Positions 1-64,000 of a DNA stretch of 64,000 nucleotides are shown here, piece after piece. The notes below the pieces were generated by a model, which made no database searches, was not told the DNA's origin, and was given only the letters and a program-made list of their open reading frames with translations. The stretch is taken from the NCBI RefSeq assembly GCF_965641715.1, contig NZ_OZ282453.1; one strand, written 5' to 3'. Within the stretch, counting starts at the first letter, position 1, and the number at the start of each line of letters is the position of its first letter. The position numbers were made by a program, and so were the translations under genes. Origin of the DNA: Escherichia coli (GTDB taxonomy: Bacteria > Pseudomonadota > Gammaproteobacteria > Enterobacterales > Enterobacteriaceae).

Positions 1-239
1 GATATTCCCGGCGGGATCGTAGTTTTGTTGCCAGAGATTCATTGCAGGTCTCCTGGAGTCCACGCACATCGTGTAATGAGTCTGTTGCTCATCTACTTGT
101 CACACGTTGTGTAAAAGTGGCACTGCCAATTGTGTTGTGTAGGGATAATGACAATGAATGGTTAACTAAATGTTATGTATTGGCAACATTGATGTGAGTT
201 TTAATTGGGGAATTGTGAACCAGAGGTCAGATAAGCGAA

Positions 240-258
240 GAATTGGTAGGGCCAATTC
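240..258. promoter_or_regulatory. Inverted repeat GAATTGG-N5-CCAATTC; candidate GntR-family (LldR/PdhR-type) operator in the promoter region of the lldP operon, whose coding sequence would lie just beyond the window start
   Basis: Palindrome read directly at 240-258. By K-12 synteny lldP follows yibL and would be transcribed away from this region on the minus strand. Confidence 0.3.
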
Positions 259-326
259 TTGTGGGGGGAGATGTCTGGTAAAGAAAAGGGCAATCCTCAT
301 CAGAGAATTGCCCTTAGATTGTTGAC

Positions 327-430
327 CCGGAGCGCCTTATCTTGCCAGATGCTGCGTGAACACCTTACCCGGCCTATAGGAATGTGCAGAATCACCCTGT
401 AGGCCTGATAAGCGTAGCGCATCAGGCAAT
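327..430. repeat. REP/BIME cluster downstream of the adhesin gene
   Basis: Canonical REP unit gtaggcctgataagcgtagcgcatcaggcaat at about 400-430 plus a degenerate REP-like unit at about 327-380; short direct repeat ttgcccttag at 308-317 and 438-447 flanks the cluster. Confidence 0.55.
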
Positions 431-468
431 TTGGCGTTTGCCCTTAGTCACACTAACTTAATGGATCA

Positions 469-3400
469 TTACCACTGAATACCGGCACCGAGTGCGGCGG
501 AGTATTCACCCTGGCTATTGGTACTACCTTGTAATTTGTAGACCCAACGACCATTGGCGCTCACCATCGACACACCTAAAGCAACTGCCGATTCACCGTT
601 GTAAGTACCGCCACCAATAGAGGCCATGCTGGCACCTGGAGTGTAAGCCTGCGGCAGACCGGTCATTGCCATTGCAGAAGCGATACCACCGCTCAACTTG
701 CTTTCAGTTTTAGACAGTTTGTTATCCATCTCAACCATCCGCTGATCGGTGTATTGCTTCGTTTCCTGCACGCTTTGCTTCAACTGCGCGTAGTTCACCG
801 CGTCGTTGTTGTTGACGCCAGCGGAGACGTTGCTGATACGAGTCGTACCGCCGTTGCCCCCACCGAGGGTGATATTGCTATAGTCAACAGAACCATCAGC
901 GTTGGTGTCGTAACGTACACCGCCCGCCTCAGAAGACTTCAACTGTGCCACGTTAACAGCATCGGTGTCGTTTTTACCTGCGGCTACGTTGGTGATACGA
1001 CGTTGATTAGTAGATGAGCCTACAGAGATCGTATTTTCTTCGGTTGCCACAGACCCTGTACCCAGTGCGACGCTGTTATCCGCGGCAGCAATGGAACCAG
1101 AACCAATCGCGACGCTATCTTTACCCTGCGCGCTGGCATCTACACCATCGGTATTGGTCTTGAAGTACTTGGTGCTACCGGTGGTGACGATATCGCCAAT
1201 ACCGTTTTCGATATTAGTAACGCGAGTATCCAGATTAGTGACCTGATTGTTCAGGTTAGTAATGCTCTGGGTATTCTGGGAAACCTGCGCATCCGTTACT
1301 TTCAACTGACCTACGTTGACCGCATCGGTATCCGCTGAACCAGCTGCGACGTTGGTGATCTGACGTTGACCGTCTTCACTACCAACAGAAAACTCACCTA
1401 CAGAGTTCTGCGGTGCGTCCATGTTGTAGGCGGTGTAGCCAGTCTGTGCACCACGGGTGGTCTGAGAACCGTTACCCATTGCAATACTGTTTGCATGGTT
1501 TGCGCGTGCGTTACTGCCGATAGCAATGCCGTTGATCGCATCAGCCAGAACCAGAGTGTTCAAACCGATACCAATACCTGCATTACCATTAACGACAGTT
1601 TTCGCACCCATTGCCAGCGAGTCTTCACCAACGGCCAGTGAGTCTTCTGCCGTTGAGTTGGCGTGAAAGTACTTGGTTGGCGTGGTTGCGACCGCACCAA
1701 TCGCATTCTGCAATTGACGAACCGTAACGGCGTCATGGGCTTCGGAACCATCAGCTACGTTGATGATTTGGCGGTATTTACCGTCATTACCAATTGACAA
1801 TGCACCTAGCAGTTCGCCGTCAGTGGTGTCATAACCAATCACCACGCCATTTTCCGTTACGCTAGTGTCACGAGAACCTTTGGCAATCACACGGCTGGAA
1901 ACGGAGCTGCTACCCAGCGCAATACCGGTATCAACGGTGCTATTGCTGTTCTGACCAATGGCTACGCTGCTGGCACCAGACGCGACAGCGTTATAACCTA
2001 CAGCTGTAGCGCCGACACCAGAGGCGCTTGCATCGTTAAAGGCTAAACCGTTGTCGTTAGTACGAACGTAGTTGATACCAGCGCCATTTTCTTCGATATA
2101 GGTTGCGTCGGTGTTACCAGCAAGCTGATTGATGATTTGGCTGTTCTGCTCAATCATCATATTCGTCGCATTCAACTGAGAACCGTTCACTGCATCGGTA
2201 CTGTCCTCACTAATACTGCCATTAGCGACATTAGTGATGATGCTGGCTTTACCGTCATGGCTGGCATTGTAGGCTCCTGCACCGCCATTGGCAGTCTCAT
2301 CCCACAGCAGGGCGTTATCATCAAGCGCATCCAGGGCGTCACCGACGTTGTTGTACTCGGCGTTCGCAATGGTGTAAGTCGGTGCGGTGATGGTGCCGTC
2401 AGCGTTAACTTCTGCATCACCACCCAGCGCATCAGCGATGTACTTGTTGGTGGTATACAGTTGTGAGCCGTTAATAGCATCGCTGCTGGTTGCGGAGACT
2501 GTACCGGCTGCAACATTAGTGATCTTGCTGGCGGAGTTATCTTTCCCGTGACCAGCACTGAATGCACCTTTACCATCATTGGCTGTTGCATCCCACAGCA
2601 GAGCATCATCGAGAGTGGTGTCGATGGCGTTCAGGGCATCACCGACGTTATCGTAATCAGCATTAGCAATGGTGTACGTCGGCGCAGTGATGGTGCCGTC
2701 TGCATTGATTTCGGCACCACCACCCAACGCATCTACGACGTACTTATTGGTGGTATAGAGTTGCGAGCCGTTCACAGCATCAGAGCTTGTGCTTGAAACA
2801 TCCCCGTTTGCGACATCAGTGATCACGCTTGCGTCACCATTAGTACCGTGTTTGGCACTAAATTTATCTACGGAAGCGTCCCAAAGCAGGGCATCGCCGA
2901 GAGACGTGCTAAATGAGGAGTTAATCGCAGCTAGTGCATCGCCGACGTTATAATAATTTGTTTCACCGATTTTGTAGGTTGGACCGGTAAACACACCGTC
3001 AGTATTCACAGAAGCATTGCCGCCGAAGTAGGTGGCGATATTGCTGCTTAAGTCATAAAGCTGGCTGCCGTTAATGGCATCGGAACTGGTTGCAGTGACT
3101 GCGCCGTCCAGGATATTGGTGATTTTGCTGGCGGCGTTGTTGCCATGAGCAGCCGTGAAGACACCATTGTCCTTATCCCATTTCAGCGCATCTTCACCAA
3201 GGTTAGTCACCGTCTCAGTCAGGTTAGAGATGTTGGTGGTGTTAGTGGCAATATTGGTGGTATTCGTCGCCACAGCATCGTTGGTGGTTTTCAGCTGGGA
3301 GCCGTTAACGGCATCAGTGCTGCCAGCCGTCAGGTCGGCATCTTTAACGTTGGTGATTTTGCTGGTGGCGTTGTTGCCGTGAGCTGCCGTGAATACACCA

Positions 3401-5358
3401 TTGTCCTTATCCCATTTCAGCGCATCTTCACCAAGGTTAGTCACCGTCTCAGTCAGGTTAGAGATGTTGGTGGTGTTAGTGGCAATATTGGAAGTGTTAT
3501 TGGCGATATTGGTGGTATTCGTCGCCACAGCATCGTTGGTGGTTTTCAGCTGAGAGCCGTTAACGGCATCGGTGCTGTCAGCCGTCAGGTCGGCATCTTT
3601 AACGTTGGTGATTTTGCTGGTGGCGTCGGTGCCATGAGCTGCCGTGAATACACCATTGTCCTTATCCCATTTCAGCGCATCTTCACCAAGGTTAGTCACC
3701 GTCTCAGTCAGGTTAGAGATGTTGGATGTGTTAGTGGCGATATTGGTGGTGTTGGCTGCCACGGCATCGTTGGTGGTTTTCAGCTGAGAGCCATTAACCG
3801 CGTCAGTGCTGCCAGCCGTCAGGTCGCCAGCGGTGACGTTGGTGATTTTGCTGGTGGCATCAGTACCGTGTGCGGCGCTGAATGCTGTACCCTTCCAGAG
3901 GAGGGCATCATCCTTAAGGTCGCCAACGGAATCCGTCAGGTTGGTGATATTGGTGGTGTTAGTGGCGATATTGGTGGTGTTGGTTGCCACATTATCATTG
4001 GTGGTTTTCAGCTGAGAGCCGTTAACGGCGTCTTTACTGGTAGCCGAAATATCGCCATCTTTTACATTGATGATTTTGTTTTCTGCTACGGTACTGGTAA
4101 TCGTTCCATCAGCATTTTTAACAATATAATTGGCGCTGAAAGCCCCTTTAGCTGAGTCCCAGTGCAGAGTTTCATTGTCAAGGTACTGGAGTGCTTCACC
4201 AACGTTATTGAAATTCTTTTTCTTCAGTTGAAAAGACATATCCATTATTGTTCCGTTAGTAGCAACATTTGCTCCGCCTCCCAGCCTGTCTGCTACTGAC
4301 CTACTAATGGCGTAAAGTTGTGAACCGTTAATGGCTTCTTTACTGTCCGTTGAGATTGTACCTGCCGCCATATTGACGATGCGACGCTGCGCTGACCCAG
4401 AGCCTACCGATACAACGTTGTCTTCACCTGCTGTAGAGTTTGCACCAATCGCGACGGAGTTATTCCCTCCTGCAGAGGATGAACTTCCTAATGCAAGACT
4501 GTTTGATCCAACCGCAGAACTTCCTGTACCGATCGCAATAGCATTTGCGGTTGATGCGCAGCTGTTCTGGCCTAATGCGATGGTGTTTGTGTTTGATGCT
4601 TGCGCATTTTGCCCCAAGGCAAGAGCACTTGCGCCAGTAGCCGCTGCTGTATATCCCAGGGCAACAGAACCTTCACCTGTTGAATCACTGTTTGCACCTA
4701 ATGCAAGACTGTTTTTGCCTCGAGCTTTCGCTTTAGTACCTACAGCCGTCGCATTTTCAGCGGCTTCGGTCTCAGCACCTATCGCAATGGAGTTTGCTGC
4801 ACTGGCAAGTGATTGCCTGCCTAATGCCAGAGAGTCTGCGCCGTTCGCCTTTGCAGATTTTCCCAGCACTAAAGAGTTGCTGGCAGTAGTAGCAGCTTGT
4901 GCTCCGACCCCCAGGACAACTGAATATTCTGCCAGTCCGTCGGCCCCACTACCGATTGCGATCGCTCGGTTTCCGGAAGCTTCTGCCACTTGTCCGATTG
5001 ATACCGATCTCTCTCCGGTTGCGTAGCTTTGGTAACCTAATGCAGTCGAACCAATACCTGTAGCCCAGGCGTTCGCGCCCACCGCAACTGCACCAGTCCC
5101 ATTGCCCACTGAGGACGCTCGTGCACCCTGGCCAATAGCTACCCAGACATCAGTGATTTCTGTTGGATCAGAGAATGTGCCACCATCAAGTGACGCACTG
5201 GCGTTTGCCCCAAACGACGAAAACATTCCACCCGCAACCAGGGCAGAAATTAACAGCTTACTGCGACCAGATTTCTTACCACGGCTCTTCGCTGTTTCGC
5301 TGGCAACGCTATAACTGCCCGTCGCCGGATTCCAGATGACTTTAAATATTTTGTTCAT
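469..5358 (-). CDS. upaG: Trimeric autotransporter adhesin, SadA/UpaG/EhaG family, 1629 aa
   Basis: N-terminal extended signal peptide [10 protein letters not shown]...; Ala/Gly/Ser-rich head repeats (NSLALG, NSVAIG); many neck motifs S(T)DAVNGSQL; Asn/Thr-rich coiled-coil stalk; C-terminal YadA-like anchor ending ...[10 protein letters not shown]. Symbol assigned by family and position only, allele not determined. Confidence 0.85.
3140..4110. repeat. Four near-identical tandem repeat units (about 234-255 bp, 78-85 aa each) inside the adhesin stalk, with 7-aa NTTNIAT-type sub-repeats
   Basis: The string cattgtccttatcccatttcagcgcatcttcaccaaggttagtcaccgtctcagtcaggttagagatgttgg recurs at about 3165, 3399 and 3654; the antisense ORF 3145..4155 shows the same peptide three times, confirming DNA-level identity. 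Confidence 0.75.
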
Positions 5359-5401
5359 TATTGATGTTCTCTATTCCTTGATATAAGCGCAGAAGCTGCA
5401 T

Positions 5402-6085
5402 TTATTTTTTGTTTTTTCGCTGCCGAGTTTCAGCAGATTGAACAGTGTCGAACTGGAGATTGGCCATATTGATGGACAACTTCAGATACTTCAGGTTATT
5501 AGGCGAAACGCCTTTTAATGTCAGATTAATGTCTTGCCATTGACCAGGCATTAATTGCAGAGTGGAATTCAGAGCGGTATTGAAAAGTAATTGTTGCCAC
5601 TTCGCCAGAGCTTTGGCATCGGTGGGCCTTTCATTGCCCCATGTAGCATGAAAACCAATATTTGATACGGGAACGCTTAATAGGTTGACCAGCGAAATAC
5701 GAATAACGCTGCCGTTTTCAACTGCATCAATAGCCAGCACCCGACCCGCCAAACCGACAGAGCCGTTATTTAAAATGAAGTAGTGTGTTTGTGCTGGGTT
5801 AAATTCTGTGAAGACAAATTCATCCTGCTTTTCTTTAACTCCCTTCACCACACTAGCAAGCGTTTTGGTACTACTTATGATGGCAGTTTGCTGTTTTTCA
5901 AATAGTTCTATCTTGCGTTTATCTTGTTCTTGTTGTTTTTCAAGTTGCTCTATTTTACTTTTTTGCAACTCTTGCTGTTTGGAAAGATCGTCGATTAGTT
6001 TTGCTTTTCCAATATAGTCACACCCTGTCAACATGCAGAGTGGCGATATCATTAACAAGCTTAATAGTATCTTTTTTAGATTCAT
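5402..6085 (-). CDS. SadB-like inner-membrane lipoprotein, 227 aa, putative adhesin surface-display helper
   Basis: Signal peptide with lipobox LTGC followed by Asp at +2 (CDY), an inner-membrane retention signal; coiled-coil-prone Gln/Glu/Lys-rich region; start has SD aaaggaa; 43 bp upstream of and co-oriented with the adhesin gene, as in Salmonella sadB-sadA. Confidence 0.7.
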   Translation of the reverse strand: MNLKKILLSLLMISPLCMLTGCDYIGKAKLIDDLSKQQELQKSKIEQLEKQQEQDKRKIELFEKQQTAIISSTKTLASVVKGVKEKQDEFVFTEFNPAQTHYFILNNGSVGLAGRVLAIDAVENGSVIRISLVNLLSVPVSNIGFHATWGNERPTDAKALAKWQQLLFNTALNSTLQLMPGQWQDINLTLKGVSPNNLKYLKLSINMANLQFDTVQSAETRQRKNKK

Positions 6086-6630
6086 AGGATGAATTCCTTT
6101 TCATAATCCTGATGCGTTGAAAATTACTTTACAATCATTTGCTTTATGAATGATCAAGCTAAATAAATTCACGGTGAAAATTTATAATATTTTTAATTGG
6201 TCGTTACTGTGAATGTGTTATTCAATGCAGAAATATTTTAGTTTGTTGCCGATTATTATATTAATCGCGCGGATTCTAATGATTGGTGTCAATCGATGTC
6301 AAATTTTTAAAGGGATAAGGTGAGAAAAAGTCAAAGGATAATATTTGTATGGTGAATGTTTTATAGTGATAAGGACAGTTTGAGTTGGAAAATATAAATA
6401 AATAGTTATGATATAAGCATGTTTATGCTGATATTTATAGCTGTAAATTATATATTAATTTTTATTGCGTAGCATATTTTCAGATTTTAACCTGCTAAAA
6501 TTATTCAGGTGAGTGGGAAGAATTGAAAAGATAATGTTAATAGATTTCGATATCTGAAATATGCTCCTGCATTTGCCAGCAGGAGCGAATAAAAATGAGG
6601 AAACTTTAGTTGTATTGACCAGTAGGGGAC
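6086..6630 (-). promoter_or_regulatory. Long AT-rich intergenic region holding the yibL terminator and the presumed promoter of the lipoprotein-adhesin operon
   Basis: 545 bp of very AT-rich sequence (for example ttataatatttttaattgg, aaatataaataaatagttatgatataagc) between yibL stop and the lipoprotein start. Confidence 0.4.
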
Positions 6631-6993
6631 TTAAAACGCGGTCTTTGAGAAGCCGGTCATCTCTTCCAGGCCCATTTCGCGGCCCAGCGCGGTCATTGGG
6701 TGAACAACCACCAGTCCGCGAACACTTTTCTTCAGCTTGCCCATATCAGCCTGCTCTTTTTTGGTAATTGCGCGCTGAAACGGCATCTTCATCAGCTTCT
6801 GTGCTTCTTTACTCAGTTTCTGGCTGTGAACTTCACGCAGGCGGGCAATTTCTGCTTCCAGCGTGGCTTTCTCTTTTTCCAGCTCGGCATATTTGTCTGC
6901 GGCTTCAACCAGCGACAGATCGGCCTGCTGGTGGCGGATGGCGTCCAGACGATCGCTGAGACGTTTGATTTCGTTTTTTTCGACTTCTTTCAT
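6631..6993 (-). CDS. yibL: YibL, ribosome-associated protein of unknown function, 120 aa
   Basis: Translation [28 protein letters not shown]... matches recalled K-12 YibL in length and position next to mtlR/yibT. Confidence 0.85.
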
Positions 6994-7277
6994 GTGATGG
7001 CTTCTGATAAAGATAAATTTATAGCCCCTAGTATGCGCGACCAGGTGCTTTGTTCACAACTGATGACATTGCAATAGTTCCGCAACGTAATCATTTATAT
7101 GCTTAAAAACTACGCAATTTATTGATTAATTAAGAAATCTATAGAAAAAAGATAATAAACAGAAGCGGATGATTATTGAGGATTCAGCACGTTTTCCTTA
7201 ATGTCATCTTTACCGGGAACCTAAACTAAAATTGGCGGCCGCGCATTCCCGGCGCGGGGTAATACGGAGATATCATC

Positions 7278-7487
7278 ATGGGCAAATTAGGTGAAAACGT
7301 TCCGCTTCTTATCGATAAAGCCGTAGATTTCATGGCATCAAGCCAGGCGTTCCGGGAGTATCTGAAAAAACTTCCTCCCCGTAACGCGATTCCGTCCGGA
7401 ATACCCGATGAAAGCGTGCCGTTATATCTACAACGTCTGGAGTATTATCGTCGGCTTTATCGGCCGAAGCAGGTAGAGGGACAGTAA
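7278..7487 (+). CDS. yibT: YibT small protein, 69 aa
   Basis: 69-aa [31 protein letters not shown]... convergent with mtlR, matching K-12 gene order. Confidence 0.8.
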
Positions 7488-7497
7488 GCGAAAGTAC

Positions 7498-8085
7498 TTA
7501 CTTTTGGAAGGCTTTTTTTAAGCTGATTCTGGAAATCAGCTCTGTCAGTGAAAGGACCATTGTTGATCGCACAGCCTGTTGATAGCGCTGAATTTGCATT
7601 GCATACAAACTGGAGTCTGCTGGTTCAAACTGTGGCGGCGGTGGCAACGCCGCCACGCAGTGCAGTTCACCAAAGGGTCCAAGGATCTCGTCGTCGGTAA
7701 AGGCGTACTCGTTGCCGTCGTGATTTAGTTCTTCACGCAATGCCATCAGCAGCTCCGCATCTTCGTATTCCTGGCGGTTAATGACGCCCAACCCGTAAAT
7801 GAGTTTTAAACGCACAGAAAGATCGCCCAGCGGACCATCGCCGTCGAGTAACGGTTCTACAGCATACTTCACCGCGTAATCGTCTTTGCGGAATACCTGA
7901 AGCACCAGAAGATTTACCGCCTCGGTCAGGAGCTCGACGGCGGTGATCAGAAAGCTTCGCACGGTTTTGCCAGCATTCAGACGCTCAAGCACACGGTTTT
8001 CAAAGGCCTGGGTTTGTTCCATTGTTGCCTGCATATCTGACAATCTGTTATTCGGGCGCAGGGTGTCCTGCGCCTGGTCCACCAT
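7498..8085 (-). CDS. mtlR: Mannitol operon repressor MtlR, 195 aa
   Basis: Length and sequence [36 protein letters not shown]...; immediately downstream of mtlD, start overlapping the mtlD stop (TAATG). Confidence 0.93.
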   Translation of the reverse strand: MVDQAQDTLRPNNRLSDMQATMEQTQAFENRVLERLNAGKTVRSFLITAVELLTEAVNLLVLQVFRKDDYAVKYAVEPLLDGDGPLGDLSVRLKLIYGLGVINRQEYEDAELLMALREELNHDGNEYAFTDDEILGPFGELHCVAALPPPPQFEPADSSLYAMQIQRYQQAVRSTMVLSLTELISRISLKKAFQK

Positions 8086-9233
8086 TATTGCATTGCTTTA
8101 TAAGCGGTTACCGCCTCAGATACAACCTCGCTGTTGGCATCAAGCCCGGAAATCTGTGCCAGCGCCGCCTGCGGACCTTTGTCAGCGATCAGTGCTGCCA
8201 GTTCCTGAGCCTGCGGATCATCTTCACTGCGGAAGTGCATTGCAGCGGCAATACCTTCAATCAGGTTTTTATGTGGCAGACCATATTCCAGCGTACCGAG
8301 CAGTGGCTTGATCAGACGGTCGCCTGCGCTCAGTTTACGCAGCGGCTGACGGCCTACGCGCTCTACATCATCTTTCAGATACGGGTTCTCAAAACGACCG
8401 AGGATTTTCTGGATGTACGCCGCATGCTTGTCAGCGTCAAAGCCGTAACGCTTGATCAGTACCGCGCCACTTTCTTCCATCGCACCTTTTACCACCGCGC
8501 GGATTTTCTCGTCGAGAATAGCGTCACGAATGGTCTGATGACCGGCCAGTTTTCCGAGGTACGCGGTTATAGCATGACCCGTGTTCAGGGTGAAGAGTTT
8601 ACGTTCGACAAATGCCATCAGGTTGTCGGTTAACTCCATGCCTGGGATGTTCGGCAGTGCGCCTTTGAACTGAGTTTTATCGACAATCCATTCGCTGAAG
8701 GTTTCTACCGTCACTTCCAGCGGATCGTTAGTTGCAGAAGCCGAAGGCGGTACGATGCGGTCAACGGCGGAATCGACAAAGCCAACGTGTTCTTCTACCC
8801 ACGCTTTGGCGTCTTCCGGCAGGGCGTTCATCACATGGCCTTTCAGTTGCGTGGTGCCGCGGACCATGTTTTCACAAGCGATGATGTTCAGCGGAGATTC
8901 ATTACCTTGTTCTTTACGTTTCACCAGCCCTTTGGCGATAGCCGGAGCAATACGTTCCAGCACTACCGGGCCAACGGCGGTAGTGACTAAATCAACCTGA
9001 GCAATGAGATCAACGACATCATCACCAATGCTGCTGACAGCATTGACGCCAGAAACGGTATCTACCTGCTCGGTTTCACCGACCACATGAACCTGATAGC
9101 TATGACGGGCATTCAGGGCATCAAGTACCACCTGATTGACATCGGCAAACGTCAGTTGTATACCCGCGTCTGCCAGCAGTTTACCGATAAAGCCACGACC
9201 GATATTACCTGCGCCAAAATGTAATGCTTTCAT
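8085..9233 (-). CDS. mtlD: Mannitol-1-phosphate 5-dehydrogenase, 382 aa
   Basis: ORF track gives a 485-aa frame; true start taken at [17 protein letters not shown] (Rossmann motif), ATG confirmed at 9233, giving the K-12 length. Confidence 0.93.
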
Positions 9234-9244
9234 AGTATTAACCT

Positions 9245-9460
9245 TCATCAATGTTTTTACCCGAGAGGGCTGGGGTGAGGCTTTTCCCTCACCCAAACCC
9301 TCTCCGTGAGGAGAGGGGCAGCGCCGGAGGCGGCGTAAACGCCTTATCCGGCCTACAAGAACGTGCAAATTCAACAAATTGTGATGCATCCTGTAGGCCT
9401 GATAAGCGAAGCGCATCAGGCAATCAGCCCCACCGTCTCCATGTGGAGAGGGTGGGATTG
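9245..9460. repeat. REP/BIME cluster in the mtlA-mtlD intergenic region, with flanking CTCTCC...GGAGAGGG-type palindromes
   Basis: REP units at about 9322-9357 and 9390-9424; flanking imperfect palindromes ccctctccgtgaggagagggg (about 9293-9313) and cgtctccatgtggagagggtg (about 9433-9453). Confidence 0.65.
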
Positions 9461-9462
9461 GG

Positions 9463-11376
9463 TTACTTACGACCTGCCAGCAGTTCCAGCACTTCATCCA
9501 CACTGGTGGTGTGTGCCAGACGCTCGATGACAGACTCATCATCCAGTGCGTTGGTCAGGCTGGTGATAACCTGAATGTGCTCGTTGTTACGGGCTGCAAT
9601 ACCAATCACCAGACGGGCAATGTCATCTTCTTCTTCGCCGAAGCGCACGCCTTCCGGGTACTGGCAGAACACGACGCCAGTTTTCAGTACGCGATCTTTC
9701 GCTTCAACCGTACCGTGCGGCACTGCGATAGACTCACCCAGATAAGTCGGGGTCAGTTTTTCACGATCCAACATCGCCTGAACGTACTCCGGCTCAACGT
9801 AACCACCTTTCACCAGCTGCTCGCCAGCAAAACGAATCGCTTCTTCTTTGGTGGCAGCTTTGCGACCGAGGAAGATGTTCTCCGCGCCCAGTTTGAACAG
9901 GTTAGCACTGGAATCGTCAAAGCTGTCTTTCAGACTGTCTTTCACTTTCACTTCGTTTTCAGTATGGCGCTGGGCAGCAACCAGACGTTCGGTCAGGCTG
10001 GTGTACAGGCCGCTGTCGAGGAAGTTGGTCAGCGAAATATGCTGTGCCTGCGGAACCTGGCGCATAGCGCGTTCGGTCAGGTCACGGTGAGTGATGACGA
10101 GGTCCACATCTGGCGGCAGGTTGTTGATCGCGCTGTTAGTGACCGAAATCTGCGACAGACCTGCATCCTGAATTTTCTTACGCAGCACGCCTGCGCCCAT
10201 CGCACTTGAACCCATACCGGCGTCACAGGCAACGATGATTTTACGTACGTGGCTCAGGTCGTTAGTCACATCGCCCGCAGACAGCGGAGATGCACCTTTA
10301 GACTCAGCTTTCATGTCCTGCATACGACGAGTTGCTGCTTCAATATCATCTTCTTCTTTCACTTTGCTGGTTTTCAGCAAAATAGCAGAGACAACAAAGG
10401 AGACAGCCATCGCCGCACACACACCCGCGATGTTAGCGAAATAAGCACCTTTTGGTGTCATCGCCAGTACAGCAAGGATAGAACCCGGAGATGCCGGAGA
10501 AACCAGACCACCGCCCAGGATAGTCAGCGTGAACACGCCAGTCATACCGCCGAGGATAACGGCCAGGATCAGACGCGGATTCATCAACACATACGGGAAG
10601 TAAATTTCGTGGATACCACCCAGGAAGTGGATAATTGCCGCACCGCCCGCAGACTGTTTAGCGCTACCACGACCAAAGAACATGTACGCCAGCAGCACGC
10701 CCATACCCGGACCTGGGTTAGCTTCAATCAGGAAGAATATGGATTTACCCAGTTCATGGGACTGCTGAATACCCAGCGGCGAGAAGATACCGTGGTTAAT
10801 GGCGTTGTTGAGGAACAGGATTTTCGCCGGTTCAACAAAGATAGACGCCAGCGGCAGCATGTCATGGACAACCATGAAGTTAACGCCCGCAGCCAGCATT
10901 TTGGACAGGGCTTCAACAATCGGGCCAATGCCGAGAAATGCCAGAATGGCGAGGATCATCCCGATGATGCCTGCGGAGAAGTTATTCACCAGCATCTCAA
11001 AACCGGATTTGATCTTACCGTCTACCCAGCGGTCGAAGTGCTTAATGCACCAGCCGCCCAGCGGACCTGCAATCATAGAACCGAGGAACATCGGCATGTC
11101 TGCGCCGACGATAACGCCCATGGTGGTGATGGCACCGACTACGCCGCCACGTTCGCCGCCTACCAGCTTACCACCGGTATAACCGATCAGCAGCGGCAGG
11201 AGATAAGTGATCATCGGCCCGACCAGCTTCGCCAGCGTCTCGTTCGGTAACCACCCTGTTGGAATAAATAACGCGGTGATGATACCCCACGCGATAAACG
11301 CGCCGATATTTGGCATCACCATGTTGCTGAGGAAACGACCAAAGCTTTGCACTTTGATCTTAATATCGGATGACAT
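9463..11376 (-). CDS. mtlA: Mannitol-specific PTS enzyme IICBA, 637 aa
   Basis: Full-length match in size and sequence to MtlA ([25 protein letters not shown]...). Confidence 0.95.
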
Positions 11377-11912
11377 AAAAACACCCCTTCTTATGTTTGC
11401 TGTCGCGCAGGCTGGAAGCCCGAGGTTTTTTGTTAATGTGGCGGCAGAGGTAGCCGGACCTTGTAGATACTGCGAAATCTGGCACTGAATCGGTTAACTG
11501 TCCAGTCGACGGCCTTTTGTGTGATATCAATCACATAAATATAGGGGGTAGAGAGGTAATTGACGTGACGTTCATCACAAAACGCTTGTGTAAAAAAGCA
11601 ACAAGGCGGCGATTTTCGCTAAAAATGGCATTTAAATGTGAGTAGTGTCACATTTTTGTTTTGATGGTTTGTTGAATCTTTGTGATCTGAATCACAAGAT
11701 ATTTTCTTACGGCGTTCACCTGATGTGATCTACAGCATGTTATGCCTTCGTCATACAATCGTTATGTAACTAAGCAACTCATCACCTCTAAAAATTATTC
11801 TTTGGTGTTATGGCGAGAATCGCGAACCCGGATTATTGTCAAAATATCAGCCTGACTCCCTTCTGGCTGCCAGCCAAAAAACAACACTGATAAACGTGAA
11901 TCCGAGGCAAAT
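11377..11912. promoter_or_regulatory. mtl operon regulatory region, divergent from yibI, with multiple CRP sites
   Basis: Perfect CRP consensus TGTGA-N6-TCACA at 11520-11535 (tgtgatatcaatcaca) and 11681-11696 (tgtgatctgaatcaca), plus a half-site-rich element at 11565-11579; the mtl promoter is known to carry several CRP sites. Confidence 0.7.
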
Positions 11913-12275
11913 ATGTTTCTAAACTATTTCGCGTTGGGAGTGCTGATCTTCGTCTTTCTGGTGATTTTTTATGGAATCATCGCGATACATGACATCCCTT
12001 ATTTGATTGCCAAAAAGCGCAACCATCCCCATGCCGACGCTATTCATACGGCGGGCTGGGTGAGCCTGTTTACTCTGCATGTTATCTGGCCGTTTCTGTG
12101 GATCTGGGCGACGCTCTATCAACCGGAGCGCGGCTGGGGCATGCAGTCACATGTTGCGTCGCAGGAGAAAGTGACTGACCCGGAAATCGCCGCACTTTCT
12201 GACCGAATTTCCCGGCTGGAGCACCAACTCGCCGCCGAGAAAAAGACTGACTATTCCACGTTCCCGGAGATCTAA
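11913..12275 (+). CDS. yibI: DUF3302-type small membrane protein YibI, 120 aa
   Basis: N-terminal transmembrane helix and conserved [20 protein letters not shown] motif; paralogue of yiaW at 21011. Confidence 0.85.
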
Positions 12276-12277
12276 TT

Positions 12278-13414
12278 ATGGATCTATTGATTGTTTTAAC
12301 TTACGTGGCGCTGGCGTGGGCGGTCTTTAAAATCTTTCGTATTCCGGTGAATCAATGGACGCTGGCGACGGCGGCGCTGGGAGGCGTGTTTCTGGTGAGT
12401 GGTTTGATTTTGTTGATGAACTACAACCACCCTTACACTTTTACCGCGCAAAAGGCTGTGATAGCGATCCCCATCACGCCACAGGTGACGGGAATTGTTA
12501 CTGAAGTCACTGACAAGAATAATCAGCTTATTCAAAAGGGCGAGGTGCTTTTTAAGCTCGACCCGGTTCGTTACCAGGCGCGAGTTGACAGACTTCAGGC
12601 TGACCTGATGACGGCGACGCATAATATAAAGACGCTGCGCGCGCAGCTCACTGAAGCGCAGGCCAACACCACCCAGGTTTCAGCGGAGCGCGACCGTCTG
12701 TTTAAAAATTATCAACGTTATCTGAAAGGCAGCCAGGCGGCGGTGAATCCGTTCTCGGAACGTGACATCGACGATGCGCGGCAAAATTTCCTCGCGCAGG
12801 ATGCGCTGGTGAAAGGCTCGGTGGCGGAGCAGGCGCAGATCCAGAGCCAGCTCGACAGTATGGTCAACGGCGAGCAATCGCAGATTGTGAGCTTAAGAGC
12901 GCAACTTACTGAAGCAAAATATAATCTTGAGCAGACTGTCATTCGCGCACCAAGCAATGGCTACGTCACTCAGGTACTGATCCGCCCAGGCACATACGCA
13001 GCTGCCTTGCCGTTGCGTCCGGTGATGGTTTTCATCCCCGAGCAAAAACGGCAAATTGTCGCCCAATTTCGGCAAAACTCGCTGTTACGTCTGAAACCTG
13101 GTGATGATGCGGAAGTGGTGTTTAACGCGCTACCTGGGCAGGTGTTCCACGGCAAACTGACCAGTATTTTACCTGTCGTGCCAGGCGGTTCTTATCAGGC
13201 GCAGGGGGTATTGCAATCATTAACGGTCGTGCCCGGCACGGACGGTGTGCTGGGAACCATTGAACTGGACCCTAACGATGATATCGATGCCTTACCCGAC
13301 GGCATTTACGCCCAGGTGGCAGTTTACTCCGACCATTTCAGCCATGTTTCGGTGATGCGGAAAGTGCTGCTAAGAATGACCAGCTGGATGCATTATCTTT
13401 ATTTGGATCATTGA
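12278..13414 (+). CDS. yibH: HlyD-family membrane-fusion-like protein YibH, 378 aa
   Basis: N-terminal transmembrane helix, long coiled-coil, C-terminal beta domain; 2 bp downstream of yibI; paralogue of yiaV. Confidence 0.85.
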
Positions 13415-13484
13415 GACTTATATCACCTGTGTTTTGCGTGAGCCTGAGCCATACTGATATTTTTCCTCGCACAAAGGACTCGGC

Positions 13485-14093
13485 ATGAAACTCGTCGGTA
13501 GCTACACCAGCCCGTTTGTACGCAAACTTTCTATTCTGTTGTTAGAAAAGGGCATAACTTTCGAATTTATTAATGAACTGCCCTATAACGCGGACAACGG
13601 CGTGGCGCAATTTAACCCGTTAGGAAAAGTGCCGGTGCTGGTGACCGAAGAGGGCGAATGCTGGTTTGATTCGCCGATCATCGCTGAATATATTGAATTA
13701 ATGAATGTCGCTCCGGCGATGTTGCCGCGCGATCCGCTGGAGTCGTTGCGGGTGCGCAAAATTGAGGCACTGGCGGATGGCATTATGGATGCCGGGCTGG
13801 TATCGGTGCGTGAACAGGCGCGTCCAGCGGCGCAGCAGTCTGAAGATGAATTGTTACGCCAGCGGGAGAAAATCAACCGTAGTCTGGATGTGCTGGAAGG
13901 ATATCTGGTCGATGGCACACTTAAAACCGATACGGTCAATCTGGCGACGATCGCCATTGCCTGTGCCGTCGGATATCTCAATTTCCGCCGCGTTGCGCCA
14001 GGCTGGTGTGTCGACCGCCCACACTTAGTCAAACTGGTCGAAAACCTGTTTAGCCGCGAAAGTTTTGCTCGCACCGAACCGCCAAAGGCTTGA
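13485..14093 (+). CDS. yibF: Glutathione S-transferase-like protein YibF, 202 aa
   Basis: Thioredoxin-like GST N-terminal signature ([28 protein letters not shown]); position upstream of selA. Confidence 0.88.
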
Positions 14094-14190
14094 TGCGCGA
14101 TATGTCCTCCTGACCCATCTCACGTTACAATCCGTGGTTATGTTAAACGCCCTTCTCCGTGTGAGAGGGCCTTGATCAGCCAGGTTTCCT

Positions 14191-15582
14191 ATGACAACCG
14201 AAACGCGTTCCCTCTATAGTCAACTTCCGGCTATTGATCGCTTATTGCGCGATAGCTCCTTCCTTTCTTTGCGTGATACTTATGGTCACACCCGCGTGGT
14301 GGAATTGCTGCGTCAGATGCTTGACGAAGCGCGAGAAGTGATTCGTGACAGCCAGACGCTTCCCACGTGGTGTGAAAACTGGGCGCAAGAAGTCGATGCC
14401 CGGTTGACGAAAGAGGCGCAGAGCGCGCTGCGTCCGGTGATAAACCTGACGGGAACCGTGCTGCATACCAATCTTGGGCGAGCTTTACAGGCGGAAGCTG
14501 CGGTGGAAGCCGTTGCGCAGGCTATGCGTTCGCCAGTGACCCTCGAGTACGATTTGGACGACGCCGGACGCGGACATCGCGATCGGGCGCTGGCGCAGCT
14601 GCTGTGCCGCATTACCGGCGCGGAAGATGCCTGTATCGTTAATAACAATGCGGCGGCGGTGTTATTGATGTTGGCGGCCACTGCCAGCGGGAAAGAGGTG
14701 GTGGTTTCTCGCGGCGAATTGGTGGAGATTGGCGGCGCGTTTCGTATTCCCGATGTTATGCGTCAGGCAGGCTGCACACTATACGAAGTAGGGACCACCA
14801 ACCGCACGCACGCGAATGATTATCGTCAGGCGGTGAATGAAAATACCGCACTGTTGATGAAAGTACATACCAGTAACTACAGCATTCAGGGGTTCACCAA
14901 AGCGATAGACGAAGCTGAACTGGTGGCGCTCGGCAAAGAGCTGGATGTTCCAGTGGTGACTGATTTAGGCAGTGGCTCGCTGGTCGATCTTAGCCAGTAC
15001 GGTTTGCCGAAAGAGCCAATGCCGCAGGAGTTGATTGCGGCGGGCGTCAGTCTGGTGAGCTTCTCCGGCGACAAGTTGTTAGGCGGGCCGCAGGCAGGGA
15101 TTATCGTTGGTAAAAAAGAGATGATCGCCCGCCTGCAAAGCCACCCGCTGAAGCGTGCATTACGCGCGGATAAAATGACCCTCGCGGCGTTGGAAGCCAC
15201 GTTGCGTCTTTATTTACACCCTGAAGCTCTGAGTGAAAAATTACCGACCCTGCGCCTGCTTACCCGCAGCGCAGAGGTCATTCAAATCCAGGCACAACGT
15301 TTACAGGCTCCCCTTGCCGCACATTACGGCGCGGAGTTTGCGGTACAGGTTATGCCATGTCTTTCGCAGATTGGCAGTGGTTCGCTGCCGGTTGATCGCC
15401 TGCCGAGCGCGGCATTAACGTTTACACCCCATGATGGACGCGGTAGCCACCTTGAGTCATTAGCCGCCCGCTGGCGTGAATTGCCAGTGCCGGTGATTGG
15501 TCGTATTTATGACGGACGATTGTGGCTGGATTTACGCTGCCTTGAAGATGAGCAACGGTTTTTGGAGATGTTGTTGAAATGA
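14191..15582 (+). CDS. selA: L-seryl-tRNA(Sec) selenium transferase, 463 aa
   Basis: Length and sequence match; stop overlaps the selB start (ATGA at 15579-15582). Confidence 0.95.
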
Positions 15583-17423
15583 TTATTGCGACTGCCGGAC
15601 ACGTTGACCACGGCAAAACAACCTTATTGCAGGCGATTACTGGCGTAAATGCCGATCGTCTGCCGGAAGAAAAAAAGCGCGGCATGACTATCGATCTCGG
15701 CTATGCCTACTGGCCGCAGCCGGATGGCCGCGTGCCTGGTTTTATCGACGTACCCGGTCATGAAAAGTTTCTTTCCAACATGCTGGCGGGCGTTGGTGGT
15801 ATCGATCACGCGCTGTTGGTGGTGGCGTGCGATGACGGCGTGATGGCACAGACCCGTGAGCATCTGGCGATTTTGCAGCTGACCGGTAACCCGATGCTGA
15901 CAGTGGCGCTGACCAAAGCCGATCGCGTGGACGAAGCGCGTGTTAATGAGGTTGAACGCCAGGTAAAGGAGGTGCTGCGGGAATACGGTTTTGCTGAGGC
16001 AAAACTGTTTATCACCGCAGCAACCGAAGGTCGGGGAATTGATGCCCTGCGCGAGCATCTGCTTCAGTTACCAGAACGTGAACACGCCAGCCAACATAGT
16101 TTCCGCCTCGCGATCGACCGCGCATTTACCGTAAAAGGTGCCGGGCTGGTCGTCACCGGTACGGCGTTAAGCGGGGAAGTGAAGGTAGGCGATTCACTAT
16201 GGCTGACTGGTGTAAATAAACCGATGCGTGTACGTGCACTGCATGCACAAAACCAGCCAACAGAAACCGCTCATGCCGGCCAGCGTATCGCGCTTAACAT
16301 CGCGGGGGATGCGGAAAAAGAGCAGATTAACCGTGGCGACTGGCTGCTTGCCGATGTGCCGCCAGAGCCGTTCACGCGGGTGATTGTCGAGCTTCAAACC
16401 CATACGCCGCTGACCCAGTGGCAGCCGCTGCATATTCACCACGCCGCCAGCCACGTTACGGGACGCGTTTCGCTGCTGGAAGATAACCTTGCCGAGCTGG
16501 TGTTCGACACGCCGCTGTGGCTGGCGGATAACGATCGCTTAGTGTTGCGCGATATCTCGGCCCGCAATACGCTGGCGGGGGCGCGTGTGGTGATGCTTAA
16601 CCCGCCGCGTCGCGGTAAACGTAAGCCGGAATATCTGCAATGGCTGGCGTCTCTTGCACGGGCGCAGAGCGATGCCGATGCGTTATCTGTTCATCTGGAA
16701 CGCGGAGCGGTTAACCTTGCGGATTTCGCCTGGGCGCGCCAGCTCAACGGCGAAGGGATGCGCGAACTGCTGCAACAGCCTGGCTATATTCAGGCTGGTT
16801 ATAGCTTGTTGAATGCGCCGGTTGCCGCCCGCTGGCAGCGGAAAATTCTCGACACATTAGCGACTTATCATGAGCAACATCGCGATGAACCTGGTCCTGG
16901 GCGCGAGCGTCTGCGACGTATGGCGTTGCCAATGGAAGATGAAGCGCTGGTACTGTTGCTGATTGAAAAGATGCGCGAAAGCGGCGACATCCACAGCCAT
17001 CACGGCTGGTTGCATCTGCCAGATCACAAAGCGGGCTTCAGCGAAGAGCAGCAGGCCATCTGGCAAAAAGCAGAGCCGCTGTTTGGTGACGAGCCGTGGT
17101 GGGTGCGTGACCTGGCAAAAGAGACGGGAACCGACGAGCAGGCAATGCGTCTGACGCTACGCCAGGCGGCCCAACAGGGGATAATTACCGCGATCGTCAA
17201 AGATCGTTATTACCGTAACGATCGGATTGTCGAGTTTGCCAATATGATCCGCGATCTCGATCAGGAATGTGGTTCAACCTGCGCGGCGGATTTCCGCGAT
17301 CGCTTAGGGGTTGGGCGAAAACTGGCGATTCAAATCCTGGAATATTTTGACCGCATTGGCTTTACGCGTCGTCGTGGAAATGATCATTTATTGCGCGACG
17401 CATTATTATTTCCGGAAAAATAA
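15579..17423 (+). CDS. selB: Selenocysteine-specific translation elongation factor, 614 aa
   Basis: GTP-binding motif [11 protein letters not shown] at the N-terminus; length and position match. Confidence 0.95.
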
Positions 17424-17483
17424 GGAAATGATTAATTAAGTTTTAAAATAAATTAATACAAAATTCTTATGATTTTAAAAAAA

Positions 17484-17516
17484 GCACATTGTTTAATGAA
17501 TACAATGTGCTTTTTA
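17484..17516 (+). terminator. Rho-independent terminator downstream of selB
   Basis: Stem gcacattg / caatgtgc with an 11-nt loop followed by TTTTT. Confidence 0.7.
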
Positions 17517-17612
17517 TTAGATTAATTTTGCTAAACAATAATACTGATCATATTTTCGAATGAAAATCCTCAGTAAGCTGCCCGCCCTTTTTTACACTTT
17601 CAGGAGTGTGTT

Positions 17613-18764
17613 ATGGCAGCTTCAACCTTTTTTATTCCTTCTGTGAATGTCATCGGCGCTGACTCATTGGCTGATGCAATGAATATGATGGCAGAATATG
17701 GGTTTCGCCGTACATTGATTGTCACTGACAGTATGTTAACGAAATTAGGTATGGCGGGCGATGTGCAAAAAGCACTGGAAGAACGCAATATTTTTAGCAT
17801 TATTTATGATGGCACCCAACCTAACCCAACCACGGAAAACGTCGCCGCAGGTTTGAAATTACTTAAAGAAAATAATTGCGATAGCGTGATTTCCTTAGGC
17901 GGTGGTTCTCCGCATGACTGTGCAAAAGGTATTGCGCTGGTGGCAGCCAATGGTGGTGATATCCGTGATTATGAAGGCGTTGACCGCTCTGCAAAACCGC
18001 AGCTGCCGATGATCGCCATCAATACCACTGCGGGTACAGCATCAGAAATGACTCGTTTCTGCATCATCACCGACGAAGCGCGTCACATCAAAATGGCGAT
18101 TGTTGATAAGCACGTGACTCCGCTGCTTTCTGTCAATGACTCCTCTCTGATGATTGGTATGCCGAAGTCACTGACCGCCGCAACGGGTATGGATGCCTTA
18201 ACGCACGCTATCGAAGCGTATGTTTCTATTGCCGCCACGCCGATCACTGACGCTTGTGCACTGAAAGCCGTGACCATGATTGCCGAAAACCTGCCGTTAG
18301 CCGTTGAAGATGGCAGTAATGCGAAAGCGCGTGAAGCAATGGCTTATGCCCAGTTCCTCGCCGGTATGGCGTTCAATAATGCTTCTCTGGGTTATGTTCA
18401 TGCGATGGCGCACCAGCTGGGCGGTTTCTACAACCTGCCACACGGTGTATGTAACGCCGTTCTGCTGCCGCATGTTCAGGTATTCAACAGCAAAGTCGCC
18501 GCTGCACGTCTGCGTGACTGTGCCGCTGCAATGGGCGTGAACGTGACAGGTAAAAACGACGCGGAAGGTGCTGAAGCCTGCATTAACGCCATCCGTGAAC
18601 TGGCGAAGAAAGTGGATATCCCGGCAGGCCTACGCGACCTGAACGTGAAAGAAGAAGATTTCGCGGTTCTGGCGACTAATGCCCTGAAAGATGCCTGTGG
18701 CTTTACTAACCCGATCCAGGCAACTCACGAAGAAATTGTGGCGATTTATCGCGCAGCGATGTAA
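17613..18764 (+). CDS. yiaY: Fe-containing (group III) alcohol dehydrogenase YiaY, 383 aa
   Basis: Iron-ADH family sequence with GGGSPHD motif; K-12 position between selB and aldB. Confidence 0.9.
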
Positions 18765-18928
18765 TCATCATTTCCACAACGGCTGGCAAATTGTCAGCCG
18801 CTTTTTCAACTATCTCTGTAACCCTTGCCCGTAAATTCGTGATAGCCGTCGAAAAGCTGTTACCGACTGGCGAAGATTTCGCCAGCCACGTCTACCCTTG
18901 TTATACCTCACACCGCAAGGAGACGATC

Positions 18929-20467
18929 ATGACCAATAATCCCCCTTCAGCACAGATTAAGCCCGGCGAGTATGGTTTCCCCCTCAAGTTAAAAAACCGC
19001 TATGACAACTTTATTGGCGGCGAATGGGTAGCCCCTGCCGATGGTGAGTATTACCAGAACCTGACGCCGGTGACCGGGCAGCTGCTGTGCGAAGTGGCGT
19101 CTTCGGGCAAACGAGACATCGATCTGGCGCTGGATGCTGCGCACAAAGTGAAAGATAAATGGGCGCACACCTCGGTGCAGGATCGCGCGGCGATTCTGTT
19201 TAAGATTGCCGATCGAATGGAACAAAACCTCGAGCTGTTAGCGACAGCTGAAACCTGGGATAACGGCAAACCCATTCGCGAAACCAGTGCTGCCGACGTG
19301 CCGCTGGCGATTGACCATTTCCGCTATTTTGCCTCGTGTATTCGGGCGCAGGAAGGCGGGATCAGTGAAGTTGATAGCGAAACCGTGGCCTATCATTTCC
19401 ATGAACCGTTAGGCGTGGTGGGGCAGATTATCCCGTGGAACTTCCCGCTGCTGATGGCGAGCTGGAAAATGGCTCCCGCGCTGGCGGCGGGCAACTGTGT
19501 GGTGCTGAAACCCGCACGTCTTACCCCGCTTTCTGTACTGCTGCTAATGGAAATTGTCGGTGATTTACTGCCGCCGGGCGTGGTGAACGTGGTCAATGGC
19601 GCAGGTGGGGAAATTGGCGAATATCTGGCGACCTCGAAACGCATCGCCAAAGTGGCGTTTACCGGCTCAACGGAAGTGGGCCAACAAATTATGCAATACG
19701 CAACGCAAAACATTATTCCGGTGACGCTGGAGCTGGGCGGTAAGTCGCCAAATATCTTCTTTGCTGATGTGATGGATGAAGAAGATGCCTTTTTCGATAA
19801 AGCGCTGGAAGGCTTTGCACTGTTTGCCTTTAACCAGGGCGAAGTTTGCACCTGTCCGAGTCGTGCCTTAGTGCAGGAGTCAATCTACGAACGCTTTATG
19901 GAACGCGCCATCCGCCGTGTCGAAAGCATTCGCAGCGGTAACCCACTCGACAGCGTGACGCAAATGGGGGCGCAGGTTTCTCACGGGCAACTGGAAACCA
20001 TCCTCAACTACATTGATATCGGTAAAAAAGAGGGCGCAGACGTGCTCACCGGCGGGCGGCGCAAGCTGCTGGAAGGCGAACTGAAAGACGGCTACTACCT
20101 TGAACCGACGATTCTGTTTGGTCAGAACAATATGCGGGTGTTCCAGGAAGAGATTTTTGGCCCGGTGCTGGCGGTGACCACCTTCAAAACGATGGAAGAA
20201 GCGCTGGAGCTGGCGAACGATACGCAATATGGCCTGGGCGCGGGCGTCTGGAGCCGCAACGGTAATCTTGCCTATAAGATGGGGCGCGGCATACAGGCAG
20301 GGCGCGTGTGGACCAACTGTTATCACGCTTACCCGGCACATGCGGCGTTTGGTGGCTACAAACAATCAGGCATTGGACGCGAAACCCACAAGATGATGCT
20401 GGAGCATTACCAGCAAACCAAGTGCCTGCTGGTGAGCTACTCAGATAAACCGTTGGGGCTGTTCTGA
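18929..20467 (+). CDS. aldB: Aldehyde dehydrogenase B, 512 aa
   Basis: ORF track frame begins at 18791; start refined to ATG 18929 ([17 protein letters not shown]) preceded by SD aaggagacg, giving the K-12 length. Confidence 0.93.
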
Positions 20468-20494
20468 TATAAGAAGCTGGTCGCATTGGGTATT

Positions 20495-20582
20495 CATTGC
20501 CTGATGCGACGCTTACGCGTCTTATCATGCCTACGGGACCTGACCGTAGGCCGGATAAGGCGTACACGCCGCATCCGGCATA
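20495..20582. repeat. REP pair (BIME) downstream of aldB
   Basis: Units gcctgatgcgacgcttacgcgtcttatcatgcctac and gtaggccggataaggcgtacacgccgcatccggc. Confidence 0.65.
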
Positions 20583-21010
20583 AACAAAGCGCACGTTGTT
20601 ACAATTTACGTTTTAAACCTACGTGCGCAATAACCCAGACTACGCCAACAGAAGTGCGTTTCTGGGGCGTGTTTTGCCAGGAGTTTAATCTCGCGTTTCG
20701 ATGGTGAGCGGGCGAACCAGGCCATAAATCACCATTGGCGTTCCGAGGCCAATCAGCAATAAACGGTAGATAATTGAAGGTTTAATACGCTTAATCTGCA
20801 TTGTGGATGTTTTACTGAAGTTATTCATTAGTTTGGCTGATAGTTCCATTATTTCAATATGATAAGCCTCGACCTGTTAAAAAGCCAGGCAGCACACTTC
20901 AGGAAGTATATAAAAAACAATATGTCGTTATATAAATAAGGAAATTGCACTGCATCATGGCATTTAATAATATGCGTTAATTGTTCATTTTTATATTCTC
21001 TGAGGGAAAT

Positions 21011-21334
21011 ATGTTCCTGGATTATTTTGCACTGGGAGTGCTTATTTTTGTATTTCTGGTGATATTCTATGGGATTATTATTTTACATGATATTCCCTAC
21101 CTGATTGCTAAAAAACGTAATCATCCTCATGCCGACGCCATTCATGTTGCTGGTTGGGTGAGTCTTTTTACGCTGCATGTTATCTGGCCATTTTTGTGGA
21201 TTTGGGCCACGCTTTACCGCCCGGAGCGGGGATGGGGAATGCAAAACCATGATTCATCCGTTATGCAACTGCAACAGCGCATTGCCGGGCTGGAGAAACA
21301 GCTCGCCGACATCAAATCCTCTTCTGCCGAGTAA
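21011..21334 (+). CDS. yiaW: DUF3302-type small membrane protein YiaW, 107 aa
   Basis: ORF track starts at a TTG (20981); ATG at 21011 gives [23 protein letters not shown]..., nearly identical at the N-terminus to YibI. Confidence 0.85.
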
Positions 21335-21339
21335 TACTT

Positions 21340-22476
21340 ATGGATTTACTGATTATTTTGACCTATGTGGCTTTTGCATGGGCAATGTTTAAGATCTTCA
21401 AAATTCCCGTAAATAAATGGACCATTCCCACAGCGGCCCTGGGTGGAATATTTATTGTCAGCGGTCTAATTCTGTTAATGAACTATAACCATCCGTATAC
21501 CTTTAAAGCGCAAAAAGCGGTTATTTCTATTCCTGTTGTCCCACAGGTGACTGGTGTGGTGATTGAAGTGACGGATAAGAAAAATACGCTGATTAAAAAA
21601 GGTGAAGTGCTATTTCGACTGGACCCGACGCGTTATCAGGCGCGGGTGGATCGGCTGATGGCGGATATCGTTACCGCAGAACATAAACAGCGGGCGTTGG
21701 GCGCAGAGTTAGATGAGATGGTGGCGAATACTCAGCAGGCAAAGGCCACGCGGGATAAATTCGCTAAAGAGTACCAGCGTTACGCACGCGGCAGCCAGGC
21801 GAAAGTAAACCCGTTTTCAGAACGCGATATTGATGTGGCACGGCAAAATTATCTGGCGCAGGAAGCCTCCGTAAAGTCATCGGCGGCGGAACAAAAACAG
21901 ATCCAGAGCCAGCTGGATAGCCTGGTGTTGGGTGAACATTCTCAAATCGCCAGCCTGAAAGCGCAGCTCGCGGAAGCAAAATATAACCTTGAGCAGACGA
22001 TAGTGCGTGCGCCGAGCGATGGTTATGTGACCCAAGTGCTGATTCGTCCGGGTACCTATGCCGCGTCGCTGCCGCTACGTCCGGTGATGGTGTTTATACC
22101 CGATCAGAAACGACAAATCGTGGCGCAGTTCCGTCAGAACTCCTTGCTGCGACTGGCTCCTGGCGACGATGCGGAAGTGGTGTTTAATGCTCTGCCAGGT
22201 AAGGTATTCAGCGGTAAGCTGGCAGCCATTAGTCCAGCCGTTCCCGGCGGAGCTTATCAGTCGACCGGCACCTTACAGACGTTAAACACAGCGCCGGGTT
22301 CAGATGGCGTTATCGCGACCATTGAACTGGATGAGCATACTGATTTGAGCGCATTACCAGACGGTATTTACGCCCAGGTGGCGGTCTACTCTGATCATTT
22401 CAGCCATGTCTCGGTGATGCGCAAAGTACTGTTACGCATGACCAGCTGGGTGCATTACCTTTATCTCGATCATTAA
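21340..22476 (+). CDS. yiaV: HlyD-family membrane-fusion-like protein YiaV, 378 aa
   Basis: Same architecture and length as YibH; C-terminus [20 protein letters not shown] is nearly identical to that of YibH. Confidence 0.88.
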
Positions 22477-23447
22477 TCTTCGCTTTCCGCCGCTTGTTCA
22501 GGCCGCAGTTGCTGCGACTGAGCAAGCTGGTGGCGAATTTCACGCAGCATTTCATCCAGCACATACTGGACCCGCCAGGGCTGGTATTCCCGTTTACGGA
22601 AGATAGCCACCAGATCCAGCCACCATTCATACGGGTGCTGAAAGCAGGGCACCAGCGTGCCGTCTTGCAGATCGCTCTGCACACTTTTGTCTGGCGCAAA
22701 CACAATCCCCAGGTGATTTCGTGCCAGCTCCAGCGCCGATTGCGTGTTATCGCAAACGTAATTTCCCTTCACGCGATAATCCCGCACCTCTTTACTCCCG
22801 GCGACGTTGAAGCGCCAGATATTCGCGTCGTCGATCATCATCGAGTCGATCAAAATACAGGAGTGATGTTCGAGTTCGTCAGGACGGCTAATGGGATGTT
22901 TCTCAAGATAGCGCTGGCTGGCATAAGCGGTTACGGCATATTGGGTAATAAAACTGGCAACCAGCGATTCATCTTTTGGTGGGGCATAGCTGATTAAAAC
23001 ATCACAATCATCAGGAAATTCGACGCCTTCATAAAAGGCATTACGCTCAAGATTGCAGGTTTTTAGCGATAAGGTGATATCACCGATATCTTTAATTTTA
23101 TCGATTACATGTTTGGATAAATAGGTAATTATGCCGGTTGGGGCGTAGATGGTGACCCGACCACGTTTCTCATGCTTATAATCTGCAATAAAATTATTAA
23201 GCTGCTCGTTTCTGTCCAGCATGTCGTTGATGTACGGTAACAGCGCGGTACCAAAAGGTGTGAGCATCAGCTGCCGGGTGGTTCGGTCAAAGACTTTTAA
23301 ACCCACTTTTGATTCAAAATCAGCAAGGTATTTGCTGACGTTGGCCTGTGCGATGCCAAGTACAGTCGCGGCATGGCTGATATTTTCACTGGCAGCGATT
23401 ACCGAGATAATTTTTAACTCCCGGTACTTAAGTTGTAATTTTGTCAT
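22473..23447 (-). CDS. yiaU: LysR-family transcriptional regulator YiaU, 324 aa
   Basis: N-terminal LysR helix-turn-helix; convergent with yiaV, stop codons overlapping. Confidence 0.88.
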
Positions 23448-23570
23448 CGCAACAGCCCAATTATATATAATTTTATATATTACTATATAAATATGAATCT
23501 TGCACCGGAGAAATTGTAAGCATTACTATGCCGACTCTTTTTTATCTTATTTTAAAATGGAATACCGGAC

Positions 23571-24311
23571 ATGTTAATTAACCGCAATATTGTGGCGTTA
23601 TTTGCGTTGCCTTTTATGGCAAGCGCAACTGCTTCTGAATTATCCATTGGTGCCGGTGCGGCTTATAATGAATCGCCTTATCGCGGTTATAATGAAAATA
23701 CAAAGGCAATTCCCCTGATTAGTTATGAAGGTGATTCTTTTTATGTTCGTCAGACCACGTTAGGTTTTATTCTGTCGCAAAGTGAAAAAAATGAACTTAG
23801 CCTGACCGCATCCTGGATGCCGCTGGAATTTGACCCTGCCGATAATGACGATTATGCCATGCAACAGCTTGATAAGCGTGATAGTACGGCTATGGCGGGG
23901 GTTGCCTGGTATCACCACGAGCGTTGGGGAACCGTGAAAGCCTCTGCAGCTGCGGACGTTCTGGATAACAGCAACGGCTGGGTGGGGGAGCTATCGGTAT
24001 TCCACAAAATGCAGATAGGTCGTCTGTCGCTGACACCTGCGCTAGGCGTTCTCTATTATGACGAGAATTTCAGTGACTATTACTATGGCATTTCAGAGAG
24101 TGAGTCCCGTCGTAGCGGTCTGGCAAGTTATTCCGCGCAGGATGCCTGGGTGCCCTATGTCAGCCTGACGGCAAAATACCCGATAGGAGAGCACGTCGTA
24201 TTGATGGCGAGCGCAGGATACAGCGAGCTGCCGGAAGAGATTACCGACAGCCCGATGATTGATCGTAATGAGAGTTTTACCTTTGTCACCGGCGTGAGCT
24301 GGCGTTTTTAA
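23571..24311 (+). CDS. yiaT: MipA/OmpV-family outer-membrane protein YiaT, 246 aa
   Basis: Signal peptide and C-terminal aromatic residue (...GVSWRF), typical of a beta-barrel protein. Confidence 0.85.
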   Translation: MLINRNIVALFALPFMASATASELSIGAGAAYNESPYRGYNENTKAIPLISYEGDSFYVRQTTLGFILSQSEKNELSLTASWMPLEFDPADNDDYAMQQLDKRDSTAMAGVAWYHHERWGTVKASAAADVLDNSNGWVGELSVFHKMQIGRLSLTPALGVLYYDENFSDYYYGISESESRRSGLASYSAQDAWVPYVSLTAKYPIGEHVVLMASAGYSELPEEITDSPMIDRNESFTFVTGVSWRF

Positions 24312-24361
24312 TTCACCGGTGGATGTCGGTGCGGCTGGCCTACGCTCTCGCACCGACTTGT

Positions 24362-24447
24362 ATGCCTGATAAGACGTGTTAAGCGTCGCATCAGGCAATG
24401 TGCTCCTTACGTTGGATGCGGCGCGAGTGCCTTATCCAACCTACGGA
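24362..24447. repeat. REP pair between yiaT and the accessory hydrolase gene
   Basis: Units gcctgataagacgtgttaagcgtcgcatcaggc and ggatgcggcgcgagtgccttatccaacctacgg; the second overlaps the hydrolase stop. Confidence 0.55.
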
Positions 24448-26411
24448 TGGCAATGCTTTTCCTCATTCACCCAGATCCGCATTTCGCCTTCACCCCGGTT
24501 GGCCCAGCTAAACCACGGGATAAAGGTCAGAGTTTGCGTCTGGCGTTTGGCTGGCGCGCTGTCGTAATGCCACAGCGGTTGCTGCTCTGGATTGCTCTGT
24601 TCATACCGGTAACCCGGTGCCTGGATTAAGATCTTATGGCTAAACAATCCCTTGCCTTCAAATGTCGTAAATGGCGCATCGGTGGGCAGCCACAGATTAT
24701 GCAGTGACTCGCCGTTGTCGGCCTGTTCCAGGCAATACACCAGCGGGCCGCGCTGAATCGCCACTTTTCCGGCGACGTGACGCACCAGCGGGTTACCGTA
24801 AACGCGGCGTACCGGCATCGGCAAAGTCAGATTCAGCGTATCGCCCTCCTGCCATTCGCGGGTAATGTGCAAATACCCTTTACGAATATCCTGCTCGACC
24901 TCTTCCCCATTCAATATGATCTGCGGCTGTGTGCACCAGTCCGGCAGACGTAAAGCCAGCGTATGACGTACCGGCTGGGGCGATTCAACCGCAATCGTCA
25001 CCTGCTCCTGCCACGGATAGTTCCCGCTAACCCGCAGGCGCAGCGTGCCATTTTCTACCGGCACTTCCATGCTGTTTCCTGCGTATATGTTGATATACAA
25101 CGCATCTTCACGCGGCGTGTAGAGATAATGACCAATCGAGGTCAGCACGCGGGCGATATTTGGCGGACAACAAGCGCAGCCAAACCAACGCTGGCGGATC
25201 GGTTTAACGTGATCGTAGATATGGTTGAATTTCAGCGATTTTGGATGTACTTCCAGCGGATTCACATAGAAGAAATGTTTGCCATCCAGCGCCATGCCGC
25301 CGAGCACGGTGTTGTACAGTGCACGCTCCATCACATCGGCATATTGACTGTCGCCTTCCATTTCCAGCATTCGTCGGGCAAACATCATCAGGCCGATGGA
25401 GGCGCAACTTTCAGCGTATACCGTGTCATTCGGCAGATCGTAATCGCTAGTGAACGCTTCGCCGCTGCTTTGCGAGCCAATGCCGCCGGTAATATATAAC
25501 TGACGCTGGGCCATATTGTTCCACAGCCGCAGGCAGTCCTGACGCTTGCTGTCATCGTGACTTAAACGCGCGAGATGCGCGACGCCGGTCATCAGATAGA
25601 CAAAACGTACCGCGTGACCGATGGCGGTTTGCTGTTGCGCAAGGGGTAAATGTGCCTGGCTGTAGGCTTTGTCTTTCACCATCCACGCCGGGCCGTAGGT
25701 GTGCCAGTGCGATGTCTGCCCGCGCTTTTCATATTCCTGGTCGTAATAGTGCGGTTGCGCACCACGCTGTTCGACAAAATAGTTCGTCAGCGCCAGGTAG
25801 CGCGGCTCTTCAGTCACTTCATACAGGCGCATTAGTGCCAGTTCAATTTCCGGGTGACCAGGATAACCGTGTAACTTACTTTCATCTGGACCAAATACGC
25901 TGTCGATATGATCGGCCAGGCGGCAAACGACCCCCAGCAAGCGCCGTTTTCCCGTGGCCTGGAAGAAGGCGACTCCGGCTTCAATCAGATGACCTGCGCA
26001 GTAAAGTTCATGACACTCCGCCAGATTGCTCCAGCGTTCTTCGGGTGCTTTTACCGTAAAGTAAGTATTGAGATAGCCGTCTTCGCATTGGGCGGAGGCG
26101 ATCAGTTCGATTACCTCGTCGGCGGTTTTTTCCAGTTCGGCGTCCGGCTTCTGGCACAGCGACCAGGCTACCGCTTCCAGCCATTTGGCGACGTCGCTGT
26201 CCTGAAACACCATCCCGTAAAATTCACCCTCCTGAAGTCCGGCGGCAATGCGAAAGTTTTCAATCGCATGGCTGGGTTCCGCTTCTGGGATACGATCGTT
26301 CAAGGCATCCCACTGATAAGGAATCACCACGTCGCGGACCAGTTGTTGGTACTGACCGAGGAACGGATCGCTGACCGTCAGTTTATGCAGATCGACTTCC
26401 GAAATGTTCAT
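24441..26411 (-). CDS. Glycoside hydrolase family 127-like protein (DUF1680; beta-L-arabinofuranosidase-type), about 656 aa
   Basis: Motifs AESCASIG (Glu-x-Cys) and WFGCACCPPN (Cys pair) resemble the Zn/catalytic-Cys site of GH127 HypBA1; start refined to ATG 26411 with SD aaggag overlapping the upstream stop. Confidence 0.75.
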   Translation of the reverse strand: MNISEVDLHKLTVSDPFLGQYQQLVRDVVIPYQWDALNDRIPEAEPSHAIENFRIAAGLQEGEFYGMVFQDSDVAKWLEAVAWSLCQKPDAELEKTADEVIELIASAQCEDGYLNTYFTVKAPEERWSNLAECHELYCAGHLIEAGVAFFQATGKRRLLGVVCRLADHIDSVFGPDESKLHGYPGHPEIELALMRLYEVTEEPRYLALTNYFVEQRGAQPHYYDQEYEKRGQTSHWHTYGPAWMVKDKAYSQAHLPLAQQQTAIGHAVRFVYLMTGVAHLARLSHDDSKRQDCLRLWNNMAQRQLYITGGIGSQSSGEAFTSDYDLPNDTVYAESCASIGLMMFARRMLEMEGDSQYADVMERALYNTVLGGMALDGKHFFYVNPLEVHPKSLKFNHIYDHVKPIRQRWFGCACCPPNIARVLTSIGHYLYTPREDALYINIYAGNSMEVPVENGTLRLRVSGNYPWQEQVTIAVESPQPVRHTLALRLPDWCTQPQIILNGEEVEQDIRKGYLHITREWQEGDTLNLTLPMPVRRVYGNPLVRHVAGKVAIQRGPLVYCLEQADNGESLHNLWLPTDAPFTTFEGKGLFSHKILIQAPGYRYEQSNPEQQPLWHYDSAPAKRQTQTLTFIPWFSWANRGEGEMRIWVNEEKHCHP

Positions 26412-26421
26412 CTTGTGCTCC

Positions 26422-27822
26422 TTAAGGCTGTACATGACGCTGACGCAGGTCGGTAGCTATGCGTGACATCATAGGATTATTGAGTTTGCAAAAGCGGATC
26501 GCCCCTGCCAGCAGCAGGTGGAATAGCGCAGGCAGTAATGTTTCCATCGCCGCGATCCCGCCAAGCGAACTGGCGGTCTGGTTTTCCACGCCAGGCTGGT
26601 AGGCGACAAAAATAAACAGCAGGCTGATGATCCCGGCGCTGGAGGCCCAGGCCAGCTTGATGAAAAACAGATTGAAGGCGAAGTTCATGCCGGAAGAACG
26701 TACGCGGGTTTTCCACTCGCCGTAGTCATCGGCAAAGGCCATCAATGAGAAGTGCAGTGGCAATGTGAAGCCAAGAATCACGCCATTACCGAGGATCACC
26801 GCCAGCCACAGCGTTTGATAAGCCGGGCCGGAGGGCAGGAACCACATCAACACCGCCAGCGCAGCGAGGAGCTGGTTGGTGTAGTAGTAAATTTTGACGG
26901 TATCGAAACGCCGCGTTAACGGGCTGACAATCACCGAGCCGATAATGGAGGCGAAGGTGACCATGGTGAAGAACAGCGACGTGTAGCCCGTACTGCCTTG
27001 TAAGACGTAGGTAATGAAGTACATATACCCACCGCCGCGAATGTTAAAGACGTTAATCAGCAGGAAAGACATGACCAGCATCAGCAGCAGTTGGTCGTTG
27101 TTCCGCAGCCCGGCAAGATGTTCGCGCAGGGTAAATTTCCCCATTGTGGAGAGTGGCACCCGTTCACGAACCCAGAAGAAACAGCACAGAAACATCACCA
27201 CGGCGATGGCGCACAGCACGCCGACGCCCAGTTGATAGCCGCGCGCGGCATTACCCTGACCGAAGAGATCTACCATCCACGGTAAGCCTACCGAAACCAG
27301 AAATCCCGCTACGCCACAGAGAACGAATCGCCAGGACTGGCAGGAGATCACTTCATTGTGGCGGGTGGTCATGGTGTTGATCAGCGCGCAGTACGGTACG
27401 TTGATGGCGGTATAACCGACTGAAAGGAGCAGGTAAGTACCGAACGCCCAGGCGATTTTTACTCCCATGCTGGCATCTGGCACGGTGAACGTCAGGATGC
27501 CGATAATGCCGATGGGAATGGCAATCCATAGCTGCCACGGACGAAAGCGCCCCCATCGGCTTTGCGTCCGGTCGGCAATGACGCCCATCACCGGGTCGGA
27601 GATAGCATCAAACACGCGCAGTGCAATAAACAGCGTGCCAACCAGCGCCGGAGTTAATCCAAAAACGTCGGTGTAGAAAAAGGTGAGAAAGTTCATGATC
27701 AGGCAAGTTATTACGGTGCCGCCTGCGTCACCCAGGCCGTAGCCTATTTTTTCCCGTACAGATAACGCATCGTCAATTTTACCTTTAGCGATATCAGCGG
27801 TAGTAATCGGTGTAGAGGTCAT
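26422..27822 (-). CDS. Glycoside-pentoside-hexuronide (GPH) family sugar:cation symporter, 466 aa
   Basis: About 12 predicted transmembrane segments; GYGLGD motif near the N-terminus as in MelB/YicJ-type transporters; SD gagga upstream of the start. Confidence 0.75.
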
Positions 27823-28047
27823 AGATATTCCTCGTGAATAGGGAGCAATTTTTAGTTTTATTGAAATGACCTGATTAATTCTGCCGTGAACGGGAATATC
27901 AACAAGGCGAGAAAAGAGTAAAAAAAGGTGACGATTCCGACCTGAATTTAAAAGTGTGAAATGGATCAGGTGAAATTAATGTTTTTGATTAATAATCAAA
28001 AGGTAATGTGTTTAATCATTGATGAATAAGCGGGAAATTACATATCA
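27823..28047. promoter_or_regulatory. AT-rich divergent promoter region between the symporter operon and the AraC-type regulator, with direct repeat GTGAAAT-N7-GTGAAAT
   Basis: Read directly; direct repeats at 27954-27977 are typical of AraC/XylS-type operator half-sites. Confidence 0.35.
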
Positions 28048-28863
28048 ATGCTCGAATTATCCATGACGTTACCGATTAAAGTGCAAAATGGTGGATTATT
28101 TATTTCCCGTGGCGTAGGGAGGCATCCTGCAAGGCGGCTGGAGTCATGGGAAATTATCTTTGTCGAAAAAGGTCGATTAACGATTCAGGAAGAAGAACGG
28201 ATATTTCTGGTCGATGCGGGAGAGAGTTTATTACTCTGGCCGAACCGACAACATGTTGGGGTGGAGGATTTTCCCGCCGATCTCAAATTTTACTGGCTGC
28301 ATTTTGAGGTTAAAGCGCCGGACAACGACCCTCGCTGGCTTACTCATCTTAGCGTGCCGCAACAAACGAAGGTTGTCGATCCGCAGGCGCTGGTGGCCCT
28401 GTTTCGCCAGTTCTTAAGCGAACAGGAAAAGCATCAACGCACTCCGGCGCTGGAGTTTATTGTGCTGCTCATTTTGCAGCAGCTCACCCGTGACGCGCGT
28501 CTTGATGAACAGGCCGATGGCGCAGGCACCACCCTTGCCTGGAAAGCGCAGAAACTGATCCGCACGCAATATCATCGCCCGCTTTCTACGGCGCTTCTGG
28601 CCCGCGAGCTGTACTGCAATGCCGATTATCTTGGGCGCGTCTACCGGCGGGTGTTTCATCTGACGTTAACAGAAGCAATCCATCGCCAGCGGGTGCGCGA
28701 AGCCGAAAAGCTGTTAATTAGCGAAGCGCGATCGCTCACGGAAGTGGCGGCGTTGTGCGGGTTTAATGACGTTGGCTATTTCCGGCAGATTTTTCGCAAA
28801 CACACCGGTTTAACGCCAGCAGCGTGGAAGCGGCGTTACAGCAAGGAACATATCAATTCGTAG
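28048..28863 (+). CDS. AraC/XylS-family transcriptional regulator, 271 aa
   Basis: N-terminal cupin-like sugar-binding domain and C-terminal dual helix-turn-helix (ALCGFNDVGYFRQIFRKHTGLTPAAWKRRY); start could alternatively be Met6 at 28063. Confidence 0.75.
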   Translation: MLELSMTLPIKVQNGGLFISRGVGRHPARRLESWEIIFVEKGRLTIQEEERIFLVDAGESLLLWPNRQHVGVEDFPADLKFYWLHFEVKAPDNDPRWLTHLSVPQQTKVVDPQALVALFRQFLSEQEKHQRTPALEFIVLLILQQLTRDARLDEQADGAGTTLAWKAQKLIRTQYHRPLSTALLARELYCNADYLGRVYRRVFHLTLTEAIHRQRVREAEKLLISEARSLTEVAALCGFNDVGYFRQIFRKHTGLTPAAWKRRYSKEHINS

Positions 28864-28865
28864 TG

Positions 28866-28890
28866 CCGGGGCGATGAAGCCCCGGCGTGA
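28866..28890. terminator. GC-rich hairpin between the convergent AraC-type gene and sgbE (possible bidirectional terminator)
   Basis: gccggggcgatgaagccccggc palindrome directly after the AraC-type stop. Confidence 0.45.
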
Positions 28891-28894
28891 GGGA

Positions 28895-29590
28895 TTACTG
28901 CCCGTAATAGGCATTGTCTCCATGCTTACGCAGGTAGTGCTTATCCAGCAGTTCGTTTTGCATGGCAGGGAGCTGCGGCGCAAGCTGGCGCGAGAACAGG
29001 CCCATATAGGCGCACTCTTCCAGCACCACGGCGTTATGCACCGCATCGGCGGCGTTTTTTCCCCAGGCGAACGGGCCGTGAGAATGTACCAGTACCGCCG
29101 GGATTTGTGCCGGGTTCAAACCACGTTCTTCGAAGGTTTGAATGATCACTTCGCCAGTCTGGTATTCATACTCGCCGTTGATCTCCTCTGCTGTCATCTG
29201 GCGCGTGCAGGGGATGGTACCGTAAAAATAATCGGCGTGGGTGGTGCCCCAGGCGGGGAGATCCAGCCCGGCCTGCGACCAGATGGTAGCGTGGCGCGAG
29301 TGGGTATGCACAATACCGCCAATTTCGGCATAGCGACGGTAGAGCGCCAGATGCGTTGGCGTGTCGGACGAGGGCTTTTTGCTGCCTTCCACCACTTTAC
29401 CGCTGGCTATCTCAACCACCACCATATCGTCGGCGGTCATCACGTCGTACTCGACGCCGGAAGGTTTGATTACCATCCATTGCCGCGTTTCGTCTACCGC
29501 GCTGACATTGCCCCAGGTGAACGTCACCAGATGGTGAGCGGGAAGTGCCAGATTTGCCGCCAGCACGTCGGCTTTCAGTTGCTCTAACAT
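28895..29590 (-). CDS. sgbE: L-ribulose-5-phosphate 4-epimerase, 231 aa
   Basis: Class II aldolase/epimerase sequence; length and order sgbH-sgbU-sgbE. Confidence 0.92.
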
Positions 29591-30444
29591 ATAAATCCAG
29601 CCTCCTGCATACGCGCTTCAATCCAGCGCCGCGCCTGAATAATCTCCAGCACCGGCTCTTTGGCTTTTTCGGTCCACATCTCAATCAGGAAAGAACCGCG
29701 ATAGTTCAGTTCATGCAGCGTTTTGAAGATGCCAACGAAATCGACGCAGCCTTCGCCAAACGGCACATCACGGAACTGTCCGGGACTTTGCTCGGTGACT
29801 GGCTGGGTGTCTTTCAGGTGGATGGCGGCGATACGGTCAATGCCCAGTTTCAGTTCGGCGGGAACATCATTGCCCCAGGCGCTGAGGTTGCCGACGTCCG
29901 GGTAGACGGTGAACCACGGCGAGGCGAGCATCTCGTCCCATTTTTTCCATTTGCTGATGGAGTTCATAAACGCGGTATCCATAATCTCCACCGCCAGCAT
30001 TACTTGTGATGCCGCCGCCTGTTCGACTGCCCACGCCAGCCCTTCAGCAAAACGTTGTTGGGTGCCTTCGTCGTGGTCTTCGTAATAGACGTCATAACCT
30101 GCCAGCTGGATTGTGCGAATGCCGAGATCGCGCGCCAGGCGAATCGCTTTACTCATTATTTCCCGCGCCCGTTCGCGCACTGCCTCGTCCCGGCTGCCAA
30201 AGGGAAAACGACGATGGGCAGACAGGCACATTGACGGAATGGCAACACCCGTTTCGATCATCGCAGTGACCAGCGAAGCACGTTGTGCGGCGCTCCAGTC
30301 AAGACGTGAGAGCCGTTCGTCGGTTTCATCCACCGACATTTCGACGAAATCAAAACCGCAGCTTTTTGCCAGCACCAGCCGCTCCGGCCAGGAGAGATCT
30401 TTCGCCAGCGCTTTTTCATAAATCCCTAACGGATGATTACGCAC
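29584..30444 (-). CDS. sgbU: L-xylulose-5-phosphate 3-epimerase, 286 aa
   Basis: ORF track frame is longer; start placed at GTG 30444 ([11 protein letters not shown]...) to give the K-12 length; overlaps sgbH 3' end by 8 nt. Confidence 0.85.
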
Positions 30445-31099
30445 GCTTGCCTCCCCAGATAGCGTCGATTTGCGCATGAAAATCAGCGGCCACCTGTGCC
30501 GGATTTGCCGCGCCTGCCAGTGCTCTCCCGGCAATAAACGCTTTCACGCGGATATCTTTAAACAGCGGCAGGTCAGCAGGGGTAATCCCGCCAGTAATGG
30601 AAAGCTCAAGGCCGATATCTGAAAGCGCCTTCATGCGTGCCAGATCGGCTTCACCCCACTGTTGCCCGCTGGCCTGTGCATCACGACCGCGATGATAAAT
30701 GGCCTGCCGCACGCCAATACGATGCCAGTCGCGGGCGTCGTCCAGCGTCCAGTTACCGAACAGCTCTATCTGAATTTCACCCCCGCAGCGTTGCGCCATT
30801 GCGTGGCCTTTTTCTACCGTCGCGAGCGGCGCGGCGCAGATGATGGTCATCCAGTTAGCGCCTGCGCCAAACGCCTGTTGCGCGAGCGTTTCACCAGCGT
30901 CGGCGACCTTCCAGTCAGCAACGATGATTTTGTCCGGGCACTGTTCGCGCAAGGCTTTCACCGCGCCCAGCCCTTCGTTTAAACAGAGAATGGTGCCAGC
31001 TTCGACGATATCGACGCTGTCTTTTAACAGCGTCACGTCGCGCTGTGCGTCTTCAAGTGATGAGTGGTCGAGGGCCAGTTGCAGAAGTGGTCGGCTCAT
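30437..31099 (-). CDS. sgbH: 3-keto-L-gulonate-6-phosphate decarboxylase, 220 aa
   Basis: OMP-decarboxylase-like fold sequence; start overlaps the lyxK stop. Confidence 0.92.
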
Positions 31100-32592
31100 A
31101 ATGTGTGCTCCTTGATGCGGGCGTGAAAGCCCTGAAGTGCGGCAATGAGATGCTGATAGCGTTGATATTTTTGTTGGTAAAGCTGATGGGCGGTCATATC
31201 CGGTAGCAGGGTGCGTACCGGGTGCTGCAAGTCACGTTGGGCTTCGCTGAAATCGCGATAAACCCCGGTGCCGACGCGGGCGGCAAGTGCCGCACCAAAG
31301 CAGCCGGTTTCTTCCACCTGCGGCAGCTCAATACGCAGGCCGCTAACGTCCGCCAGCATTTGCATCCAGACATCGGAGTGCGCCGGGCCGCCAGTCACGC
31401 GCAGGGTGTGCACATCAGTAAAACGTTCGCGCATCCGGTTGAGATGAGTCATATGGCAGAACACCACCCCTTCATAGATGGCCTGCAACAGGTGCGCGCG
31501 GGTGTGAATGGCCTGCATCCCGTAGAAACCGCTGGTCATCTCGAGTCCGGCGTTGCTGCCGTACAGGAATGGCAGGAAAAAGAGATCGCCACCGGCCTTC
31601 GGTAAGCTGGCAACGGCCTGGTTGATCTCATCAAACGAGATTTCTCCCCACTGTGCGGTAAACCATTCGAGGTTGCCGGAAGAGGTAGGGCTGGCTTCGT
31701 GAACGATAAATTCACCATCGTTAACGTAGCGACCATAGACATACGGATGCGCTTCACCGTCACGTAAACCACGGGTTATGCCGCTGGTCACCGCCCAGGT
31801 GCCCATCACCGCATTAAGGGTAAATTCGTCTTCGATCCCGGCACAGAGTGCGGTGGAAACCACATCAAACAGGCCGCCGACAACGGGCGTACCCGCTTTC
31901 AGACCGGTCAGTACGGCTGTCTGAGCGGTGATCTCCCCGCAGATTTCGGCAGATCCGACAACAGGCGGCAGGGTGTGATTGATTTCAGCGATCCCCAGCC
32001 AGTCGGTGAGGCACGGGTCATATTCCCCAAGACTCATGTTGTAGAGATTGGACTCAGAAATATTGCTCTCTTCACAGCCTTTGACGCCGGTTAAACACCA
32101 GCGCAGGTAGTCGTGCGTCATCATCACGCAGCCAATTTGCGCGTAGCGTTCTGGTTCGTGCTCTTTCAGCCAGCGTAACAGCGACACCGGATGCCCGGTC
32201 CACAAGGTTTGTCGGGTCAACGGGTAGAGTTTTTCCGGGATGCCATCTTCCTGCCAGCGACGAACGATTTCCATCGCCCGGCGATCCGAGGACAAAATGG
32301 CGTTACCGAGCGGCTTGTTGTTTTTATCCAGCAAAAACAAGCCCTTTCCCTGTGCGGAGATACCGATACCCACTATTTGCTCCCCGCTAACGCCGGAATG
32401 GGTAAGCAGGGCGCGAATGACAGCCATGCAGCATTGCCACAGTTCTGCCATATCGCGCTCTGCCCAACCTGGCTGCGGGCTTAATGCGCACAGCGGCAGG
32501 CGCTGCACGCCTGCCTCCCGGCCTTCGCGGTCATACAGCCCGGCTTTCAGCCAGCTACCGCCACAATCTAACCCCAGCCAGTATTGCGTCAT
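31096..32592 (-). CDS. lyxK: L-xylulose/3-keto-L-gulonate kinase, 498 aa
   Basis: FGGY carbohydrate kinase family; length and position match. Confidence 0.92.
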   Translation of the reverse strand: MTQYWLGLDCGGSWLKAGLYDREGREAGVQRLPLCALSPQPGWAERDMAELWQCCMAVIRALLTHSGVSGEQIVGIGISAQGKGLFLLDKNNKPLGNAILSSDRRAMEIVRRWQEDGIPEKLYPLTRQTLWTGHPVSLLRWLKEHEPERYAQIGCVMMTHDYLRWCLTGVKGCEESNISESNLYNMSLGEYDPCLTDWLGIAEINHTLPPVVGSAEICGEITAQTAVLTGLKAGTPVVGGLFDVVSTALCAGIEDEFTLNAVMGTWAVTSGITRGLRDGEAHPYVYGRYVNDGEFIVHEASPTSSGNLEWFTAQWGEISFDEINQAVASLPKAGGDLFFLPFLYGSNAGLEMTSGFYGMQAIHTRAHLLQAIYEGVVFCHMTHLNRMRERFTDVHTLRVTGGPAHSDVWMQMLADVSGLRIELPQVEETGCFGAALAARVGTGVYRDFSEAQRDLQHPVRTLLPDMTAHQLYQQKYQRYQHLIAALQGFHARIKEHTL

Positions 32593-32595
32593 GGT

Positions 32596-33582
32596 TTATT
32601 GCACCTCATCCACGGCTTTCAGCAGATCAGCGCCCTGCGGCACATCTTTAACAAACATGTCACGAACCTGATTCCCCAGTGCGTCACTAAAGGCTTTGCG
32701 GTCGAGATCGGTAATCACTTCCACGCCCGCTTCTTTCATGCCGTCGATGATTTTTTGCTGATCTTCAGCAACCAGTTTGCGCTGATAGTTACCCGCTTCT
32801 TGTGCAGATGAAACTAGCGCCTGCTGGAACTCCGGACTTAAGTCATCAAACTTCGCTTTGTTGATCACCACCAGAAGCGGGGAATAGGCGTGGTGCGTCA
32901 GAGAAAGATACTTCTGTACTTCGAAAAATTTTGCTGACCAGACGACGTTGATCGGGTGTTCCTGAGCATCGATAGTGCGCGTTTCCAGCCCGGTATAGAC
33001 TTCGGCAAACGGCATCGGGATCGGGTTAGCGCCAAAAACTTTGAATGCCGCGATATTCATCGGACTATTGTTGGTGCGGATTTTCAGCCCTTTCAGGTCG
33101 GCGGGGGTTTTAACCGGTGCGCGCGAGTTGGTGACATCGCGCCAGCCGTTTTCCCAGTAGGCCAGTACTTTCAGTCCCTTACCTTCAAGGGAGACTTTCA
33201 GGTCATCACCGACTTTGCCGTCGAGCGTTTTATGCGCGTGAGCGGTATCGCGGAACAGGAAAGGGACGTCGAGCAGGTTGATGACGGGCGAGAGCCCCGT
33301 AAAGTTGTTAGAGCCAGACATCTCCATATCAATAGTGCCGCCACGTACGCCGCTGATCATCGCCTGCGCGTTACCGAGGGTGCTATCCGGGAACAGTTTT
33401 AATTTCAGCTCGCCTTTGGTTCTCTCCTGCAATAACTCATTGAATTTTTTCGCCGCAATATGTTGCGAGTCGGTTTGTGATGTTTCATAACCGAAACGTA
33501 AAGATTGTGCCGCCAGAGAAGATGTGCTGAATGCAGCCAGGCCAGCAATGAATAATGCATAGGTTACAGAGCGTAATTTCAT
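32596..33582 (-). CDS. yiaO: TRAP transporter periplasmic substrate-binding protein, 328 aa
   Basis: Signal peptide plus DctP-like sequence; order yiaM-yiaN-yiaO. Confidence 0.92.
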   Translation of the reverse strand: MKLRSVTYALFIAGLAAFSTSSLAAQSLRFGYETSQTDSQHIAAKKFNELLQERTKGELKLKLFPDSTLGNAQAMISGVRGGTIDMEMSGSNNFTGLSPVINLLDVPFLFRDTAHAHKTLDGKVGDDLKVSLEGKGLKVLAYWENGWRDVTNSRAPVKTPADLKGLKIRTNNSPMNIAAFKVFGANPIPMPFAEVYTGLETRTIDAQEHPINVVWSAKFFEVQKYLSLTHHAYSPLLVVINKAKFDDLSPEFQQALVSSAQEAGNYQRKLVAEDQQKIIDGMKEAGVEVITDLDRKAFSDALGNQVRDMFVKDVPQGADLLKAVDEVQ

Positions 33583-33594
33583 AATATTTTCCTT

Positions 33595-34872
33595 TTAATT
33601 AATCCATTTCAAAGGGAGGATGATGAGATCGGGAATAAAAACAAATACGACTAATAAGGAATATAAAACCAGGACATAAGGGAAAACGCCTCTGACTGCA
33701 TCATCGAATTTGAGTTTTGCCACCCCTGAAATAACGTTAAGCACATTACCGATAGGCGGTGTAATTAAGCCGATTGAGCAGTTAATGATAAACATGACAC
33801 CGAAATAAATCGGATCGATTCCTGCCTCTTTAACTAAAGGCATTAATACCGGGGTAAGAATTAATACCGTCGGCGTTAAATCCATGACCATGCCAACAAT
33901 CAGGATAGCCACCATAATGACGATAAACAGCAGACGCGGTGAATCGACCAACGGTTGTAGTAAATCAGAAACCATCATCGGCAGTTCAGCAATGGTAATC
34001 AGCCAGGCGGAAACTTGTGCCGAGGCCACCAGAAACATCACCACTGAGGTGGTTTTCGCCGCGCCAATAAGCACATGCCAAAGTGTGGCGAAGGTCATTT
34101 CACGGTAAATAACCGTGGCGACAAATAACGCATAGAAAGCAGCAACAGCCCCGGCTTCGGTAGGGGTAAACAGACCGGAGCGAAAACCCCCAATAATGAT
34201 GACCGGAAGAAACAGCGCCCAAATACCGGAGACAAAAGAGTGCCAGATTTCCTGCATCGTCGCTTTTTGCTGGCGGGGTAAATTAAGACGACTGGCCTGC
34301 CACCACCAGGTAAGCATCAGTGTTGCGCCCATCATAATGCCTGGGGCAATGCCCGCCATAAACAGCTTACTGATGGATAATCCGCTGGAAACACCGAAGA
34401 TAATAAATGGAATGGAAGGGGGAATAATTGGCGCGATAATTCCGCCAGAGGCAATTAGCCCCGCCGCCCGGTTGACCGGGTAGTTGGCGCTGCGCATCAT
34501 CGGCACCAGTAGAGCTGCAACGGCAGCGGTATCTGCAACGGCAGAACCGGAAAGGCTCGCCATAATCATTGCCGCCAGCACGCCGACGTAGCCAAGCCCA
34601 CCAGGCTTATGCCCCACCAGTTTCATCGGCAGGTCAACAATGCGTTTCGACAAGCCGCCCGCATTCATGATTTCACCCGCCAGCACAAAGAACGGGATCG
34701 CCAGCAGGGAGAAGCTGTCGGCACCGTTCACCAGCGTTTGTGCCATGATCTGGACATCAAACATATCCAGCCAGAACATTAACGCTGCGCCACATAACAA
34801 AAGCGCCCAGGCAATAGGCAAACCGATAGCAATGCCACCCAACAGGCAGCCCAGAAAAATCAGCACAGCCAT
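33595..34872 (-). CDS. yiaN: TRAP transporter large permease (DctM-like), 425 aa
   Basis: Polytopic membrane protein, DctM family. Confidence 0.92.
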   Translation of the reverse strand: MAVLIFLGCLLGGIAIGLPIAWALLLCGAALMFWLDMFDVQIMAQTLVNGADSFSLLAIPFFVLAGEIMNAGGLSKRIVDLPMKLVGHKPGGLGYVGVLAAMIMASLSGSAVADTAAVAALLVPMMRSANYPVNRAAGLIASGGIIAPIIPPSIPFIIFGVSSGLSISKLFMAGIAPGIMMGATLMLTWWWQASRLNLPRQQKATMQEIWHSFVSGIWALFLPVIIIGGFRSGLFTPTEAGAVAAFYALFVATVIYREMTFATLWHVLIGAAKTTSVVMFLVASAQVSAWLITIAELPMMVSDLLQPLVDSPRLLFIVIMVAILIVGMVMDLTPTVLILTPVLMPLVKEAGIDPIYFGVMFIINCSIGLITPPIGNVLNVISGVAKLKFDDAVRGVFPYVLVLYSLLVVFVFIPDLIILPLKWIN

Positions 34873-34874
34873 GA

Positions 34875-35348
34875 TTAAGCTCCTTGCGGTGGCGGCGTTA
34901 GAGAATTGCTACGCGTGATGAGTTGATATAAATGACGCAGTTCAAAGAAAGCGATAACGAGGCTGGTGGGCAGACAAGCGGCATACATCAGGCCGATGGG
35001 CAAACCGAGGATCGGTGAATAATCGCTCCAGTCCTGAATTGTTTTTAGCGTTGCGCCCCAGGCCAGTGCACTACAAATAAATAAGATTAAGGAATGGGTG
35101 ACCAGAGCGACTCGTCGCTGCCATGCGGGGGAGAGTTTCTCCACCAGAAAGGTGACCTGAACGTGGGCGTTATCCATAAAAGCCACAATCGCGCCAATAA
35201 ACGTTAACCAGACAAATAAATAACGTGACAATTCATCTACAGATAAAATGCTTGTCTGAAAACCATATCTTAAAATAATGTTTATAAACACAATACAGGA
35301 AAGTACGGCGAGATTAATCGCCAGTATTGCTTCGAGTATTTTTTTCAT
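34875..35348 (-). CDS. yiaM: TRAP transporter small permease (DctQ-like), 157 aa
   Basis: Four predicted transmembrane helices; immediately upstream of yiaN. Confidence 0.9.
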
Positions 35349-35465
35349 AGCTATTCCTTGAGGCGATGTCTGTCATAATTCAAGTTGCATGTGCAGCAAC
35401 CTGAATTATTAATATAGTTAGAGCAATAACATTACCCAGGCGTTCTGGCGTAGACGATTATTCGA

Positions 35466-35936
<471 letters not shown>

Positions 35937-35944
35937 TTATCTCC

Positions 35945-36943
35945 TCATAACGCCTGGATTTTGGCCCACACGCTGTCATCAACAGTGATGCCGTTACGGC
36001 GGTTTTCGGCCAGCAGGGTAGTAAATTCATGGCCGGGTAAGCGGATGGCCTGGTTTTCGTCAGCGCGTTCAGCGGTAGTAACGTAATCCATGATGCGTTG
36101 CAGCTTGGCATCGCGGGTGGGGCCGTCGATCAATTTATCCACTTCGATGGCGATAAAGATTTGCGAAACGCCGTATTCGTCGCTGTTGTCCTGGGTGACT
36201 TCGGCAACCGATGCGCCGTCGGAAAGGAGAGTAGCGATCATATCCAGCACAATCGACATGCCAGAACCTTTCCAGTAGCCCATCGGCAAAATGCGGCGAT
36301 TCTTCTCGATAACGCCAGGTTCTTTGGTCAAATTGCCCTCATCATCAAAGCCACCATCGACCGGGAGCTGACGGCCCGCCAGGCGGTTAACTTCTAACAT
36401 GCCGTAAGAGAACATCGACATCGACATATCGACCATGGTGATCGGCGTGGAAGGAATGGCGACGATCAGCGGGTTAGTGCCGATGCGACACTCTTTTGCG
36501 CCCCACGGCGGCATTACGGCGATGGAGTTGGTCCAGCAAATGCCAATATAGCCTTTTTCCGCCGCCTGCCAGCCGTAGCTGCCGCCGCGCATCCAGTGGT
36601 TGGCATTACGAAGTGCCACCAGACCAATACCGTGATCGGCAGCCAGTTCAATGGCGCGATCCATCATCTTTTTCGCCGTCAGGTTGCCGATCGAACGCTG
36701 GGCATCCCACTGTTCAATTGCGCCGAGGCTGGTTATACGTTTGGGTTGGGCATCAGGAATGATATCGCCGTTTTCCAGTTGTTGAATGAAACGAGGGAAA
36801 CGATTAACGCCGTGAGAATAAACGCCGGATTCGGTGGTGCGGGCGAACATCTCTGCACAGGCGTCAGCCGTTTCACTGTCAACGCCGCGTGAAATTAAGA
36901 CTCGATTAAAGGCTGCTTTTAACTGCTCAAATGTCACTTTCAT
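35945..36943 (-). CDS. yiaK: 2,3-diketo-L-gulonate reductase, 332 aa
   Basis: Ldh2-family dehydrogenase sequence; first gene of the operon, divergent from yiaJ. Confidence 0.92.
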
Positions 36944-37144
36944 CCCAGGCTTCCTTGTTTTTTTTGATCGCTTTTTTGGCTTAAAATTTCAATATGCGAA
37001 ACTTGATTTCAAATATATCGATCACTTTTTAACAAAGCAATCGGATTGACGAATTCAAAAAAACTTAAGAATCAAGTGGTTATAAATTATCTGTCGAGAT
37101 CGTGAACTACGGCACACTTTGCGCTACCATCAGGACGCGACAAA
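36944..37144. promoter_or_regulatory. Divergent yiaJ / yiaK-operon promoter region (site of YiaJ autoregulation and operon repression)
   Basis: Intergenic position between divergent genes; function from established knowledge of the yiaK-S operon; no specific operator resolved by eye. Confidence 0.4.
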
Positions 37145-37993
37145 ATGGGGAAAGAAGTGATGGGGAAAAAAGAGAACGAGATGGCGCAGGAAAAAGAGCG
37201 TCCAGCCGGAAGCCAGAGTCTGTTTCGCGGGTTGATGCTGATTGAGATTTTGAGCAACTATCCAAACGGTTGTCCGTTGGCTCATCTTTCGGAGCTGGCT
37301 GGTTTAAATAAGAGTACCGTCCATCGCTTATTGCAGGGATTACAGTCCTGCGGCTATGTGACCACCGCGCCCGCTGCAGGGAGTTATCGCCTGACCACCA
37401 AATTTATTGCCGTCGGGCAGAAGGCGCTATCTTCGCTGAATATCATTCATATCGCCGCTCCGCATCTTGAGGCACTGAACATCGCCACTGGTGAAACCAT
37501 TAACTTCTCCAGCCGCGAAGACGATCACGCTATTTTGATTTATAAGCTGGAACCCACAACCGGGATGCTGCGAACCCGTGCCTATATTGGCCAGCATATG
37601 CCGCTCTACTGTTCCGCAATGGGCAAGATCTACATGGCGTTTGGTCACCCGGACTACGTGAAGTCATACTGGGAAAGCCATCAGCATGAGATCCAGCCGT
37701 TAACCCGCAATACCATTACCGAGCTGCCCGCGATGTTCGACGAACTGGCGCACATTCGTGAAAGCGGAGCGGCGATGGACAGAGAAGAAAACGAACTCGG
37801 CGTCTCCTGTATTGCTGTTCCGGTGTTTGATATTCATGGGCGGGTGCCGTACGCCGTGTCGATTTCGCTTTCGACATCACGTCTGAAACAGGTGGGAGAG
37901 AAAAATCTCCTGAAACCACTGCGTGAAACCGCGCAGGCTATTTCTAATGAACTGGGATTTACTGTCAGGGATGACCTGGGCGCGATCACATAA
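37145..37993 (+). CDS. yiaJ: IclR-family transcriptional repressor of the yiaK-S operon, 282 aa
   Basis: IclR-type N-terminal helix-turn-helix (LSELAGLNKSTVHRLLQGL) and C-terminal effector domain. Confidence 0.9.
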   Translation: MGKEVMGKKENEMAQEKERPAGSQSLFRGLMLIEILSNYPNGCPLAHLSELAGLNKSTVHRLLQGLQSCGYVTTAPAAGSYRLTTKFIAVGQKALSSLNIIHIAAPHLEALNIATGETINFSSREDDHAILIYKLEPTTGMLRTRAYIGQHMPLYCSAMGKIYMAFGHPDYVKSYWESHQHEIQPLTRNTITELPAMFDELAHIRESGAAMDREENELGVSCIAVPVFDIHGRVPYAVSISLSTSRLKQVGEKNLLKPLRETAQAISNELGFTVRDDLGAIT

Positions 37994-38094
37994 CGCTTTG
38001 GACAAGTGCCAAAACTTTAACATTTCCTTCGTTGGATCAAAGCAGTAGGGACGCGCTCTCTGGCACTCTGCTGTTTTAGTGCAAAGGAGTGATC

Positions 38095-38568
38095 ATGAAC
38101 CGGTTTATTATTGCGGATGCGACGAAATGTATCGGTTGCCGTACCTGTGAAGTGGCTTGCGCAGTGTCGCATCAGGAAAATCAGGATTGCGCTGCGTTGT
38201 CACCAGACGAGTTTATTTCCCGTATTCGTGTTATTAAAGACCACTGCTGGACCACGGCAGTAGCCTGTCATCAGTGTGAAGATGCACCGTGCGCGAATGT
38301 CTGCCCTGTTGACGCGATAAGCCGCGAACATGGGCATATTTTCGTTGAACAATCACGTTGCATTGGCTGTAAAAGCTGTATGCTGGCTTGCCCGTTTGGT
38401 GCGATGGAGGTCGTTTCTTCGCGCAAAAAGGCGAGGGCGATTAAGTGCGATCTGTGCTGGCATCGGGCGACGGGACCGGCCTGTGTTGAAGCCTGCCCGA
38501 CAAAGGCGTTGCAGTGCATGGATGTCGAGAAAGTGCAGCGGCATCGGCTACGGCAGCAGCCTGTTTGA
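38095..38568 (+). CDS. ysaA: 4Fe-4S ferredoxin-type protein, 157 aa
   Basis: Multiple CxxCxxCxxxCP clusters; ATG 38095 preceded by SD aaggag (ORF track begins at GTG 38089). Confidence 0.88.
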   Translation: MNRFIIADATKCIGCRTCEVACAVSHQENQDCAALSPDEFISRIRVIKDHCWTTAVACHQCEDAPCANVCPVDAISREHGHIFVEQSRCIGCKSCMLACPFGAMEVVSSRKKARAIKCDLCWHRATGPACVEACPTKALQCMDVEKVQRHRLRQQPV

Positions 38569-38614
38569 AACGTTTTTCCGGCGTTTCTCAACGCCGGAAT
38601 AGTGCGCTTTGTTT

Positions 38615-38717
38615 ATGCCAGATGCGGCGTAAACGCCTTATCCGGCCTACAAATTCTTCCAAATTCAATATATTGCAGAAATCATGTAGGCCTGATAAGC
38701 GTAGCGCATCAGGCAAT
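38615..38717. repeat. REP pair (BIME) between ysaA and avtA
   Basis: Units gatgcggcgtaaacgccttatccggcctac and gtaggcctgataagcgtagcgcatcaggcaat. Confidence 0.65.
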
Positions 38718-38719
38718 TT

Positions 38720-39973
38720 TTAGTGACTTTCAGCCCAGGCTCTTTCTATCTCTTCTGCCAGAATCTTCACACCCGCCTCAATTTTATCCGGCTCCGGCAC
38801 GTAGTTCATGCGCATACATTGATGTGTATGTGGCCACGGTTTATCCAGTCCTGGGAAGAAGTTGTGCCCCGGCACCATCAGCACGCCGCGTGCTTTCAGG
38901 CGCTGATAGAGCTGCTCGGTCGTAATGGGCAAATCCTTAAACCATAGCCAGAGGAAAATGGCTCCTTCCGGTTTATGAATCAGGCAGCGATTTTCCGGTA
39001 AATAGCGGCGAATGATGGCGATAGTTTCCTGAACACGCTGGTAGTAAAACGGTTTGATGACTGTTTCAGACAGGCGCAGCAGATCGTTACGCTTAATCAT
39101 TTCATACATCATCGCCGGACCAATACCGCCAGGTGCCAGGCTGATAATGCCGTTCATATTGGTGATGGCGGTGATGATTTTTTCATTGGCGATGATAATG
39201 CCGCAGCGGGAGCCAGGTAGACCCAGCTTGGAAAGACTCATGCACAGCACGATATTCGGATTCCATAGCGGGCGCGCTTCACTGAAGATGATACCCGGGA
39301 ACGGGACGCCATAAGCGTTATCAATTACCAGCGGAATACCGTGTTGATTCGCCAGCGCGTCAAGCTTCAGCAACTCTTCGTCAGTAATCACATTGCCTGT
39401 TGGATTCGTCGGCCGGGAGACGCAAATCATCCCGGTTTCTTCGCCAATATGCAGATGCTCAAAATCGACGTGGTATTTAAACTGGCCTTCAGGCAGCAGT
39501 TCAATATTCGGACGCGCAGAGACAAACAGATCTTCTTCCAGTCCGGCGTCAGCGTAGCCAATGTATTCCGGTGCCAGCGGGAACAGCACTTTTTTGACCC
39601 GACCATCGGCACGGCGTCCGGCAAACAGATTAAATAAGTAGAAAAACGCGCTCTGGCTGCCGTTTGTTAGTGCAATATTCTGTGGTTCGATATCCCAACC
39701 CAACTTCTCGCGCAGCATTCCGGCAAGCAGTGTGAGTAGCTCCGTTTTCCCCTGTGGACCGTCGTAGTTACACAGTGCATCAGTCGCTTTGCCACTTTCC
39801 AGCATGTCGGTCAGTAGCGTCTGGAAGTAGTCCTGCATTTCCGGGATCTGCGCCGGATTACCGCCGCCGAGCATAATCGCGCCAGGCGTGCGTAAACCGT
39901 CGTTCAGATCTTCCATCAGCAGCGTAATGCCGGAGTGGCGGGTAAATTTGTCACCAAAAAGGGAGAATGTCAT
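38720..39973 (-). CDS. avtA: Valine-pyruvate aminotransferase, 417 aa
   Basis: Start refined to ATG 39973 (MTFSLFGDKFTRHSGITLLMEDL...), giving the K-12 length; class I aminotransferase. Confidence 0.9.
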   Translation of the reverse strand: MTFSLFGDKFTRHSGITLLMEDLNDGLRTPGAIMLGGGNPAQIPEMQDYFQTLLTDMLESGKATDALCNYDGPQGKTELLTLLAGMLREKLGWDIEPQNIALTNGSQSAFFYLFNLFAGRRADGRVKKVLFPLAPEYIGYADAGLEEDLFVSARPNIELLPEGQFKYHVDFEHLHIGEETGMICVSRPTNPTGNVITDEELLKLDALANQHGIPLVIDNAYGVPFPGIIFSEARPLWNPNIVLCMSLSKLGLPGSRCGIIIANEKIITAITNMNGIISLAPGGIGPAMMYEMIKRNDLLRLSETVIKPFYYQRVQETIAIIRRYLPENRCLIHKPEGAIFLWLWFKDLPITTEQLYQRLKARGVLMVPGHNFFPGLDKPWPHTHQCMRMNYVPEPDKIEAGVKILAEEIERAWAESH

Positions 39974-40150
39974 AGCGGGATATCTGTCGAACTCTGTAGC
40001 AAGGAAGGTAACAATAACGCTACATTTGCTGGGGTGCAAATCGGTCTGTTGAAGAGTGATTGGTGCTTTATCCTGCAACGCTGATTAGGGCTGACATTTT
40101 ATCCTGGTTGGCGGCTTCCCGAGGTACTGACGAACGGGAAGCCGGAAAAG

Positions 40151-42181
40151 TCACTGTTGCCCAGCCCAGATGACCAGCACTTTATCGTCGCCATGCTCAC
40201 GAACAAAGCCGTAGCCCTGCTTCAGCGAAAGTGTCGTTTGTTTGCCCGCGCCAATTGCGGGATGGCGGGCGCGGAACTGGCTGATTTTCTGCCAGTGCGC
40301 GACGCTGGCGGCAGATTTACCGCTAACATCCTGCCAGTTCATATCCGAACGTGTACCTTGCAGCGGATCAGAACCTGTAGGACCGAACGGACGCGAGGAT
40401 TCATCACCATAAAAGATTTGTACCGCGCCTGGCGCTAATAGTAATAACTCTGCTGCTTTGTCGCCCCCTTCACGGAACAGGCGGGTATCATGCGACGAGA
40501 GGTAGCTCAACACGTTGAAACCCTGCAATTTCTCCGCCATTTGCTGCCAGGTCGTATCCATCTGCGCCAGACAATCGACTGCTTTCGCCGCCTGCTCCTG
40601 ATAATCGAAATTGATCATCGCATCGAAGCCGTGGCGATAGTAGTCACTTTGCATCACGCCGTGGCCCCAGGCTTCACCGGTCATCCAGAAAGGTTTGTCA
40701 TCTAATGCTTTGTCGGGGTTAGCTTTTTTCCATTCGCGAAGCGCGGCGCTGGCTTCGGTTTTCAGTTGCTGCCAGGCGGGCAACTCAACATGTTTGGCGG
40801 TATCAACTCGAAAACCATCAATCCCATAGTCGCGGACCCACTGACTTAACCAGTGGGTTAAGTAATCGCGAGGGGTAAAGCCGTCGATGACTTTAGCGTG
40901 GGTATCCGTTTTGTTTTTATAGAACACCGGCAGACCAGAAGCGGTCGTTGATTCGGTTTTGATATCCGGCAAAAAGGCCAGCGACATAGTGAGATCGTCA
41001 AATCCAGGATTGTCGTAATCGCCGATATCCGTTCTGATCCAGTTTTTTCCCCACCATTTATCCCAGCCTGTTTTGTCGCTGAAATTAATGTAATCGTTAA
41101 AGCTATGCCAGGTTTGCCCGGCGGCAGGTTCCCAGTCGCTCCAGCGTTCACCCAGCGTTTTTTTTACTTCGTCACCAGAAAGATATAACGCGCCAAACTG
41201 ATACTCCTGCATATCCGCCAGCGTGGCATAGCCGGTGTGGTTCATCACGACATCAAAGAGAATACGAATACCGCGCTGATGCGCGCTATCAACCAGCGTC
41301 CGTAGATCGGCTTCGCTGCCCATATTGGCATCAAGATTCGTCCAGTCCTGTGTGTAATAACCGTGGTAGGCATAATGCGGGAAATCACCTTTTGTACCGC
41401 CGCCGACCCAGCCGTGAATTTGCTCAAATGGGGCGCTTATCCACAAAGCATTGACGCCCAGCTGCTGGAGATAATCCAGTTTGTTGGTCAGGCCGCGTAA
41501 ATCGCCGCCGTGAAAAGTACCTATTTCTGCCATACCGTCTTTATGACGTCCGTAACTCTGGTCATTACTGGGATCGCCGTTTTCGAAACGATCTGTCAGC
41601 ACAAAGTAAACCGTGGCGTTATGCCAGTCGAAAGGGGCAGGGACGTCAGTTTCTGCCCGTTCCAGCAGGAGTAAACCGTTGCTGGTGGCAGCGGGTTGTA
41701 ACGTTATTTGACCGTTCTTCACTATCGCAATTTGCTGGCTGTAATAATCCCGTACGGCGGCTCCTTCCGGAAAAGTGGCGCTGACATCCAGCGTGAGCGG
41801 TAATCCATCCCATTTCGGGCATACACGGACCTGGTTTGCTACCGGTTCGGCGGCGTTCTGGATGGAAATCATCAATGTTGGCGTGCCGGAGCGGGTGTCT
41901 ATTTGCAGCGTATATTCGCCGTCCCTGAACAATCGCCATTGAGGCGGCGTGTTGCTACAAGGTTGCAGGGAAAGCATCTGATTGAGTTTTATCGCATCCG
42001 CAGGCTGCCAGCACTGTTGGTCAAAATTTAGCGTTAGTGGACGCGTACCTTTGGGCAACTGCGCGTGGCTGACAAATGTTCCCGCTCCCTGTTCACTAAA
42101 GGCAGGGAACCCCGGAGAAGTCCAGCTGGCGGCAACGGCGAAGCCAGGAAGGAGTGTCAGAAAACAGGCGGCGAGTTTCAT
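40151..42181 (-). CDS. malS: Periplasmic alpha-amylase, 676 aa
   Basis: Signal peptide plus GH13 catalytic regions (GFRVDTAKH, FDVVMNH); length match. Confidence 0.93.
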   Translation of the reverse strand: MKLAACFLTLLPGFAVAASWTSPGFPAFSEQGAGTFVSHAQLPKGTRPLTLNFDQQCWQPADAIKLNQMLSLQPCSNTPPQWRLFRDGEYTLQIDTRSGTPTLMISIQNAAEPVANQVRVCPKWDGLPLTLDVSATFPEGAAVRDYYSQQIAIVKNGQITLQPAATSNGLLLLERAETDVPAPFDWHNATVYFVLTDRFENGDPSNDQSYGRHKDGMAEIGTFHGGDLRGLTNKLDYLQQLGVNALWISAPFEQIHGWVGGGTKGDFPHYAYHGYYTQDWTNLDANMGSEADLRTLVDSAHQRGIRILFDVVMNHTGYATLADMQEYQFGALYLSGDEVKKTLGERWSDWEPAAGQTWHSFNDYINFSDKTGWDKWWGKNWIRTDIGDYDNPGFDDLTMSLAFLPDIKTESTTASGLPVFYKNKTDTHAKVIDGFTPRDYLTHWLSQWVRDYGIDGFRVDTAKHVELPAWQQLKTEASAALREWKKANPDKALDDKPFWMTGEAWGHGVMQSDYYRHGFDAMINFDYQEQAAKAVDCLAQMDTTWQQMAEKLQGFNVLSYLSSHDTRLFREGGDKAAELLLLAPGAVQIFYGDESSRPFGPTGSDPLQGTRSDMNWQDVSGKSAASVAHWQKISQFRARHPAIGAGKQTTLSLKQGYGFVREHGDDKVLVIWAGQQ

Positions 42182-42500
42182 GGCGGATGAGTCCTTATTG
42201 CTGCGATTTCAGACAGTTTGCCAGCGATAAGCCAAACAAAACTCATCCCTGAGCGGTAAGTCCACAGGATGAGAAGCAAGGTTGAGCGATCTCGCGCAAA
42301 AAACGGCTGAATTTTGCGATAAACCCCACATTTTCTGCGATTTAGCGCCAATCTGAATCGTTAACACGTGACATAGTTTCAGATTTGGACTATTCCTTGG
42401 GGTGCTCTTGACAGCTATTTTTGATATGATTTGAGATTCAACTCTCAAATTTGTGAAAAATATAAGGTGTTGGAATGATTAAATCCGACCAGGAGACCTG

Positions 42501-43325
42501 ATGATTTTGACTCCCATACGACGATATGGGGCGATGATTCTTATGTTACTCACTCTGGTGTTTTCGAGTGAGGTGTTAGCGAAGACGCACACAACAACAG
42601 CGAGTCAAAAGTCCCACTTAACTAAAGCTAGTAATAAACAGGTAAGCAGTAAACAAGAGTATTCTCGCAATAGTGCAAAGAGTAGTTCACTTCCTGATTT
42701 GCGAAAATACCCTTCCGGAACACCAAGGAAAAAGGCGTTTCTCCGGACCGTAATGCCTTACATTACCAGCCAAAATGCAGCCATTACTGCAGAACGTAAC
42801 TGGCTGATTTCAAAACAGTATCAGGGCCAATGGTCACCTGCTGAGCGTGCGCGTCTGAAAGACATCGCCAAACGCTACAAGGTGAAGTGGTCTGGTAATA
42901 CGCGAAAAATCCCGTGGAATGCCTTGCTTGAACGCGTAGACATTATCCCTACCAGTATGGTGGCGACGATGGCTGCAGCAGAAAGCGGTTGGGGAACGTC
43001 GAAGCTGGCGCGCAACAACAACAATCTTTTCGGCATGAAATGCATGAAAGGACGTTGTACCAATGCGCCGGGTAAAGTGAAAGGGTACTCACAGTTTAGT
43101 TCTGTCAAAGAATCGGTGAGCGCCTATGTCACTAACCTCAATACGCATCCGGCTTACTCTTCGTTCCGTAAATCGCGTGCGCAGCTGCGTAAAGCTGATC
43201 AGGAAGTGACTGCCACAGCGATGATTCACAAGCTGAAGGGCTACTCGACCAAAGGGAAGAGTTATAACAACTACCTGTTCGCAATGTACCAGGATAACCA
43301 ACGGTTAATCGCGGCGCATATGTAA
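42501..43325 (+). CDS. bax: Bax protein (putative glucosaminidase-like), 274 aa
   Basis: Length and sequence match; between malS and xylR. Confidence 0.88.
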   Translation: MILTPIRRYGAMILMLLTLVFSSEVLAKTHTTTASQKSHLTKASNKQVSSKQEYSRNSAKSSSLPDLRKYPSGTPRKKAFLRTVMPYITSQNAAITAERNWLISKQYQGQWSPAERARLKDIAKRYKVKWSGNTRKIPWNALLERVDIIPTSMVATMAAAESGWGTSKLARNNNNLFGMKCMKGRCTNAPGKVKGYSQFSSVKESVSAYVTNLNTHPAYSSFRKSRAQLRKADQEVTATAMIHKLKGYSTKGKSYNNYLFAMYQDNQRLIAAHM

Positions 43326-43343
43326 TTGTATTTCCTCGAGCCT

Positions 43344-43412
43344 TATCCGACTTGTCGGTCGGATAAGGCTTTTGATCGCATCAGGTGGTTGTGCTGAGTT
43401 ACCTGATGCGAC
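43344..43412. terminator. Two adjacent hairpins between convergent bax and xylR (terminator / REP-like)
   Basis: gccttatccgacttgtcggtcggataaggc palindrome followed by gcatcaggt...acctgatgc palindrome. Confidence 0.5.
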
Positions 43413-43432
43413 GCCGACAATTCTCATCATCG

Positions 43433-44611
43433 CTACAACATGACCTCGCTATTTACATCGCGATACTCTTTTGGCGTCGTGTCATATGCTTTTTTAAAAA
43501 CAGAGTAGAAATATTGCAGCGATGGATAACCGCACATTTGCGATATCTCATTGATCGACAAGGTGGTTGAAATCAGCAGACTGCGCGCTTTCTCCAGCTT
43601 CTCGGCATGAATCATGGCATGGATGGTTTCACCCACCTCTTCTTTAAAACGCTTCTCAAGATTGGAGCGCGAGATCCCGACCGCATCGAGTACCTGATCC
43701 ACTTTAATCCCTTTACAGGCGTGATTACGAATGTAATGCATGGCCTGAATAACGGCGGGATCGGTCAGCGAACGGTAATCTGTTGAGCGCCGTTCAATGA
43801 CGCGAACTGGAGGGACCAAAATCCGCTGTAGCGGCATTTCTTCTTTATCTAATAATCGATGCAACAGTTTTGCCGCCTGATAGCCCATTTGCCGCGCGCC
43901 CTGAGCGACCGAAGAAAGGGCGACACGCGACAGATAGCGGGTCAGTTCTTCGTTATCGATGCCAATCACGCATAATTTTTCCGGTACGGGAATGTGTAGA
44001 TGTTCACATACTTGCAGAATATGCCGCGCCCGGGCGTCAGTAACGGCAATAATCCCGGTTTGCGGTGGCAGAGTTTGTAGCCAGTCTGCCAGCCGATTTT
44101 GCGCGTGTTGCCAGTTCTCTGGTGCGGTTTCTAACCCCTGATAAACCACTCCGCGATACTTTTCTTCGGCGACAAGCTGACGAAATGCATATTCGCGTTC
44201 AGTGGCCCAACGTTTGCCGCTTGATTCCGGAAGACCATAAAAAGCAAAGCGGTTAACGCCTTTCTCTTTTAAATGCAAAAATGCGCTTTCAACCAGCGCA
44301 TAGTTATCGGTGGCAATGTAATGAACGGGTGGGTAACTTTCTGCAAGGTGATACGAGCCGCCAACCCCAACAATGGGGACGTCGACATCAGCCAGCGCTT
44401 GCTCGATCTGTTTGTCGTCGAAGTCGGCAATGACGCCATCTCCTAACCAGTCCTTGATTTTATCAATGCGGGCGCGGAAATCTTCTTCAATGAAAATATC
44501 CCATTCCGATTGTGACGCCTGTAAATATTCCCCTACGCCTTCTACTACCTGCCGGTCATAGGCTTTATTGGCATTGAACAGTAATGTGATGCGGTGACGT
44601 TTAGTAAACAT
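43433..44611 (-). CDS. xylR: Xylose operon transcriptional activator (AraC family with periplasmic-binding-protein-like sensor), 392 aa
   Basis: Length, sequence and position after xylFGH. Confidence 0.95.
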   Translation of the reverse strand: MFTKRHRITLLFNANKAYDRQVVEGVGEYLQASQSEWDIFIEEDFRARIDKIKDWLGDGVIADFDDKQIEQALADVDVPIVGVGGSYHLAESYPPVHYIATDNYALVESAFLHLKEKGVNRFAFYGLPESSGKRWATEREYAFRQLVAEEKYRGVVYQGLETAPENWQHAQNRLADWLQTLPPQTGIIAVTDARARHILQVCEHLHIPVPEKLCVIGIDNEELTRYLSRVALSSVAQGARQMGYQAAKLLHRLLDKEEMPLQRILVPPVRVIERRSTDYRSLTDPAVIQAMHYIRNHACKGIKVDQVLDAVGISRSNLEKRFKEEVGETIHAMIHAEKLEKARSLLISTTLSINEISQMCGYPSLQYFYSVFKKAYDTTPKEYRDVNSEVML

Positions 44612-44639
44612 GGTTCTTTTCCTGCTGAATCATGCAAAA

Positions 44640-44670
44640 ACTCAAAACCGGTAATACGTTACCGGCTTTG
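44640..44670 (-). terminator. Rho-independent terminator after xylH
   Basis: On the minus strand, hairpin accggtaa / ttaccggt followed by a U-rich run (ttttgagttttt). Confidence 0.5.
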
Positions 44671-44688
44671 AGAAAATTTTTATCAAAA

Positions 44689-45870
44689 TCAAGAACGGCG
44701 TTTGGTTGCGGAGTCCATCCATACTGCCAGCAACAGAATCGCACCTTTAACGATATACTGCCAGAAGGTCGGTACATCCATCATACTCATACCGTTATCC
44801 AGTGAAGCCATGATGAATGCCCCCATTACCGCTCCAGCCACGCTCCCGACGCCGCCTGCCAGACTGGTGCCGCCAATCACGCATGCTGCAATTGCGTCCA
44901 GCTCGGCGATATTCCCCGCAGAAGGTGAACCAGCGCCAAGTCGAGAACTGAGGATTAATCCGGCGATGGCTACCATTAATCCGTTAATAGCGAACACGGC
45001 AAGTTTGGTGCGTTCAACGTTAATCCCGGAGAGACGTGCTGCTTCCAGATTGCCGCCGATGGCATAAATGCGTCGTCCAAATGCTGTCCGCGTTGCCATA
45101 AACATTCCGCCGAGTAACAGCAACGTCAGCAGCAGAACAGGAGTGGGAACGCCACGGTAATCATTCAACAGCCAGATTGCGCCTAATACGATGATAGCGG
45201 TTAAAGCCTGGCGACCGACTACTGCGGTAGAGGCCGGAGACTGCAAACCCAAAGCCTGACGGCGCATTCTTCCGCGCCATTGCCAGCCAACAAAAGCCAT
45301 TAAGCCAAGCGCGCCAATGATGAAGCCGGTGCTGGCGGGGAGATAGCTTTGCCCAATTTGTGACATCGCGGCGCTGGTGGGGGATACAGTCGTGCCGTTG
45401 GTGATGCCAATGAGTATGCCGCGAAATGCCAACATGCCCGCGAGAGTGACAATAAATGAAGGGACTTTGCGGTACGCGACCCACCATCCGTTCCAGGCAC
45501 CGAGAAGCAGTCCCAGAACCAACGTCACAATGATGGTAAGTGGCAAAGGCCAGCCTAGCCAGACGTCACAAATCGCCGCGACGCCACCTAATAGCCCCAT
45601 CATTGAGCCGACGGAAAGGTCGATTTCAGCAGAAATTATGACGAACACCATTCCTACCGCGAGGATGCCGGTAATCGCGGTCTGGCGTAACAGGTTGGAG
45701 ACGTTACGGGCGCTTAAGTAGGCACCATCGGTGGTCCAGGTAAAGAACAGCATGATTGCGATGATAGCTGCAATCATCACGAAGACCTGCAAATTCAGTG
45801 ATTTCAGCCCGGAGAAGCCACCGGATGTCGGTACGGCCAATTTCACTTCAGACGGATTGCTTTTCGACAT
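44689..45870 (-). CDS. xylH: Xylose ABC transporter permease, 393 aa
   Basis: Polytopic permease; start overlaps xylG by 23 nt. Confidence 0.95.
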
Positions 45871-47389
45871 GATGTTCGCTCCTCAATGCGGCTTCCATCA
45901 CCTGCTCCTGAGTCAGGTTATGATTTATCAGGTTGGCTTTTAGTTTCCCTTCATGCATCACCAGTACACGATCGCTAAGGCCGAGCACTTCAGGTAATTC
46001 AGAAGAGATGACAATAACGGCAATACCCTGCTGGACGAGTTGGTTAATTAATTTGTAGATCTCGTATTTCGCGCCAATATCAATACCCCTGGTAGGTTCA
46101 TCAAGAATGAGAATGCGCGGGTTGAGTAACAGACAGCGGGCGAGGATCGCTTTTTGCTGATTGCCGCCGCTCAAACGTCCAATAGCAAGGTCGGGGGACG
46201 ACGTTTTAACTTTGAGTTGCTGGATTGATTCCAGAATACATTTTTGCTCTGCCGCGTCATCAAGCTGGCTAATGCCACCGGTAAATTTATTGAGTGCGGC
46301 GAGGGTAATATTTTTACCAACCGCCATTACCGGAACGATGCCGTCGCGCTTTCTGTCTTCGGGGACCATCGCAATCCCCTGGGCGATGGCTTGCTGACAG
46401 TTACGAATATCTACCTGTTTGCCATCAATATAAATTTTTCCTTCCCATTGTCCGGGCCACACACCAAACAGGCACTGAATGGTCTCGGTACGTCCGGCAC
46501 CAACGAGTCCGGCAATACCCAGTATTTCGCCACGTTTCAGGGAAAACGAGACATCATTAACTCGTTTAATATGACGATTAACCGGATGCCATGCCGTCAG
46601 ATGTTCAATACGTAATATTTCATCTCCGGTGGTATGTGGTTCATTAGGGTAAAGCGCGGTTAACTCTCGCCCGACCATCATGGTGATAATATCGTCTTCA
46701 CTCATTCCGGCAGCATCACGCGTACCAATGTGCTGTCCGTCGCGAATAACGCAAATCGTATCGGAAATCGCTTTGACTTCGTTGAGTTTGTGCGAAATAT
46801 AAATACAGGCGATACCGTGCTGTTGTAGATCGCGAATAATATCCAGTAAAACCGACGTTTCCTGCTCAGTTAATGAGGCTGTCGGTTCATCGAGAATTAA
46901 CAAGCGCACCTGTTTATTAAGTGCCTTGGCAATTTCAACCAGTTGTTGTTGCCCAAGCCCTAAATCGCCAACGCGGGTATCAGGTGAAATGGATAAACTG
47001 ACCTGTGCGAGCAGCTTCTGACAGCGTAGCGTCATCAGGTCATAATCCATAATGCCATTGTGGGTTATTTCGTTACCCAGGAAGATATTTTCCAGCACGG
47101 TCAATTCTTTCACCAGGGCCAATTCCTGGTGAATGATGGCGATACCTTTGCGTTCGGTATCGCGGATGTGACTCGCCTGAATCTCTTCTCCCGCAAAAAT
47201 AATTTCGCCTTCGTAGGAGCCATGGGGATAAATACCACACAGCACTTTCATCAGCGTTGATTTACCAGACCCATTTTCCCCACAGAGTGAGACGATTTCG
47301 CCAGCATTCAACCGCAAGCTGACGTTATCAATCGCCTTCACACTGCCGAAGGTTTTGGTAATGTTCTTCATTTCAAGTAGATAAGGCAT
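45848..47389 (-). CDS. xylG: Xylose ABC transporter ATP-binding protein (duplicated ABC domains), 513 aa
   Basis: Two Walker A motifs ([18 protein letters not shown]). Confidence 0.95.
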
Positions 47390-47466
47390 AACGACTCCAC
47401 CTAAGCCAATTCATTCACGCGGCATGGAGAGAAATCACGCCCCCGCTCCGCGCTGGGGCGTAACGC

Positions 47467-48459
47467 TTACAGCTCGCTCTCTTTGTGGAATCCGTCTTTA
47501 ATTACCGTATCTTTGATGTTGTTTTTATTCACATCGATCGGTGTCAGGAGGCGGGAGGGGACATCTTTCAGGCCATTATTCAGTGAGGTATCTGCTTTTG
47601 GCTCCTGACCATTGCCCAACTCAACGGCAATTTCTGCGGCAGTATTTGCCAGCAATGTAATAGGTTTATATACCGTCATAGTTTGCGTACCGGCAGCAAT
47701 ACGTTTAATACCTGCGAGATCCGCATCCTGGCCAGAAATTGCTACTTTCCCTGATAAACCTTGCGCGCTTAATGCCTGAATTGCCCCACCTGCGGTGGCA
47801 TCGTTTGAGGCAACTACAGCATCAATTTTGTTATTATTGGCGGTTAGCGCGTTTTCCATAATTTTCAATGCGTTTTCCGGTAACCAGCCATCAACCCATT
47901 GGTCACCAACGACTTTAATTTTTCCGGAATCAACGTAAGGTTGTAACACTTTCATTTGTCCGGCGCGGAACAGCTTGGCGTTGTTATCTACCGGCGAGCC
48001 GCCCATCAGGAAGTAATTACCTTGCGGAACAATATCGACCAGGGCTTTTGCCTGCAGTTCACCGACTTTTTCGTTATCGAAAGAAATATAAAAATCGATA
48101 TCCGCATCGTTAATCATACGGTCGTAAGCTAATACTTTAATGCCTTCTTGTTTGGCTTCTTTTACAACGTTACTTAATACCTGACCGTTATACGGAATAA
48201 TGACAAGAACATCGACACCCCGGTTTATCATGTTTTCAATCTGCGACATTTGTGTTTCTTCATTGCCATTTGCAGACTGTACAAATACTTTCGCGCCGAG
48301 AGATTCTGCCTTTTTCACAAAGATATCTCGATCTTTTTGCCAGCGTTCAAGACGGAGATCATCAATCGCCATACCTATTTTGACTTCTTTGGCGTGTGCC
48401 GCAACGTTGGTAAGCAGAAGTGAGGTGCAAAGGGTGAGTAGAATGTTCTTTATTTTCAT
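47467..48459 (-). CDS. xylF: Xylose ABC transporter periplasmic binding protein, 330 aa
   Basis: Start refined to ATG 48459 (MKIKNILLTLCTSLLLTNVAAHA signal peptide). Confidence 0.93.
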   Translation of the reverse strand: MKIKNILLTLCTSLLLTNVAAHAKEVKIGMAIDDLRLERWQKDRDIFVKKAESLGAKVFVQSANGNEETQMSQIENMINRGVDVLVIIPYNGQVLSNVVKEAKQEGIKVLAYDRMINDADIDFYISFDNEKVGELQAKALVDIVPQGNYFLMGGSPVDNNAKLFRAGQMKVLQPYVDSGKIKVVGDQWVDGWLPENALKIMENALTANNNKIDAVVASNDATAGGAIQALSAQGLSGKVAISGQDADLAGIKRIAAGTQTMTVYKPITLLANTAAEIAVELGNGQEPKADTSLNNGLKDVPSRLLTPIDVNKNNIKDTVIKDGFHKESEL

Positions 48460-48824
48460 GGTGTAGGGCCTTCTGTAGTTAGAGGACAGCTTTAATAAGT
48501 AACAATCACCGCGATAAACGTAACCAATTTTTAGCAACTAAACAGGGGAAAACAATTACAGATTTTTATCTTTCGATTACGATTTTTGGTTTATTTCTTG
48601 ATTTATGACCGAGATCTTACTTTTGTTGCGCAATTGTACTTATTGCATTTTTCTCTTCGAGGAATTACCCAGTTTCCTCATTCCATTTTATTTTGCGAGC
48701 GAGCGCACACTTGTGAATTATCTCAATAGCAGTGTGAAATAACATAATTGAGCAACTGAAAGGGAGTGCCCAATATTACGACATCATCCATCACCCGCGG
48801 CATTACCTGATTATGGAGTTCAAT
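48460..48824. promoter_or_regulatory. Divergent xylAB / xylFGHR control region (XylR and CRP binding region)
   Basis: Intergenic position between divergent xyl operons; AT-rich with TGTGA-like motifs; regulation from established knowledge. Confidence 0.55.
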
Positions 48825-50147
48825 ATGCAAGCCTATTTTGACCAGCTCGATCGCGTTCGTTATGAAGGCTCAAAATCCTCAAACCCGTTAGCATTCCGTC
48901 ACTACAATCCCGACGAACTGGTGTTGGGCAAGCGTATGGAAGAGCACTTGCGATTTGCCGCCTGCTACTGGCACACCTTCTGCTGGAACGGGGCGGACAT
49001 GTTTGGTGTGGGGGCGTTTAATCGTCCGTGGCAGCAGCCTGGTGAGGCACTGGCGTTGGCGAAGCGTAAAGCAGATGTCGCATTTGAGTTTTTCCACAAG
49101 TTACATGTGCCATTTTATTGCTTCCACGATGTGGATGTTTCCCCTGAGGGCGCGTCGTTAAAAGAGTACATCAATAATTTTGCGCAAATGGTTGATGTCC
49201 TGGCAGGCAAGCAAGAAGAGAGCGGCGTGAAGCTGCTGTGGGGAACCGCCAACTGCTTTACAAACCCTCGCTACGGCGCGGGTGCGGCGACGAACCCAGA
49301 TCCAGAAGTCTTCAGCTGGGCGGCAACGCAAGTTGTTACAGCGATGGAAGCAACCCATAAATTGGGTGGTGAAAACTATGTCCTGTGGGGCGGTCGTGAA
49401 GGTTACGAAACGCTGTTAAATACCGACTTGCGTCAGGAGCGTGAACAACTGGGCCGCTTTATGCAAATGGTGGTTGAGCATAAACATAAAATCGGCTTCC
49501 AGGGCACGTTGCTTATCGAACCGAAACCGCAAGAACCGACTAAACATCAATATGATTACGATGCTGCGACAGTCTATGGCTTCCTGAAACAGTTTGGTCT
49601 GGAAAAAGAGATTAAACTGAACATTGAAGCTAACCACGCGACGCTGGCAGGTCACTCTTTCCATCATGAAATTGCCACCGCCATTGCGCTTGGCCTGTTT
49701 GGTTCTGTCGACGCGAACCGTGGCGATGCGCAACTGGGCTGGGACACCGATCAGTTCCCGAACAGTGTGGAAGAGAATGCGCTGGTAATGTATGAAATTC
49801 TCAAAGCAGGCGGTTTCACCACCGGCGGTCTGAACTTCGATGCCAAAGTACGTCGTCAAAGTACTGATAAATATGATCTGTTTTACGGTCATATCGGCGC
49901 GATGGATACGATGGCACTGGCGCTGAAAATTGCAGCGCGCATGATTGAAGATGGCGAGCTGGATAAACGCATCGCGCAGCGTTATTCCGGCTGGAATAGC
50001 GAATTAGGCCAGCAAATCCTGAAAGGCCAAATGTCACTGGCAGATTTAGCCAAATATGCTCAGGAACATAATTTGTCTCCGGTGCATCAGAGTGGTCGCC
50101 AGGAGCAACTGGAAAATCTGGTAAATCATTATCTGTTCGACAAATAA
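48825..50147 (+). CDS. xylA: Xylose isomerase, 440 aa
   Basis: Start refined to ATG 48825 ([16 protein letters not shown]...). Confidence 0.95.
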
Positions 50148-50218
50148 CGGCTAACTGTGCAGTCCGTTGGCCCGGTTATCGGTAGCGATACCGGGCATTT
50201 TTTTAAGGAACGATCGAT

Positions 50219-51673
50219 ATGTATATCGGGATAGATCTTGGCACCTCGGGCGTAAAAGTTATTTTGCTTAACGAGCAGGGTGAGGTGGTTGCTTCGCAAA
50301 CGGAAAAGCTGACCGTTTCGCGCCCGCATCCACTCTGGTCGGAACAAGACCCGGAACAGTGGTGGCAGTCAACTGATCGCGCAATGAAAGCTCTGGGCGA
50401 TCAGCATTCTCTGCAGGACGTTAAAGCATTGGGTATTGCCGGCCAGATGCACGGAGCAACCTTACTGGATGCTCAACAACGGGTATTGCGCCCTGCCATT
50501 TTGTGGAACGACGGGCGCTGTGCGCAAGAGTGCGCTTTGCTGGAAGCGAGAGTTCCGCAATCACGAGTGATTACCGGCAACCTGATGATGCCCGGATTTA
50601 CTGCGCCTAAATTGCTATGGGTTCAGCGGCATGAGCCGGAGATATTCCGTCAAATCGACAAAGTATTATTACCGAAAGATTACTTGCGTCTGCGTATGAC
50701 GGGGGAGTTTGCCAGCGATATGTCTGACGCAGCTGGCACCATGTGGCTGGATGTCGCAAAGCGTGACTGGAGTGACGTCATGCTGCAGGCTTGCGACTTA
50801 TCTCGTGACCAGATGCCCGCATTATACGAAGGCAGCGAAATTACTGGTGCTTTGTTACCTGAAGTTGCGAAAGCGTGGGGTATGGCGACGGTGCCAGTTG
50901 TCGCAGGCGGTGGCGACAATGCAGCTGGTGCAGTTGGTGTGGGAATGGTTGATGCTAATCAGGCAATGTTATCGCTGGGGACGTCGGGGGTCTATTTTGC
51001 TGTCAGCGAAGGGTTTTTAAGCAAGCCAGAAAGCGCCGTACACAGCTTTTGCCATGCGCTACCGCAGCGTTGGCATTTAATGTCTGTAATGCTGAGTGCA
51101 GCGTCGTGTCTGGATTGGGCCGCGAAATTAACCGGCCTGAGCAATGTCCCAGCTTTAATCGCTGCAGCTCAACAGGCTGATGAAAGTGCCGAGCCAGTTT
51201 GGTTTCTGCCTTATCTTTCCGGTGAGCGTACGCCACACAATAATCCCCAGGCGAAGGGGGTTTTCTTTGGTTTGACTCATCAACATGGCCCCAATGAACT
51301 GGCGCGAGCAGTGCTGGAAGGCGTGGGTTATGCGCTGGCAGATGGCATGGATGTCGTGCATGCCTGCGGCATTAAACCGCAAAGTGTTACGTTGATTGGT
51401 GGCGGGGCGCGTAGTGAGTACTGGCGTCAGATGCTGGCGGATATCAGCGGTCAGCAGCTCGATTACCGTACGGGGGGGGATGTGGGGCCAGCACTGGGCG
51501 CAGCAAGGCTGGCGCAGATTGCGGCGAATCCAGAGAAATCGCTCATTGAGTTGTTGCCGCAACTACCGTTAGAACAGTCGCATCTACCAGATGCGCAGCG
51601 TTATGCCGCTTATCAGCCACGACGAGAAACGTTCCGTCGCCTCTATCAGCAACTTCTGCCATTAATGGCGTAA
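50219..51673 (+). CDS. xylB: Xylulokinase, 484 aa
   Basis: FGGY kinase; length and position match. Confidence 0.95.
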   Translation: MYIGIDLGTSGVKVILLNEQGEVVASQTEKLTVSRPHPLWSEQDPEQWWQSTDRAMKALGDQHSLQDVKALGIAGQMHGATLLDAQQRVLRPAILWNDGRCAQECALLEARVPQSRVITGNLMMPGFTAPKLLWVQRHEPEIFRQIDKVLLPKDYLRLRMTGEFASDMSDAAGTMWLDVAKRDWSDVMLQACDLSRDQMPALYEGSEITGALLPEVAKAWGMATVPVVAGGGDNAAGAVGVGMVDANQAMLSLGTSGVYFAVSEGFLSKPESAVHSFCHALPQRWHLMSVMLSAASCLDWAAKLTGLSNVPALIAAAQQADESAEPVWFLPYLSGERTPHNNPQAKGVFFGLTHQHGPNELARAVLEGVGYALADGMDVVHACGIKPQSVTLIGGGARSEYWRQMLADISGQQLDYRTGGDVGPALGAARLAQIAANPEKSLIELLPQLPLEQSHLPDAQRYAAYQPRRETFRRLYQQLLPLMA

Positions 51674-51841
51674 ACGTTATCCCCTGCCTGACCGGGTGGG
51701 GGATAATTCACATCTATATATCTCAGTAATTAATTAATATTTAGTATGAATTTATTCTGAAAATCATTTGTTAATGGCATTTTTCAGTTTTGTCTTTCGT
51801 TGGTTACTCGTAATGTATCGCTGGTAGATATGGAGATCGTT

Positions 51842-52183
51842 ATGAAAACCTCAAAAACTGTGGCAAAACTATTATTTGTTGTCGGGGCGCTGGTTTATCT
51901 GGTTGGGCTATGGATCTCATGCCCATTGTTGAGTGGAAAAGGCTATTTTCTTGGCGTGTTAATGACAGCAACTTTTGGCAACTATGCATATCTTCGCGCA
52001 GAAAAACTCGGGCAACTGGATAATTTTTTTACCCATATTTGCCAGTTAGTTGCGTTAATCACTATCGGTCTCTTGTTTATCGGTGTTTTAAATGCACCTA
52101 TCAATGCTTATGAAATGGTGATCTACCCCATCGCCTTTTTTGTCTGCTTGTTTGGTCAAATGCGTTTGTTTCGCTCGGCATGA
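51842..52183 (+). CDS. yiaB: Small inner-membrane protein YiaB, 113 aa
   Basis: ATG 51842 preceded by SD ggag; single YiaAB-type hairpin domain. Confidence 0.8.
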   Translation: MKTSKTVAKLLFVVGALVYLVGLWISCPLLSGKGYFLGVLMTATFGNYAYLRAEKLGQLDNFFTHICQLVALITIGLLFIGVLNAPINAYEMVIYPIAFFVCLFGQMRLFRSA

Positions 52184-52228
52184 GCAACATAAAGCTCTTA
52201 CACATTCAGGAATGAAAGGAATACTGTG

Positions 52229-52666
52229 ATGGACAACAAAATATCAACCTATTCACCGGCCTTTAGTATTGTGTCATGGATAGCTCTCGTTGGTGGTATC
52301 GTTACCTATCTGTTAGGGCTATGGAATGCAGAGATGCAGTTAAATGAAAAAGGATATTATTTTGCCGTACTGGTATTAGGACTGTTTTCTGCGGCGTCTT
52401 ATCAAAAGACCGTTCGGGACAAGTATGAAGGCATACCGACCACTTCCATTTATTATATGACCTGCCTGACTGTCTTTATTATCTCTGTTGCATTACTGAT
52501 GGTAGGTCTGTGGAATGCGACATTATTACTCAGCGAAAAAGGTTTTTATGGACTGGCTTTCTTCTTAAGCTTGTTTGGTGCAGTAGCGGTGCAGAAAAAT
52601 ATTCGTGATGCCGGAATAAACCCACCAAAAGAAACACAGGTTACCCAGGAAGAATACAGCGAATAA
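52229..52666 (+). CDS. yiaA: Inner-membrane protein YiaA, 145 aa
   Basis: Two tandem YiaAB-type domains ([17 protein letters not shown]... and [17 protein letters not shown]...). Confidence 0.8.
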
Positions 52667-52707
52667 CTCACGTAAGCCCGGTCTGTCCAATGTGACCGGG
52701 CTTTTAC

Positions 52708-53703
52708 TTAACTCACTAATCTGTTTCTGTCGATTCGTTGTACCAGCATAGAAAGTAACAAACTCGCTGCCAACGTCGCGCAAAAAATCCAAATAATATC
52801 CAGTATTGGCCAATTTTTAAGCTCAATTCCCCGGGTGCGCAGCGCATGGATAATCAAGGCGTGGAATCCGTATATACCCAACGAATGGCGGGAGATTAAG
52901 CCAAGTCCGCGAATGGTACGCGTATCCAGCGTGTTTTTAACCAGAGTCAATAGCGCGATTGCGCAGATAAAAACCATCGGCCCACAGTAAAGATACCAGG
53001 TATCGGCAAAATTTCCGCGCCACTGCAATTCATATAATGTCCCGCGAGAGATAATAAAAACTCCCGTCGCAAACAGTGCGGTGCTCACCCACGACAGTGC
53101 TTTATGCTGTGTGTCCATCATCCCTATAGCGCGGCCCAACATGCCATACAGAATGTAATAAAAAGTATCGCCATTGATATATAAGTTAATTGGCAGCCAT
53201 TCAAAACCGTCGATTTTCTGCGGCACGGTGTTTGGGTTAGCGATGATACCAATCACCACCATTAGCACCAGCAACATTTTTCCGCCGACGTTCTTCACCT
53301 GAATCAGCGGTGAAACCAGATAAATCACCGCAATCGCGAAGAAAAACCATAAGTGGTAAAACACTGGCTTTTGCAGCAGGTTTTTCAGCGCTAACTCCAC
53401 ATTAATGGAGGTAAACAGTGCAATGTAGAGCAGCGCGATTGCGCTATAAAAAAACAGACATAAGCCGATACGCAAGAAATGGCGCGGCTGGGCGCTGCGT
53501 TCGCCAAAAAAGAGATAGCCGGAAATCATGAAAAATAGCGGCACGCTGACACGAGAGGCAGAGTTCAGAACATTGGCGATATCCCAGGTGACGGGGCTAA
53601 CACTATGAGCATTGGTCACATACCAGGTAGTGGTGTGAATCATCACCACCATTAAACACGCTATCCCTCGCAGGTTATCAATCCAGTAAATTTTGGGCTG
53701 CAT
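52708..53703 (-). CDS. wecH: Acyltransferase-3 family O-acetyltransferase, 331 aa
   Basis: About 10 transmembrane helices, acyltransferase-3 family; position between yiaA and ysaB. Confidence 0.88.
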
Positions 53704-53877
53704 CTGTGTCTCTGTATCTGGTTAAAAAAAGTCTGACCGATAAATCATTCAGTTGGCGCACTGGAATAATCTGAGTTTTAACACTACAGCTTATAGAGGC
53801 TTAAGGAAATTCGTAAGATATCAGCCACTATACCGATATAAATAATAAGACTCACCTGCAAACCAGACGGTAATTTA

Positions 53878-54177
53878 ATGATGATGAACTCTTTCTTTCC
53901 GGCAATGGCGCTTATGGTGCTAGTGGGTTGTTCTACACCGTCACCCGTGCAGAAAGCACAACGGGTAAAGGTTGATCCTCTGCGTTCGTTGAATATGGAA
54001 GCGTTATGCAAGGATCAGGCGGCAAAACGTTATAACACCGGCGAGCAAAAAATCGACGTCACCGCCTTCGAACAGTTCCAGGGAAGCTATGAAATGCGCG
54101 GTTATACCTTCCGTAAAGAGCAGTTTGTCTGTTCTTTTGACGCAGATGGCCATTTTTTGCATCTTTCCATGCGTTAA
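53878..54177 (+). CDS. ysaB: Lipoprotein YsaB, 99 aa
   Basis: Signal peptide with lipobox LVGCS; upstream of glyQ. Confidence 0.8.
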   Translation: MMMNSFFPAMALMVLVGCSTPSPVQKAQRVKVDPLRSLNMEALCKDQAAKRYNTGEQKIDVTAFEQFQGSYEMRGYTFRKEQFVCSFDADGHFLHLSMR

Positions 54178-54271
54178 GCCCTGCTTTTTCCCGTTTCGTA
54201 CTGTATATCTTCCATCCAGCGGGTATACTGATCCCTTCCTTTAAATCCACACGTATCCAGCACGAAATAAT

Positions 54272-55183
54272 ATGCAAAAGTTTGATACCAGGACCTTCCA
54301 GGGCTTGATCCTGACCTTACAGGATTACTGGGCTCGCCAGGGCTGCACCATTGTTCAACCATTGGACATGGAAGTCGGCGCGGGAACCTCTCACCCAATG
54401 ACCTGTCTGCGCGCGCTGGGGCCAGAACCGATGGCGGCTGCTTATGTTCAGCCTTCTCGTCGCCCGACCGATGGTCGCTACGGCGAAAACCCCAACCGTT
54501 TACAGCACTACTATCAGTTCCAGGTGGTCATTAAGCCATCGCCGGACAATATTCAGGAGCTGTACCTTGGTTCTCTGAAAGAGCTGGGCATGGACCCGAC
54601 TATCCACGATATCCGTTTCGTGGAAGATAACTGGGAAAACCCGACGCTGGGTGCCTGGGGACTGGGCTGGGAAGTGTGGCTAAACGGCATGGAAGTGACG
54701 CAGTTCACTTACTTCCAGCAGGTTGGTGGTCTGGAGTGTAAACCGGTTACCGGCGAGATCACCTACGGTCTGGAACGTCTGGCCATGTACATTCAGGGCG
54801 TGGACAGCGTTTACGACCTGGTCTGGAGCGACGGCCCGCTGGGTAAAACCACCTACGGCGACGTGTTCCATCAGAACGAAGTGGAGCAGTCCACTTACAA
54901 CTTCGAATACGCGGATGTGGACTTCCTGTTCACCTGCTTTGAGCAGTACGAGAAAGAAGCGCAGCAGCTGCTGGCGCTGGAAAATCCGCTGCCGCTGCCA
55001 GCTTACGAGCGTATTCTGAAAGCCGCCCACAGCTTCAACCTGCTGGATGCGCGTAAAGCCATCTCCGTCACTGAGCGTCAGCGCTACATTCTGCGCATTC
55101 GCACCCTGACCAAAGCAGTGGCAGAAGCATACTACGCTTCCCGTGAAGCCCTCGGCTTCCCGATGTGCAACAAAGATAAGTAA
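54272..55183 (+). CDS. glyQ: Glycine--tRNA ligase alpha subunit, 303 aa
   Basis: Full-length match. Confidence 0.96.
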
Positions 55184-55192
55184 GAGGCGGCT

Positions 55193-57262
55193 ATGTCTGA
55201 GAAAACTTTTCTGGTGGAAATCGGCACTGAAGAGCTGCCACCAAAAGCACTGCGCAGCCTGGCAGAGTCCTTTGCTGCGAACTTTACTGCGGAGCTGGAT
55301 AACGCAGGCCTCGCACACGGCACCGTTCAATGGTTTGCTGCTCCGCGTCGTCTGGCGCTGAAAGTAGCTAACCTGGCGGAAGCGCAACCGGATCGTGAAA
55401 TCGAAAAACGCGGCCCGGCGATTGCCCAGGCGTTCGACGCTGAAGGCAAACCGAGCAAAGCGGCAGAAGGTTGGGCGCGTGGTTGCGGTATTACCGTTGA
55501 CCAGGCTGAGCGTCTGACTACCGATAAAGGCGAATGGCTGCTGTATCGCGCCCATGTGAAGGGCGAAAGCACTGAAGCACTGCTGCCGAATATGGTTGCG
55601 ACTTCGCTGGCGAAACTGCCGATTCCGAAACTGATGCGCTGGGGTGCAAGCGACGTGCACTTCGTGCGTCCGGTGCACACCGTGACCCTGCTGCTGGGCG
55701 ACAAAGTCATTCCGGCAACCATTCTGGGCATTCAGTCCGATCGCGTGATTCGCGGCCACCGCTTTATGGGCGAGCCGGAATTCACCATCGATAACGCCGA
55801 TCAGTATCCGGAAATTCTGCGTGAGCGCGGGAAAGTCATCGCCGATTACGAAGAACGTAAGGCGAAGATTAAAGCCGATGCCGAAGAAGCAGCGCGTAAG
55901 ATTGGCGGTAACGCTGACTTAAGCGAAAGCCTGCTGGAAGAAGTGGCTTCGCTGGTGGAGTGGCCGGTCGTTCTAACCGCGAAATTTGAAGAGAAATTCC
56001 TCGCGGTGCCGTCTGAAGCACTGGTTTACACCATGAAAGGTGACCAGAAGTACTTCCCGGTGTATGCGAACGACGGCAAACTGCTGCCGAACTTTATCTT
56101 CGTTGCCAACATCGAATCGAAAGATCCGCAGCAAATTATCTCTGGTAACGAGAAAGTCGTTCGTCCACGTCTGGCTGATGCCGAGTTCTTCTTCAACACC
56201 GACCGTAAAAAACGTCTGGAAGATAACCTGCCGCGCCTGCAAACCGTGCTGTTCCAGCAACAGCTGGGTACGCTGCGTGACAAGACTGACCGCATCCAGG
56301 CGCTGGCTGGCTGGATTGCTGAACAGATTGGCGCTGACGTTAACCACGCTACCCGTGCGGGCCTGCTGTCTAAGTGTGACCTGATGACCAACATGGTCTT
56401 CGAGTTCACCGACACCCAAGGCGTTATGGGGATGCACTATGCGCGTCACGATGGCGAAGCGGAAGACGTAGCCGTGGCGCTGAATGAGCAGTATCAGCCG
56501 CGTTTTGCTGGTGATGACCTGCCGTCCAACCCGGTAGCTTGTGCGCTGGCGATTGCTGACAAGATGGATACTCTGGCGGGTATCTTCGGTATCGGTCAGC
56601 ATCCGAAAGGCGACAAAGACCCGTTTGCGCTGCGTCGTGCCGCGCTTGGCGTGCTGCGTATTATCGTTGAGAAGAACCTCAACCTTGATCTGCAAACGCT
56701 GACCGAAGAAGCGGTGCGTCTGTATGGCGATAAGCTGACTAATGCCAACGTCGTTGATGATGTTATCGACTTTATGCTCGGTCGCTTCCGCGCCTGGTAT
56801 CAGGACGAAGGTTATACCGTTGACACCATCCAGGCGGTACTGGCGCGTCGTCCGACTCGTCCGGCTGATTTCGATGCCCGCATGAAAGCGGTATCGCACT
56901 TCCGTACCCTGGAAGCAGCTGCAGCACTGGCGGCGGCGAACAAACGTGTATCTAACATCCTGGCGAAATCTGACGAAGTGCTGAGCGATCGCGTGAATGC
57001 CTCTACTCTGAAAGAGCCGGAAGAAATTAAACTGGCGATGCAGGTTGTGGTGCTACGTGACAAGCTGGAGCCGTACTTTGCGGAAGGTCGTTACCAGGAT
57101 GCGCTGGTCGAACTGGCAGAGCTGCGTGAACCGGTCGATGCCTTCTTCGATAAAGTGATGGTCATGGTTGATGACAAAGAATTGCGTATCAACCGTCTGA
57201 CCATGCTGGAGAAACTGCGCGAACTGTTCCTGCGCGTTGCGGATATTTCGCTGTTGCAGTAA
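55193..57262 (+). CDS. glyS: Glycine--tRNA ligase beta subunit, 689 aa
   Basis: Full-length match; 9-bp spacer after glyQ. Confidence 0.96.
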
Positions 57263-57275
57263 TAACGCCGTTATT

Positions 57276-57306
57276 AAAAAGCCTGCCATCTGGCAGGCTT
57301 TTTTTA
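57276..57306 (+). terminator. Rho-independent terminator of glyQS
   Basis: Stem gcctgcca / tggcaggc followed by TTTTTTT. Confidence 0.85.
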
Positions 57307-57585
57307 TCGCTAAATAATAGAGCAACCTTTAATAATCTTCTGCTGAATAAAGATTATCTCATATATTAATTTTATGAGATTTTTTTAGGATTATATCAAG
57401 GAGAAGAAACAAACTTATTAAGCTAGAATAGCCACGGGTGCTTGAGACTGTTTGTCTCAGGTATTCACCGAAAGGCAGACAGAGAAAAGCCCCACCTGAC
57501 TATAAATCAAAGTGAGGCCCCTCTATGCATAGACACCATAAGGTTAGCCTCTTACTCGTTGGAAATCAACACAGGGGGGCTGGGA

Positions 57586-57738
57586 ATGCCGCAGAAATAT
57601 AGATTGCTTTCTTTAATAGTGATTTGTTTCACGCTTTTATTTTTCACCTGGATGATAAGAGATTCACTGTGTGAATTGCATATTAAACAGGGGAGTTATG
57701 AGCTGGCGGCATTTTTAGCCTGCAATTTGAAAGAGTAA
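57586..57738 (+). CDS. hokA: Hok-family type I toxin, 50 aa
   Basis: MPQKYRLLSLIVICFTLLFFTWMIRDSLCELHIKQGSYELAAFLACNLKE: one transmembrane helix and conserved Hok C-terminus; an in-frame upstream extension exists in the ORF track (57442). Confidence 0.8.
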   Translation: MPQKYRLLSLIVICFTLLFFTWMIRDSLCELHIKQGSYELAAFLACNLKE

Positions 57739-57870
57739 GAGTCTTTGGCGGGAAATTATTCCCGCCTTTCTTACGGCGTTGGCATTCTCATTGCACCCAA
57801 ATTTATTTTTCACAAAAATAATACTAGATTTTATTACGCGATCGATTATTTATTTCCTGAAAAACAAATA

Positions 57871-57897
57871 AAAAAATCCCCGCCAAATGGCAGGGAT
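57871..57897 (-). terminator. Rho-independent terminator of cspA
   Basis: On the minus strand, hairpin atccctgcc / ggcgggga (one mismatch) followed by a U-run. Confidence 0.65.
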
Positions 57898-57924
57898 CTT
57901 AGATTCTGTGCTTTTAAGCAGAGA

Positions 57925-58137
57925 TTACAGGCTGGTTACGTTACCAGCTGCCGGGCCTTTAGCGCCGCTTTCGATGGTGAAGGACACTTTCTGACCTTCG
58001 TCCAGAGATTTGTAACCATCGTTCTGGATAGCAGAGAAGTGTACGAACACGTCTTTAGAGCCATCGTCAGGAGTGATGAAGCCGAAGCCTTTGTCAGCGT
58101 TGAACCATTTTACGATACCAGTCATTTTACCGGACAT
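57925..58137 (-). CDS. cspA: Major cold-shock protein CspA, 70 aa
   Basis: Exact CspA-type sequence with RNP motifs KGFGFI and VFVHF. Confidence 0.97.
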
Positions 58138-58297
58138 AGTGTATTACCTTTAATAATTAAGTGTGCCTTTCGGCGATATGGCGTGCTTTACAGATTTTGA
58201 AGCGTTAAAGGAATGTGCACTACGAGGGGTATCAACGATAACTCTTGAAGGGACTTGCCTTACTACACTGCTTTAATGGTCTGTACGTCAAACCGTT
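58138..58297 (-). promoter_or_regulatory. cspA long 5' UTR (cold-responsive RNA thermosensor region)
   Basis: About 160 nt upstream of the cspA start; role from established knowledge; exact transcription start not determined here. Confidence 0.6.
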
Positions 58298-58360
58298 GAT
58301 GTGCATTAAGCCACGCATTGGCGGGTGATGCAACAATTATTTTTCATATTTATGATTAAT

Positions 58361-58390
58361 CGGTTGGAAAACGGTCCTGTCATCAGGACC
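58361..58390 (-). terminator. Terminator hairpin downstream of yiaG
   Basis: Palindrome cggtcctg-tcat-caggaccg followed on the minus strand by a U-rich run. Confidence 0.55.
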
Positions 58391-58417
58391 GTAAACAGCA
58401 ATAAAGTGGATAAAAGT

Positions 58418-58708
58418 CTATTCCATCAACTGATTACTTAATGCCGGGTTGGCTTGAATCAAACGCATCAATTTTAGTTCGGCACTTGAAGGCTTCACGC
58501 GTCTGGATTCCCATTCCTTTACCATGGCGACTGATACGCCCAAAACCCGGGCGAAATCATCGATTTTTAATCCTGTCCCTTTTCGTAACTGCTCAATTTC
58601 GGTACAGGACGTTGTTCTGTGCGTCAGGGTAATTTTCTGCGTTTCATCTTTAAAAACAATCTGTTCCAGGCTGCTCAACAGCTCATGCATTGGATCTTTA
58701 TATTCCAT
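58418..58708 (-). CDS. yiaG: XRE-family helix-turn-helix protein YiaG, 96 aa
   Basis: Cro/C1-type helix-turn-helix (LRKGTGLKIDDFARVLGVSVAMVKEWE). Confidence 0.85.
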   Translation of the reverse strand: MEYKDPMHELLSSLEQIVFKDETQKITLTHRTTSCTEIEQLRKGTGLKIDDFARVLGVSVAMVKEWESRRVKPSSAELKLMRLIQANPALSNQLME

Positions 58709-59141
58709 TGAAAACTCCTCAAATCACACTGCGGGATCGTGAATTGCATCGAAGCTCATTAAGAATAGTCGGGAAAAGCAGACACAGCGGGGTGAAGTCA
58801 GGGCATGCTCTGGCTATGATTCGATTCAGCCAGTCATTTAGCGTGACTTATAGCCACCTAACGATCTGATAAATGCCGATATATCTCTTACCACTCCTGG
58901 TTTGTAAAGATTTCGAAAATCTAACCTTCTGCGAAGGCGTAAATCTCTGGCTACAAAAAAGGCAACGGCAATATCATTTTTTAACAATGAAACAACAAAT
59001 TAACCTTGTTTCATTTTCTCCATGATTTTACCAGGAAGATTACGTAGAAAGGGTATCCTGCAAGCCTGTCCTGGACTATCCTTGTCACGTCAGACACGCG
59101 TGTGTCGTTGTGCGCTTTTTTTGGGTGAAAGGAGTAAGAAA

Positions 59142-59852
59142 ATGGCGACAGGAAAGTCCTGCTCTCGCTGGTTTGCGCCTCTTGCGGCGTTATTAATGGT
59201 AGTTAGCCTGAGTGGGTGTTTTGATAAAGAAGGCGATCAGCGTAAAGCGTTTATCGACTTCCTGCAGAATACAGTGATGCGTAGCGGTGAACGTCTACCA
59301 ACCCTGACTGCCGATCAGAAAAAACAGTTTGGTCCTTTTGTCTCTGATTACGCGATTCTGTATGGTTATTCTCAGCAGGTGAATCAGGCGATGGATTCCG
59401 GTCTGCGCCCGGTTGTAGACAGCGTTAACGCAATTCGCGTACCGCAGGATTACGTTACGCAAAGCGGTCCGCTGCGTGAAATGAATGGTTCGCTGGGTGT
59501 GCTGGCGCAACAACTGCAAAATGCGAAGTTGCAGGCCGATGCTGCGCACTCTGCGCTAAAACAGAGTGATGACCTGAAACCGGTCTTTGATCAGGCATTC
59601 ACCAAAGTGGTAACGACGCCAGCTGATGCATTGCAACCGTTGATTCCGGCGGCACAAACTTTCACGCAACAACTAGTGATGGTTGGAGACTACATTGCCC
59701 AACAAGGTACTCAGGTGAGCTTTGTAGCAAATGGCATCCAGTTCCCGACTTCACAGCAGGCAAGTGAATATAACAAACTGATTGCGCCATTACCGGCACA
59801 GCATCAGGCGTTTAATCAGGCCTGGACTACAGCAGTTACTGCAACCCAATAA
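59142..59852 (+). CDS. yiaF: DUF3053 lipoprotein YiaF, 236 aa
   Basis: Start refined to ATG 59142 with SD aaaggag; lipobox LSGC. Confidence 0.85.
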   Translation: MATGKSCSRWFAPLAALLMVVSLSGCFDKEGDQRKAFIDFLQNTVMRSGERLPTLTADQKKQFGPFVSDYAILYGYSQQVNQAMDSGLRPVVDSVNAIRVPQDYVTQSGPLREMNGSLGVLAQQLQNAKLQADAAHSALKQSDDLKPVFDQAFTKVVTTPADALQPLIPAAQTFTQQLVMVGDYIAQQGTQVSFVANGIQFPTSQQASEYNKLIAPLPAQHQAFNQAWTTAVTATQ

Positions 59853-59857
59853 AGAGT

Positions 59858-59886
59858 AAAAGCCCGAGCGATTATCGGGCTTTACT
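59858..59886 (+). terminator. Terminator hairpin after yiaF
   Basis: Stem agcccga / tcgggct with a 7-nt loop, followed by ttt. Confidence 0.5.
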
Positions 59887-59901
59887 CCACGCAGTCGCGG
59901 C

Positions 59902-60876
59902 TTAGTCCGCGACGTGCGGATTCACACAGTTCTTCTCAACCTTTCCTTGTAACGCATCAATCAAATTATCCACGGCACAGGCGGCCATGCCATAACGCGT
60001 CTCATGGGTGGCAGATCCAATATGCGGTACTGCGACGACGTTGGCCATTGAGAGCAACGGCGAATCTACGGAAAGTGGCTCTTGTTCGAAGACATCCAGC
60101 CCGGCAGCGTGAATTTCGCCTTTCTGCAATGCAGCAATCAGTGCATTTTCATCAACCACCGGGCCACGTCCGGCATTAATGAATATGGCGGAGGATTTCA
60201 TTTTGGCGAATTGTTCTGCGCCAAATAGATGATACGTCTCATCAGTTAACGGCAGGATCAGGCAAACGAAATCTGACTCTTGTAACAGTGTATCCAAATC
60301 GCAGTAGCGGGCGTTGAAGCGTTCTTCTGCTTCTTTATGGTGGCGGCGCGCGTTATAGAGGATGGGCATGTTGAAGCCAAAGTGCGCACGTTGTGCCAGC
60401 GCCATACCGATCCGTCCCATCCCGACAATGCCCAGTGTTTTATGGTGAACGTCAGTGCCGTACCAGTCCGGGCCTATGCTCGCGGTCCATTCGCCTGCTT
60501 TTACCCGTTCTGCTACCTCCACAACCCGACGAGCGGTAGACAACACCAGCGCCATCAGCGTATCGGCGACGGTTTCTGTTAATACGGTTGGCGTGTGCAT
60601 CAGCAGAATTTTTCGGGCGGTAAGCGCATCGACATCAAAATTGTCATAGCCGACGGAGATCGTTGATGTGGCACGCAGTTTCGGCATTTTTTCCAGCAAT
60701 GCGGCATCTACATTCTCGTTTGAACCCAGTAAACCTTCAGCTTCTGCAAAAATTGCTGCATTTTGATCGACGGTTTGTGGGCTGAGGTTTGCCACCTGGT
60801 GAACGGTGAAATGCTCTTGCAGGCGTTGCAGTAAATCATCAGGTAAGGCTTTGTAGAGGATAACGGACGGCTTCAT
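59902..60876 (-). CDS. ghrB: Glyoxylate/hydroxypyruvate reductase B, 324 aa
   Basis: Start refined to ATG 60876 ([16 protein letters not shown]); D-2-hydroxyacid dehydrogenase family with GMGRIG nucleotide-binding motif. Confidence 0.92.
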
Positions 60877-60979
60877 GCTTCTCTCCATTCACTGATAAGG
60901 CGATCACCTTAGCCTGAAATATGATGAAGGAAAACTGAAGAATGCCAGGTGATTTCTGCATCACCTGGCATGAAAGGGA

Positions 60980-61639
60980 TTACAGCGGGCTTAAGGTAAT
61001 TTCTACACGGCGGTTTTGCGCCTTACCTTCTGCGGTGCTGTTGCTGGCGATTGGGTTAGCCGGGCCAAGGCCCTGAGTACGGATGCGGCTGGCGTCCACG
61101 CCTTGGGTGATCAACGCGCTGGCAACGGAATCCGCACGTTGCTGGGAGAGACGCATGTTCAGGTCGTGACCACCCGTGCTGTCGGTATAACCAATCACGT
61201 TAACCGCCGTTTTCGGATACTCTTTCAGTACCATTGCCACGCCGGTCAGGGTGTTAGCGCCCGCCGGTTTCAGGGTCGCGCTGCTGCTGTCGAAGGTCAC
61301 ATTGTTCGGCATATTGAGGATAATGTTATCCCCGCTGCGGGTTACGCTAACACCAGTGCCGCGCATTTTGTCACGCAGCTTCGCTTCCTGCACATCCATG
61401 TAATAACCCACGCCGCCGCCCAGAGCTGCGCCTGCTGCTGCGCCAATCAGCGCGCCTTTACCGCGATCTTTCTTCGAAGAAGAGAGCGCACCAATACCCG
61501 CGCCCACGAGAGAGCCCAGACCTGCGCCGATAGCAGATTTACCTGCTTCGCGTTCGCCGGTGTAAGGGTTAGTTGTGCAGCCAGATACCGCCAGAGCGCC
61601 ACTCACTACGGCGGCAATAAGATAAACACGTTTCTTCAT
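60980..61639 (-). CDS. yiaD: OmpA-domain lipoprotein YiaD, 219 aa
   Basis: Lipobox VSGC, Gly-rich region, C-terminal OmpA-like peptidoglycan-binding domain. Confidence 0.9.
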   Translation of the reverse strand: MKKRVYLIAAVVSGALAVSGCTTNPYTGEREAGKSAIGAGLGSLVGAGIGALSSSKKDRGKGALIGAAAGAALGGGVGYYMDVQEAKLRDKMRGTGVSVTRSGDNIILNMPNNVTFDSSSATLKPAGANTLTGVAMVLKEYPKTAVNVIGYTDSTGGHDLNMRLSQQRADSVASALITQGVDASRIRTQGLGPANPIASNSTAEGKAQNRRVEITLSPL

Positions 61640-61791
61640 TGTTAATCCTTAATAACCTTTTTATTCTTTGCCACGGGTTCCGTGGCGGGAGATTATGCCG
61701 CGTGAACATGAAGATTATTCCTGGGAATACTCGGAAATTTGTAAGTAATATTTAACTGCTCAATACATCTAACCTTTCAGGAGTCTTCGGT

Positions 61792-64000
61792 TTGGCCAAC
61801 TCATCCTCACGATATTCCGTTCTGACTGCCGCCCATTGGGGGCCCATGCTGGTTGAAACCGACGGCGAAACCGTGTTTAGCTCGCGTGGCGCGTTAGCCA
61901 CAGGAATGGAAAACTCCTTGCAGAGCGCGGTTCGTGACCAGGTTCACAGCAATACGCGGGTACGATTTCCAATGGTGCGCAAAGGCTTTCTCGCGTCACC
62001 GGAAAACCCGCAAGGCATTCGTGGGCAGGATGAATTTGTTCGCGTGAGTTGGGATGAGGCGCTGGATCTTATTCACCAACAACATAAACGCATTCGTGAG
62101 GCTTATGGTCCGGCATCGATTTTTGCTGGTTCCTACGGCTGGCGTTCAAACGGCGTGCTGCATAAGGCCTCGACATTATTACAACGCTATATGGCGCTGG
62201 CAGGCGGTTATACCGGGCATCTGGGGGATTATTCGACCGGCGCGGCACAGGCGATCATGCCGTATGTCGTGGGTGGTAGTGAAGTTTATCAACAGCAGAC
62301 CAGTTGGCCGCTGGTGCTGGAACATAGCGATGTCGTGGTGCTGTGGAGTGCTAACCCACTCAATACGCTGAAAATTGCGTGGAATGCATCCGATGAGCAG
62401 GGGCTTTCTTACTTTTCTGCACTGCGTGACAGCGGGAAAAAGCTGATCTGCATTGATCCAATGCGATCGGAAACCGTCGATTTCTTTGGCGATAAAATGG
62501 AGTGGGTGGCACCGCACATGGGCACCGATGTTGCGCTGATGCTGGGGATCGCCCATACGCTGGTGGAAAATGGTTGGCACGACGAAGCGTTTCTGGCGCG
62601 TTGCACCACAGGTTATGCCGTCTTCGCCTCTTATTTGCTGGGCGAGAGTGACGGAATAGCGAAAACCGCCGAATGGGCAGCAGAGATTAGTGGTGTTAAC
62701 GCAGAGAAAATCCGCGAGCTGGCGGCTATTTTCCACCAAAATACCACCATGCTGATGGCTGGCTGGGGAATGCAGCGCCAACAGTTTGGTGAGCAAAAAC
62801 ACTGGATGATCGTCACGCTGGCGGCAATGTTGGGGCAAATCGGCACACCCGGCGGCGGTTTTGGTCTTTCTTATCATTTTGCCAATGGTGGTAACCCCAC
62901 GCGGCGTTCTGCGGTGCTCTCTTCCATGCAGGGCAGCTTGCCGGGTGGCTGCGATGCGGTGGATCAAATACCTGTTGCCCGCATTGTTGAAGCACTGGAA
63001 AACCCCGGTGGCGCATATCAACACAACGGTATGGACCGACATTTCCCGGATATTCGTTTTATCTGGTGGGCGGGCGGTGCCAACTTTACTCATCATCAGG
63101 ATACCAATCGCCTGATCCGTGCCTGGCAAAAACCGGAGCTGGTGGTGATCTCTGAATGCTTCTGGAAGGCGGCGGCAAAACACGCGGATATCGTTCTGCC
63201 TGCGACTACCTCTTTTGAGCGTAATGATCTCACCATGACCGGTGATTACAGTAATCAGCATCTGGTGCCGATGAAGCAAGTGGTGCCGCCACGCTATGAA
63301 GCGCGTAATGATTTTGATGTTTTTGCCGAGTTAAGTGAACGCTGGGAGAAGGGCGGTTATGCACGTTTTACGGAAGGAAAAAGTGAGCTGCAATGGCTGG
63401 AAACGTTTTATAACGTTGCCCGACAGCGCGGGGCAAGCCAGCAGGTTGAATTGCCGCCATTTGCTGAGTTCTGGCAAGCCAATCAGTTAATTGAGATGCC
63501 GGAAAACCCGGACAGCGAGCGGTTTATTCGCTTCGCTGATTTTTGCCGCGATCCGCAGGCGCATCCATTAAAAACCGCCAGCGGTAAGATTGAAATCTTC
63601 TCGCAGCGTATTGCCGATTACGCTTATCCGGATTGCCCGGGGCATCCAATGTGGCTGGTGCCGGACGAATGGCAGGGCAATGCCGAACCGGAACAGTTAC
63701 AGGTACTTTCTGCTCATCCGGCGCATCGTCTGCACAGCCAGCTGAATTACAGTTCTCTGCGCGAATTGTACGCGGTGGCAAACCGTGAGCCTGTCACCAT
63801 TCATCCTGACGATGCCCAGGCGCGCGGCATACAAGATGGCGATACTGTTCGGCTGTGGAACTCACGCGGGCAAATTCTTGCCGGAGCGGTCATTAGCGAG
63901 GGAATTAAACCTGGCGTGATTTGCATTCACGAAGGGGCATGGCCGGATCTGGATTTAACCGCTGACGGTATTTGTAAAAACGGCGCAGTGAACGTGCTGA
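61792..64000 (+). CDS. bisC: Biotin sulfoxide reductase (molybdopterin oxidoreductase), 5' part only; continues beyond the window
   Basis: Frame open from 61792 to the window end, so absent from the ORF track; translation from TTG 61792 reads (M)[28 protein letters not shown]..., matching recalled BisC. Confidence 0.85.

Follow-up and report, generated by a model that had tools for sequence, protein, structure and literature searches.

The control region of lldP, the L-lactate permease gene of Escherichia coli, raises the question of whether a short palindrome lying upstream of the gene is a protein-binding operator and, if so, which regulator it serves. The DNA analysed here, referred to as the window, is a stretch of 64,000 nucleotides from contig NZ_OZ282453.1 (assembly GCF_965641715.1). 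A preliminary description of it, drawn from the letters alone, had reported the palindrome GAATTGGTAGGGCCAATTC, and this was found at positions 240–258 exactly as claimed. The sequence GAATTGGNNNNNCCAATTC occurs once in the 64-kb window, at that place, and was absent from all 100 shuffles that preserved dinucleotide composition. The perfect inverted repeat proved to be longer than had been described, with 9-bp arms on either side of a 5-bp centre (AAGAATTGG-TAGGG-CCAATTCTT, 238–260), and it is the sole perfect 9+5+9 palindrome in the window, where 0.16 would be expected. Perfect palindromes of the 7+5+7 type numbered eight, as compared with a shuffle mean of 4.6, and the hexamer AATTGG was found 24 times in the 64 kb, with 4 of the 24 falling inside 126–257. 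The palindromic shape alone is unremarkable; it is the specific sequence and the location that distinguish the element at 240–258.

Translation of window 42–1 on the minus strand gave MNLWQQNYDPAGNI, the start of lldP. The matching DNA is annotated as the lldP start in thousands of complete E. coli genomes, where it is flanked by a YadA-like/EhaG adhesin gene, and in a genome 99.8% identical over window 1–470 the genes lldP, lldR and lldD follow each other directly past the left end of the window. The cognate regulator gene lldR lies outside the window and was seen for this strain in near-identical genomes only. Alignment of window 1–402 with the yibL–lldP spacer of E. coli K-12 MG1655 was near base for base, with a handful of substitutions, none of them in the palindrome, and both LldR boxes are identical in the two sequences. 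The translation, the annotation and the K-12 alignment together identified the adjacent gene as lldP, as had been presumed.

The reverse complement of window 241–257 reads AATTGGCCCTACCAATT, which is letter for letter the published LldR box 1, or operator O1. The lldP promoter has been described as carrying two LldR boxes, AATTGGCCCTACCAATT and AAGTGGCACTGCCAATT (PMC10272880, Table 1; Anzai et al., 2023), and it showed the strongest LldR gSELEX peak, 62.9 against at most 14 elsewhere in the genome, with binding confirmed by gel shift (PMC10272880). The 17-mer AATTGGCCCTACCAATT has also been cited as needed for DNA binding by LldR (PMC3582500), and the distal LldR site derived from RegulonDB, the 23-bp sequence AAGAATTGGCCCTACCAATTCTT (PMC7804116, Supplementary Table 1), is identical to window 238–260. 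Judged by this identity with the published sites, window 241–257 is almost certainly operator O1 in the promoter of lldPRD, the L-lactate utilisation operon of E. coli, a site for a dimer of the lactate sensor LldR (Table 1). The earlier suggestion that the palindrome may be one of the LldR operators was thereby supported, as was its assignment to the AATTGG-type elements recognised by the GntR-family regulators LldR and PdhR, the site having been published for both proteins. With its 17-bp palindrome and its TGG-N-NNN-N-CCA core, O1 belongs to the DNA sites of the FadR-subfamily GntR type. The element is already known and is not a new discovery; its characterisation dates from 2008, and engineered lactate biosensors already make use of it. 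O1 does confirm that a genuine regulatory site can be picked from raw sequence by a first-stage reader. The sequence identity, the adjacency to lldP, the partner operator and the deep conservation of the two-box layout come from the present analysis; the binding of LldR, published for the identical K-12 sequence, that of PdhR and the dual repressor/activator role are taken from the literature.

Table 1. Coordinates of the features upstream of lldP in the window
Feature	Position	Strand	Remarks
lldP (L-lactate permease), first 14 codons	1–42	−	Runs off left end of window; lldP annotation in E. coli genomes
LldR operator O2 (LldR box 2), AAGTGGCACTGCCAATT	115–131	.	lldP 5′ untranslated region, centre +30; inverted-repeat pair I1
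lldPRD transcription start (+1)	152	−	Derived from ArcA site coordinates
Weak sigma-70 core promoter (putative)	158–186	−	−35 TTGCCA 186–181, 17-bp spacer, −10 AACCAT 163–158
ArcA-P site, three direct-repeat elements	159–201	+	Anaerobic repression; overlaps core promoter
"Related element" aattggggaattg	203–215	.	Lone AATTGG half-site, not an operator
TTCACA (lldP sense)	214–219	−	−67 to −62; invariant in all 24 aligned enterobacterial genera
Perfect inverted repeat, 9+5+9	238–260	.	Equals 23-bp distal LldR site from RegulonDB
Palindrome, 19 bp	240–258	.	17-bp core 241–257 = LldR operator O1 (LldR box 1) and PdhR box; centre −97 from lldP transcription start
Intrinsic-terminator-like hairpin, then T-run	286–315	−	Conserved in K-12

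The motif scan of the window returned O1 itself and a sole other near match to it, AAGTGGCACTGCCAATT at 115–131 with one mismatch, the centres of the two boxes lying 126 bp apart. This second box corresponds to LldR box 2, published as AAgTGGcactgCCAaTT (PMC10272880), and to the proximal LldR site of RegulonDB, CACAATTGGCAGTGCCACTTTTA (PMC7804116, Supplementary Table 1), which is the reverse complement of window 112–134. The preliminary description had missed O2 and had pointed instead to a related element, aattggggaattg, at 203–215. The element is present there, but its kinship to the operators did not hold, as it consists of one AATTGG half-site with no CCAATT partner; the second LldR operator lies not at this place but at 115–131. 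As a possible third operator, the 203–215 element was rejected on several grounds: it failed to match the 17-bp box even with two mismatches allowed, a SNP separates it from its K-12 counterpart, it is polymorphic among E. coli strains, it is not conserved in genera outside Escherichia, and it is absent from the published sites. Further LldR/PdhR-type boxes in the 64 kb were limited to three two-mismatch matches (2955, 19674, and 37039) against a chance expectation of 4.3; these were likewise rejected, being without the invariant TGG/CCA core and at chance level in number.

The positions of the two boxes relative to the promoter were obtained by way of the ArcA site. An ArcA ChIP study gives the ArcA site of lldP as a 43-mer, TGGTTAACTAAATGTTATGTATTGGCAACATTGATGTGAGTTT, located at −49 to −7 (PMC3798270, supplement). 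It reads identically at window 159–201, so that +1 of lldPRD falls at window 152 (−). With this start, O1 occupies −105 to −89, upstream of the promoter, and O2 occupies +22 to +38, within the 5′ untranslated region. This is in agreement with the coordinates that Aguilera and colleagues reportedly assigned in 2008, namely −105 to −89 for O1 and +22 to +38 for O2. The putative sigma-70 core promoter is weak; its TTGC and TTAACCATTC segments were conserved in the 24 enterobacterial genera aligned, and a consensus promoter scan reported no strong promoter at lldP. A weak core promoter without a scan match fits a promoter that depends on an activator. On its upstream side, the hairpin at 315–286 (−) is predicted from the sequence to end transcription coming from the upstream gene just before O1 and so to insulate the lldP promoter. 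It was the only hairpin returned by the terminator scan, which did not return the palindrome at 240–258 as an intrinsic terminator.

The depth of conservation was evaluated in a footprint set of 80 lldP loci from different species, in which a box was defined as AATTGGN5CCAATT with up to two mismatches within 450 bp upstream. A box was present upstream of lldP in 77 of the 80 loci and two boxes in 58, and lldR was found directly downstream of lldP in 78. The density of boxes was 3.79 per kb upstream of lldP, as compared with 0.059 per kb over the other 546 kb of these loci, a 65-fold enrichment. The spacing of the two boxes was 125–126 bp in 36 loci (Enterobacteriaceae and relatives), 103–106 bp in 11 loci (mostly Acinetobacter) and 95–98 bp in 7 loci (Stenotrophomonas and relatives). 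The two-box layout is thus kept from Escherichia to Acinetobacter, Stenotrophomonas and Comamonas with a spacing that is clade-specific but tight, and such spacing fits a cooperative action of the two operators. This comparison adds modest support. At the level of single bases, the alignment of 24 enterobacterial genera showed the TGG and CCA of O1 to be invariant and its centre, CCCTA, to be nearly so (C8 in 24/24, C9 in 23/24, A11 in 23/24), and variation at the outer positions was one-sided. Symmetry of the G/C pair completing the 19-mer of the preliminary description was seen in only 5 of the 24 genera. An invariant TGG/CCA, a conserved centre and one-sided outer variation are what characterises a protein-binding site, here one whose functional core spans 15–17 bp.

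The regulation proposed for the locus follows the dual repressor/activator model of LldR, which is summarised in PMC5412874 and PMC3424551. In this published model, LldR dimers on O1 and O2 repress the intervening promoter when lactate is absent, and the two bound sites cooperate, probably via a 126-bp DNA loop of about 12 helical turns. With L- or D-lactate present, the repression exerted via O2 is lifted and LldR bound at O1 activates transcription; the loop and the way in which activation works from −97 are inferred. The pyruvate sensor PdhR also binds O1 and represses the operon about 3-fold, and ArcA-P binds between the operators and represses under anoxia. PdhR and ArcA-P in this way add pyruvate and redox inputs to lldPRD.

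The loop between O1 and O2 deserves separate consideration. Loss of HU is known to derepress lldP strongly, about 50-fold in one mutant, and the 126-bp spacing together with the strong derepression in HU mutants fits a loop. Looping is nevertheless not established, because a massively parallel reporter assay with the LldR sites placed on lacUV5 gave no synergy between the distal and proximal sites (PMC7804116). A further caveat is the spacing of 95–98 bp in Stenotrophomonas, which is a non-integral number of 10.5-bp turns. In its general layout lldPRD resembles the lac (O1/O3), gal (OE/OI) and deo systems, in which two palindromic operators likewise bracket the promoter at an approximately integral number of helical turns, the distance in lldPRD being 126 bp. 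It differs from them in that the distal operator takes on a second role, as a site of activation, once inducer is present, and in that no sign of looping by LldR was seen in the heterologous reporter.

A competitor for the palindrome is PdhR, with pyruvate-responsive repression rather than control by LldR as its main role. Of the 14 positions in the PdhR box AATTGGTnnnACCAATT, O1 shares 13, its core GGCcctACC showing one deviation from GGTnnnACC. A PdhR gSELEX peak lies at the O1 position, and the lldPRD mRNA was raised 3.3-fold in a pdhR mutant (PMC7660256); with the ArcA coordinates as a ruler, the site given in that study at genome position 3775215 maps to the centre of 241–257. The strength of binding, however, points the other way. 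The PdhR signal at O1 was 632–943 as compared with ~9,900 at the pdhR promoter, i.e., some ten times weaker (PMC7660256), whereas LldR has its strongest genomic site at the O1 promoter (62.9, with at most 14 elsewhere; PMC10272880). Moreover, the box accompanies lldR in 78 of the 80 loci, and in a two-box layout. The PdhR box of pdhR-aceEF-lpd (AATTGGTaagACCAATT) is the same kind of 6+5+6 palindrome with AATTGG/CCAATT arms, and gSELEX detected PdhR at both sites; O1 differs from it in having C for T at position 7 (GGC CCT ACC), PdhR binds O1 much more weakly, and the main ligand-responsive regulator of O1 is LldR. It is thus very improbable that the palindrome is mainly a PdhR operator. The roles of LldR and PdhR at O1 are not exclusive, and occupancy by both is the published view.

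A reading of the palindrome as RNA was also weighed, either as the first stem-loop of a plus-strand sRNA divergent from lldP (STnc380, Rfam RF02055) or as a read-through stem. The STnc380 consensus includes aaauuGGuAGGgCCaauu as a 7-bp hairpin, its model matched window 216–324 (+) over the full length with an E value of about 1e-5, and its first hairpin aligns upstream of lldP in Salmonella. The region also folded far better than shuffled sequences on either strand (z = −4.9 and −6.7), but two palindromes fold well in silico whatever their function. The covariance model scored 37.1 bits in the window, below its gathering score of 60, and 20.2 bits in Salmonella diarizonae, where the locus matches the first hairpin only; the literature search found no report of STnc380 expression and returned only STnc3800. 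The pattern of variation among the 24 genera does not resemble that of an RNA stem, as conservation is equal in the "loop" and the "stem", the inner pairs show no variation at all, the outer variation is one-sided, and compensatory base-pair changes were absent. The sequence upstream of O1 that the outer stem of STnc380 requires could not be aligned between genera, and the T-run of the second hairpin lies on the minus strand, which means that this hairpin terminates transcripts running in the direction of lldP. The readings of the palindrome as an RNA hairpin, sRNA or terminator were accordingly left unsupported by the Rfam comparison, folding and pair counts, and the chance that it is primarily an RNA element is very small. 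Separately, it was observed that the first hairpin of the STnc380 consensus is the LldR O1 palindrome and the second is the terminator-like stem at 286–315 (window 216–324 (+); locus L004, 2755–2824 (−)). The STnc380 "sRNA" family may simply be the conserved regulatory spacer of lldP.

With the palindrome read as LldR operator O1, one conserved block near it lacks a place in the scheme. The TTCACA block sits downstream of O1 and ahead of the −35 element; neither the published ArcA site nor either LldR box includes it, and indeed it is outside every LldR, PdhR or ArcA site found in the literature. As a CRP half-site it was rejected, the TGTGA partner being absent and the partner position not conserved, and as a −35 element it was rejected for want of a conserved −10 at 17 bp; any assignment of it to CRP, as a half-site, or to ArcA, as a further repeat, is guesswork. 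A second, hitherto undescribed layer of control near O1 would be either a divergent STnc380 transcript with the operator doubling as an RNA hairpin, or an as yet unrecognised regulator acting at TTCACA, for example the one responsible for glucose repression of lldPRD. Such a layer is considered unlikely.

The known element closest to that of the window is operator O1 of K-12 lldPRD (Aguilera et al., 2008; RegulonDB; PMC10272880), which has the identical 23-bp sequence at the same position upstream of lldP, its partner O2 likewise 126 bp away, and shares the ArcA site and the core promoter. The O1 element shows no difference between the two; the upstream neighbour alone differs. Variation at the boxes was seen among other E. 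coli strains. In GmF046 (locus L083) and GMM076 (locus L084), aligned to window 257–275, the outer edge of O1 reads CCAATC where the window has CCAATT, and the DNA immediately upstream of the operator shows substitutions together with a 6-bp deletion; GMM076 further carries a C-to-T change within O2 (GTGGTACTGCC). In the window, the DNA between yibL and lldP contains, at 469–6085 (−), an adhesin gene and a DUF3251 gene, both of which are missing from K-12, where yibL is directly upstream of lldP. The adhesin gene encodes a 1629-residue YadA-like trimeric autotransporter adhesin of the EhaG/UpaG type and has internal repeats of ~230–255 bp at 3116–4078. Homology to the K-12 yibL–lldP spacer starts near window 402, within REP-like sequence. 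A weak match to the Rfam family naRNA4, a nucleoid-associated RNA derived from REP elements, was located at 334–374 (−) with 22.5 bits and an E value of 0.11; the REP-like stretch that holds it separates the adhesin gene from the terminator hairpin.

Follow-up and report, generated by a model that had tools for sequence, protein, structure and literature searches.

The window analyzed here is a 64,000-nucleotide stretch of Escherichia coli DNA (contig NZ_OZ282453.1), and one end of it carries two neighboring genes on the minus strand (Table 1). In the open reading frame list of the window, both genes start with ATG; they encode a 227-aa lipoprotein (sadB) and a 1,629-aa adhesin. The layout proposed by a first-pass annotation, a lipoprotein gene followed after 43 bp by the adhesin gene, was exact to the base, and both flanks, yibL and lldP, were located where it had placed them. 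The gene order is mtlD-mtlR-yibT-yibL-sadB-TAA-lldP, where TAA is the trimeric autotransporter adhesin gene. The synteny mtlADR-yibT-yibL-sadB-TAA-lldPRD was kept in four other strains, with a 43-bp spacer in each. In the closest genome, strain A30, both genes are annotated at identical coordinates. Because of this annotation and the strong homologues described below, sadB and the adhesin gene are regarded as real genes rather than chance reading frames.

Table 1. Features of the sadB-adhesin region (window coordinates)
Feature	Position	Strand	Basis or remark
yibL	6631..6993	-	Flank on the sadB side
Hairpin GCTCCTGC-N8-GCAGGAGC	6563..6586	-	Just 3' of yibL; read from sequence
AT-rich upstream and 5' untranslated region	6086..6630	-	yibL stop to sadB start; GC 0.28-0.36
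Candidate sigma-70 promoter	6273..6302	-	TTGACA, 18-nt spacer, TAGAAT; ~190 nt before sadB start
sadB orthologue, 227-aa inner-membrane lipoprotein (predicted)	5402..6085	-	PDB 4C47 match
sadB signal peptide and lipobox	6020-6085	-	Cys22 codon 6020-6022; Asp23 codon 6017-6019
sadB coiled coil	~5822-6004	-	Ungapped alignment to SadB
sadB C-terminal beta domain	~5405-5821	-	Ungapped alignment to SadB
sadB-adhesin spacer, 43 bp	5359..5401	-	AAGGAA/GAGA Shine-Dalgarno-like bases
Trimeric autotransporter adhesin gene, sadA/upaG/ehaG positional orthologue	469..5358	-	Homology, domains
ESPR (extended signal peptide region), residues 1-48	5215..5358	-	Pfam PF13018, E=1.5e-15
N-terminal YadA-like head, residues ~86-322	4393..5103	-	YadA_head matches; most divergent part
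Tandem stalk repeats, residues ~428-745	3116..4078	-	TRF: period 228-255 nt, ~4 copies
YadA-like membrane anchor, residues 1569-1629	472..654	-	Pfam PF03895, E=2e-19
Pair of REP-like palindromic units 3' of the adhesin gene	345..433	.	Sequence gcctgatgcgctacgcttatcaggcctac
Intrinsic-terminator-like hairpin	286..315	-	13-bp stem and T-run; terminator scan, inverted-repeat analysis
lldP, first 14 codons (MNLWQQNYDPAGNI)	42..1	-	Flank on the adhesin side

The N-terminus of the lipoprotein, MNLKKILLSLLMISPLCMLTGCDY, reads directly as the lipobox L19-T20-G21-C22 with Asp23 at position +2, as had been proposed. G21, C22, and D23 were invariant, and the motif GCDYI was unchanged, across five E. coli SadB alleles. 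The resemblance to SadB was borne out as orthology: Salmonella SadB (PDB 4C47) matched over the full mature length, with residues 23-227 pairing without gaps with chain residues 3-207 (E=6.4e-72). Identity was 52.7% across the mature protein, lower in the coiled coil (44%) than in the beta domain (57%). The suspected coiled coil corresponds to a Q/E/K-rich heptad region at residues ~28-88 that lies ungapped on the SadB coiled coil, and heptad-like hydrophobic spacing was present in residues 28-90. The ratio of nonsynonymous to synonymous divergence (dN/dS) between sadB alleles was 0.11-0.15 with dS near saturation, and therefore purifying selection maintains the gene.

The Pfam profile DUF3251 (PF11622) matched residues 112-202 without significance (E=0.39, 11.1 bits), and an NCBIfam profile search of the lipoprotein matched no model. 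Thus, it is the direct SadB match, not the profile libraries, that supports the family assignment. RefSeq labels the same gene either "SadB/YajI family lipoprotein" or "DUF3251 domain-containing protein." YajI, a SadB paralogue assigned to DUF3251, is a small enterobacterial lipoprotein with the common beta domain fold family, but unlike the window sadB it has no linkage to an autotransporter (PMC3953254). Since no YajI structure was present among the PDB matches of the window lipoprotein at E<=0.01, and since DUF3251 reached only the E value given above, the protein is of the SadB type and not of the YajI type.

For Salmonella SadB, inner-membrane localization by Asp at +2 and a trimeric structure have been reported (PMC3953254). 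Judging from its own Asp at +2 and from published work in Salmonella and E. coli, the window SadB would likewise be retained in the inner membrane. It is probably a homotrimer, as in the published work, and the gap-free alignment supports the same two-part layout. The published Salmonella and E. coli work also suggests that it may act as a helper in display of the adhesin.

The second gene had been called a YadA-like trimeric autotransporter, and this was corroborated by its domains and by homology to SadA, UpaG, and EhaG. The protein carries the full type Vc layout of ESPR, YadA head, neck/stalk units, and YadA anchor. There were 11 YadA_head matches (8 at E<=0.001 and 3 weaker) and 14 YadA_stalk matches at E<=0.001; the stalk matches inside the tandem repeat block began at residues 428, 504, 582, and 667. 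The anchor matched those of Hia and YadA among PDB structures (3EMO and 2GR7) and was 100% identical across all five alleles. By family membership, the adhesin is expected to form a homotrimer with a 12-strand barrel, four strands being supplied by each anchor. It was 99% identical to a 1,629-aa protein of strain A30, for which RefSeq gives only the name "YadA-like family protein."

Upstream of sadB, the candidate promoter at 6302..6273 was the top promoter-like match in positions 1..7100, scoring 11/12. It sits in the sole well-conserved island of a strongly diverged upstream region (columns ~350-395 of the five-allele alignment). GC content was 0.28-0.36 in windows of 6001-6750 versus ~0.51 in the adhesin gene. 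Deletion of hns is listed as derepressing upaG in a table of PMC12525524, which cites Totsika 2012, and the AT-rich upstream region is compatible with this reported repression. From the published work, H-NS control of the window operon is presumed. The hairpin just 3' of yibL was kept in four of the five alleles and partly in O157; it is possibly a yibL terminator dividing yibL from the operon, and it was missed by the terminator scan because of its weak T-run.

The spacer was 43 bp in all five alleles, with a mean column identity of 97%. Its AAGGAA lies 15 nt before the adhesin ATG, which is a long Shine-Dalgarno spacing. On the operon strand (-), scanning the spacer turned up no terminator-like site, and no promoter-like site lies nearby; the nearest minus-strand terminator-like site, at 5248..5226, falls within the adhesin signal-peptide codons. 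Downstream of the adhesin gene, the REP-like region contains an inverted repeat (364-380 / 396-412), and the hairpin beyond it is likely the end of the operon transcript. From this arrangement, sadB and the adhesin gene are predicted to be cotranscribed. Cotranscription of sadBA is put forward in the source paper as a hypothesis from the short gap (PMC3953254).

As reported previously, the operon, its mtl/lld position, and its loss in K-12 are described by Grin et al. (2014, J Biol Chem; PMC3953254), and the region is this already-described enterobacterial sadB-adhesin two-gene unit of the SadA/UpaG/EhaG family. The proposed parallel with Salmonella sadB-sadA (STM3690-STM3691) held for gene order, mtl/lld position, and spacer, which is 44 bp in Salmonella versus 43 bp here (PMC3953254). 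Salmonella SadB likewise has a lipobox with Asp at +2, a coiled coil, and a beta domain, and it aligns end to end without gaps. Like the window adhesin, SadA has an ESPR, a head, repeated neck/stalk units, and an anchor, but it differs in length, in the head, and in the stalk repeat set. Its crystal fragments match the C-terminal ~400 residues of the window adhesin, with E values down to 6e-138 (2YO0, residues 1212-1477); the others gave 1e-90 (2YO3), 2e-34 (2YNZ), and 1.5e-20 (2YO2). The helper effect of SadB has been reported for the Salmonella SadB/SadA pair, and the window SadB is only 53% identical to that SadB.

As a whole, the region very probably represents the enterobacterial sadBA operon in its E. 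coli form. The observations made here comprise intact genes, their orthology and domain layout, synteny, a conserved spacer and promoter-like island, and purifying selection, and no sequence evidence against the sadBA-operon reading was found. In the mechanism proposed here, a promoter in the AT-rich region 3' of yibL (candidate 6302..6273) would yield a single transcript of sadB, spacer, and adhesin gene that ends at 315..286. SadB would be exported, lipidated at Cys22, and retained by its Asp at +2 as an inner-membrane protein. It would trimerize via its N-terminal coiled coil, and its three beta domains would face the periplasm. The adhesin would be exported by Sec using its ESPR-type signal peptide, and SadB may hold or align the three unfolded chains. 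The C-terminal anchors would then form the 12-strand barrel via BAM, and the ~1,500-residue passenger would emerge in register as a head-stalk fiber that may mediate adhesion, autoaggregation, and biofilm formation. In standard culture, H-NS probably silences expression.

Other explanations were also weighed. The operon could be a cryptic, effectively silent remnant, permanently repressed or decaying and without current function. The AT-rich promoter region together with the upaG silencing by H-NS listed in PMC12525524 would fit such a state, PMC3953254 states that the conditions under which sadBA is natively expressed are not known, and loss of the locus in a large share of E. coli has come at no obvious cost. 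However, the reading frames of 227 and 1,629 codons are intact, and sadB is under purifying selection (dN/dS ~0.1 at near-saturated dS). In addition, conservation across alleles is 92-100% in the anchor and C-terminal third of the adhesin (77-100% in 60-residue windows), and the promoter-like island is conserved. We therefore consider a silent remnant unlikely.

A separate question is whether the two products, although co-inherited, work independently, with the lipoprotein filling another periplasmic role, as YajI may, and Sec and BAM alone exporting the adhesin. E. coli K-12 derivatives without sadB have been used to express and assemble UpaG, SadB is nowhere mentioned in that study of UpaG biogenesis (PMC5670179), and the paralogue YajI has no linked autotransporter (PMC3953254). 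Against this, loss of the adhesin is always accompanied by loss of the lipoprotein gene (PMC3953254 and the genome counts below), the spacer is fixed in length and 97% conserved though both coding regions diverge, and co-expression of Salmonella SadB, under artificial promoters, increased the surface display and protease resistance of SadA (PMC3953254). Functional independence thus appears quite improbable.

The distribution of the sadBA operon bears on its origin. Among 5,426 complete E. coli genomes, sadB was present in 4,149 (76%), always on the chromosome and at a median of one place per genome. The proposed absence of any gene between yibL and lldP in K-12 was confirmed in MG1655, where the 371 bp between them hold no annotated gene and both sadB and the adhesin gene are missing. 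At the K-12 junction, a 12-nt filler replaces window positions 402-6630, and homology resumes at 401, so that the deletion ends within the distal REP-like unit; the hairpin at 286..315 is still present in K-12, there directly 3' of yibL. Exactly this junction occurred in 1,261 of the genomes, which together with the sadB carriers account for 5,410 of the 5,426. Because so many genomes share the exact junction, one deletion of ~6.2 kb explains nearly all absences. The locus is ancestral, the same arrangement being found in Salmonella and Shigella (PMC3953254), and K-12-like genomes have lost it by deletion. The first-pass wording of genes "inserted" between yibL and lldP thus had the direction wrong, and a horizontally acquired accessory island is very unlikely: absence from K-12, low GC (0.28-0.44) in sadB and the region upstream, and very large allele differences between strains speak for it, but the genome counts, the shared arrangement in Salmonella and Shigella, an adhesin-gene GC typical of E. 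coli, and the lack of any integrase, tRNA, IS element, or direct repeats beside the segment speak against it.

Within the ancestral sadBA operon, the adhesin allele is unusual. Lengths in the family are 1,447, 1,588, 1,629, and 1,778 aa. The remark that the adhesin differs in length from UpaG and EhaG, within a variable-length family, agrees with RefSeq, which gives UpaG as 5,337 nt (1,778 aa) in EcN and EhaG as 4,767 nt (1,588 aa) in an O157:H7 strain. EhaG is a positional orthologue with the same flanks and a 43-bp spacer, and it is 73% identical overall. It is mostly 92-100% identical at residues ~600-840 and ~960-1080 and 77-100% identical in the C-terminal third, but only 32-55% identical to residues 61-300 in the head; it carries 29 additional residues following residue 90, and residues 472-533 of the window adhesin have no counterpart in it. 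The SadB beside EhaG shows only 68% protein and ~74% DNA identity to the window sadB, with saturated synonymous divergence. UpaG (CFT073/Nissle type), also a positional orthologue with a 43-bp spacer, is 65% identical by BLASTP, and the SadB beside it is 81% identical to the window SadB. Its identity is 72-83% at residues ~420-540 and 92-100% at residues 1200-1629 but 30-58% in the head and 52-80% in the mid-stalk, and it is longer by 149 residues, with added head repeats and one added 64-residue stalk block. A strict assignment to the named alleles UpaG or EhaG was rejected, given this overall and head identity.

Across UpaG, EhaG, and the ST131 allele, the window head is only 30-58% identical, whereas the C-terminal third (residues 1200-1629) is 77-100% identical in 60-residue windows. 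The head-coding segment was found at full length in just 6 of the 5,426 complete genomes, and the head is a rare variant. Tandem stalk repeats are the main source of length variation; blocks of this region are missing in EhaG and the ST131 allele, and UpaG has additional ones. As judged by sliding identity and indel blocks, the allele is a recombinational mosaic: it joins the rare head to a short part resembling UpaG (residues ~420-540), a mid-stalk resembling EhaG (~600-1080), and the C-terminal third that all alleles conserve. It is this allele that sets the window apart from the described operon. The locus itself is already known and, except for a rare adhesin tip in an uncommon mosaic version, ordinary.

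A six-frame ORF list returned the two adjacent minus-strand ORFs described in the first-pass annotation, both with ATG starts and separated by 43 bp. The lipoprotein encoded by the upstream gene begins with MNLKKILLSLLMISPLCMLTGCDY. As the annotation had it, the signal peptide ends in the lipobox LTGC and Asp lies directly after the lipidated Cys. In the translation, a Q/E/K-rich heptad segment follows this Cys-Asp. The proposed similarity to SadB was borne out when all PDB chains were searched, the sole match being 4C47 (E=6.4e-72), titled "inner membrane lipoprotein," which is the structure of Salmonella SadB; the structure of the paralogue YajI was absent from the matches. Residues 23-227 aligned without gaps to residues 3-207 of the 4C47 chain. 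The window lipoprotein differs from Salmonella SadB at nearly half of its positions (52.7% identity), the beta domain (57%) being closer than the coiled-coil part (44%). Pfam returned only a nonsignificant match to DUF3251 (E=0.39) and no NCBIfam model matched the lipoprotein; thus, the assignment was made by the direct SadB match. In RefSeq, orthologous genes are labeled "SadB/YajI family lipoprotein" or "DUF3251 domain-containing protein." The reading of the pair as sadB and its adhesin gene was upheld as a whole, and only the direction of the presence/absence event was corrected.

Features of the sadB-adhesin locus in the window (nucleotide positions) and of the encoded adhesin (residues)
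Feature	Position	Strand	Description
yibL	6631..6993	-	sadB-side flank
Hairpin	6586..6563	-	just after yibL
Candidate promoter	6302..6273	-	TTGACA-18-TAGAAT, best promoter-like match in 1..7100
sadB	5402..6085	-	227 aa, ATG start
Adhesin gene	469..5358	-	1629 aa, ATG start
DNA tandem repeats	3116-4078		period 228-255 nt, ~4 copies of a 76-85-residue stalk unit
Two REP-like units			downstream of the adhesin gene, before the hairpin 315..286
Hairpin	315..286	-	13-bp stem and T-run, downstream of the REP-like units
lldP, first 14 codons	42..1	-	adhesin-side flank
ESPR signal peptide	residues 1-48		Pfam, E=1.5e-15
YadA_head repeat run	residues 86-322		Pfam
YadA_stalk (neck)			Pfam, fourteen matches dispersed over the adhesin
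Further head-like inserts	residues 1112-1138, 1272-1298, 1410-1449		Pfam
YadA_anchor	residues 1569-1629		Pfam, E=2e-19

The adhesin matched the crystallized SadA fragments, most strongly 2YO0 (E=6e-138 over residues 1212-1477), followed by 2YO3 (1e-90), 2YNZ (2e-34), and 2YO2 (1.5e-20). Subcutoff NCBIfam matches to EmaA, Ata, Vomp, BimA, and YadA were attributed to repeat content and not to family membership. A 336-aa plus-strand ORF (3145..4155) was judged spurious, being antisense within the stalk repeats, repetitive in translation, and unannotated in A30, a baboon isolate; the composition of the stalk repeats almost certainly gave rise to it. In the neighborhood, the mechanical ORF of mtlD (8085-9542, minus strand; 485 aa) extends upstream through the REP-like mtlA-mtlD spacer. 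Since mtlD of A30 is annotated at 1149 nt, the true start is internal to this ORF.

The layout of the locus fits a single transcription unit. The spacer, 97% conserved, measured exactly 43 bp in each of the five alleles compared (window, A30, EcN, O157, and ST131), and a scan flagged no terminator-like site within it on the operon strand. Upstream of sadB, the candidate promoter falls inside the sole well-conserved island of a region with 28-36% GC in which the alleles otherwise differ strongly. Transcription from yibL may be kept out of the operon by the hairpin that follows this gene. A 4-bp GCAG/CTGC stem in the spacer RNA was dropped as a candidate structure, as it was present in four alleles and missing from O157. 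An Rfam scan of 1-7300 gave only a spurious microRNA match and a subthreshold match to the Salmonella sRNA candidate STnc380 at 216-324 (plus strand; 37.1 bits against a gathering score of 60, E=1.6e-4 to 7e-6). The latter lies in the lldP promoter region, antisense to the direction of lldP, and the same region occurs in K-12. It covers the terminator hairpin at 286-315 and the palindrome AATTGGCCCTACCAATT, which resembles an LldR operator of the lldPRD promoter.

As reported previously, the place of sadA, flanked by the mtl and lld operons, is conserved in Escherichia, Salmonella, and Shigella; in Salmonella, sadB immediately precedes sadA at a distance of 44 bp, from which an operon was hypothesized (Grin et al. 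2014, PMC3953254). When SadB was coexpressed, more SadA was displayed on the surface and it resisted protease better (PMC3953254), and a 2026 preprint confines SadB homologues to the Enterobacterales. In reviews, UpaG, EhaG, and SadA are treated as positional orthologues with roles in binding to extracellular-matrix proteins, autoaggregation, and biofilm formation. According to a review that cites earlier work (PMC12525524), hns deletion derepresses upaG; the operon in the window may likewise be silenced by H-NS. The best-supported account of the pair is that of Grin et al., in which SadB aids export of the adhesin. A SadB trimer, lipidated at Cys22, would stay in the inner membrane and engage three unfolded adhesin chains following Sec export. 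With its help the chains would trimerize in register, and insertion of the 12-strand anchor by BAM would then lead to export of a correctly folded fiber. The present analysis itself establishes the orthology, the motifs, the linkage, and the selective constraint; the other elements of this account are inferred.

The sadB alleles were far more diverged than the adjacent yibL. Compared with the window gene, protein identity was 87% for ST131 (dS 0.52, dN/dS 0.15), 81% for EcN (dS 0.83, dN/dS 0.13), and 68% for O157 (dS 2.0, dN/dS 0.11), against a dS of 0.14-0.29 and a dN/dS of at most 0.03 for yibL, which was 98% conserved. The divergence sets in right behind the yibL stop codon, and deeply diverged allelic classes within one species run through sadB with its upstream DNA (5402-6630) and through the 5' two-thirds of the adhesin gene (469-5358). 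By DNA identity to the window allele, 46 genomes fell at 99% or above, 1,792 at 80-90%, and 2,270 at 60-80%. Such old alleles under purifying selection point to a functional lipoprotein and speak against decay as well as against rapid positive selection. A cryptic remnant is an improbable description of the operon. That sadB and the adhesin gene are linked yet functionally independent is quite improbable.

The first-pass annotation took the genes as an insertion between yibL and lldP, which reverses the direction of the event: presence of the locus is ancestral, and K-12-like genomes have lost it. Queried by blastn, sadB was carried by 4,149 of the 5,426 complete E. coli genomes, always on the chromosome and at a median of one place per genome. 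K-12 lacks both genes, as annotated, and their removal by a deletion of ~5 kb has been published (PMC3953254). In the comparison here, window positions 402-6630 (6,229 bp) are replaced by 12 nt: gaacacagtatc (2029-2040 of the K-12 locus) adjoins the yibL stop codon, and the sequence from window position 401 downstream comes next. The deletion thus ends directly after the yibL stop codon on one side and inside a REP-like element on the other, and the yibL-lldP distances (6,588 bp in the window and 371 bp in K-12) agree with this exchange. A 116-nt probe across the K-12 junction matched essentially at full length in 1,261 genomes. Since the two sets add up to 5,410 of 5,426, one widespread deletion allele explains nearly all absences. 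A horizontally acquired island is highly improbable and was rejected, given the prevalence of sadB, a deletion junction common to the genomes that lack it, the synteny published for Salmonella (PMC3953254), the absence of mobility genes around the locus, and an adhesin gene GC content normal for E. coli. All three alternatives are weaker than the account of Grin et al.

The adhesin gene, itself known, is present in a rare and mosaic allele that is strictly neither UpaG nor EhaG. Its product was 99% identical to the 1629-aa protein of A30, 73% to EhaG, and 65% to UpaG. The expected variability in length was confirmed (1,629 aa here against 1,588 for EhaG, 1,778 for UpaG, and 1,447 for the ST131 allele), and the differences consist of head-repeat and stalk-repeat blocks. 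Sliding identity gave 82% to the other alleles in the signal peptide and only 30-58% to all three in the head (residues 61-300). UpaG was nearest at residues ~420-540, and identity to EhaG was mostly 92-100% at residues ~600-1080, falling to 78-82% at 841-960. Over the last ~430 residues, identity was 77-100% throughout the alleles, and it was 100% in the anchor. The head-coding segment was full-length in only 6 of the 5,426 genomes, including the baboon isolates A30 and PapRG-06-5, both of which matched the whole locus. In a large protein database, heads at 99% identity came only from partial entries labeled E. coli and Shigella dysenteriae, and the next-best matches were 66-71% identical. 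With its rare head, the adhesin may differ from UpaG and EhaG in receptor or host specificity.

The core genes of the flank (6600-12600) reached at most 99.4% identity to any of the complete genomes, the closest being A30 and the bovine XJ34 and XJ6-3, and the best match to the 7.1-kb locus was at most 98.5%. Thus, the source strain is not closely represented among these genomes.

The operon, its position, the SadB structure and helper role, the fiber architecture, and the absence from K-12 were all known, and RefSeq carries near-identical (99%) proteins at the same position. Here, allele rarity and mosaicism, one shared deletion, and ancient sadB lineages, as seen across 5,426 genomes, are mildly new. 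Between the yibL stop codon and about adhesin residue 1100, several ancient allelic lineages may be kept by balancing or frequency-dependent selection, in which each SadB coiled coil would fit its own adhesin; co-variation of the two was viewed in four comparison alleles with a mosaic adhesin. The reading that has both parts, a distinct specificity of the head and lineages kept by selection, is rather doubtful. A mosaic with a rare head is relevant to virulence-gene typing by name and to UpaG/EhaG-based vaccine design. In E. coli, the very old yet constrained sadB alleles back a real, conserved function of the lipoprotein.

Follow-up and report, generated by a model that had tools for sequence, protein, structure and literature searches.

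The long noncoding stretch that separates yibL from an adhesin operon in the Escherichia coli DNA analysed here is far richer in AT than the DNA around it, and the question which it raises is whether this composition has a role in controlling the adhesin. The whole stretch of DNA that was analysed, referred to below as the window, is 64 kb (64,000 nucleotides) in length, and the gap of interest (positions 6086-6630; 545 bp, noncoding) lies between the start of a minus-strand open reading frame (ORF) at 6085 and the end of yibL at 6631. On the minus strand the order is mtlA-mtlD-mtlR, yibL, the gap, a lipoprotein gene, the gene for a 1629-aa adhesin, and lldP, with yibT on the plus strand. The two genes flanking the gap, and the adhesin gene, are as follows:

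6631..6993, minus strand: yibL, for the YibL ribosome-associated protein
5402..6085, minus strand: gene for a SadB-type inner-membrane lipoprotein (227 aa, 39.9% GC), the first gene of the operon
469..5358, minus strand: gene for a trimeric autotransporter adhesin (1629 aa), an allele of the UpaG/EhaG/SadA family

The identification of yibL is based on its match to NCBIfam NF008244 (E 7.5e-57) and on its annotation under this name in E. coli A30. The lipoprotein matches PDB entry 4C47, the structure of Salmonella SadB, over residues 23-227 (E 6.4e-72); its homologues are annotated as DUF3251 or SadB/YajI family proteins, and a lipobox (LTGC) is present. It is followed after 43 nt by the adhesin gene, whose product contains the Pfam domains ESPR, YadA_head, YadA_stalk and YadA_anchor, is 73% identical to EhaG of O157:H7 (near-identical over much of the C-terminal two-thirds), and is encoded at the place which upaG occupies in CFT073. 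The arrangement of yibL, then a SadB-family gene and a YadA-type adhesin gene, between the mtl and lld operons identifies the gap as the regulatory region of a sadB-like/adhesin operon of the UpaG/EhaG/SadA family, and the original prediction was therefore right in placing it 5' of an adhesin operon, which is read from the minus strand. In Escherichia, Salmonella and Shigella the related sadBA operon is kept at this mtl-lld location, and K-12 has lost it through a deletion; SadB assists in the display of the adhesin, SadA is not detectable in culture, the conditions for its native expression are described as undefined, and experiments swap the native promoter (PMC3953254). In the O157:H7 strain Z1767, the sadB-like gene 5' of ehaG reads ATG AAC TAG, with a stop at codon 3, and the annotation of O157:H7 begins a 222-aa lipoprotein at an ATT codon, whereas the genes of CFT073 and of the window are intact. 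As SadB helps display in Salmonella, the export of EhaG in O157 might be affected by this stop. E. coli SW4848 has an intact promoter region and lipoprotein gene, although its adhesin gene is annotated as a frameshifted pseudogene.

In regard to composition, the claim that the gap is far more AT-rich than the surrounding genome is borne out by sliding-window GC content, and the limits given for it are exact. Its GC content is 29.4%, in comparison to 50.7% for the whole window, and relative to all 545-bp segments of the 64 kb (mean GC 0.507, sd 0.053) it lies at about -4 sd; just 0.3% of these segments are equally low in GC and every one of them overlaps the gap locus. The minimum for segments of this length (27.9%) is reached at about 6030-6574 / 6051-6595, and the core of the gap (6303-6560) has 25% GC. 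A tract with GC below 40% extends from ~5750 to ~6575 (~0.8 kb), and thus includes the promoter described below (hexamers 6302-6273) and the first third of the lipoprotein gene. Runs of at least 8 A/T bases number 20 per kb here versus 3.3 per kb window-wide, and TpA steps occur at twice the window frequency. The gap is also the longest intergenic region in the annotated part of the window, where the median is 168 bp, and is among the three most AT-rich annotated intergenic regions, the other two being 123-189 bp long. The annotations were transferred from the genome of E. coli A30, whose identity here is 99.8% and whose colinearity with the window ends at ~28.9 kb; this loss of colinearity indicates an indel, and A30 has a truncated fragment of an IclR-family regulator just before this point (28865-29005). 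Second only to the gap in AT content is 17333-17877 (35% GC), which lies between selB and yiaY, and ~58.6-64 kb holds the operon for long polar fimbriae (lpf), hokA and a cold-shock gene annotated as cspE.

The part of the gap next to the lipoprotein gene contains the elements expected for initiating its transcription and translation, viz.:

6266..6308, minus strand: core sigma-70 promoter (11/12 consensus match with conserved footprints)
6086..6265, minus strand: predicted 5' untranslated region of ~180 nt, AT-rich and unstructured
6133-6153, minus strand: palindrome ATCATT-N9-AATGAT, located in the predicted leader and semi-conserved among the alleles of Escherichia and Pseudocitrobacter
6094..6099, minus strand: Shine-Dalgarno sequence AAGGAA of the lipoprotein gene, as read from the sequence

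The promoter consists of an A/T-rich stretch just 5' of the -35 hexamer, TTGACA (6302-6297), an 18-nt spacer, TAGAAT (6278-6273), and a GC-rich discriminator, CCGCGCG (6272-6266). TTGACA-18-TAGAAT is the sole 11/12 match to the sigma-70 consensus on both strands of the 64 kb, and the operon promoter is predicted to be intrinsically strong. All nine alleles/genera that were compared have a TTGACA-N17/18-TAnnAT promoter with 180-208 nt between it and the start codon, and in E69 this distance is 172 nt. Based on the position of the hexamers, transcription is predicted to start near 6265, which would give a leader of ~180 nt. The description of the gap as a leader in the original prediction is thus appropriate for its promoter-proximal ~180 nt, whereas the other ~365 bp consist of a terminator-like hairpin of yibL and upstream DNA. 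The leader palindrome, which is replaced by CATTCAT...ATGAATG in one allele, may form a small hairpin in the RNA or bind a protein; folding tests gave no significance for it. The Shine-Dalgarno sequence lies inside a conserved footprint (6103-6089) before the start codon (6085-6083). An ATG at 6104-6102 overlaps this Shine-Dalgarno region and opens an ORF of 28 aa (6018-6104, minus strand), which is out of frame with the lipoprotein gene; codons 1-6 of this ORF (MKRNSS) are kept in E. coli and E. marmotae alleles, and in one allele a 1-nt deletion brings it in frame with the lipoprotein. The 28-aa ORF may be a by-product of the conserved ribosome-binding region.

The significance of these elements becomes clearer from a comparison of the gap among related loci. 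An alignment of 11 gap sequences was made from the window and five other E. coli alleles (including that of O157 ehaG), together with E. fergusonii, E. marmotae, Salmonella enterica, Pseudocitrobacter vendiensis and Citrobacter youngae, with the CFT073 upaG region being compared only pairwise. Mean column conservation in this alignment is 0.53, and five blocks stand out:

6574-6563, minus strand: block 1, the 3' arm of the hairpin that follows yibL
6490-6473, minus strand: block 2, a box TTAAAATCTGAAAATATG with the core TCTGAAAAT (6476-6484)
6308-6291, minus strand: block 3, the -35 block AAAAATTTGACATCGATT
6284-6268, minus strand: block 4, the -10 block AATCATTAGAATCCGCG
6103-6089, minus strand: block 5, the Shine-Dalgarno block

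The promoter is conserved in E. coli alleles, E. marmotae, E. fergusonii, Salmonella and Pseudocitrobacter, whereas the DNA around it is only 54-72% identical. The gap of the window is 71.5% identical to that of CFT073 (by blastn, 71.1% over 93% of the query, so that homology to the upaG/ehaG regions extends to the noncoding DNA), 59% to that of Pseudocitrobacter, 57% to that of O157 and 54% to that of Salmonella. Within E. coli, gaps are 57-72% identical, lipoprotein genes 71-90% and yibL 94-97%, and the divergence of the gap within this species is therefore as large as that between genera. Its length and composition, however, are kept. The length is 526-558 bp in 9 of the 11 aligned sequences, and the GC content is 29-36% in all 15 alleles/species measured versus 47-52% for the flanks, the allele of the window being the lowest.

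The upaG and ehaG loci of CFT073 and O157:H7 resemble that of the window in having the same yibL - gap - sadB-like - adhesin - lldP position, gaps of 558 and 557 bp with 35.7% and 33.4% GC, respectively, a TTGACA-N18-TA(A/G)AAT promoter separated from the start codon by 190-208 nt, and the TCTGAAAAT box; they differ from it in the low identity of the gap noted above, the identity of yibL being 95-97%. The sadBA locus of Salmonella enterica is similar in its lipoprotein and trimeric adhesin genes, its mtl-lld location, its 526-bp gap with 31% GC after yibL, and its silence in culture (PMC3953254), and its promoter reads TTGACA-N17-TAGCAT at 196 nt from the start codon. However, besides its more divergent gap, the Salmonella locus almost lacks the skew between C and G described below.

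The explanation which in our view best accounts for these observations, and which we hold to be probable, is that the gap regulates the sadB-like/adhesin operon and that its near-consensus promoter is silenced by H-NS bound to the AT-rich tract. Under this model, H-NS, possibly with StpA/Hha, would coat the whole of this continuous tract (~0.8 kb, ~6575 to ~5750). As the tract covers the beginning of the lipoprotein gene as well as the promoter, RNA polymerase would be excluded or trapped, and expression would then require a counter-silencer or an environmental change acting on the tract. For the allele of the window, by analogy with its relatives, it is likely that H-NS coats positions 5750-6575 and occludes the promoter at 6302-6273. 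A near-consensus promoter in an operon family which is silent in the laboratory argues for repression rather than for a weak promoter. A 2012 study by Totsika is said to report for ehaG the same effect of H-NS as for upaG. In regard to the latter, a statement in PMC5012682, which cites Totsika 2012, is that H-NS represses UpaG, and a statement in PMC12525524, which cites the same work, is that upaG is derepressed by deletion of hns.

The sequence properties of the tract are those of an H-NS-silenced promoter in so far as AT content is concerned, several hundred bp far above the average in AT spanning the promoter. The high-affinity H-NS motif TCGATAAATT is not enriched in it, with 1 match at up to two mismatches versus 2.3 expected in shuffles and 14 at up to three mismatches versus 14.5 expected. 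This motif is not required for the binding of H-NS to AT-rich DNA. Curvature as roughly predicted with a wedge model is moderate, its mean being in the top 5% of windows; in this rough prediction there are peaks at 6488 and 6585-6605, of ~16-17 degrees per turn, and the value at the -35 hexamer is ~14.5. A literature search for STM3691 together with H-NS found nothing. Taken alone, the link from AT-richness to silencing is correlative. The main idea of the original prediction, viz. silencing by H-NS as a cause of poor expression in the laboratory, agrees with the composition of the gap and with the genetics published for orthologous alleles, and is in this way partly supported.

It is also possible, if on balance rather unlikely, that the main control is exerted by a specific regulator at the TCTGAAAAT box and the sequence adjacent to it, viz. 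a counter-silencer of the SlyA/MarR type or an activator, with H-NS forming the background. This possibility overlaps the H-NS explanation rather than excluding it. The box, a candidate regulator site judging from its conservation, is located ~210 nt 5' of the predicted transcription start and is found in species ranging from E. coli to Salmonella and C. youngae, being conserved across these genera on par with the -35 and -10 hexamers amid DNA that is otherwise scrambled. The box occurs once in the window, and it coincides with the predicted peak of curvature at 6488. By eye, the box showed no convincing fit to the consensus sequences of sigma-54, CRP, IHF, Lrp, Fur or ArgR, nor to those of PhoP, RcsAB, MqsA, the mar-box or ArcA; a statistically unusual result was obtained for SlyA alone. 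A further lead of this kind is the following element:

6487..6498, minus strand: putative SlyA site TTAGCAGGTTAA, adjoining the box, with 10/12 matches to the SlyA consensus TTAGCAAGCTAA and intact TTA...TAA ends

At up to two mismatches, the SlyA consensus has three matches in the 64 kb, all of which lie within 6052-6498, whereas shuffles of the region lead one to expect 0.11, and none of 1000 reached three. SlyA is an established H-NS antagonist. The site TTAGCAGGTTAA resembles the SlyA operator of fimB in E. coli K-12, where a gene related to adhesins is preceded by a long AT-rich region whose silencing by H-NS is relieved by SlyA (PMC3173223), and both loci have a SlyA-like TTA-N6-TAA site ~170-230 bp 5' of the start site. 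The fimB operator, for which the consensus TTAGCAAGCTAA and the validated site TTAGCATGATAA have been described (PMC5797941, PMC3173223), is also a 10/12 site, lies ~175 bp upstream and works by antagonising H-NS (PMC3173223, PMC5797941). However, the two regions share no sequence ancestry, and the match in the window is post hoc, having been found after ~10 regulator consensus sequences were tried by eye. The TTA...TAA ends are intact only in the distal of the three matches, which is retained (at up to two mismatches) in 2 of 9 other alleles, viz. CFT073 and Ecol_743; no such site exists in O157, E. fergusonii, Salmonella or Pseudocitrobacter. It is thus found in some E. coli alleles only and is not conserved among alleles generally, whereas the invariant TCTGAAAAT is not itself a SlyA consensus, and the literature search found no specific regulator for the operon besides H-NS.

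The DNA between the promoter and yibL permits yet another interpretation, for which the following two elements are of importance:

6563..6586, minus strand: hairpin GCUCCUGC-UGGCAAAU-GCAGGAGC (fold, centroid -16.9 kcal/mol), ~45 nt past the yibL stop codon
6303..6562, minus strand: AT-rich upstream spacer (~260 bp, ~25% GC)

At the same place as this hairpin, hairpins with other sequence are predicted in CFT073, E69, Pseudocitrobacter and C. youngae; those predicted in O157, Salmonella and E. fergusonii are weaker or of longer range. The hairpin resembles a terminator of yibL, but its U tract (AUAUUUCAGAU) is weak and a scan for consensus terminators called none. The sense strand of the spacer is poor in G (C52:G15 over 6303-6565), and the ratio of C to G is 1.4-2.1 in 14 of the 15 alleles measured, with Salmonella (1.16) as the exception. 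While the sequence of the spacer is poorly conserved, its composition and length are maintained in all alleles. If transcripts of yibL read through the hairpin, the spacer RNA would, from its base composition, be rut-like, and the weak hairpin together with the G-poor strand suggests Rho-dependent termination of the yibL read-through. A long-range inverted repeat (6551-6563 / 6475-6488), which is absent from other alleles, was treated as due to chance.

The spacer may hence be mainly a transcriptional insulator, in which Rho stops read-through from yibL in a C-rich, G-poor RNA before it reaches the adhesin operon, the AT-richness and the strand skew being reflections of this insulation. We consider this interpretation, which is compatible with silencing by H-NS, to be unlikely as the main one. 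The poor U tract and the lack of a called terminator, and the skew seen in nearly all alleles, speak for it, as does the lack of stable structure in the 5' untranslated region, although that fold is of this region and not of the spacer. However, the nearly skew-free spacer of Salmonella is not accounted for by insulation, which also leaves unexplained the AT-richness of the promoter-proximal leader and of the start of the lipoprotein gene. Under the preferred explanation of silencing by H-NS, the spacer is proposed to be a platform for the spreading of this protein.

The question should also be considered whether the AT-richness has any meaning, as it could reflect a relaxed composition of intergenic DNA or the scar of a foreign island, with the silence of the operon having other causes. 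In favour of this, intergenic DNA in the window is generally richer in AT than genes (annotated intergenic mean, 46% GC), and K-12-like genomes are without the whole segment. However, the gap is 17 points lower than this intergenic mean and is the extreme of the window, its low GC and its length persist across alleles and genera at 54-72% identity, and an effect of hns has been published for orthologues. It will likewise be incorrect to interpret the locus as a recent island: the order yibL-gap-sadB-adhesin is shared by Salmonella, E. fergusonii, E. marmotae, Pseudocitrobacter, Citrobacter youngae and Enterobacter wuhouensis (10 loci from a scan with SadB peptides, with Salmonella, E. fergusonii and E. 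marmotae found by exact-protein look-up), and the GC content of the adhesin gene, 51.1%, is host-like rather than foreign. In the K-12-like genomes the part corresponding to window positions ~404-6629 (6.2 kb) is missing. One end of this deletion lies 1-2 nt past the stop codon of yibL and the other within a REP-like sequence 3' of the adhesin gene, and yibL of K-12 consequently has another 3' flank and no hairpin. The synteny across genera, the host-like GC content and the deletion in K-12 together indicate that the locus is old, and the original prediction that the adhesin genes were horizontally acquired is not supported, PMC3953254 likewise regarding the absence from K-12 as a deletion. 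We therefore regard it as very improbable that the composition of the gap is without meaning.

The allele of the window (at least 95% identity) is present in 52 of 5426 complete E. coli genomes, and alleles of 60-80% identity in ~1825; alleles of the O157 type are too diverged for detection by blastn and are thus missed by this count. Escherichia sp. E1V33 shares the gap allele of the window at 97% identity, yet its yibL is only 94% identical, which suggests that old allelic lineages have been transferred by recombination, the break lying where yibL meets the gap. Metagenome-assembled genomes labelled as Oscillospiraceae, Collinsella and Bacillota contain an E. coli-like lipoprotein (69-87% protein identity), with a yibL of ~99% identity on two of them; these contigs are most likely mis-binned Escherichia DNA.

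That the gap harbours a hidden gene for a small protein or sRNA, or a structured leader such as a riboswitch or RNA thermometer, is exceedingly improbable, since, despite its length (545 bp versus the median of 168 bp) and several ORFs of 20-36 aa, an Rfam scan of 5000-7600 (E<=1) gave no match, the single-sequence fold of the leader has a z-score of +0.40, i.e. no unusual stability, and its consensus fold over 7 alleles contains 0 consensus pairs. The small-protein ORFs (20-36 aa) were also considered individually and rejected, all of them being broken by stop codons in the closest, 97%-identical allele. No tandem or phase-variable repeats were found in the gap, and a switch of the Dam/OxyR type is unlikely because GATC sites, as read from the alignments, differ between alleles and are not conserved.

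Based on these results, the region of the window is a divergent and rare allele of the upaG/ehaG/sadBA regulatory region, and an AT-rich adhesin promoter silenced by H-NS is a well-known pattern that has already been reported for this operon family. Work on UpaG, EhaG and SadA concerns their properties as adhesins and biofilm factors and their use as scaffolds for vaccines or display. What is supplied here is a map consisting of a predicted strong promoter, a ~180-nt leader, a conserved upstream box and the extent of the AT-rich tract, and these parts are common to E. coli through Salmonella despite large differences between alleles elsewhere. Due to this, promoter fusions, deletions and pull-downs are easy to design. 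The practical value lies in this map of promoter, box and leader, and in the observation that length and composition are kept despite the rapid turnover of sequence. A more speculative proposal, which we put forward as quite doubtful, is that the gap is a silencing module constrained in its composition and length, and that the TCTGAAAAT box within it is the docking site of a factor that relieves the silencing by H-NS. Selection would in that case hold ~530-560 bp at ~30-36% GC, while the sequence itself turns over within E. coli as much as between genera. If this proposal is true, discovery of the factor would reveal the natural inducing condition of the UpaG/EhaG/SadA adhesins.

Follow-up and report, generated by a model that had tools for sequence, protein, structure and literature searches.

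The mtlA-mtlD spacer of Escherichia coli as a composite of known repeat families, with a BoxC-like module conserved next to mtlD

What the palindromes between mtlA and mtlD of Escherichia coli are, and whether they could affect the expression of the two genes relative to each other, is the question that this locus raises. Davis et al. reportedly described REPs in this spacer in 1988. A preliminary description of the stretch of E. coli DNA analyzed here (64,000 nucleotides, henceforth the window) proposed that the two REPs are flanked by imperfect palindromes, that the whole is nested and could form extensive secondary structure on the mtl mRNA, and that this structure may modulate differential expression or decay of the transcript. 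The mtl genes lie on the minus strand, and the spacer between them is 229 bp long (9234-9462). Its features, in the order of the window coordinates, are the following.

8085-9233, minus strand: mtlD, followed by mtlR; the same annotation stands at this place in E. coli genomes.
9231-9262, minus strand: conserved mtlD translation-initiation region, GGGUAAAAACAUUGAUGAAGGUUAAUACU-AUG, with the SD GAAGG at 9242-9246 and the start codon at 9231-9233.
9263-9269, minus strand: b5, CCCUCUC, a partial inverted copy of b2.
9273-9294, minus strand: predicted hairpin H1, b3 GGGUGAGG (9287-9294) paired with b4 CCUCACCC (9273-9280), -16.3 kcal/mol.
9298-9317, minus strand: predicted hairpin H2, b1 CCCUCUCC (9310-9317) paired with b2 GGAGAGGG (9298-9305), -15.7 kcal/mol.
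9323-9356, minus strand: REP y (GTAGGCCGGATAAGGCGTTTACGCCGCCTCCGGC on the minus strand), one arm of the BIME-1, tail-to-tail with z1.
9357-9392, no strand assigned: 36-nt L linker of the BIME-1; IHF-like site ATTCAACAAATTG at 9369-9381.
9393-9421, plus strand: REP z1 (GTAGGCCTGATAAGCGAAGCGCATCAGGC), the other arm of the BIME-1.
9429-9456, minus strand: predicted hairpin H3, CCCACCCUCUCC-ACAU-GGAGACGGUGGG, 12 bp with one mismatch, -20.7 kcal/mol.
9463-9465, minus strand: mtlA stop codon (UAA).
9463-11376, minus strand: mtlA open reading frame; the same annotation stands at this place in E. coli genomes.

On the mRNA, read 5' to 3', the mtlA UAA is followed by H3, REP z1, the linker with the IHF-like site and REP y, then by H2 (b1 and b2), UUU, H1 (b3 and b4), CAG and b5, and finally by a conserved A/U-rich stretch that carries the SD and ends at the mtlD AUG. 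Palindromes of the CCCTCTCC-N4-GGAGAGGG type thus flank the two REPs on either side. An inverted-repeat search recovered both, close to where they had been placed; the one on the mtlD side, put at 9293-9313, does exist, but about 5 nt away, at 9298-9317. It is a perfect 8-bp stem, CCCTCTCC/GGAGAGGG (9298-9305 and 9310-9317), with a 4-nt loop. The arms of H3, 13 nt each (9429-9441 and 9444-9456), are 92% complementary, and the hairpin starts about 6 nt past the mtlA UAA. The pattern CCTCTCC-N3-8-GGAGAGG occurs once in the 64 kb against 0.00 expected, and all three copies of the GGAGAGGG octamer in the window (0.73 expected) fall inside the spacer; together with the folding energy given below, these counts place the palindromes beyond chance. 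Three further features had escaped the preliminary description: a third hairpin, GGGTGAGG/CCTCACCC (9273-9280 and 9287-9294), a GAGAGGG block (9263-9269) that is complementary to the mtlD-side palindrome and lies on its downstream side, and the fact that the two palindromes are direct repeats of 29 nt with 79% identity.

By its blocks, the mtlD-side palindrome is part of a BoxC/PIT/TM_ECO intrastrand-triplex motif (CCCTCTCC-GGAGAGGG-GGGTGAGG). As DNA, the module reads b1 CCCTCTCC, b2 GGAGAGGG and b3 GGGTGAGG; an incomplete copy in inverted orientation, b4 CCTCACCC and b5 CCCTCTC, comes next. The stretch CCCTCTCC-TCAC-GGAGAGGG-TTT-GGGTGAGG matches TM_ECO sequences of MG1655, e.g., no. 17, CCCTCTCCCTGAGGGAGAGGGTTAGGGTGAGGGG (PMC4666352, Table 1). 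The triplex rule calls for consecutive pyrimidine, purine, and purine blocks forming class II triads (G*G:C, A*A:T, T*A:T), loops of 1-6 nt, and a stem no shorter than 6-8; in the mtl motif, whose loops are 4 nt and 3 nt, a manual reading against PMC4666352 gave 8 perfect triads (G*G:C / T*A:T / A*A:T), with b3 as the would-be third strand. Direct comparison also showed similarity to the family consensus, CCCTC(T/G)CCC-N3-4-GGGAGAGGG-TTA/CCG-GGGTGAGGG. The consensus form of the module has matches at 15-25 places per E. coli chromosome, and others in Klebsiella, Rhizobium, Sinorhizobium, and Azospirillum. For MG1655, Holder et al. 2015 (PMC4666352) listed 23 near-identical TM_ECO copies, with inverted pairs at five loci; the mtl copy is absent from this list and from the text-form supplement, and a comparison of the module with Rfam gave no match. 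No match to the K-12 lldD-trmL spacer, the site of a BoxC pair (TM_ECO 17 and 18), was found anywhere in the window.

H3 reads as a degenerate 29-nt duplicate of b1, b2, and the beginning of b3. It departs from the triplex rule, having C or A in its purine block and lacking the mirror third block, and among the species sampled it was found in E. coli and E. albertii only.

By the definitions of z1, y, and L of Ton-Hoang et al. 2012 (PMC3333891), the REP pair classifies as a BIME-1/RIP: its single y and single z1 are inverted with respect to each other, and the long L linker between them carries an IHF-like site. This predicted site, ATTCAACAAATTG, has one mismatch to WATCAANNNNTTR. The IHF consensus is not enriched in the window (63 matches versus 58 expected). 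A second BIME-1/RIP was found at 38618-38715 (REP y, an L linker with ATTCAATATATTG, REP z1), and the linker core CAAATTCAAyAwATTG is common to the two. Other REP matches in the window lie at 364-412, 20521-20559, 24360-24444, and 43354. Comparison with the Rfam model of naRNA4 (RF02564, a REP325-derived RNA) gave 33.8 and 24.5 bits, below the gathering threshold of 59.5 bits, and this resemblance is owed only to the common REP sequence. The architecture of the spacer is a composite of known E. coli repeat families and not a new kind of element, and the mtl element is best classified as an unlisted further member of the BIME-1 and BoxC/PIT families.

We then determined how the spacer would fold as RNA. 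The minus-strand RNA of 9230-9470 gave -112.5 kcal/mol versus -75.2 +/- 4.9 kcal/mol for shuffled controls (z = -7.7), which agrees with the expectation of better-than-shuffled folding, but the antisense strand folded just as well (-109.8 kcal/mol, z = -7.5). Such equality is expected for palindromic DNA repeats, and because of it the fold energy is unable to separate RNA function from DNA repeats. Given the z score and the high pair probabilities, extensive and strongly non-random secondary structure on the mtl mRNA is possible, as had been suggested. The nesting was not borne out, since both the minimum-energy structure and the pair probabilities gave six adjacent local hairpins with mean pair probabilities of 0.73-1.0, the sixth being a central one made of the two REP tails and the L linker. 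Pairing of H3 with H2 around the REPs, for which the arms are 76% complementary, was missing from both the minimum-energy structure and the ensemble. A long-range helix closing the mtlA stop region onto the mtlD start region had a probability of 0.7-0.87 but was not conserved (mean z of +0.4 over 80 species, with z < -2 in only 1).

Within the module, the truncated inverted copy b4-b5 downstream of the motif allows b2 to pair with either b1 or b5; in the latter case, H1 is lengthened to a 17-19-bp helix and H2 is excluded. Since b1 and b5 are copies of one block, the two folds are near iso-energetic, the mean E(long) minus E(H2+H1) being +1.0 kcal/mol (standard deviation, 2.3; 65 species). The pair probability of H2 was 0.73 rather than 1.0. 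No intrinsic terminator (GC-rich hairpin plus U run) was found on either strand between 8900 and 9800, and the promoter/terminator scan yielded no promoter-like site. At 9237-9252 (minus strand), a small and weak hairpin, AUUGAU/GUUAAU, would put the mtlD SD (GAAG) in its loop; in other genera its G.U pair becomes A-U (AUUAAU).

How variable the spacer is within the species was determined in 5,426 complete E. coli genomes. The K-12 spacer, with which a comparison had been suggested, showed the same 229-bp architecture at 97.7% identity; by eye, most of its substitutions spare the stems and fall in loops, in linkers, or at the H3 mismatch. Among the individual strains compared, the spacer measured 94, 228/229, 318/319, 419, or 520 bp, the long alleles differing by whole 101-bp y/z2 REP units, like BIME-2 arrays. 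The junction of the mtlA end, H3, and REP z1 was present in 4,500 of the genomes (about 83%), while that of the 94-bp allele, which lacks both H3 and the REPs and is found in O157:H7, O55:H7, and others, was present at an identity of at least 99% in 826 records (about 15% of the genomes). Missing from that share of genomes, the REP pair and H3 are dispensable in nature. The mtlD-side module was found in 5,404 genomes, at least 99% identical in 4,830 of them, and the window form is single-copy per genome by BLAST. Elsewhere in the window, positions 1-7500 (genes for a YadA-like adhesin and a DUF3251/SadB-type lipoprotein, yibL, yibT, and the lldP start) were covered to at least 80% in only 211 of the 5,426 genomes, with a best identity of 98.6%.

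Taking away from the window spacer the 135 nt that separate the GGAGAGGG copies at 9310-9317 and 9445-9452 gives the 94-bp allele, and a deletion between these two 8-bp direct repeats is its most likely origin. The direction of the change follows by parsimony from only two outgroup-like sequences, H3 and the REPs being present both in E. albertii and in another species representative that bears the label E. coli. The flanking haplotypes of two 94-bp alleles, compared with a single versus a recurrent origin in mind, showed few differences.

Beyond the species, we compared 80 loci from one scan for MtlD relatives in species-representative Enterobacterales genomes. The stretch from the mtlA stop to b1 was highly variable by lineage, ranging from nothing to a species-type REP, REP pairs, or extra hairpins. 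Escherichia has y/z BIMEs there, Salmonella and Citrobacter have a single REP, and Phytobacter, Dryocola, and Cedecea have other REPs. In Citrobacter werkmanii, C. youngae, and Enterobacteriaceae RIT691, the spot of the Escherichia BIME is occupied by an insert of about 130 nt (containing GTGAATCCCCAGGAGC and GACTGGGGTGAGCG), which resembles an ERIC/IRU element. Extra BoxC-like hairpins, some of them inverted, stand between the mtlA stop and the module in Cedecea, "Enterobacter" Cy-643 and Ag1, Franconibacter, and Siccibacter; they are lineage-specific counterparts of the H3 duplicate of Escherichia. In 13 loci of Erwiniaceae (Pantoea, Mixta, and others), the module is absent and the spacer sequence is unrelated. 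Pantoea-type spacers have GC-rich hairpins (GGGGCGGGC-loop-GCCCGCCCC) at the same position, two near-identical ones in most and one in Mixta, with a U-rich stretch after the second hairpin in most; the pair can fold locally or as one long helix.

This turnover bears on the strongest of the alternatives to a role in mtl expression, namely, that the spacer is a permissive site in which selfish or structural BoxC/TM elements and REPs matter at the DNA level only, through mobility of the REPIN/RAYT type or hairpin or triplex formation in replication, and which acts as a hot spot of insertion, duplication, and deletion. That different lineages carry different inserts between the mtlA stop and b1, that E. 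coli strains differ in how many 101-bp REP units they have, and that the two strands fold equally well all speak for it, as does the work of Holder et al. (PMC4666352), which ties TM_ECO loci to local instability and found no regulatory role for them. What it accounts for poorly is the module, and on the whole we consider it unlikely, though a serious contender.

The module b1-b5, together with the mtlD initiation region, was found at the same position in 65 of the 80 species loci, the genera including Escherichia, Citrobacter, Salmonella, Klebsiella, Enterobacter, Kosakonia, Phytobacter, Cedecea, Siccibacter, Franconibacter, Buttiauxella, and Mangrovibacter. Over its 43 core columns, identity to the window averages 92%, compared with 53% for the four-fold sites of the adjacent mtlD, taken as neutral-like; for the mtlD translation-initiation region the mean identity across genera is 83%. 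The b2b3/b4b5 helix was 91% paired, and in 7 pairs both partners had changed (e.g., UUC/GAA, CCA/UGG, and GGGAAAGG/CCUUUCCC); none of 500 shuffles reached the observed values, and slid controls were 36-58% paired. Departures from Watson-Crick pairing in the stem were mostly G.U on the sense strand (48 versus 6), although b3 may also be constrained by the triplex rule. The overall wobble count (90 versus 46) was rejected as a strand test, being dominated by two mutually cancelling linker columns. Only the mtlD-side module looks constrained, strongly so and with its pairing maintained. What is new here is that a BoxC-type hairpin adjoining mtlD is near-unchanged across enterobacterial genera.

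Such stability and compensatory changes count against a purely DNA-level role, as conservation plus compensation needs either purifying selection or continuous homogenisation. Homogenisation by other copies is opposed by the observation that the E. coli mtl copy differs from the E. coli TM_ECO consensus and yet stays nearly identical in the great majority of the E. coli genomes noted above.

The reading that we favour, with modest assurance, is an accretion of three repeats in the spacer, the RNA hairpins of which act like REP intercistronic elements elsewhere. An old element of the BoxC/PIT/TM_ECO type has been kept across Enterobacteriaceae immediately ahead of the mtlD ribosome-binding site; Escherichia has in addition a BIME-1/RIP just 5' of it, bracketed on the mtlA side by H3, the degenerate 29-nt duplicate of b1-b2-(b3). 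On the polycistronic mtl mRNA, these elements would fold into a row of six stable hairpins, which could form a barrier to 3'-5' exonucleases protecting the mtlA segment and possibly a weak Rho-dependent attenuator of read-through, while the conserved BoxC-like hairpins beside the mtlD SD may serve to cap the mtlD-mtlR segment on its 5' side. The constrained core would then be the BoxC-like module, with the BIME-1 and H3 as dispensable modulators.

An effect on the relative expression or decay of mtlA and mtlD, which had been suggested from the outset, is reasonable on the analogy of REPs elsewhere, and a stabiliser/attenuator role is plausible on the same grounds. Where REPs lie between tandem genes, expression of the upstream gene is favoured, and REP325 works both as a stabiliser and as a partial Rho-dependent terminator (bioRxiv 10.64898/2026.03.23.713779). 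Loss of mtlD makes mannitol toxic, through the mannitol-1-phosphate toxicity described for mtlD mutants (PMC11784389), and attenuation before mtlD is therefore unlikely to be strong. Our literature search on the mtl spacer found no report of expression, half-lives, or 3' ends, and the supplement of Adams et al. 2021 contains no RNA 3' ends within the spacer. For an antisense RNA, that supplement does list a 3' end inside mtlD, toward the 3' terminus of the gene (K-12 3775490, minus strand; roughly 8170 in the window). As Holder et al. (PMC4666352) relate, an earlier study saw no promoter or terminator activity for PIT/BoxC elements; their own work found no link of TM_ECO to gene function, and the triplex was seen only for the isolated single strand in vitro, with no in vivo support.

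The near-invariant sequence of b2-b5 exceeds the need of a simple stabiliser hairpin. It is a doubtful proposition, though one worth stating, that the BoxC-like module (9263-9317) works in cis as a conserved and sequence-specific regulatory element, in the form of a bistable RNA or of a site for protein binding, and tunes mtlD/mtlR versus mtlA. As for protein binding, MtlR was rejected as a candidate in the spacer, since it acts at the promoter through CRP (PMC13421365). The RNA version, a switch for mtlD in which b2 pairs with b1 (H2) or b5 (the long helix), the choice of fold being made by a factor or by co-transcriptional kinetics and setting mtlD-mtlR processing, stability, or translation relative to mtlA, strikes us as improbable. 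It gains from the near iso-energetic folds in 65 species, the conservation of all five blocks, the covariation of the long helix, the incomplete pairing of H2, and the physiological importance of the MtlA-MtlD balance (PMC11784389). It loses from the fact that near-degeneracy is automatic in any inverted BoxC pair, five of which exist in K-12 (PMC4666352), and that no ligand or protein is known for it, MtlR working elsewhere. Nor does it have an Rfam family, and b5 is not complementary to the SD.

A very unlikely explanation is an effect on mtlA translation like that reportedly described for REPs near stop codons by Liang, Rudd, and Deutscher in 2015, in which ribosomes terminating on mtlA would be stalled by a stable hairpin no more than about 15 nt from the stop codon, with a fall in MtlA output via trans-translation: H3 does begin close to the UAA, and in the 94-bp allele and insert-free species the first hairpin (H2) lies 5-15 nt past the stop, but in Salmonella, Citrobacter, and others the first structure past the stop is a REP at a variable distance and Mangrovibacter has about 170 nt of other sequence in between, so that proximity to the stop codon is not conserved.

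To our knowledge, no function has been assigned to BoxC/PIT/TM motifs in the approximately thirty years for which they have been known. The mtl copy departs from the published picture of these motifs as unstable and functionless: the module is fixed in place while REPs, ERIC-like elements, and extra BoxC-like hairpins turn over beside it. Were the module indeed cis-regulatory, it would guard against mannitol-1-phosphate toxicity and would be the first functional assignment of any BoxC/PIT element. Since the mtl operon offers an easy phenotype (growth on mannitol and mannitol-1-phosphate toxicity) and natural alleles with 0, 2, 4, 6, or 8 REPs, the role of BoxC and REP hairpins is directly testable here.

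Among known systems, the closest to the conserved part of the spacer are the BoxC/PIT elements, reportedly described by Bachellier in the 1990s and by Hoyne et al. in 2000. The mtl motif shares with BoxC/PIT/TM_ECO the three-block design CCCTCTCC(C)-loop-(G)GGAGAGGG-TTA/TTT-GGGTGAGG(G), near-identical blocks, and an intergenic location, and it is followed by an inverted copy, as at 5 loci of K-12. It differs in having blocks of 8 nt rather than 9-10 nt, TTT as the second loop, and an inverted partner truncated after b5, and also in being stably orthologous in more than 25 genera, whereas TM_ECO loci were described as unstable (PMC4666352).

The BIME-1/RIP (RIB) of the mtl spacer resembles others in its inverted y and z1, 36-nt L linker, IHF-like site, and single copy, but its IHF core has one mismatch, and other E. 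coli strains have BIME-2-like y/z2 tandem units here. A REP stabiliser/attenuator element inside an operon is also found at malE-malF. With REP325 (yjdM-yjdN), the mtl spacer has in common REP hairpins between two co-transcribed genes and an expected bias toward the upstream gene (bioRxiv 10.64898/2026.03.23.713779). It differs from REP325 and malE-malF in that its REPs are flanked by a second, older repeat family.

In the pstA-pstB spacer of K-12 (within 3908150-3908850), an inverted BoxC, CCCTCACCC-TAA-CCCTCTCCCC-AGA-GGGGCGAGGGG, precedes a y/z REP pair that lies directly in front of the pstB start. This BoxC (TM_ECO no. 19) is oppositely oriented and lies on the upstream side of the REPs, but the pstA-pstB spacer, like that of mtlA-mtlD, combines a BoxC with a y/z REP pair inside an operon.

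Follow-up and report, generated by a model that had tools for sequence, protein, structure and literature searches.

Five CRP sites between mtlA and yibI of Escherichia coli correspond to the operator of the mannitol operon mtlADR

Results

The CRP sites between mtlA and yibI reproduce the published mtl operator

The intergenic region that separates mtlA from the divergent gene yibI carries a cluster of five cAMP-CRP sites upstream of a weak sigma-70 promoter; this cluster is almost certainly the operator of mtlADR, the mannitol operon of E. coli. This identification is based on the fact that the site centres, their spacings, and the flanking genes are equal to those of the published map. The cluster is located in a 64-kb stretch of the E. 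coli chromosome, which as a whole is referred to here as the window; its segment 11300-12000 was found in 5404 of 5426 complete E. coli genomes. In the RefSeq annotation available for an identical strain, mtlR-mtlD-mtlA are located on the minus strand, and the plus strand encodes yibI, yibH, yibF, selA, and selB (Table 1). The spacer between mtlA and yibI comprises 536 bp (11377-11912), and not 535 bp as given in a preliminary description of this DNA.

Table 1. Coordinates of the genes, CRP sites, and promoter elements of the mtlA-yibI region.
Feature	Position	Strand	Sequence	Remarks
mtlA	9463-11376	-		Mannitol PTS enzyme IICBA, controlled by the CRP cluster; NCBIfam NF011663, 1324 bits; RefSeq
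mtl core promoter	11476-11504	-		Predicted -35 TGGACA (11504-11499), 17-nt spacer, predicted -10 CAGATT (11481-11476)
Cra-like box	11485-11498		CTGAATCGGTTAAC	In the mtl promoter spacer; invariant in 17 sequences; exact box putative
CRP5	11520-11535		TGTGATATCAATCACA	10/10 consensus bases; score 18.3; centre 11527.5 = -58.5 from the mtl start, class I-like
CRP4	11564-11579		CGTGACGTTCATCACA	9/10; score 16.3; centre 11571.5 = -102.5; 44 bp from CRP5
CRP3	11637-11652		TGTGAGTAGTGTCACA	10/10; score 14.8; centre 11644.5 = -175.5; RegulonDB site at -175.5
CRP2	11681-11696		TGTGATCTGAATCACA	10/10; score 19.9, best of the window; centre 11688.5 = -219.5; 44 bp from CRP3
CRP1	11724-11739		TGTGATCTACAGCATG	7/10; score 10.2, weak; centre 11731.5 = -262.5; 43 bp from CRP2
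TCTACA-N19-TACAAT	11729-11759	+		Directed towards yibI, overlaps CRP1; 'constitutive promoter' by RNA polymerase SELEX (PMC3946193)
Conserved yibI-proximal block	11804-11849	+	GGTGtTATGGCGAgAA...gATTATTGTCAAAATATC	Kept in 15/17 sequences with yibI beside mtlA
yibI	11913-12275	+		DUF3302; Pfam PF11742 on YibI homologues
yibH	12278-13414	+		HlyD-type adaptor; forms with yibI the divergent operon 11913-13414

The exact palindrome TGTGA-N6-TCACA occurs three times in the 64 kb, and all three matches are in the mtlA-yibI spacer (CRP5, CRP3, and CRP2). The expected number was 0.07, and at least three matches appeared in none of 100 dinucleotide-preserving shuffles. The two perfect sites at 11520-11535 and 11681-11696 that had been pointed out in the preliminary description are indeed at those coordinates, and the third one (11637-11652) had been overlooked. 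Two weaker elements reported there also exist, although they had been slightly misplaced: the one given as 11565-11579 begins one base earlier (CRP4), and the one given as about 11715 corresponds to CRP1, at 11724-11739. Additionally, a scan with a CRP position weight matrix, as that description had proposed, was carried out using a symmetrised matrix obtained from 103 independent ETEC ChIP-seq sites (PMC4287617), from which the four mtl/yibI sites were excluded. The four best 16-mers of the whole window were all found in the spacer, inside 170 bp, with scores from 14.8 to 19.9, while the median score of the 103 ChIP-seq sites was 13.0; the fifth site, CRP1, was placed at rank 16. From CRP5 to CRP1 the centre-to-centre spacings are 44/73/44/43 bp, and thus three pairs of adjacent sites (44, 44, and 43 bp) are separated by 43-46 bp. 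The gene mtlR is annotated downstream of mtlD.

These five sites reproduce exactly the positions and spacings that have been published for mtl, in agreement with the multi-site architecture anticipated from the first inspection of the sequence. In the study of Lee et al. (NAR 2026; PMC13421365), CRP1 to CRP5 are centred at -262.5, -219.5, -175.5, -102.5, and -58.5, with spacings of 43/44/73/44 bp; the mtl entries of RegulonDB (Shimada 2011 supplement) contain the same five sites, and their flanking sequence agrees with the window. With 38 clones, the spacer ranked second in abundance in the CRP genomic SELEX (Shimada 2011), and two peaks were detected in it by ChIP-seq of ETEC (Haycocks 2015; PMC4287617), with CRP5 and CRP4 listed under mtlA and CRP2 and CRP1 under yibI. 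This region is thus the class III CRP-dependent promoter of mtlADR, with the five-site layout and the downstream mtlD and mtlR confirmed here. No evidence contradicting this identity was found in our analysis.

Other matches to the CRP consensus were observed in the window. The fifth-best score (14.6) corresponded to CGTGACCAGGTTCACA (61933-61948), in the yiaD-bisC intergenic region. The sequence GGTGACGGGGCTAACA (53587-53602, score 9.9) occupies the position of the intragenic wecH CRP site, which appears as TGTGACGGGGCTAACA in the tables of the ETEC ChIP-seq (PMC4287617) and of SELEX; one base differs in the window strain. Three moderate CRP-like 16-mers with scores of 9.7-12.3 are present in the coding region of yibH (12457-12511), an overlapping pair formed by TGTGATAGCGATCCCC (12457-12472) and AGCGATCCCCATCACG (12463-12478), and TGTTACTGAAGTCACT (12496-12511); these may be chance matches in coding sequence.

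Functional roles of the sites and recruitment of MtlR

Transcription of mtl requires CRP. The contribution of each site has been determined by chromosomal replacement: expression of mtlD and growth on mannitol were abolished when CRP2, CRP4, or CRP5 was replaced (M2, M4, and M5), the mutation of CRP3 (M3) caused a slight drop in mtl expression and growth, and the mutation of CRP1 (M1) had no effect, which makes CRP1 dispensable (PMC13421365). Gel shifts revealed that CRP1 is left unoccupied if CRP2 and CRP3 are present (PMC13421365). As for the activation from remote sites, looping or anti-silencing has been offered by the authors (PMC13421365).

The repressor of the system, MtlR, does not have a DNA-binding domain and supershifts solely DNA bearing two CRP dimers 43-46 bp apart; accordingly, the malK operator gains MtlR binding once its 34-bp CRP spacing is widened to 44 bp (PMC13421365). 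The ternary complex MtlR-CRP-DNA was demonstrated by gel shift and pull-down, and it is relieved by dephosphorylated EII-Mtl, which during induction sequesters MtlR at the membrane; when glucose is present, dephosphorylated HPr competes with this sequestration, so that MtlR returns to the operator and repression is restored (PMC13421365). Since a DNA-binding domain is missing from MtlR, a scan has no MtlR operator to find, and the weight-matrix search for such an operator suggested in the preliminary description was dropped; this protein is recruited by CRP dimers that are bound in pairs with a spacing of 43-46 bp.

Taking these data together with the arrangement of the sites, the operator almost certainly works as follows. 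At high cAMP, CRP dimers occupy CRP2-CRP5. From its class I-like position, CRP5 probably touches RNA polymerase, while the essential sites CRP2 and CRP4 and the contributory site CRP3 probably act by shaping the DNA. For repression, the two pairs separated by 44 bp, CRP4/5 and CRP2/3, provide the docking platform of the MtlR dimer, with CRP1/2 (43 bp) as a fallback.

Elements of the mtl core promoter

From the published site centres, the transcription start of mtl was back-calculated to approximately 11469 on the minus strand; it falls on a T, and an error of 1-2 nt is possible. The resulting leader to the ATG of mtlA at 11376 would be 93 nt long. Both hexamers proposed for this promoter (Table 1) show no variation among 17 aligned sequences. 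A simple consensus promoter scan of positions 11350-11950 was uninformative, as it detected no promoter for yibI and not that of mtl either; the failure to detect the latter is expected because it is activator-dependent. The box located between the two hexamers resembles the Cra consensus, TGAAWCSNTHHW. Regulation of mtlADR by Cra has been reported (PMC5888115, PMC13421365).

In the 73-bp gap between CRP4 and CRP3, we observed the run GTGTAAAAAAGCAACA (11588-11604), whose A-tract and flanking bases hardly vary among the 17 sequences, in contrast to the variable neighbouring DNA. This run may represent a bend or a site of the Fis/IHF type; regulation of mtl by Fis has been reported.

The geometry of the CRP sites is conserved with mtlA

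To examine conservation, a scan with the N-terminus of MtlA using one genome per species yielded 80 loci, in which CRP sites were counted at a score of at least 12. A geometry of 43-45/72-74/43-45 bp was present in 62 of these 80 loci, from Enterobacterales and Aeromonas, with the conserved sites keeping a constant position relative to the ATG of mtlA (about -150, -194, -267, and -311). It was seen in each of the 16 loci where yibIH is next to mtlA on the upstream side (Escherichia, Citrobacter, Klebsiella oxytoca, Pseudocitrobacter, Trabulsiella, Leclercia, Lelliottia, some Enterobacter, and Pseudescherichia), and likewise in 46 of the 64 that have no yibIH inside 2.5 kb, with examples in Cedecea, Pluralibacter, Hafnia, Serratia, Yersinia, Rahnella, Pantoea, Erwinia, and Aeromonas, among others. 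The exceptions were mostly from Vibrio, Providencia, Photorhabdus, Gilliamella, and Actinobacillus, in which one site was below the threshold or the layout was different. The 44/73/44 architecture is therefore kept with mtlA in a much larger number of genera than the 2026 paper, with its four species, considered.

Within the sites, the alignment of 17 Enterobacteriaceae sequences revealed that the pentamers are nearly invariant and that the N6 cores are free to vary. The comparison of UTI89 with the window follows this pattern, given that the four differences inside CRP sites are all in N6 cores (4/4). These data bear on the idea that the palindromes are fortuitous in AT-rich intergenic DNA and have no function. 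Short palindromes do arise at random in general; nevertheless, three exact matches were obtained in none of the 100 shuffles, the pentamers and the spacing, unlike the variable N6 cores, have been kept in about 60 genera, and binding and mutational data are already in print. A chance or compositional origin has practically no probability and is already refuted by the shuffles, the conservation, and the published data.

For the weakest site, CRP1, 21 of the 80 loci have a half-site GATCACA at 41-43 bp upstream of CRP2, and 16 of these 21 have no yibI. CRP1 is dispensable for mtl, yet this half-site has been kept in several genera; the published model accounts for CRP1 solely as a fallback site.

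Candidate promoters of yibIH

A block close to yibI is conserved in most of the sequences in which this gene is beside mtlA (Table 1). This block is likely the core promoter of yibIH, with a TGCGA-type -35 (TGGCGA, 11811-11816) separated by 17 nt from the candidate -10 TATTGT (11834-11839), and a predicted start at approximately 11846. In the -10 candidate, the T, the A, and the last T are conserved.

Other readings of this block were compared by eye with the consensus sequences, and none of them fits, namely NsrR, FNR, and sigma-54. For NsrR, the 11-1-11 repeat is missing and yibI does not appear in the NsrR ChIP list of CFT073, a strain in which yibIH had been chosen as a candidate by its nitrate/NO-like expression pattern; for sigma-54, the GG-to-GC spacing is 10 and not 12.

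A second candidate is the SELEX promoter TCTACA-N19-TACAAT, which E. albertii and Citrobacter do not share. If transcription began near 11766, the positions of CRP1 and CRP2 would be -34.5 and -77.5, respectively, neither of which is a standard activating position. Position 11756 is a C in the window and an A in UTI89, which converts TACAAT into TAAAAT, a better -10; UTI89 is the strain in which the induction of yibI in urine was measured. A weak -10-like hexamer, TTATGT (11762-11767), was also read by eye.

Between CRP1 and the yibI-proximal block there is a small conserved island, ATGTAACTAAGCAACT (11764-11780). It is kept in Pseudescherichia, where the block has been deleted, and it is missing upstream of the Kluyvera yibI.

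In the window strain, yibH is followed directly by yibF (13415-14190), and the rhsA-region insertion is absent; the K-12 genomic-cluster listing, in contrast, has rhsA, yibJ, yibG, and yibV between yibF and yibH, so that the two strains differ by the rhsA-region genes. Approximately 9 kb downstream of yibIH, a paralogous pair encoding a DUF3302 protein and an HlyD-type adaptor (20981-22476, plus strand) shows 74% and 77% identity to YibI and YibH, respectively, and is probably yiaW-yiaV.

Is yibIH under the control of the same CRP sites?

The sharing of the spacer with yibI had led, in the preliminary description, to the suggestion that yibIH may also be catabolite-controlled. If control were bidirectional, CRP bound at the distal sites CRP1-CRP3 would activate or repress the yibIH promoter as well, in addition to its role in the mtl operator, and yibIH would be catabolite-controlled and possibly also responsive to MtlR and mannitol. 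As an idea this is not new, given that it is contained in the SELEX of 2011 (Shimada) and the ChIP-seq of 2015 (Haycocks). The mtlA-yibI spacer was also ranked first, under either gene name, in a phylogenetic-footprinting scan, and yibI is unmentioned in the 2026 mtl operator paper (PMC13421365). We consider shared control improbable, for the reasons that follow.

Regarding the position of the sites, CRP1-CRP3 are only 181-269 bp from the yibI ATG, a distance compatible with an effect on this gene. With the conserved block as the promoter, however, CRP1 would be at -114.5, CRP2 at about -157, and CRP3 at about -201, which speaks against it. The distances regarded as class I or class II were about -41.5, -61.5, -72.5, -82.5, and -92.5, and the site nearest to this predicted start would be CRP1. 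The SELEX promoter faces yibI and overlaps CRP1, which is in favour of a shared region (PMC3946193), as is the TTATGT hexamer, which would set CRP1 near -41.5; nonetheless, TCTACA-19-TACAAT has been lost even in E. albertii.

Also in favour of shared control, both genes are downstream of the SELEX fragment in the study of Shimada (2011), where it is remarked that divergent promoters are often both regulated. One of the ChIP-seq peaks was assigned to yibI; this assignment, however, reflects proximity only, according to the footnote of the table (PMC4287617).

Expression data are available from a UPEC promoter-trap screen, in which yibI was induced 5.6-fold in urine versus LB and two urine-induced inserts were recovered; the deletion of yibI lowered UPEC fitness in urine (competitive index 0.33). 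We mapped one of these inserts to 11583-12064, which includes CRP1-3 and would be in line with an effect of CRP, but the other maps to 11768-12003, which contains the conserved yibI-proximal block and no CRP site; the reported ends of both are possibly those of partial reads.

Conservation provides the remaining arguments against shared control. The geometry of the sites is fixed relative to mtlA alone, while the distance between the start codons of yibI and mtlA ranges from 433 to 663 bp among genera, and the cluster has been kept in the 46 genomes that have no adjacent yibIH. Additionally, the two modules have become cleanly separated in nature in the case of Kluyvera. In this genus, yibI-yibH-yibF-selA-selB is intact, and mtlADR is gone from the upstream side, where a DUF2810 gene and a 70-aa ORF are found instead. 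The yibI-proximal block is still upstream of yibI, and the 625 bp that precede this gene (2876-3500 of two loci) contain no CRP-like site, the best score being 6.5. The mtlA of Kluyvera, located elsewhere in the genome, has kept four CRP sites with spacings of 44/72/44. Hence, in Kluyvera the CRP sites do not stay with yibIH in evolution. In the YibI contexts of Scandinavium, Huaxiibacter, and Klebsiella aerogenes, mtlA is still adjacent, and no further natural separation was found among them. The paralogous pair at 20981-22476 does not have a strong CRP site upstream either, although its upstream DNA is an unrelated AT-rich region and therefore weakly informative.

Considering conservation and position, CRP control of yibIH is possible but disfavoured. 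A stricter version, in which the distal half of the operator (CRP1-CRP3) also serves the yibIH promoter in E. coli and its close relatives and yibIH is a second CRP target, seems to us more doubtful still. If it were true, yibIH would be the first target of MtlR outside mtlADR, CRP2/3 being an MtlR docking pair, and the new CRP target would be a DUF3302 membrane protein and an HlyD-type adaptor that contribute to the fitness of UPEC in urine.

Discussion

The palindromes present in the mtlA-yibI spacer are real, highly significant, and already known, and prior work explains them fully as the mtlADR operator. This operator is a textbook example of a complex CRP-dependent promoter and, since 2026, the founding case of a repressor that reads the geometry of two DNA-bound CRP dimers and not the DNA. 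Coming across it once more while scanning a genome brings no novelty.

The comparison with the E. coli mtlADR operator described in RegulonDB and by Lee et al. (PMC13421365) indicates that it is the same locus, given that the site sequences, centres, spacings, and flanking genes agree. With respect to the mtl operators of K-12 and UTI89, the window strain shows a few base differences, located in the N6 cores and the flanks.

A region with a comparable layout is malEp-malKp, where multiple CRP sites are also found between divergent operons and both promoters use a common nucleoprotein complex; it was the model behind the initial proposal about yibIH. In the case of mtlA-yibI, in contrast, dependence has been shown for mtlA alone, and the 34-bp CRP spacing of mal does not recruit MtlR (PMC13421365). 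The complexes of CytR and CRP, for instance at deoP2, resemble that of MtlR in that a repressor is held by tandem DNA-bound CRP dimers (PMC13421365); however, CytR has its own DNA-binding domain, whereas MtlR is devoid of such a domain and recognises only the geometry of 43-46 bp. Finally, the far-upstream CRP site of the pap operon (-215), which is needed for activation, is the precedent put forward by the authors for CRP2 at -219.5 (PMC13421365). The pap operon depends on a single remote CRP site together with Lrp and H-NS, whereas in the mtl operator four sites cooperate.

What the first reader, a model, noticed from the sequence alone, without database searches (positions are those of the whole stretch)
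11913..22476. Duplicated DUF3302 + HlyD-like two-gene modules (yibI-yibH and yiaW-yiaV) bracketing selAB-yiaY-aldB
Two co-oriented paralogous pairs lie about 9 kb apart (11913-13414 and 21011-22476). Each is a small membrane protein with the conserved motif [20 protein letters not shown], followed within 2-5 bp by a 378-aa membrane-fusion-like protein; the two large proteins share an almost identical C-terminus ([12 protein letters not shown][M/V]HYLYLDH). Neither pair has an adjacent inner-membrane pump or outer-membrane channel, so these are orphan membrane-fusion-like modules of unknown function. Diverged direct repeats of this kind are also potential substrates for recombination that would delete or duplicate the intervening selAB-yiaY-aldB block.
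Basis: partly seen in the sequence, partly recalled or inferred. Interest (0 to 1): 0.5.

Follow-up and report, generated by a model that had tools for sequence, protein, structure and literature searches.

The report
Two orphan DUF3302–adaptor gene pairs
The window carries two ancient copies (yibI-yibH and yiaW-yiaV) of a conserved two-gene unit, a small membrane protein plus an EmrA-like periplasmic adaptor; it probably links the inner membrane to a TolC-type outer-membrane channel, no pump gene travels with it, and the copies are too diverged to recombine.

Summary
yibI-yibH (11913-13414) and yiaW-yiaV (21011-22476) are co-oriented paralogous operons in an E. coli chromosome. The large proteins are 77% identical and the small ones 74%. 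Each pair is a DUF3302 protein plus an MFP/HlyD-family adaptor, with 2 and 5 nt between the genes.

These are annotated but uncharacterised E. coli y-genes, so the genes themselves are not new.

The recombination idea fails:
- The copies share 69% nucleotide identity, synonymous sites are saturated, and the longest exact run is 20 nt.
- The block between them is single-copy in 5425 of 5426 complete E. coli genomes.

Both copies are under strong purifying selection (dN/dS 0.02-0.04). yibIH is core (5406/5426 genomes). yiaWV is present in only 3800/5426, and the sampled genomes that lack it (B2 strains such as ST131, UTI89 and E2348/69) lack the whole yiaW-V-U-T block.

Across Gamma- and Alphaproteobacteria the pair is always adjacent and translationally coupled. 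No conserved pump gene lies next to it. The adaptor is EmrA-like in fold, with a family-specific two-helix membrane anchor and C-terminal helix. Lineages whose adaptor has a short hairpin carry a TolC-like gene in the operon.

Best reading: a pump-less, or unlinked-pump, trans-envelope adaptor complex. This is a moderately interesting variant of a known kind.

The parts
11913..12275 (+). yibI: DUF3302 inner-membrane protein of module 1 (120 aa). It has two predicted TM helices, a conserved loop [20 protein letters not shown], a variable linker and a C-terminal helix.
   Evidence: ORF; Pfam PF11742 E 3e-41; AF2 model pLDDT 86.5 with helices 2-26, 28-35, 41-68 and 90-113; RefSeq name yibI.
12278..13414 (+). 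yibH: EmrA-type periplasmic adaptor (MFP) of module 1 (378 aa).
   Evidence: ORF; Pfam HlyD/CusB domains; NCBIfam best hits EmrA/EmrK and MdtN, both far below cut-off; AF2 pLDDT 81.4; Foldseek best hit EmrA in EmrAB-TolC, 8zar_D, E 2e-20, TM 0.63.
12278..12427 (+). YibH residues 1-50: N-terminal two-helix membrane hairpin (helices 2-19 and 26-50). This is a family signature; EmrA and AaeA have one helix.
   Evidence: AF2 secondary structure; conserved from E. coli to Shewanella, Halomonas, Marinobacter and metagenomic relatives, while AaeA lacks the first helix; mean consensus fraction 0.76.
13340..13411 (+). YibH residues 355-378: C-terminal helix H..S.MRK.LLRM.SW.HYLYLDH, the most conserved segment of the family.
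   Evidence: 23/24 identical between YibH and YiaV; mean consensus fraction 0.80 across the family; helix 355-374 in the model.
13485..20467 (+). Intervening genes yibF, selA, selB, yiaY and aldB. They are unrelated to the modules and are listed because the finding spans them.
   Evidence: ORFs; annotation of the matching E. coli region; found in 5425/5426 complete genomes, median one place per genome.
21011..21334 (+). yiaW: DUF3302 inner-membrane protein of module 2 (107 aa).
   Evidence: ORF; 74% identical to YibI; RefSeq name yiaW, DUF3302.
21340..22476 (+). yiaV: EmrA-type periplasmic adaptor of module 2 (378 aa). It differs from YibH mainly in hairpin helix 1 (32/56 identical) and the loop 303-319 (9/17).
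22473..23447 (-). yiaU (LysR-type regulator, proposed name LpsR). It is convergent with yiaV, with a 4-bp overlap of the 3' ends, and is lost together with yiaWV in the sampled E. coli genomes that lack module 2.
   Evidence: ORF; annotation; block absent; listed as a convergent 'excludon' pair yiaU-yiaV in PMC12288877; regulon data in PMC9068703.
23571..24311 (+). yiaT (MipA/OmpV-family outer-membrane protein), the fourth gene of the variable yiaW-V-U-T block. A functional link to yiaWV is unproven.
   Evidence: ORF; annotation; regulated by YiaU (PMC9068703); present without yiaWV in Enterobacter, Lelliottia and Leclercia loci.

Best explanation
Each module is a translationally coupled two-gene operon encoding an obligate pair: a DUF3302 two-helix inner-membrane protein and an EmrA-type periplasmic adaptor.

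The adaptor is anchored by its own two-helix hairpin. It has lipoyl and beta-barrel domains, an alpha-hairpin the same length as E. coli EmrA's, and a conserved C-terminal helix.

The most likely mechanism is as follows. The adaptor oligomerises into a periplasmic tube, as EmrA, MacA and AcrA do as hexamers, and docks tip-to-tip on a TolC-family outer-membrane channel. The DUF3302 protein binds the adaptor's membrane hairpin and C-terminal helix and forms the dedicated inner-membrane part of the assembly. Together they make a trans-envelope export or efflux conduit. Its energising transporter is either encoded elsewhere or absent.

The two E. coli copies are ancient, separately maintained paralogues. 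They have diverged in the channel-lining hairpin helix and a barrel loop, which suggests different cargo or partners and partial redundancy.

Shown: paralogy, purifying selection, obligate adjacency and coupling, EmrA-like fold, TolC-like gene linkage in short-hairpin lineages, and absence of a conserved pump neighbour.

Inferred: oligomeric state, TolC docking, DUF3302-adaptor contact, substrate and energy source.
For: 1. Fold and sequence. The closest solved relative is E. coli EmrA from the EmrAB-TolC pump (phmmer 1.7e-11, profile 4e-23, Foldseek E 2e-20, TM 0.63). The family profile aligns to EmrA residues 61-347 with one 2-residue indel at the hairpin tip, so the hairpin has the same length. 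The domain order matches the published EmrA: membrane helix, barrel, lipoyl, hairpin, long barrel loop, C-terminal helix, and no membrane-proximal domain (PMC13139468).

2. Obligate pair. A DUF3302 gene is immediately followed by this type of adaptor in every locus with enough sequence: Enterobacterales (72 loci), Shewanella, Halomonas, Marinobacter, Vibrio, Rhizobium and metagenomes. The stop-to-start gap is -1 to +16 nt in 97 modules, and 94 of them are 5 nt or less.

3. The segments conserved family-wide are the membrane hairpin and the C-terminal helix, not the periplasmic body. This fits a membrane-level partnership with DUF3302.

4. Three independent lineages whose adaptor lacks about 60 hairpin residues carry a TolC-like OEP gene (PF02321) inside the operon: L004, L079/L080 and L089/L090.

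5. Selection. dN/dS against Citrobacter orthologues is 0.023 for yibH and 0.038 for yiaV.

6. Phenotype. In UTI89, which has only module 1, the yibI promoter is urine-induced. A yibI deletion has a competitive index of 0.33 in urine and reduced adhesion (PMC5404293).
Against: No inner-membrane transporter gene is conserved next to the module in any lineage examined, so an energy source for export is missing. There is no direct evidence of TolC interaction, hexamer formation or DUF3302-adaptor contact. I did not find a canonical RLS-type TolC-docking motif by eye in the hairpin. The long-hairpin modules, including E. coli's, never have an OEP gene nearby. Published phenotypes are weak or indirect. 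Module 2 is dispensable in about 30% of E. coli genomes. The topology of DUF3302 is not resolved by charge distribution, so it is unknown whether its C-terminal helix is periplasmic or cytoplasmic.
Confidence: 0.45

Rival explanations
1. The pair is an adaptor sub-complex for a classical transporter encoded elsewhere in the genome, for example an orphan FUSC-family protein such as YccS or YhfK, or an MFS pump. The complete machine would then be an ordinary tripartite pump with an unlinked pump gene, and DUF3302 would play an AaeX- or AcrZ-like accessory role.
For: The closest families (EmrA, MdtN, AaeA) all work with a pump. aaeX-aaeA-aaeB has the same gene order of small membrane protein then adaptor, plus a LysR regulator. 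In two short-hairpin operons a secondary transporter follows the OEP gene: a Na_H_Exchanger with a 1-nt gap in L089/L090 and SulP in L004. My recollection that E. coli has two orphan FUSC paralogues is from memory and was not tested.
Against: No transporter family recurs next to the module across about 100 loci. The two transporters seen belong to different families. DUF3302 is not detectably related to AaeX or AaeB (hhalign probability 0.1-0.2%). The family-specific extra membrane helix and the obligate DUF3302 partner suggest a different membrane arrangement from EmrA/EmrB.
Confidence: 0.25
2. The DUF3302 protein and the adaptor's own membrane hairpin are the whole inner-membrane component. 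If the assembly is hexameric this would be a ring of up to 24 helices. It would form a pump-less conduit or valve to an outer-membrane channel, either passive or driven through conserved His/Asp residues.
For: The module is self-contained in every lineage, and operons of DUF3302, adaptor and OEP exist. The membrane segments are the best-conserved parts. DUF3302 has a near-invariant His in TM2 and an HD...RxHPH.DA loop. DUF3302 has no solved or recognisable fold relative.
Against: There is no precedent for a pump-less adaptor/OMF exporter. The stoichiometry is unknown. Only H38 of the His-rich loop is near-invariant, so a metal or proton site is not established. No structure of the complex could be computed here.
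Confidence: 0.17
3. The module does not transport anything. It is an envelope tether, scaffold or sensor that uses the adaptor fold to reach the outer membrane or peptidoglycan, or to modulate TolC availability.
For: Recurrent neighbours are envelope proteins rather than pumps: a DUF3313 lipoprotein in 7 loci, yiaT (MipA/OmpV) and a LysR regulator tied to LPS genes. Reported phenotypes concern adhesion, transformation efficiency and permeability rather than drug resistance.
Against: The hairpin length matches EmrA, and OEP genes are linked in short-hairpin clades; both point to a channel-docking role. The neighbour associations are intermittent: 7 of about 24 loci outside the conserved mtlA or aldB contexts (my count from the locus list).
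Confidence: 0.1
4. One reading: the main significance of the copies is as diverged direct repeats that mediate deletion or duplication of selAB-yiaY-aldB.
For: The copies are co-oriented and 9 kb apart.
Against: The copies share 69% nucleotide identity, the longest identical run is 20 nt and pS is 0.80. There is no gene-conversion signal. The intervening block is single-copy in 5425/5426 genomes. Genomes without yiaWV keep yibIH and the block, so they arose by other events, including an IS1 deletion and cassette replacement.
Confidence: 0.03

Closest known systems
EmrA, the periplasmic adaptor of the MFS-type EmrAB-TolC pump (E. coli; PDB 8zar/8zal; PMC13139468)
   Same: It is the best sequence and fold match. 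It has the same domain order, no membrane-proximal domain, an N-terminal membrane anchor, the same alpha-hairpin length, a long low-confidence barrel loop at the position of EmrA's beta-CL loop, and a C-terminal helix.
   Different: YibH and YiaV have two N-terminal membrane helices, not one. They have a different, highly conserved C-terminal helix sequence and an obligate DUF3302 partner gene, and no emrB-like pump gene adjacent. The NCBIfam EmrA/EmrK score is 113 bits against a cut-off of 390.8.
AaeX-AaeA-AaeB (aromatic carboxylic acid efflux, with LysR regulator AaeR)
   Same: The operon begins with a small membrane protein gene directly followed by an EmrA-like adaptor, and a LysR-family regulator is adjacent. 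The adaptor C-termini share an [FV][FM]RK..xR[LM] pattern.
   Different: There is no AaeB-like FUSC pump gene. DUF3302 is not detectably homologous to AaeX (DUF1656) or AaeB. AaeA has one membrane helix. The AaeA model score is 75 bits against a cut-off of 400.
MdtN of MdtNOP (adaptor + FUSC-type pump + outer-membrane factor)
   Same: It is the top NCBIfam hit for YiaV and the second for YibH (E about 4e-32). The short-hairpin DUF3302 operons also include an OMF gene, as mdtNOP does.
   Different: The score of 111 bits is far below the cut-off of 376. No MdtO-like pump is adjacent, and no OMF gene lies in the E. coli modules.
Small accessory membrane proteins of efflux pumps (e.g. AcrZ with AcrB)
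   Same: A small inner-membrane protein associated with a tripartite-pump component. This is a functional analogy only, drawn from general knowledge.
   Different: AcrZ binds the pump, not the adaptor, is a single helix, and is not encoded in the acrAB operon. DUF3302 has two helices plus a tail and is strictly co-encoded with the adaptor.

Membership tests
Membrane fusion protein / periplasmic adaptor family (HlyD family, TC 8.A.1) | Lipoyl (barrel-sandwich), beta-barrel and alpha-helical hairpin domains | tested here: met
   Pfam CusB_dom_1 4e-15, HlyD_D23 5e-9, Biotin_lipoyl_2. The AF2 model shows these elements. Foldseek finds 70 adaptor matches with E<=1e-3. YiaV is listed as TC 8.A.1.1.4 in PMC10971958.
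Membrane fusion protein / periplasmic adaptor family (HlyD family, TC 8.A.1) | Encoded with, and working with, an inner-membrane transporter (RND, ABC, MFS or FUSC) | tested here: not met
   No transporter gene is adjacent in the window. No family recurs next to the module in about 100 related loci.
Membrane fusion protein / periplasmic adaptor family (HlyD family, TC 8.A.1) | Oligomeric tube that docks on a TolC-family outer-membrane factor | not testable with these tools
   Only indirect support: the hairpin length equals EmrA's, and OEP genes sit in the operons of short-hairpin relatives.
EmrA/EmrK subfamily (TIGR00998) and EmrA equivalog (NF011715) | Score at or above the curated cut-off (390.8 / 563 bits) | tested here: not met
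   113.5 and 57.1 bits for YibH; 111.1 and 51.9 bits for YiaV.
MdtN equivalog (NF007785) and AaeA equivalog (NF007850) | Score at or above the curated cut-off (376 / 400 bits) | tested here: not met
   110.9 and 75.1 bits for YibH; 111.5 and 63.2 bits for YiaV.
DUF3302 (PF11742) | Match to the Pfam profile over its full length | tested here: met
   E 3.3e-41, model positions 1-76 of 77. There are 817 cluster representatives with E<=1e-3 in 1.84 billion proteins.
AaeX-type small subunit (DUF1656) | Detectable homology to AaeX | tested here: not met
   hhalign probability 0.1%.
Anti-phage defence systems (PADLOC) | Match to a defence-protein model | tested here: not met
   No hits for either small protein or for YiaV; YibH has only two coiled-coil-type hits at E about 0.005.
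Recombinogenic direct repeats | High nucleotide identity with long exact tracts, plus population evidence of deletion or duplication between the copies | tested here: not met
   69% identity and a maximum exact run of 20 nt. The intervening block is single-copy in 5425/5426 genomes. There is no conversion signal.

The most novel reading that the evidence does not exclude
DUF3302 plus the two-helix-anchored adaptor would form a previously unrecognised, pump-less class of TolC-family-dependent trans-envelope conduit. A ring of small two-helix proteins and adaptor anchors would replace the RND, ABC, MFS or FUSC transporter as the inner-membrane component. The DUF3313 lipoprotein could act as an occasional outer-membrane accessory.
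Probability: 0.15. Interest if true: 0.7.

Novelty: new variant of a known kind. Interest (0 to 1): 0.35.

Why it matters
yibI, yibH, yiaW and yiaV belong to the uncharacterised 'y-ome' of the best-studied bacterium. They are the only E. coli EmrA-like adaptors that I know of without a cognate pump; that comparison rests on general knowledge and was not tested here.

If the pair is a TolC-linked conduit with an unusual or absent pump, it would add a new inner-membrane architecture to tripartite export systems. It could also explain TolC-dependent phenotypes not accounted for by known pumps.

The analysis has a practical consequence. Phylogroup B2 strains such as UTI89, ST131 and E2348/69 naturally carry only module 1. 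They are therefore non-redundant backgrounds for phenotyping, and the only clear published phenotype (urine fitness and adhesion of a UTI89 yibI deletion) comes from exactly such a strain.

The analysis also removes a misleading idea: that these repeats destabilise the selAB region.

Tried and rejected
- Recombination or gene conversion between the copies: rejected.
- Homology of DUF3302 to AaeX (DUF1656) or to AaeB (FUSC): none.
- Defence-system membership: none.
- Informative domain fusions of DUF3302: the longer representatives are low-complexity tails or mis-called starts.
- Promoter and terminator scans: nothing above shuffled expectation for promoters. The regions upstream of the two modules share no similarity beyond the ribosome-binding site.
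- A conserved transporter neighbour: not found. EmrAB-like pairs lie near the module in L024, L052 and L074, and CPA or SulP genes follow the OEP gene in two metagenomic operons, but these are not recurrent.
- PLSDB plasmid and chromid records of Rhizobium and Vibrio carried no annotation, so I called and classified the neighbours myself. None is pump-related apart from an unrelated DMT-family protein and GltS.
- The first regular expression used to measure gene spacing matched nothing and was rewritten.
- I considered testing whether the orphan FUSC genes yccS and yhfK co-vary with yiaWV across E. coli. I did not run it: the prior is low and both are probably core genes.
- A linker-fused YibI-YibH AlphaFold run was not done.


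Full report
OBSERVATION

They are yibI 11913-12275 (120 aa), yibH 12278-13414 (378 aa), yiaW 21011-21334 (107 aa) and yiaV 21340-22476 (378 aa). All are on the + strand, and the gaps within the pairs are 2 and 5 nt.

YibH and YiaV align over all 378 residues without gaps at 77% identity. YibI and YiaW are 74% identical, with one 8-residue gap in the tail in the BLASTP alignment. Both quoted motifs are present in both copies. At the DNA level the similarity starts at the ribosome-binding site and stops at the stop codon, and the flanks are unrelated.

Pfam assigns DUF3302 (PF11742, E 3e-41) to the small protein and HlyD/CusB adaptor domains to the large one. The window is an E. coli chromosome segment; the best match over 11.3 kb is 99.0%. 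RefSeq annotation of the collinear region names the genes mtlA | yibI yibH | yibF selA selB yiaY aldB | yiaW yiaV | yiaU (LysR, convergent) | yiaT (MipA/OmpV).

WHAT IS KNOWN

The literature held here treats all four genes as uncharacterised.
- yibH and yibI are listed among clusters of uncharacterised genes in the 2024 y-ome survey (PMC11551758).
- YiaV is listed as an orphan, TC 8.A.1.1.4 (PMC10971958).
- An IS1 insertion in yiaW arose in macrophage-evolved E. coli. An engineered insertion at the same site did not change phagosome maturation (PMC5495878).
- A yiaW deletion is cited as raising Ca2+-mediated transformation efficiency (PMC12844161).
- In UPEC UTI89 the yibI promoter is urine-induced. 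The yibI deletion has a competitive index of 0.33 in urine and reduced adhesion to bladder cells (PMC5404293).
- YiaU (proposed name LpsR) regulates yiaT and LPS-core genes. No effect on yiaWV is reported in the passages read (PMC9068703).

AGE OF THE DUPLICATION AND THE RECOMBINATION IDEA

yibH and yiaV share 69% nucleotide identity. Synonymous differences are saturated (pS 0.80), pN is 0.157, and the longest identical run is 20 nt.

Against Citrobacter youngae orthologues, dN/dS is 0.023 for yibH and 0.038 for yiaV, so both copies are under strong purifying selection. Within-genome paralogue identity (0.69 in E. coli) equals between-genome paralogue identity (0.69), including in sliding windows. 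There is therefore no sign of recent gene conversion.

In a neighbour-joining tree the yiaV clade (Escherichia, Citrobacter, Pseudocitrobacter) branches outside the clade that holds the yibH-type proteins of all sampled Enterobacterales, including Serratia, Yersinia and Pantoea. Serratia has a third, deeper paralogue. The tree has no bootstrap support, so this placement is only suggestive.

The block between the modules is present in 5425 of 5426 complete E. coli genomes, at a median of one place per genome. The proposal that the copies mediate deletion or duplication of selAB-yiaY-aldB is not supported.

POPULATION STRUCTURE

yibIH is core: 5406 of 5426 genomes. yiaWV is found in only 3800 of 5426. 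In the genomes examined that lack it, the whole yiaW-V-U-T block is missing or replaced:
- E2348/69 and UTI89: aldB abuts araD (sgbE).
- An ST131 strain: aldB-GH127-MFS-AraC.
- Another strain: a type I restriction gene and hicAB take the block's place.
- One strain: an IS1-mediated deletion runs from inside yiaW to yiaN.

In all of these, yibIH and the intervening genes are intact where the fetched region reaches them, so the events are not recombination between the copies. Other Escherichia species and Citrobacter carry the block, so its absence in B2-type strains is best read as loss.

UTI89, the source of the clearest published phenotype, has module 1 only. This fits partial redundancy in two-module strains such as K-12.

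ANATOMY OF THE FAMILY

DUF3302 is a small family: 817 cluster representatives at E <= 1e-3 in 1.84 billion proteins. It occurs in Gammaproteobacteria (Enterobacterales, Vibrio, Shewanella, Halomonas, Marinobacter, Ferrimonas) and in Rhizobium.

Its conserved core of about 75 residues has four parts: TM1; a loop [20 protein letters not shown] that contains a short helix; TM2 ([18 protein letters not shown]); and then a variable linker and a C-terminal heptad-like helix. It has no solved or recognisable relative and is not related to AaeX or AaeB.

The partner adaptor is closest to E. coli EmrA. The family profile aligns to EmrA residues 61-347 with only a 2-residue indel at the hairpin tip. The model shows:
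- two N-terminal membrane helices (2-19 and 26-50);
- lipoyl and barrel strands;
- a hairpin with arms of about 56 residues;
- a low-confidence loop (303-319) at the position of EmrA's beta-CL loop;
- a C-terminal helix (355-374) (PMC13139468).

Family-wide, the best-conserved segments are the C-terminal helix (H..S.MRK.LLRM.SW.HYLYLDH; consensus fraction 0.80) and the two-helix membrane hairpin (0.76). Both are recognisable even in relatives only 30-44% identical overall. AaeA has a single helix.

YibH and YiaV differ most in hairpin helix 1 (32/56 identical) and in loop 303-319 (9/17). In EmrA the hairpin domains form the channel and the corresponding barrel loop (beta-CL) walls the cavity beneath it.

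GENOMIC CONTEXT

In every related locus with enough sequence, a DUF3302 gene is immediately followed by this adaptor type. Across 97 modules the gap is -1 to +16 nt, and 94 of them are 5 nt or less.

Long-hairpin modules (375-385 aa) stand alone among unrelated genes in Enterobacterales, Shewanella, Halomonas, Marinobacter, Vibrio, Rhizobium and two metagenomic lineages.

Three independent lineages have an adaptor that lacks about 60 residues inside the hairpin (314-319 aa). These carry a TolC-like OEP gene in the operon:
- DUF3302-MFP-OEP-SulP (L004);
- OEP-DUF3302-MFP (L079/L080);
- DUF3302-MFP-OEP-Na_H_Exchanger, the last with a 1-nt gap (L089/L090).

A DUF3313 lipoprotein (PF11769, E 1e-60) lies next to the module in seven Enterobacterales loci from five genera and two paralogue clades. 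LysR regulators are adjacent to E. coli module 2 and to the Serratia third paralogue.

No inner-membrane transporter family recurs.

MECHANISM

The evidence best fits a translationally coupled, stoichiometric inner-membrane pair. An EmrA-type adaptor reaches a TolC-family channel. DUF3302 engages the adaptor's conserved membrane hairpin and C-terminal helix.

TolC docking is inferred from two observations: the hairpin length equals EmrA's, and OEP genes are linked in the short-hairpin clades. The oligomeric state, the DUF3302-adaptor contact, the substrate and the energy source are all inferences.

I cannot decide among three readings:
- an unlinked classical pump completes the machine (about 0.25);
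- the two small-helix components are the whole inner-membrane part (about 0.17);
- the assembly has a non-transport envelope role (about 0.10).

The umbrella statement, a TolC-family-linked trans-envelope adaptor complex with DUF3302 as its dedicated membrane subunit, gets 0.45.

COMPARISON AND NOVELTY

The adaptors are members of the MFP/HlyD superfamily by fold and Pfam. They fail the curated cut-offs for the EmrA/EmrK, MdtN and AaeA families by a wide margin. They also fail the operational criterion of a co-encoded pump.

The nearest organisational analogue is aaeXAB: a small membrane protein, an adaptor, a FUSC pump and a LysR regulator. However, the small proteins are unrelated and the pump is missing.

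The genes and their paralogy are already catalogued, so the bare observation is not new. The system is best described as a new, uncharacterised variant of a known kind. Interest is moderate. It would rise if the pump-less reading held.

LIMITS

No complex structure or interaction could be computed. The phylogeny is a single NJ tree. The context sample outside Enterobacterales is about 15 loci. Organism-level co-occurrence with TolC or candidate pumps was not testable. The literature library omits subscription-only papers, for example the 2005 tolerance screen cited for yiaV.

Noticed in passing
window 20468-24400; L094, L095, L096, L100: The segment between aldB and sgbE(araD) is variable in E. 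coli. yiaWV is detected in 3800 of 5426 complete genomes, and in the sampled genomes that lack it the whole yiaW-V-U-T block is absent. In E2348/69 and UTI89 aldB abuts araD. An ST131 strain keeps only GH127-MFS-AraC. Another strain carries a type I restriction gene plus hicAB in the block's place.
   Followed up: yes
L093 (NZ_CP028166.1), locus 6001-6930: An IS1B element sits at a deletion that runs from inside yiaW to yiaN in strain CFSAN064036. An independent IS1 insertion in yiaW was reported in macrophage-evolved E. coli (PMC5495878).
   Followed up: partly
L001 (NZ_CP135595.1), locus 4779-5915: yibH is annotated as a pseudogene (internal stop) in strain GDSC2227PM, although its yiaWV is 99.9% identical to the window's copy. 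The frequency of such inactivations across E. coli was not measured.
   Followed up: no
L063, L064, L065, L068, L073, L075, L076 (next to the DUF3302 gene): A DUF3313 lipoprotein of about 222 aa (PF11769; lipobox ..GC[SA]S) recurs beside the DUF3302-adaptor module in Biostraticola, Enterobacter sp. kpr-6, Pantoea, Serratia and Yersinia. There is none in the window. Its function is unknown.
   Followed up: partly
L089 11719-12945 and L090 3468-4694; L004 5534-7234: In short-hairpin metagenomic operons the OEP gene is followed by a Na_H_Exchanger (CPA-family) gene with a 1-nt gap. In another lineage it is followed by a SulP/STAS transporter after a 117-nt gap. These could be lineage-specific inner-membrane partners or just neighbours.
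   Followed up: no
between window 18764 and 18926 (yiaY-aldB spacer); L094 11727-13022: Many E. coli genomes carry a Fic-family protein gene of about 1.3 kb inserted between yiaY and aldB (e.g. E2348/69, UTI89, ST131). The window lacks it.
   Followed up: no
window 13415-13484 (yibH-yibF spacer): According to the y-ome paper, K-12 has rhsA, yibJ, yibG and yibV between yibF and yibH (PMC11551758). In the window yibH and yibF are 70 bp apart, so the distance between the two modules differs between strains.
   Followed up: no
window 24441-26435 (- strand): A 664-aa ORF is 98.5% identical to the glycoside hydrolase family 127 gene annotated in other E. coli (L096). The K-12-like strain of L001 has only remnants here, so the window combines yiaWVUT with the GH127-MFS-AraC cassette.
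   Followed up: partly
window 11500-22800: No complete RefSeq E. coli genome matches the whole 11.3-kb region at better than 99.0%. Yet yibIH alone is 99.9% identical to strain 33F4 and yiaWV alone is 99.9% identical to strain GDSC2227PM. This suggests a mosaic (recombinant) ancestry of the region in the source strain.
   Followed up: no
window 22473-22476: yiaV and yiaU are convergent and overlap by 4 bp at their 3' ends. The pair is listed as a transcriptional 'excludon' candidate in E. coli RNA-seq (PMC12288877), which hints at mutually exclusive expression.
   Followed up: no
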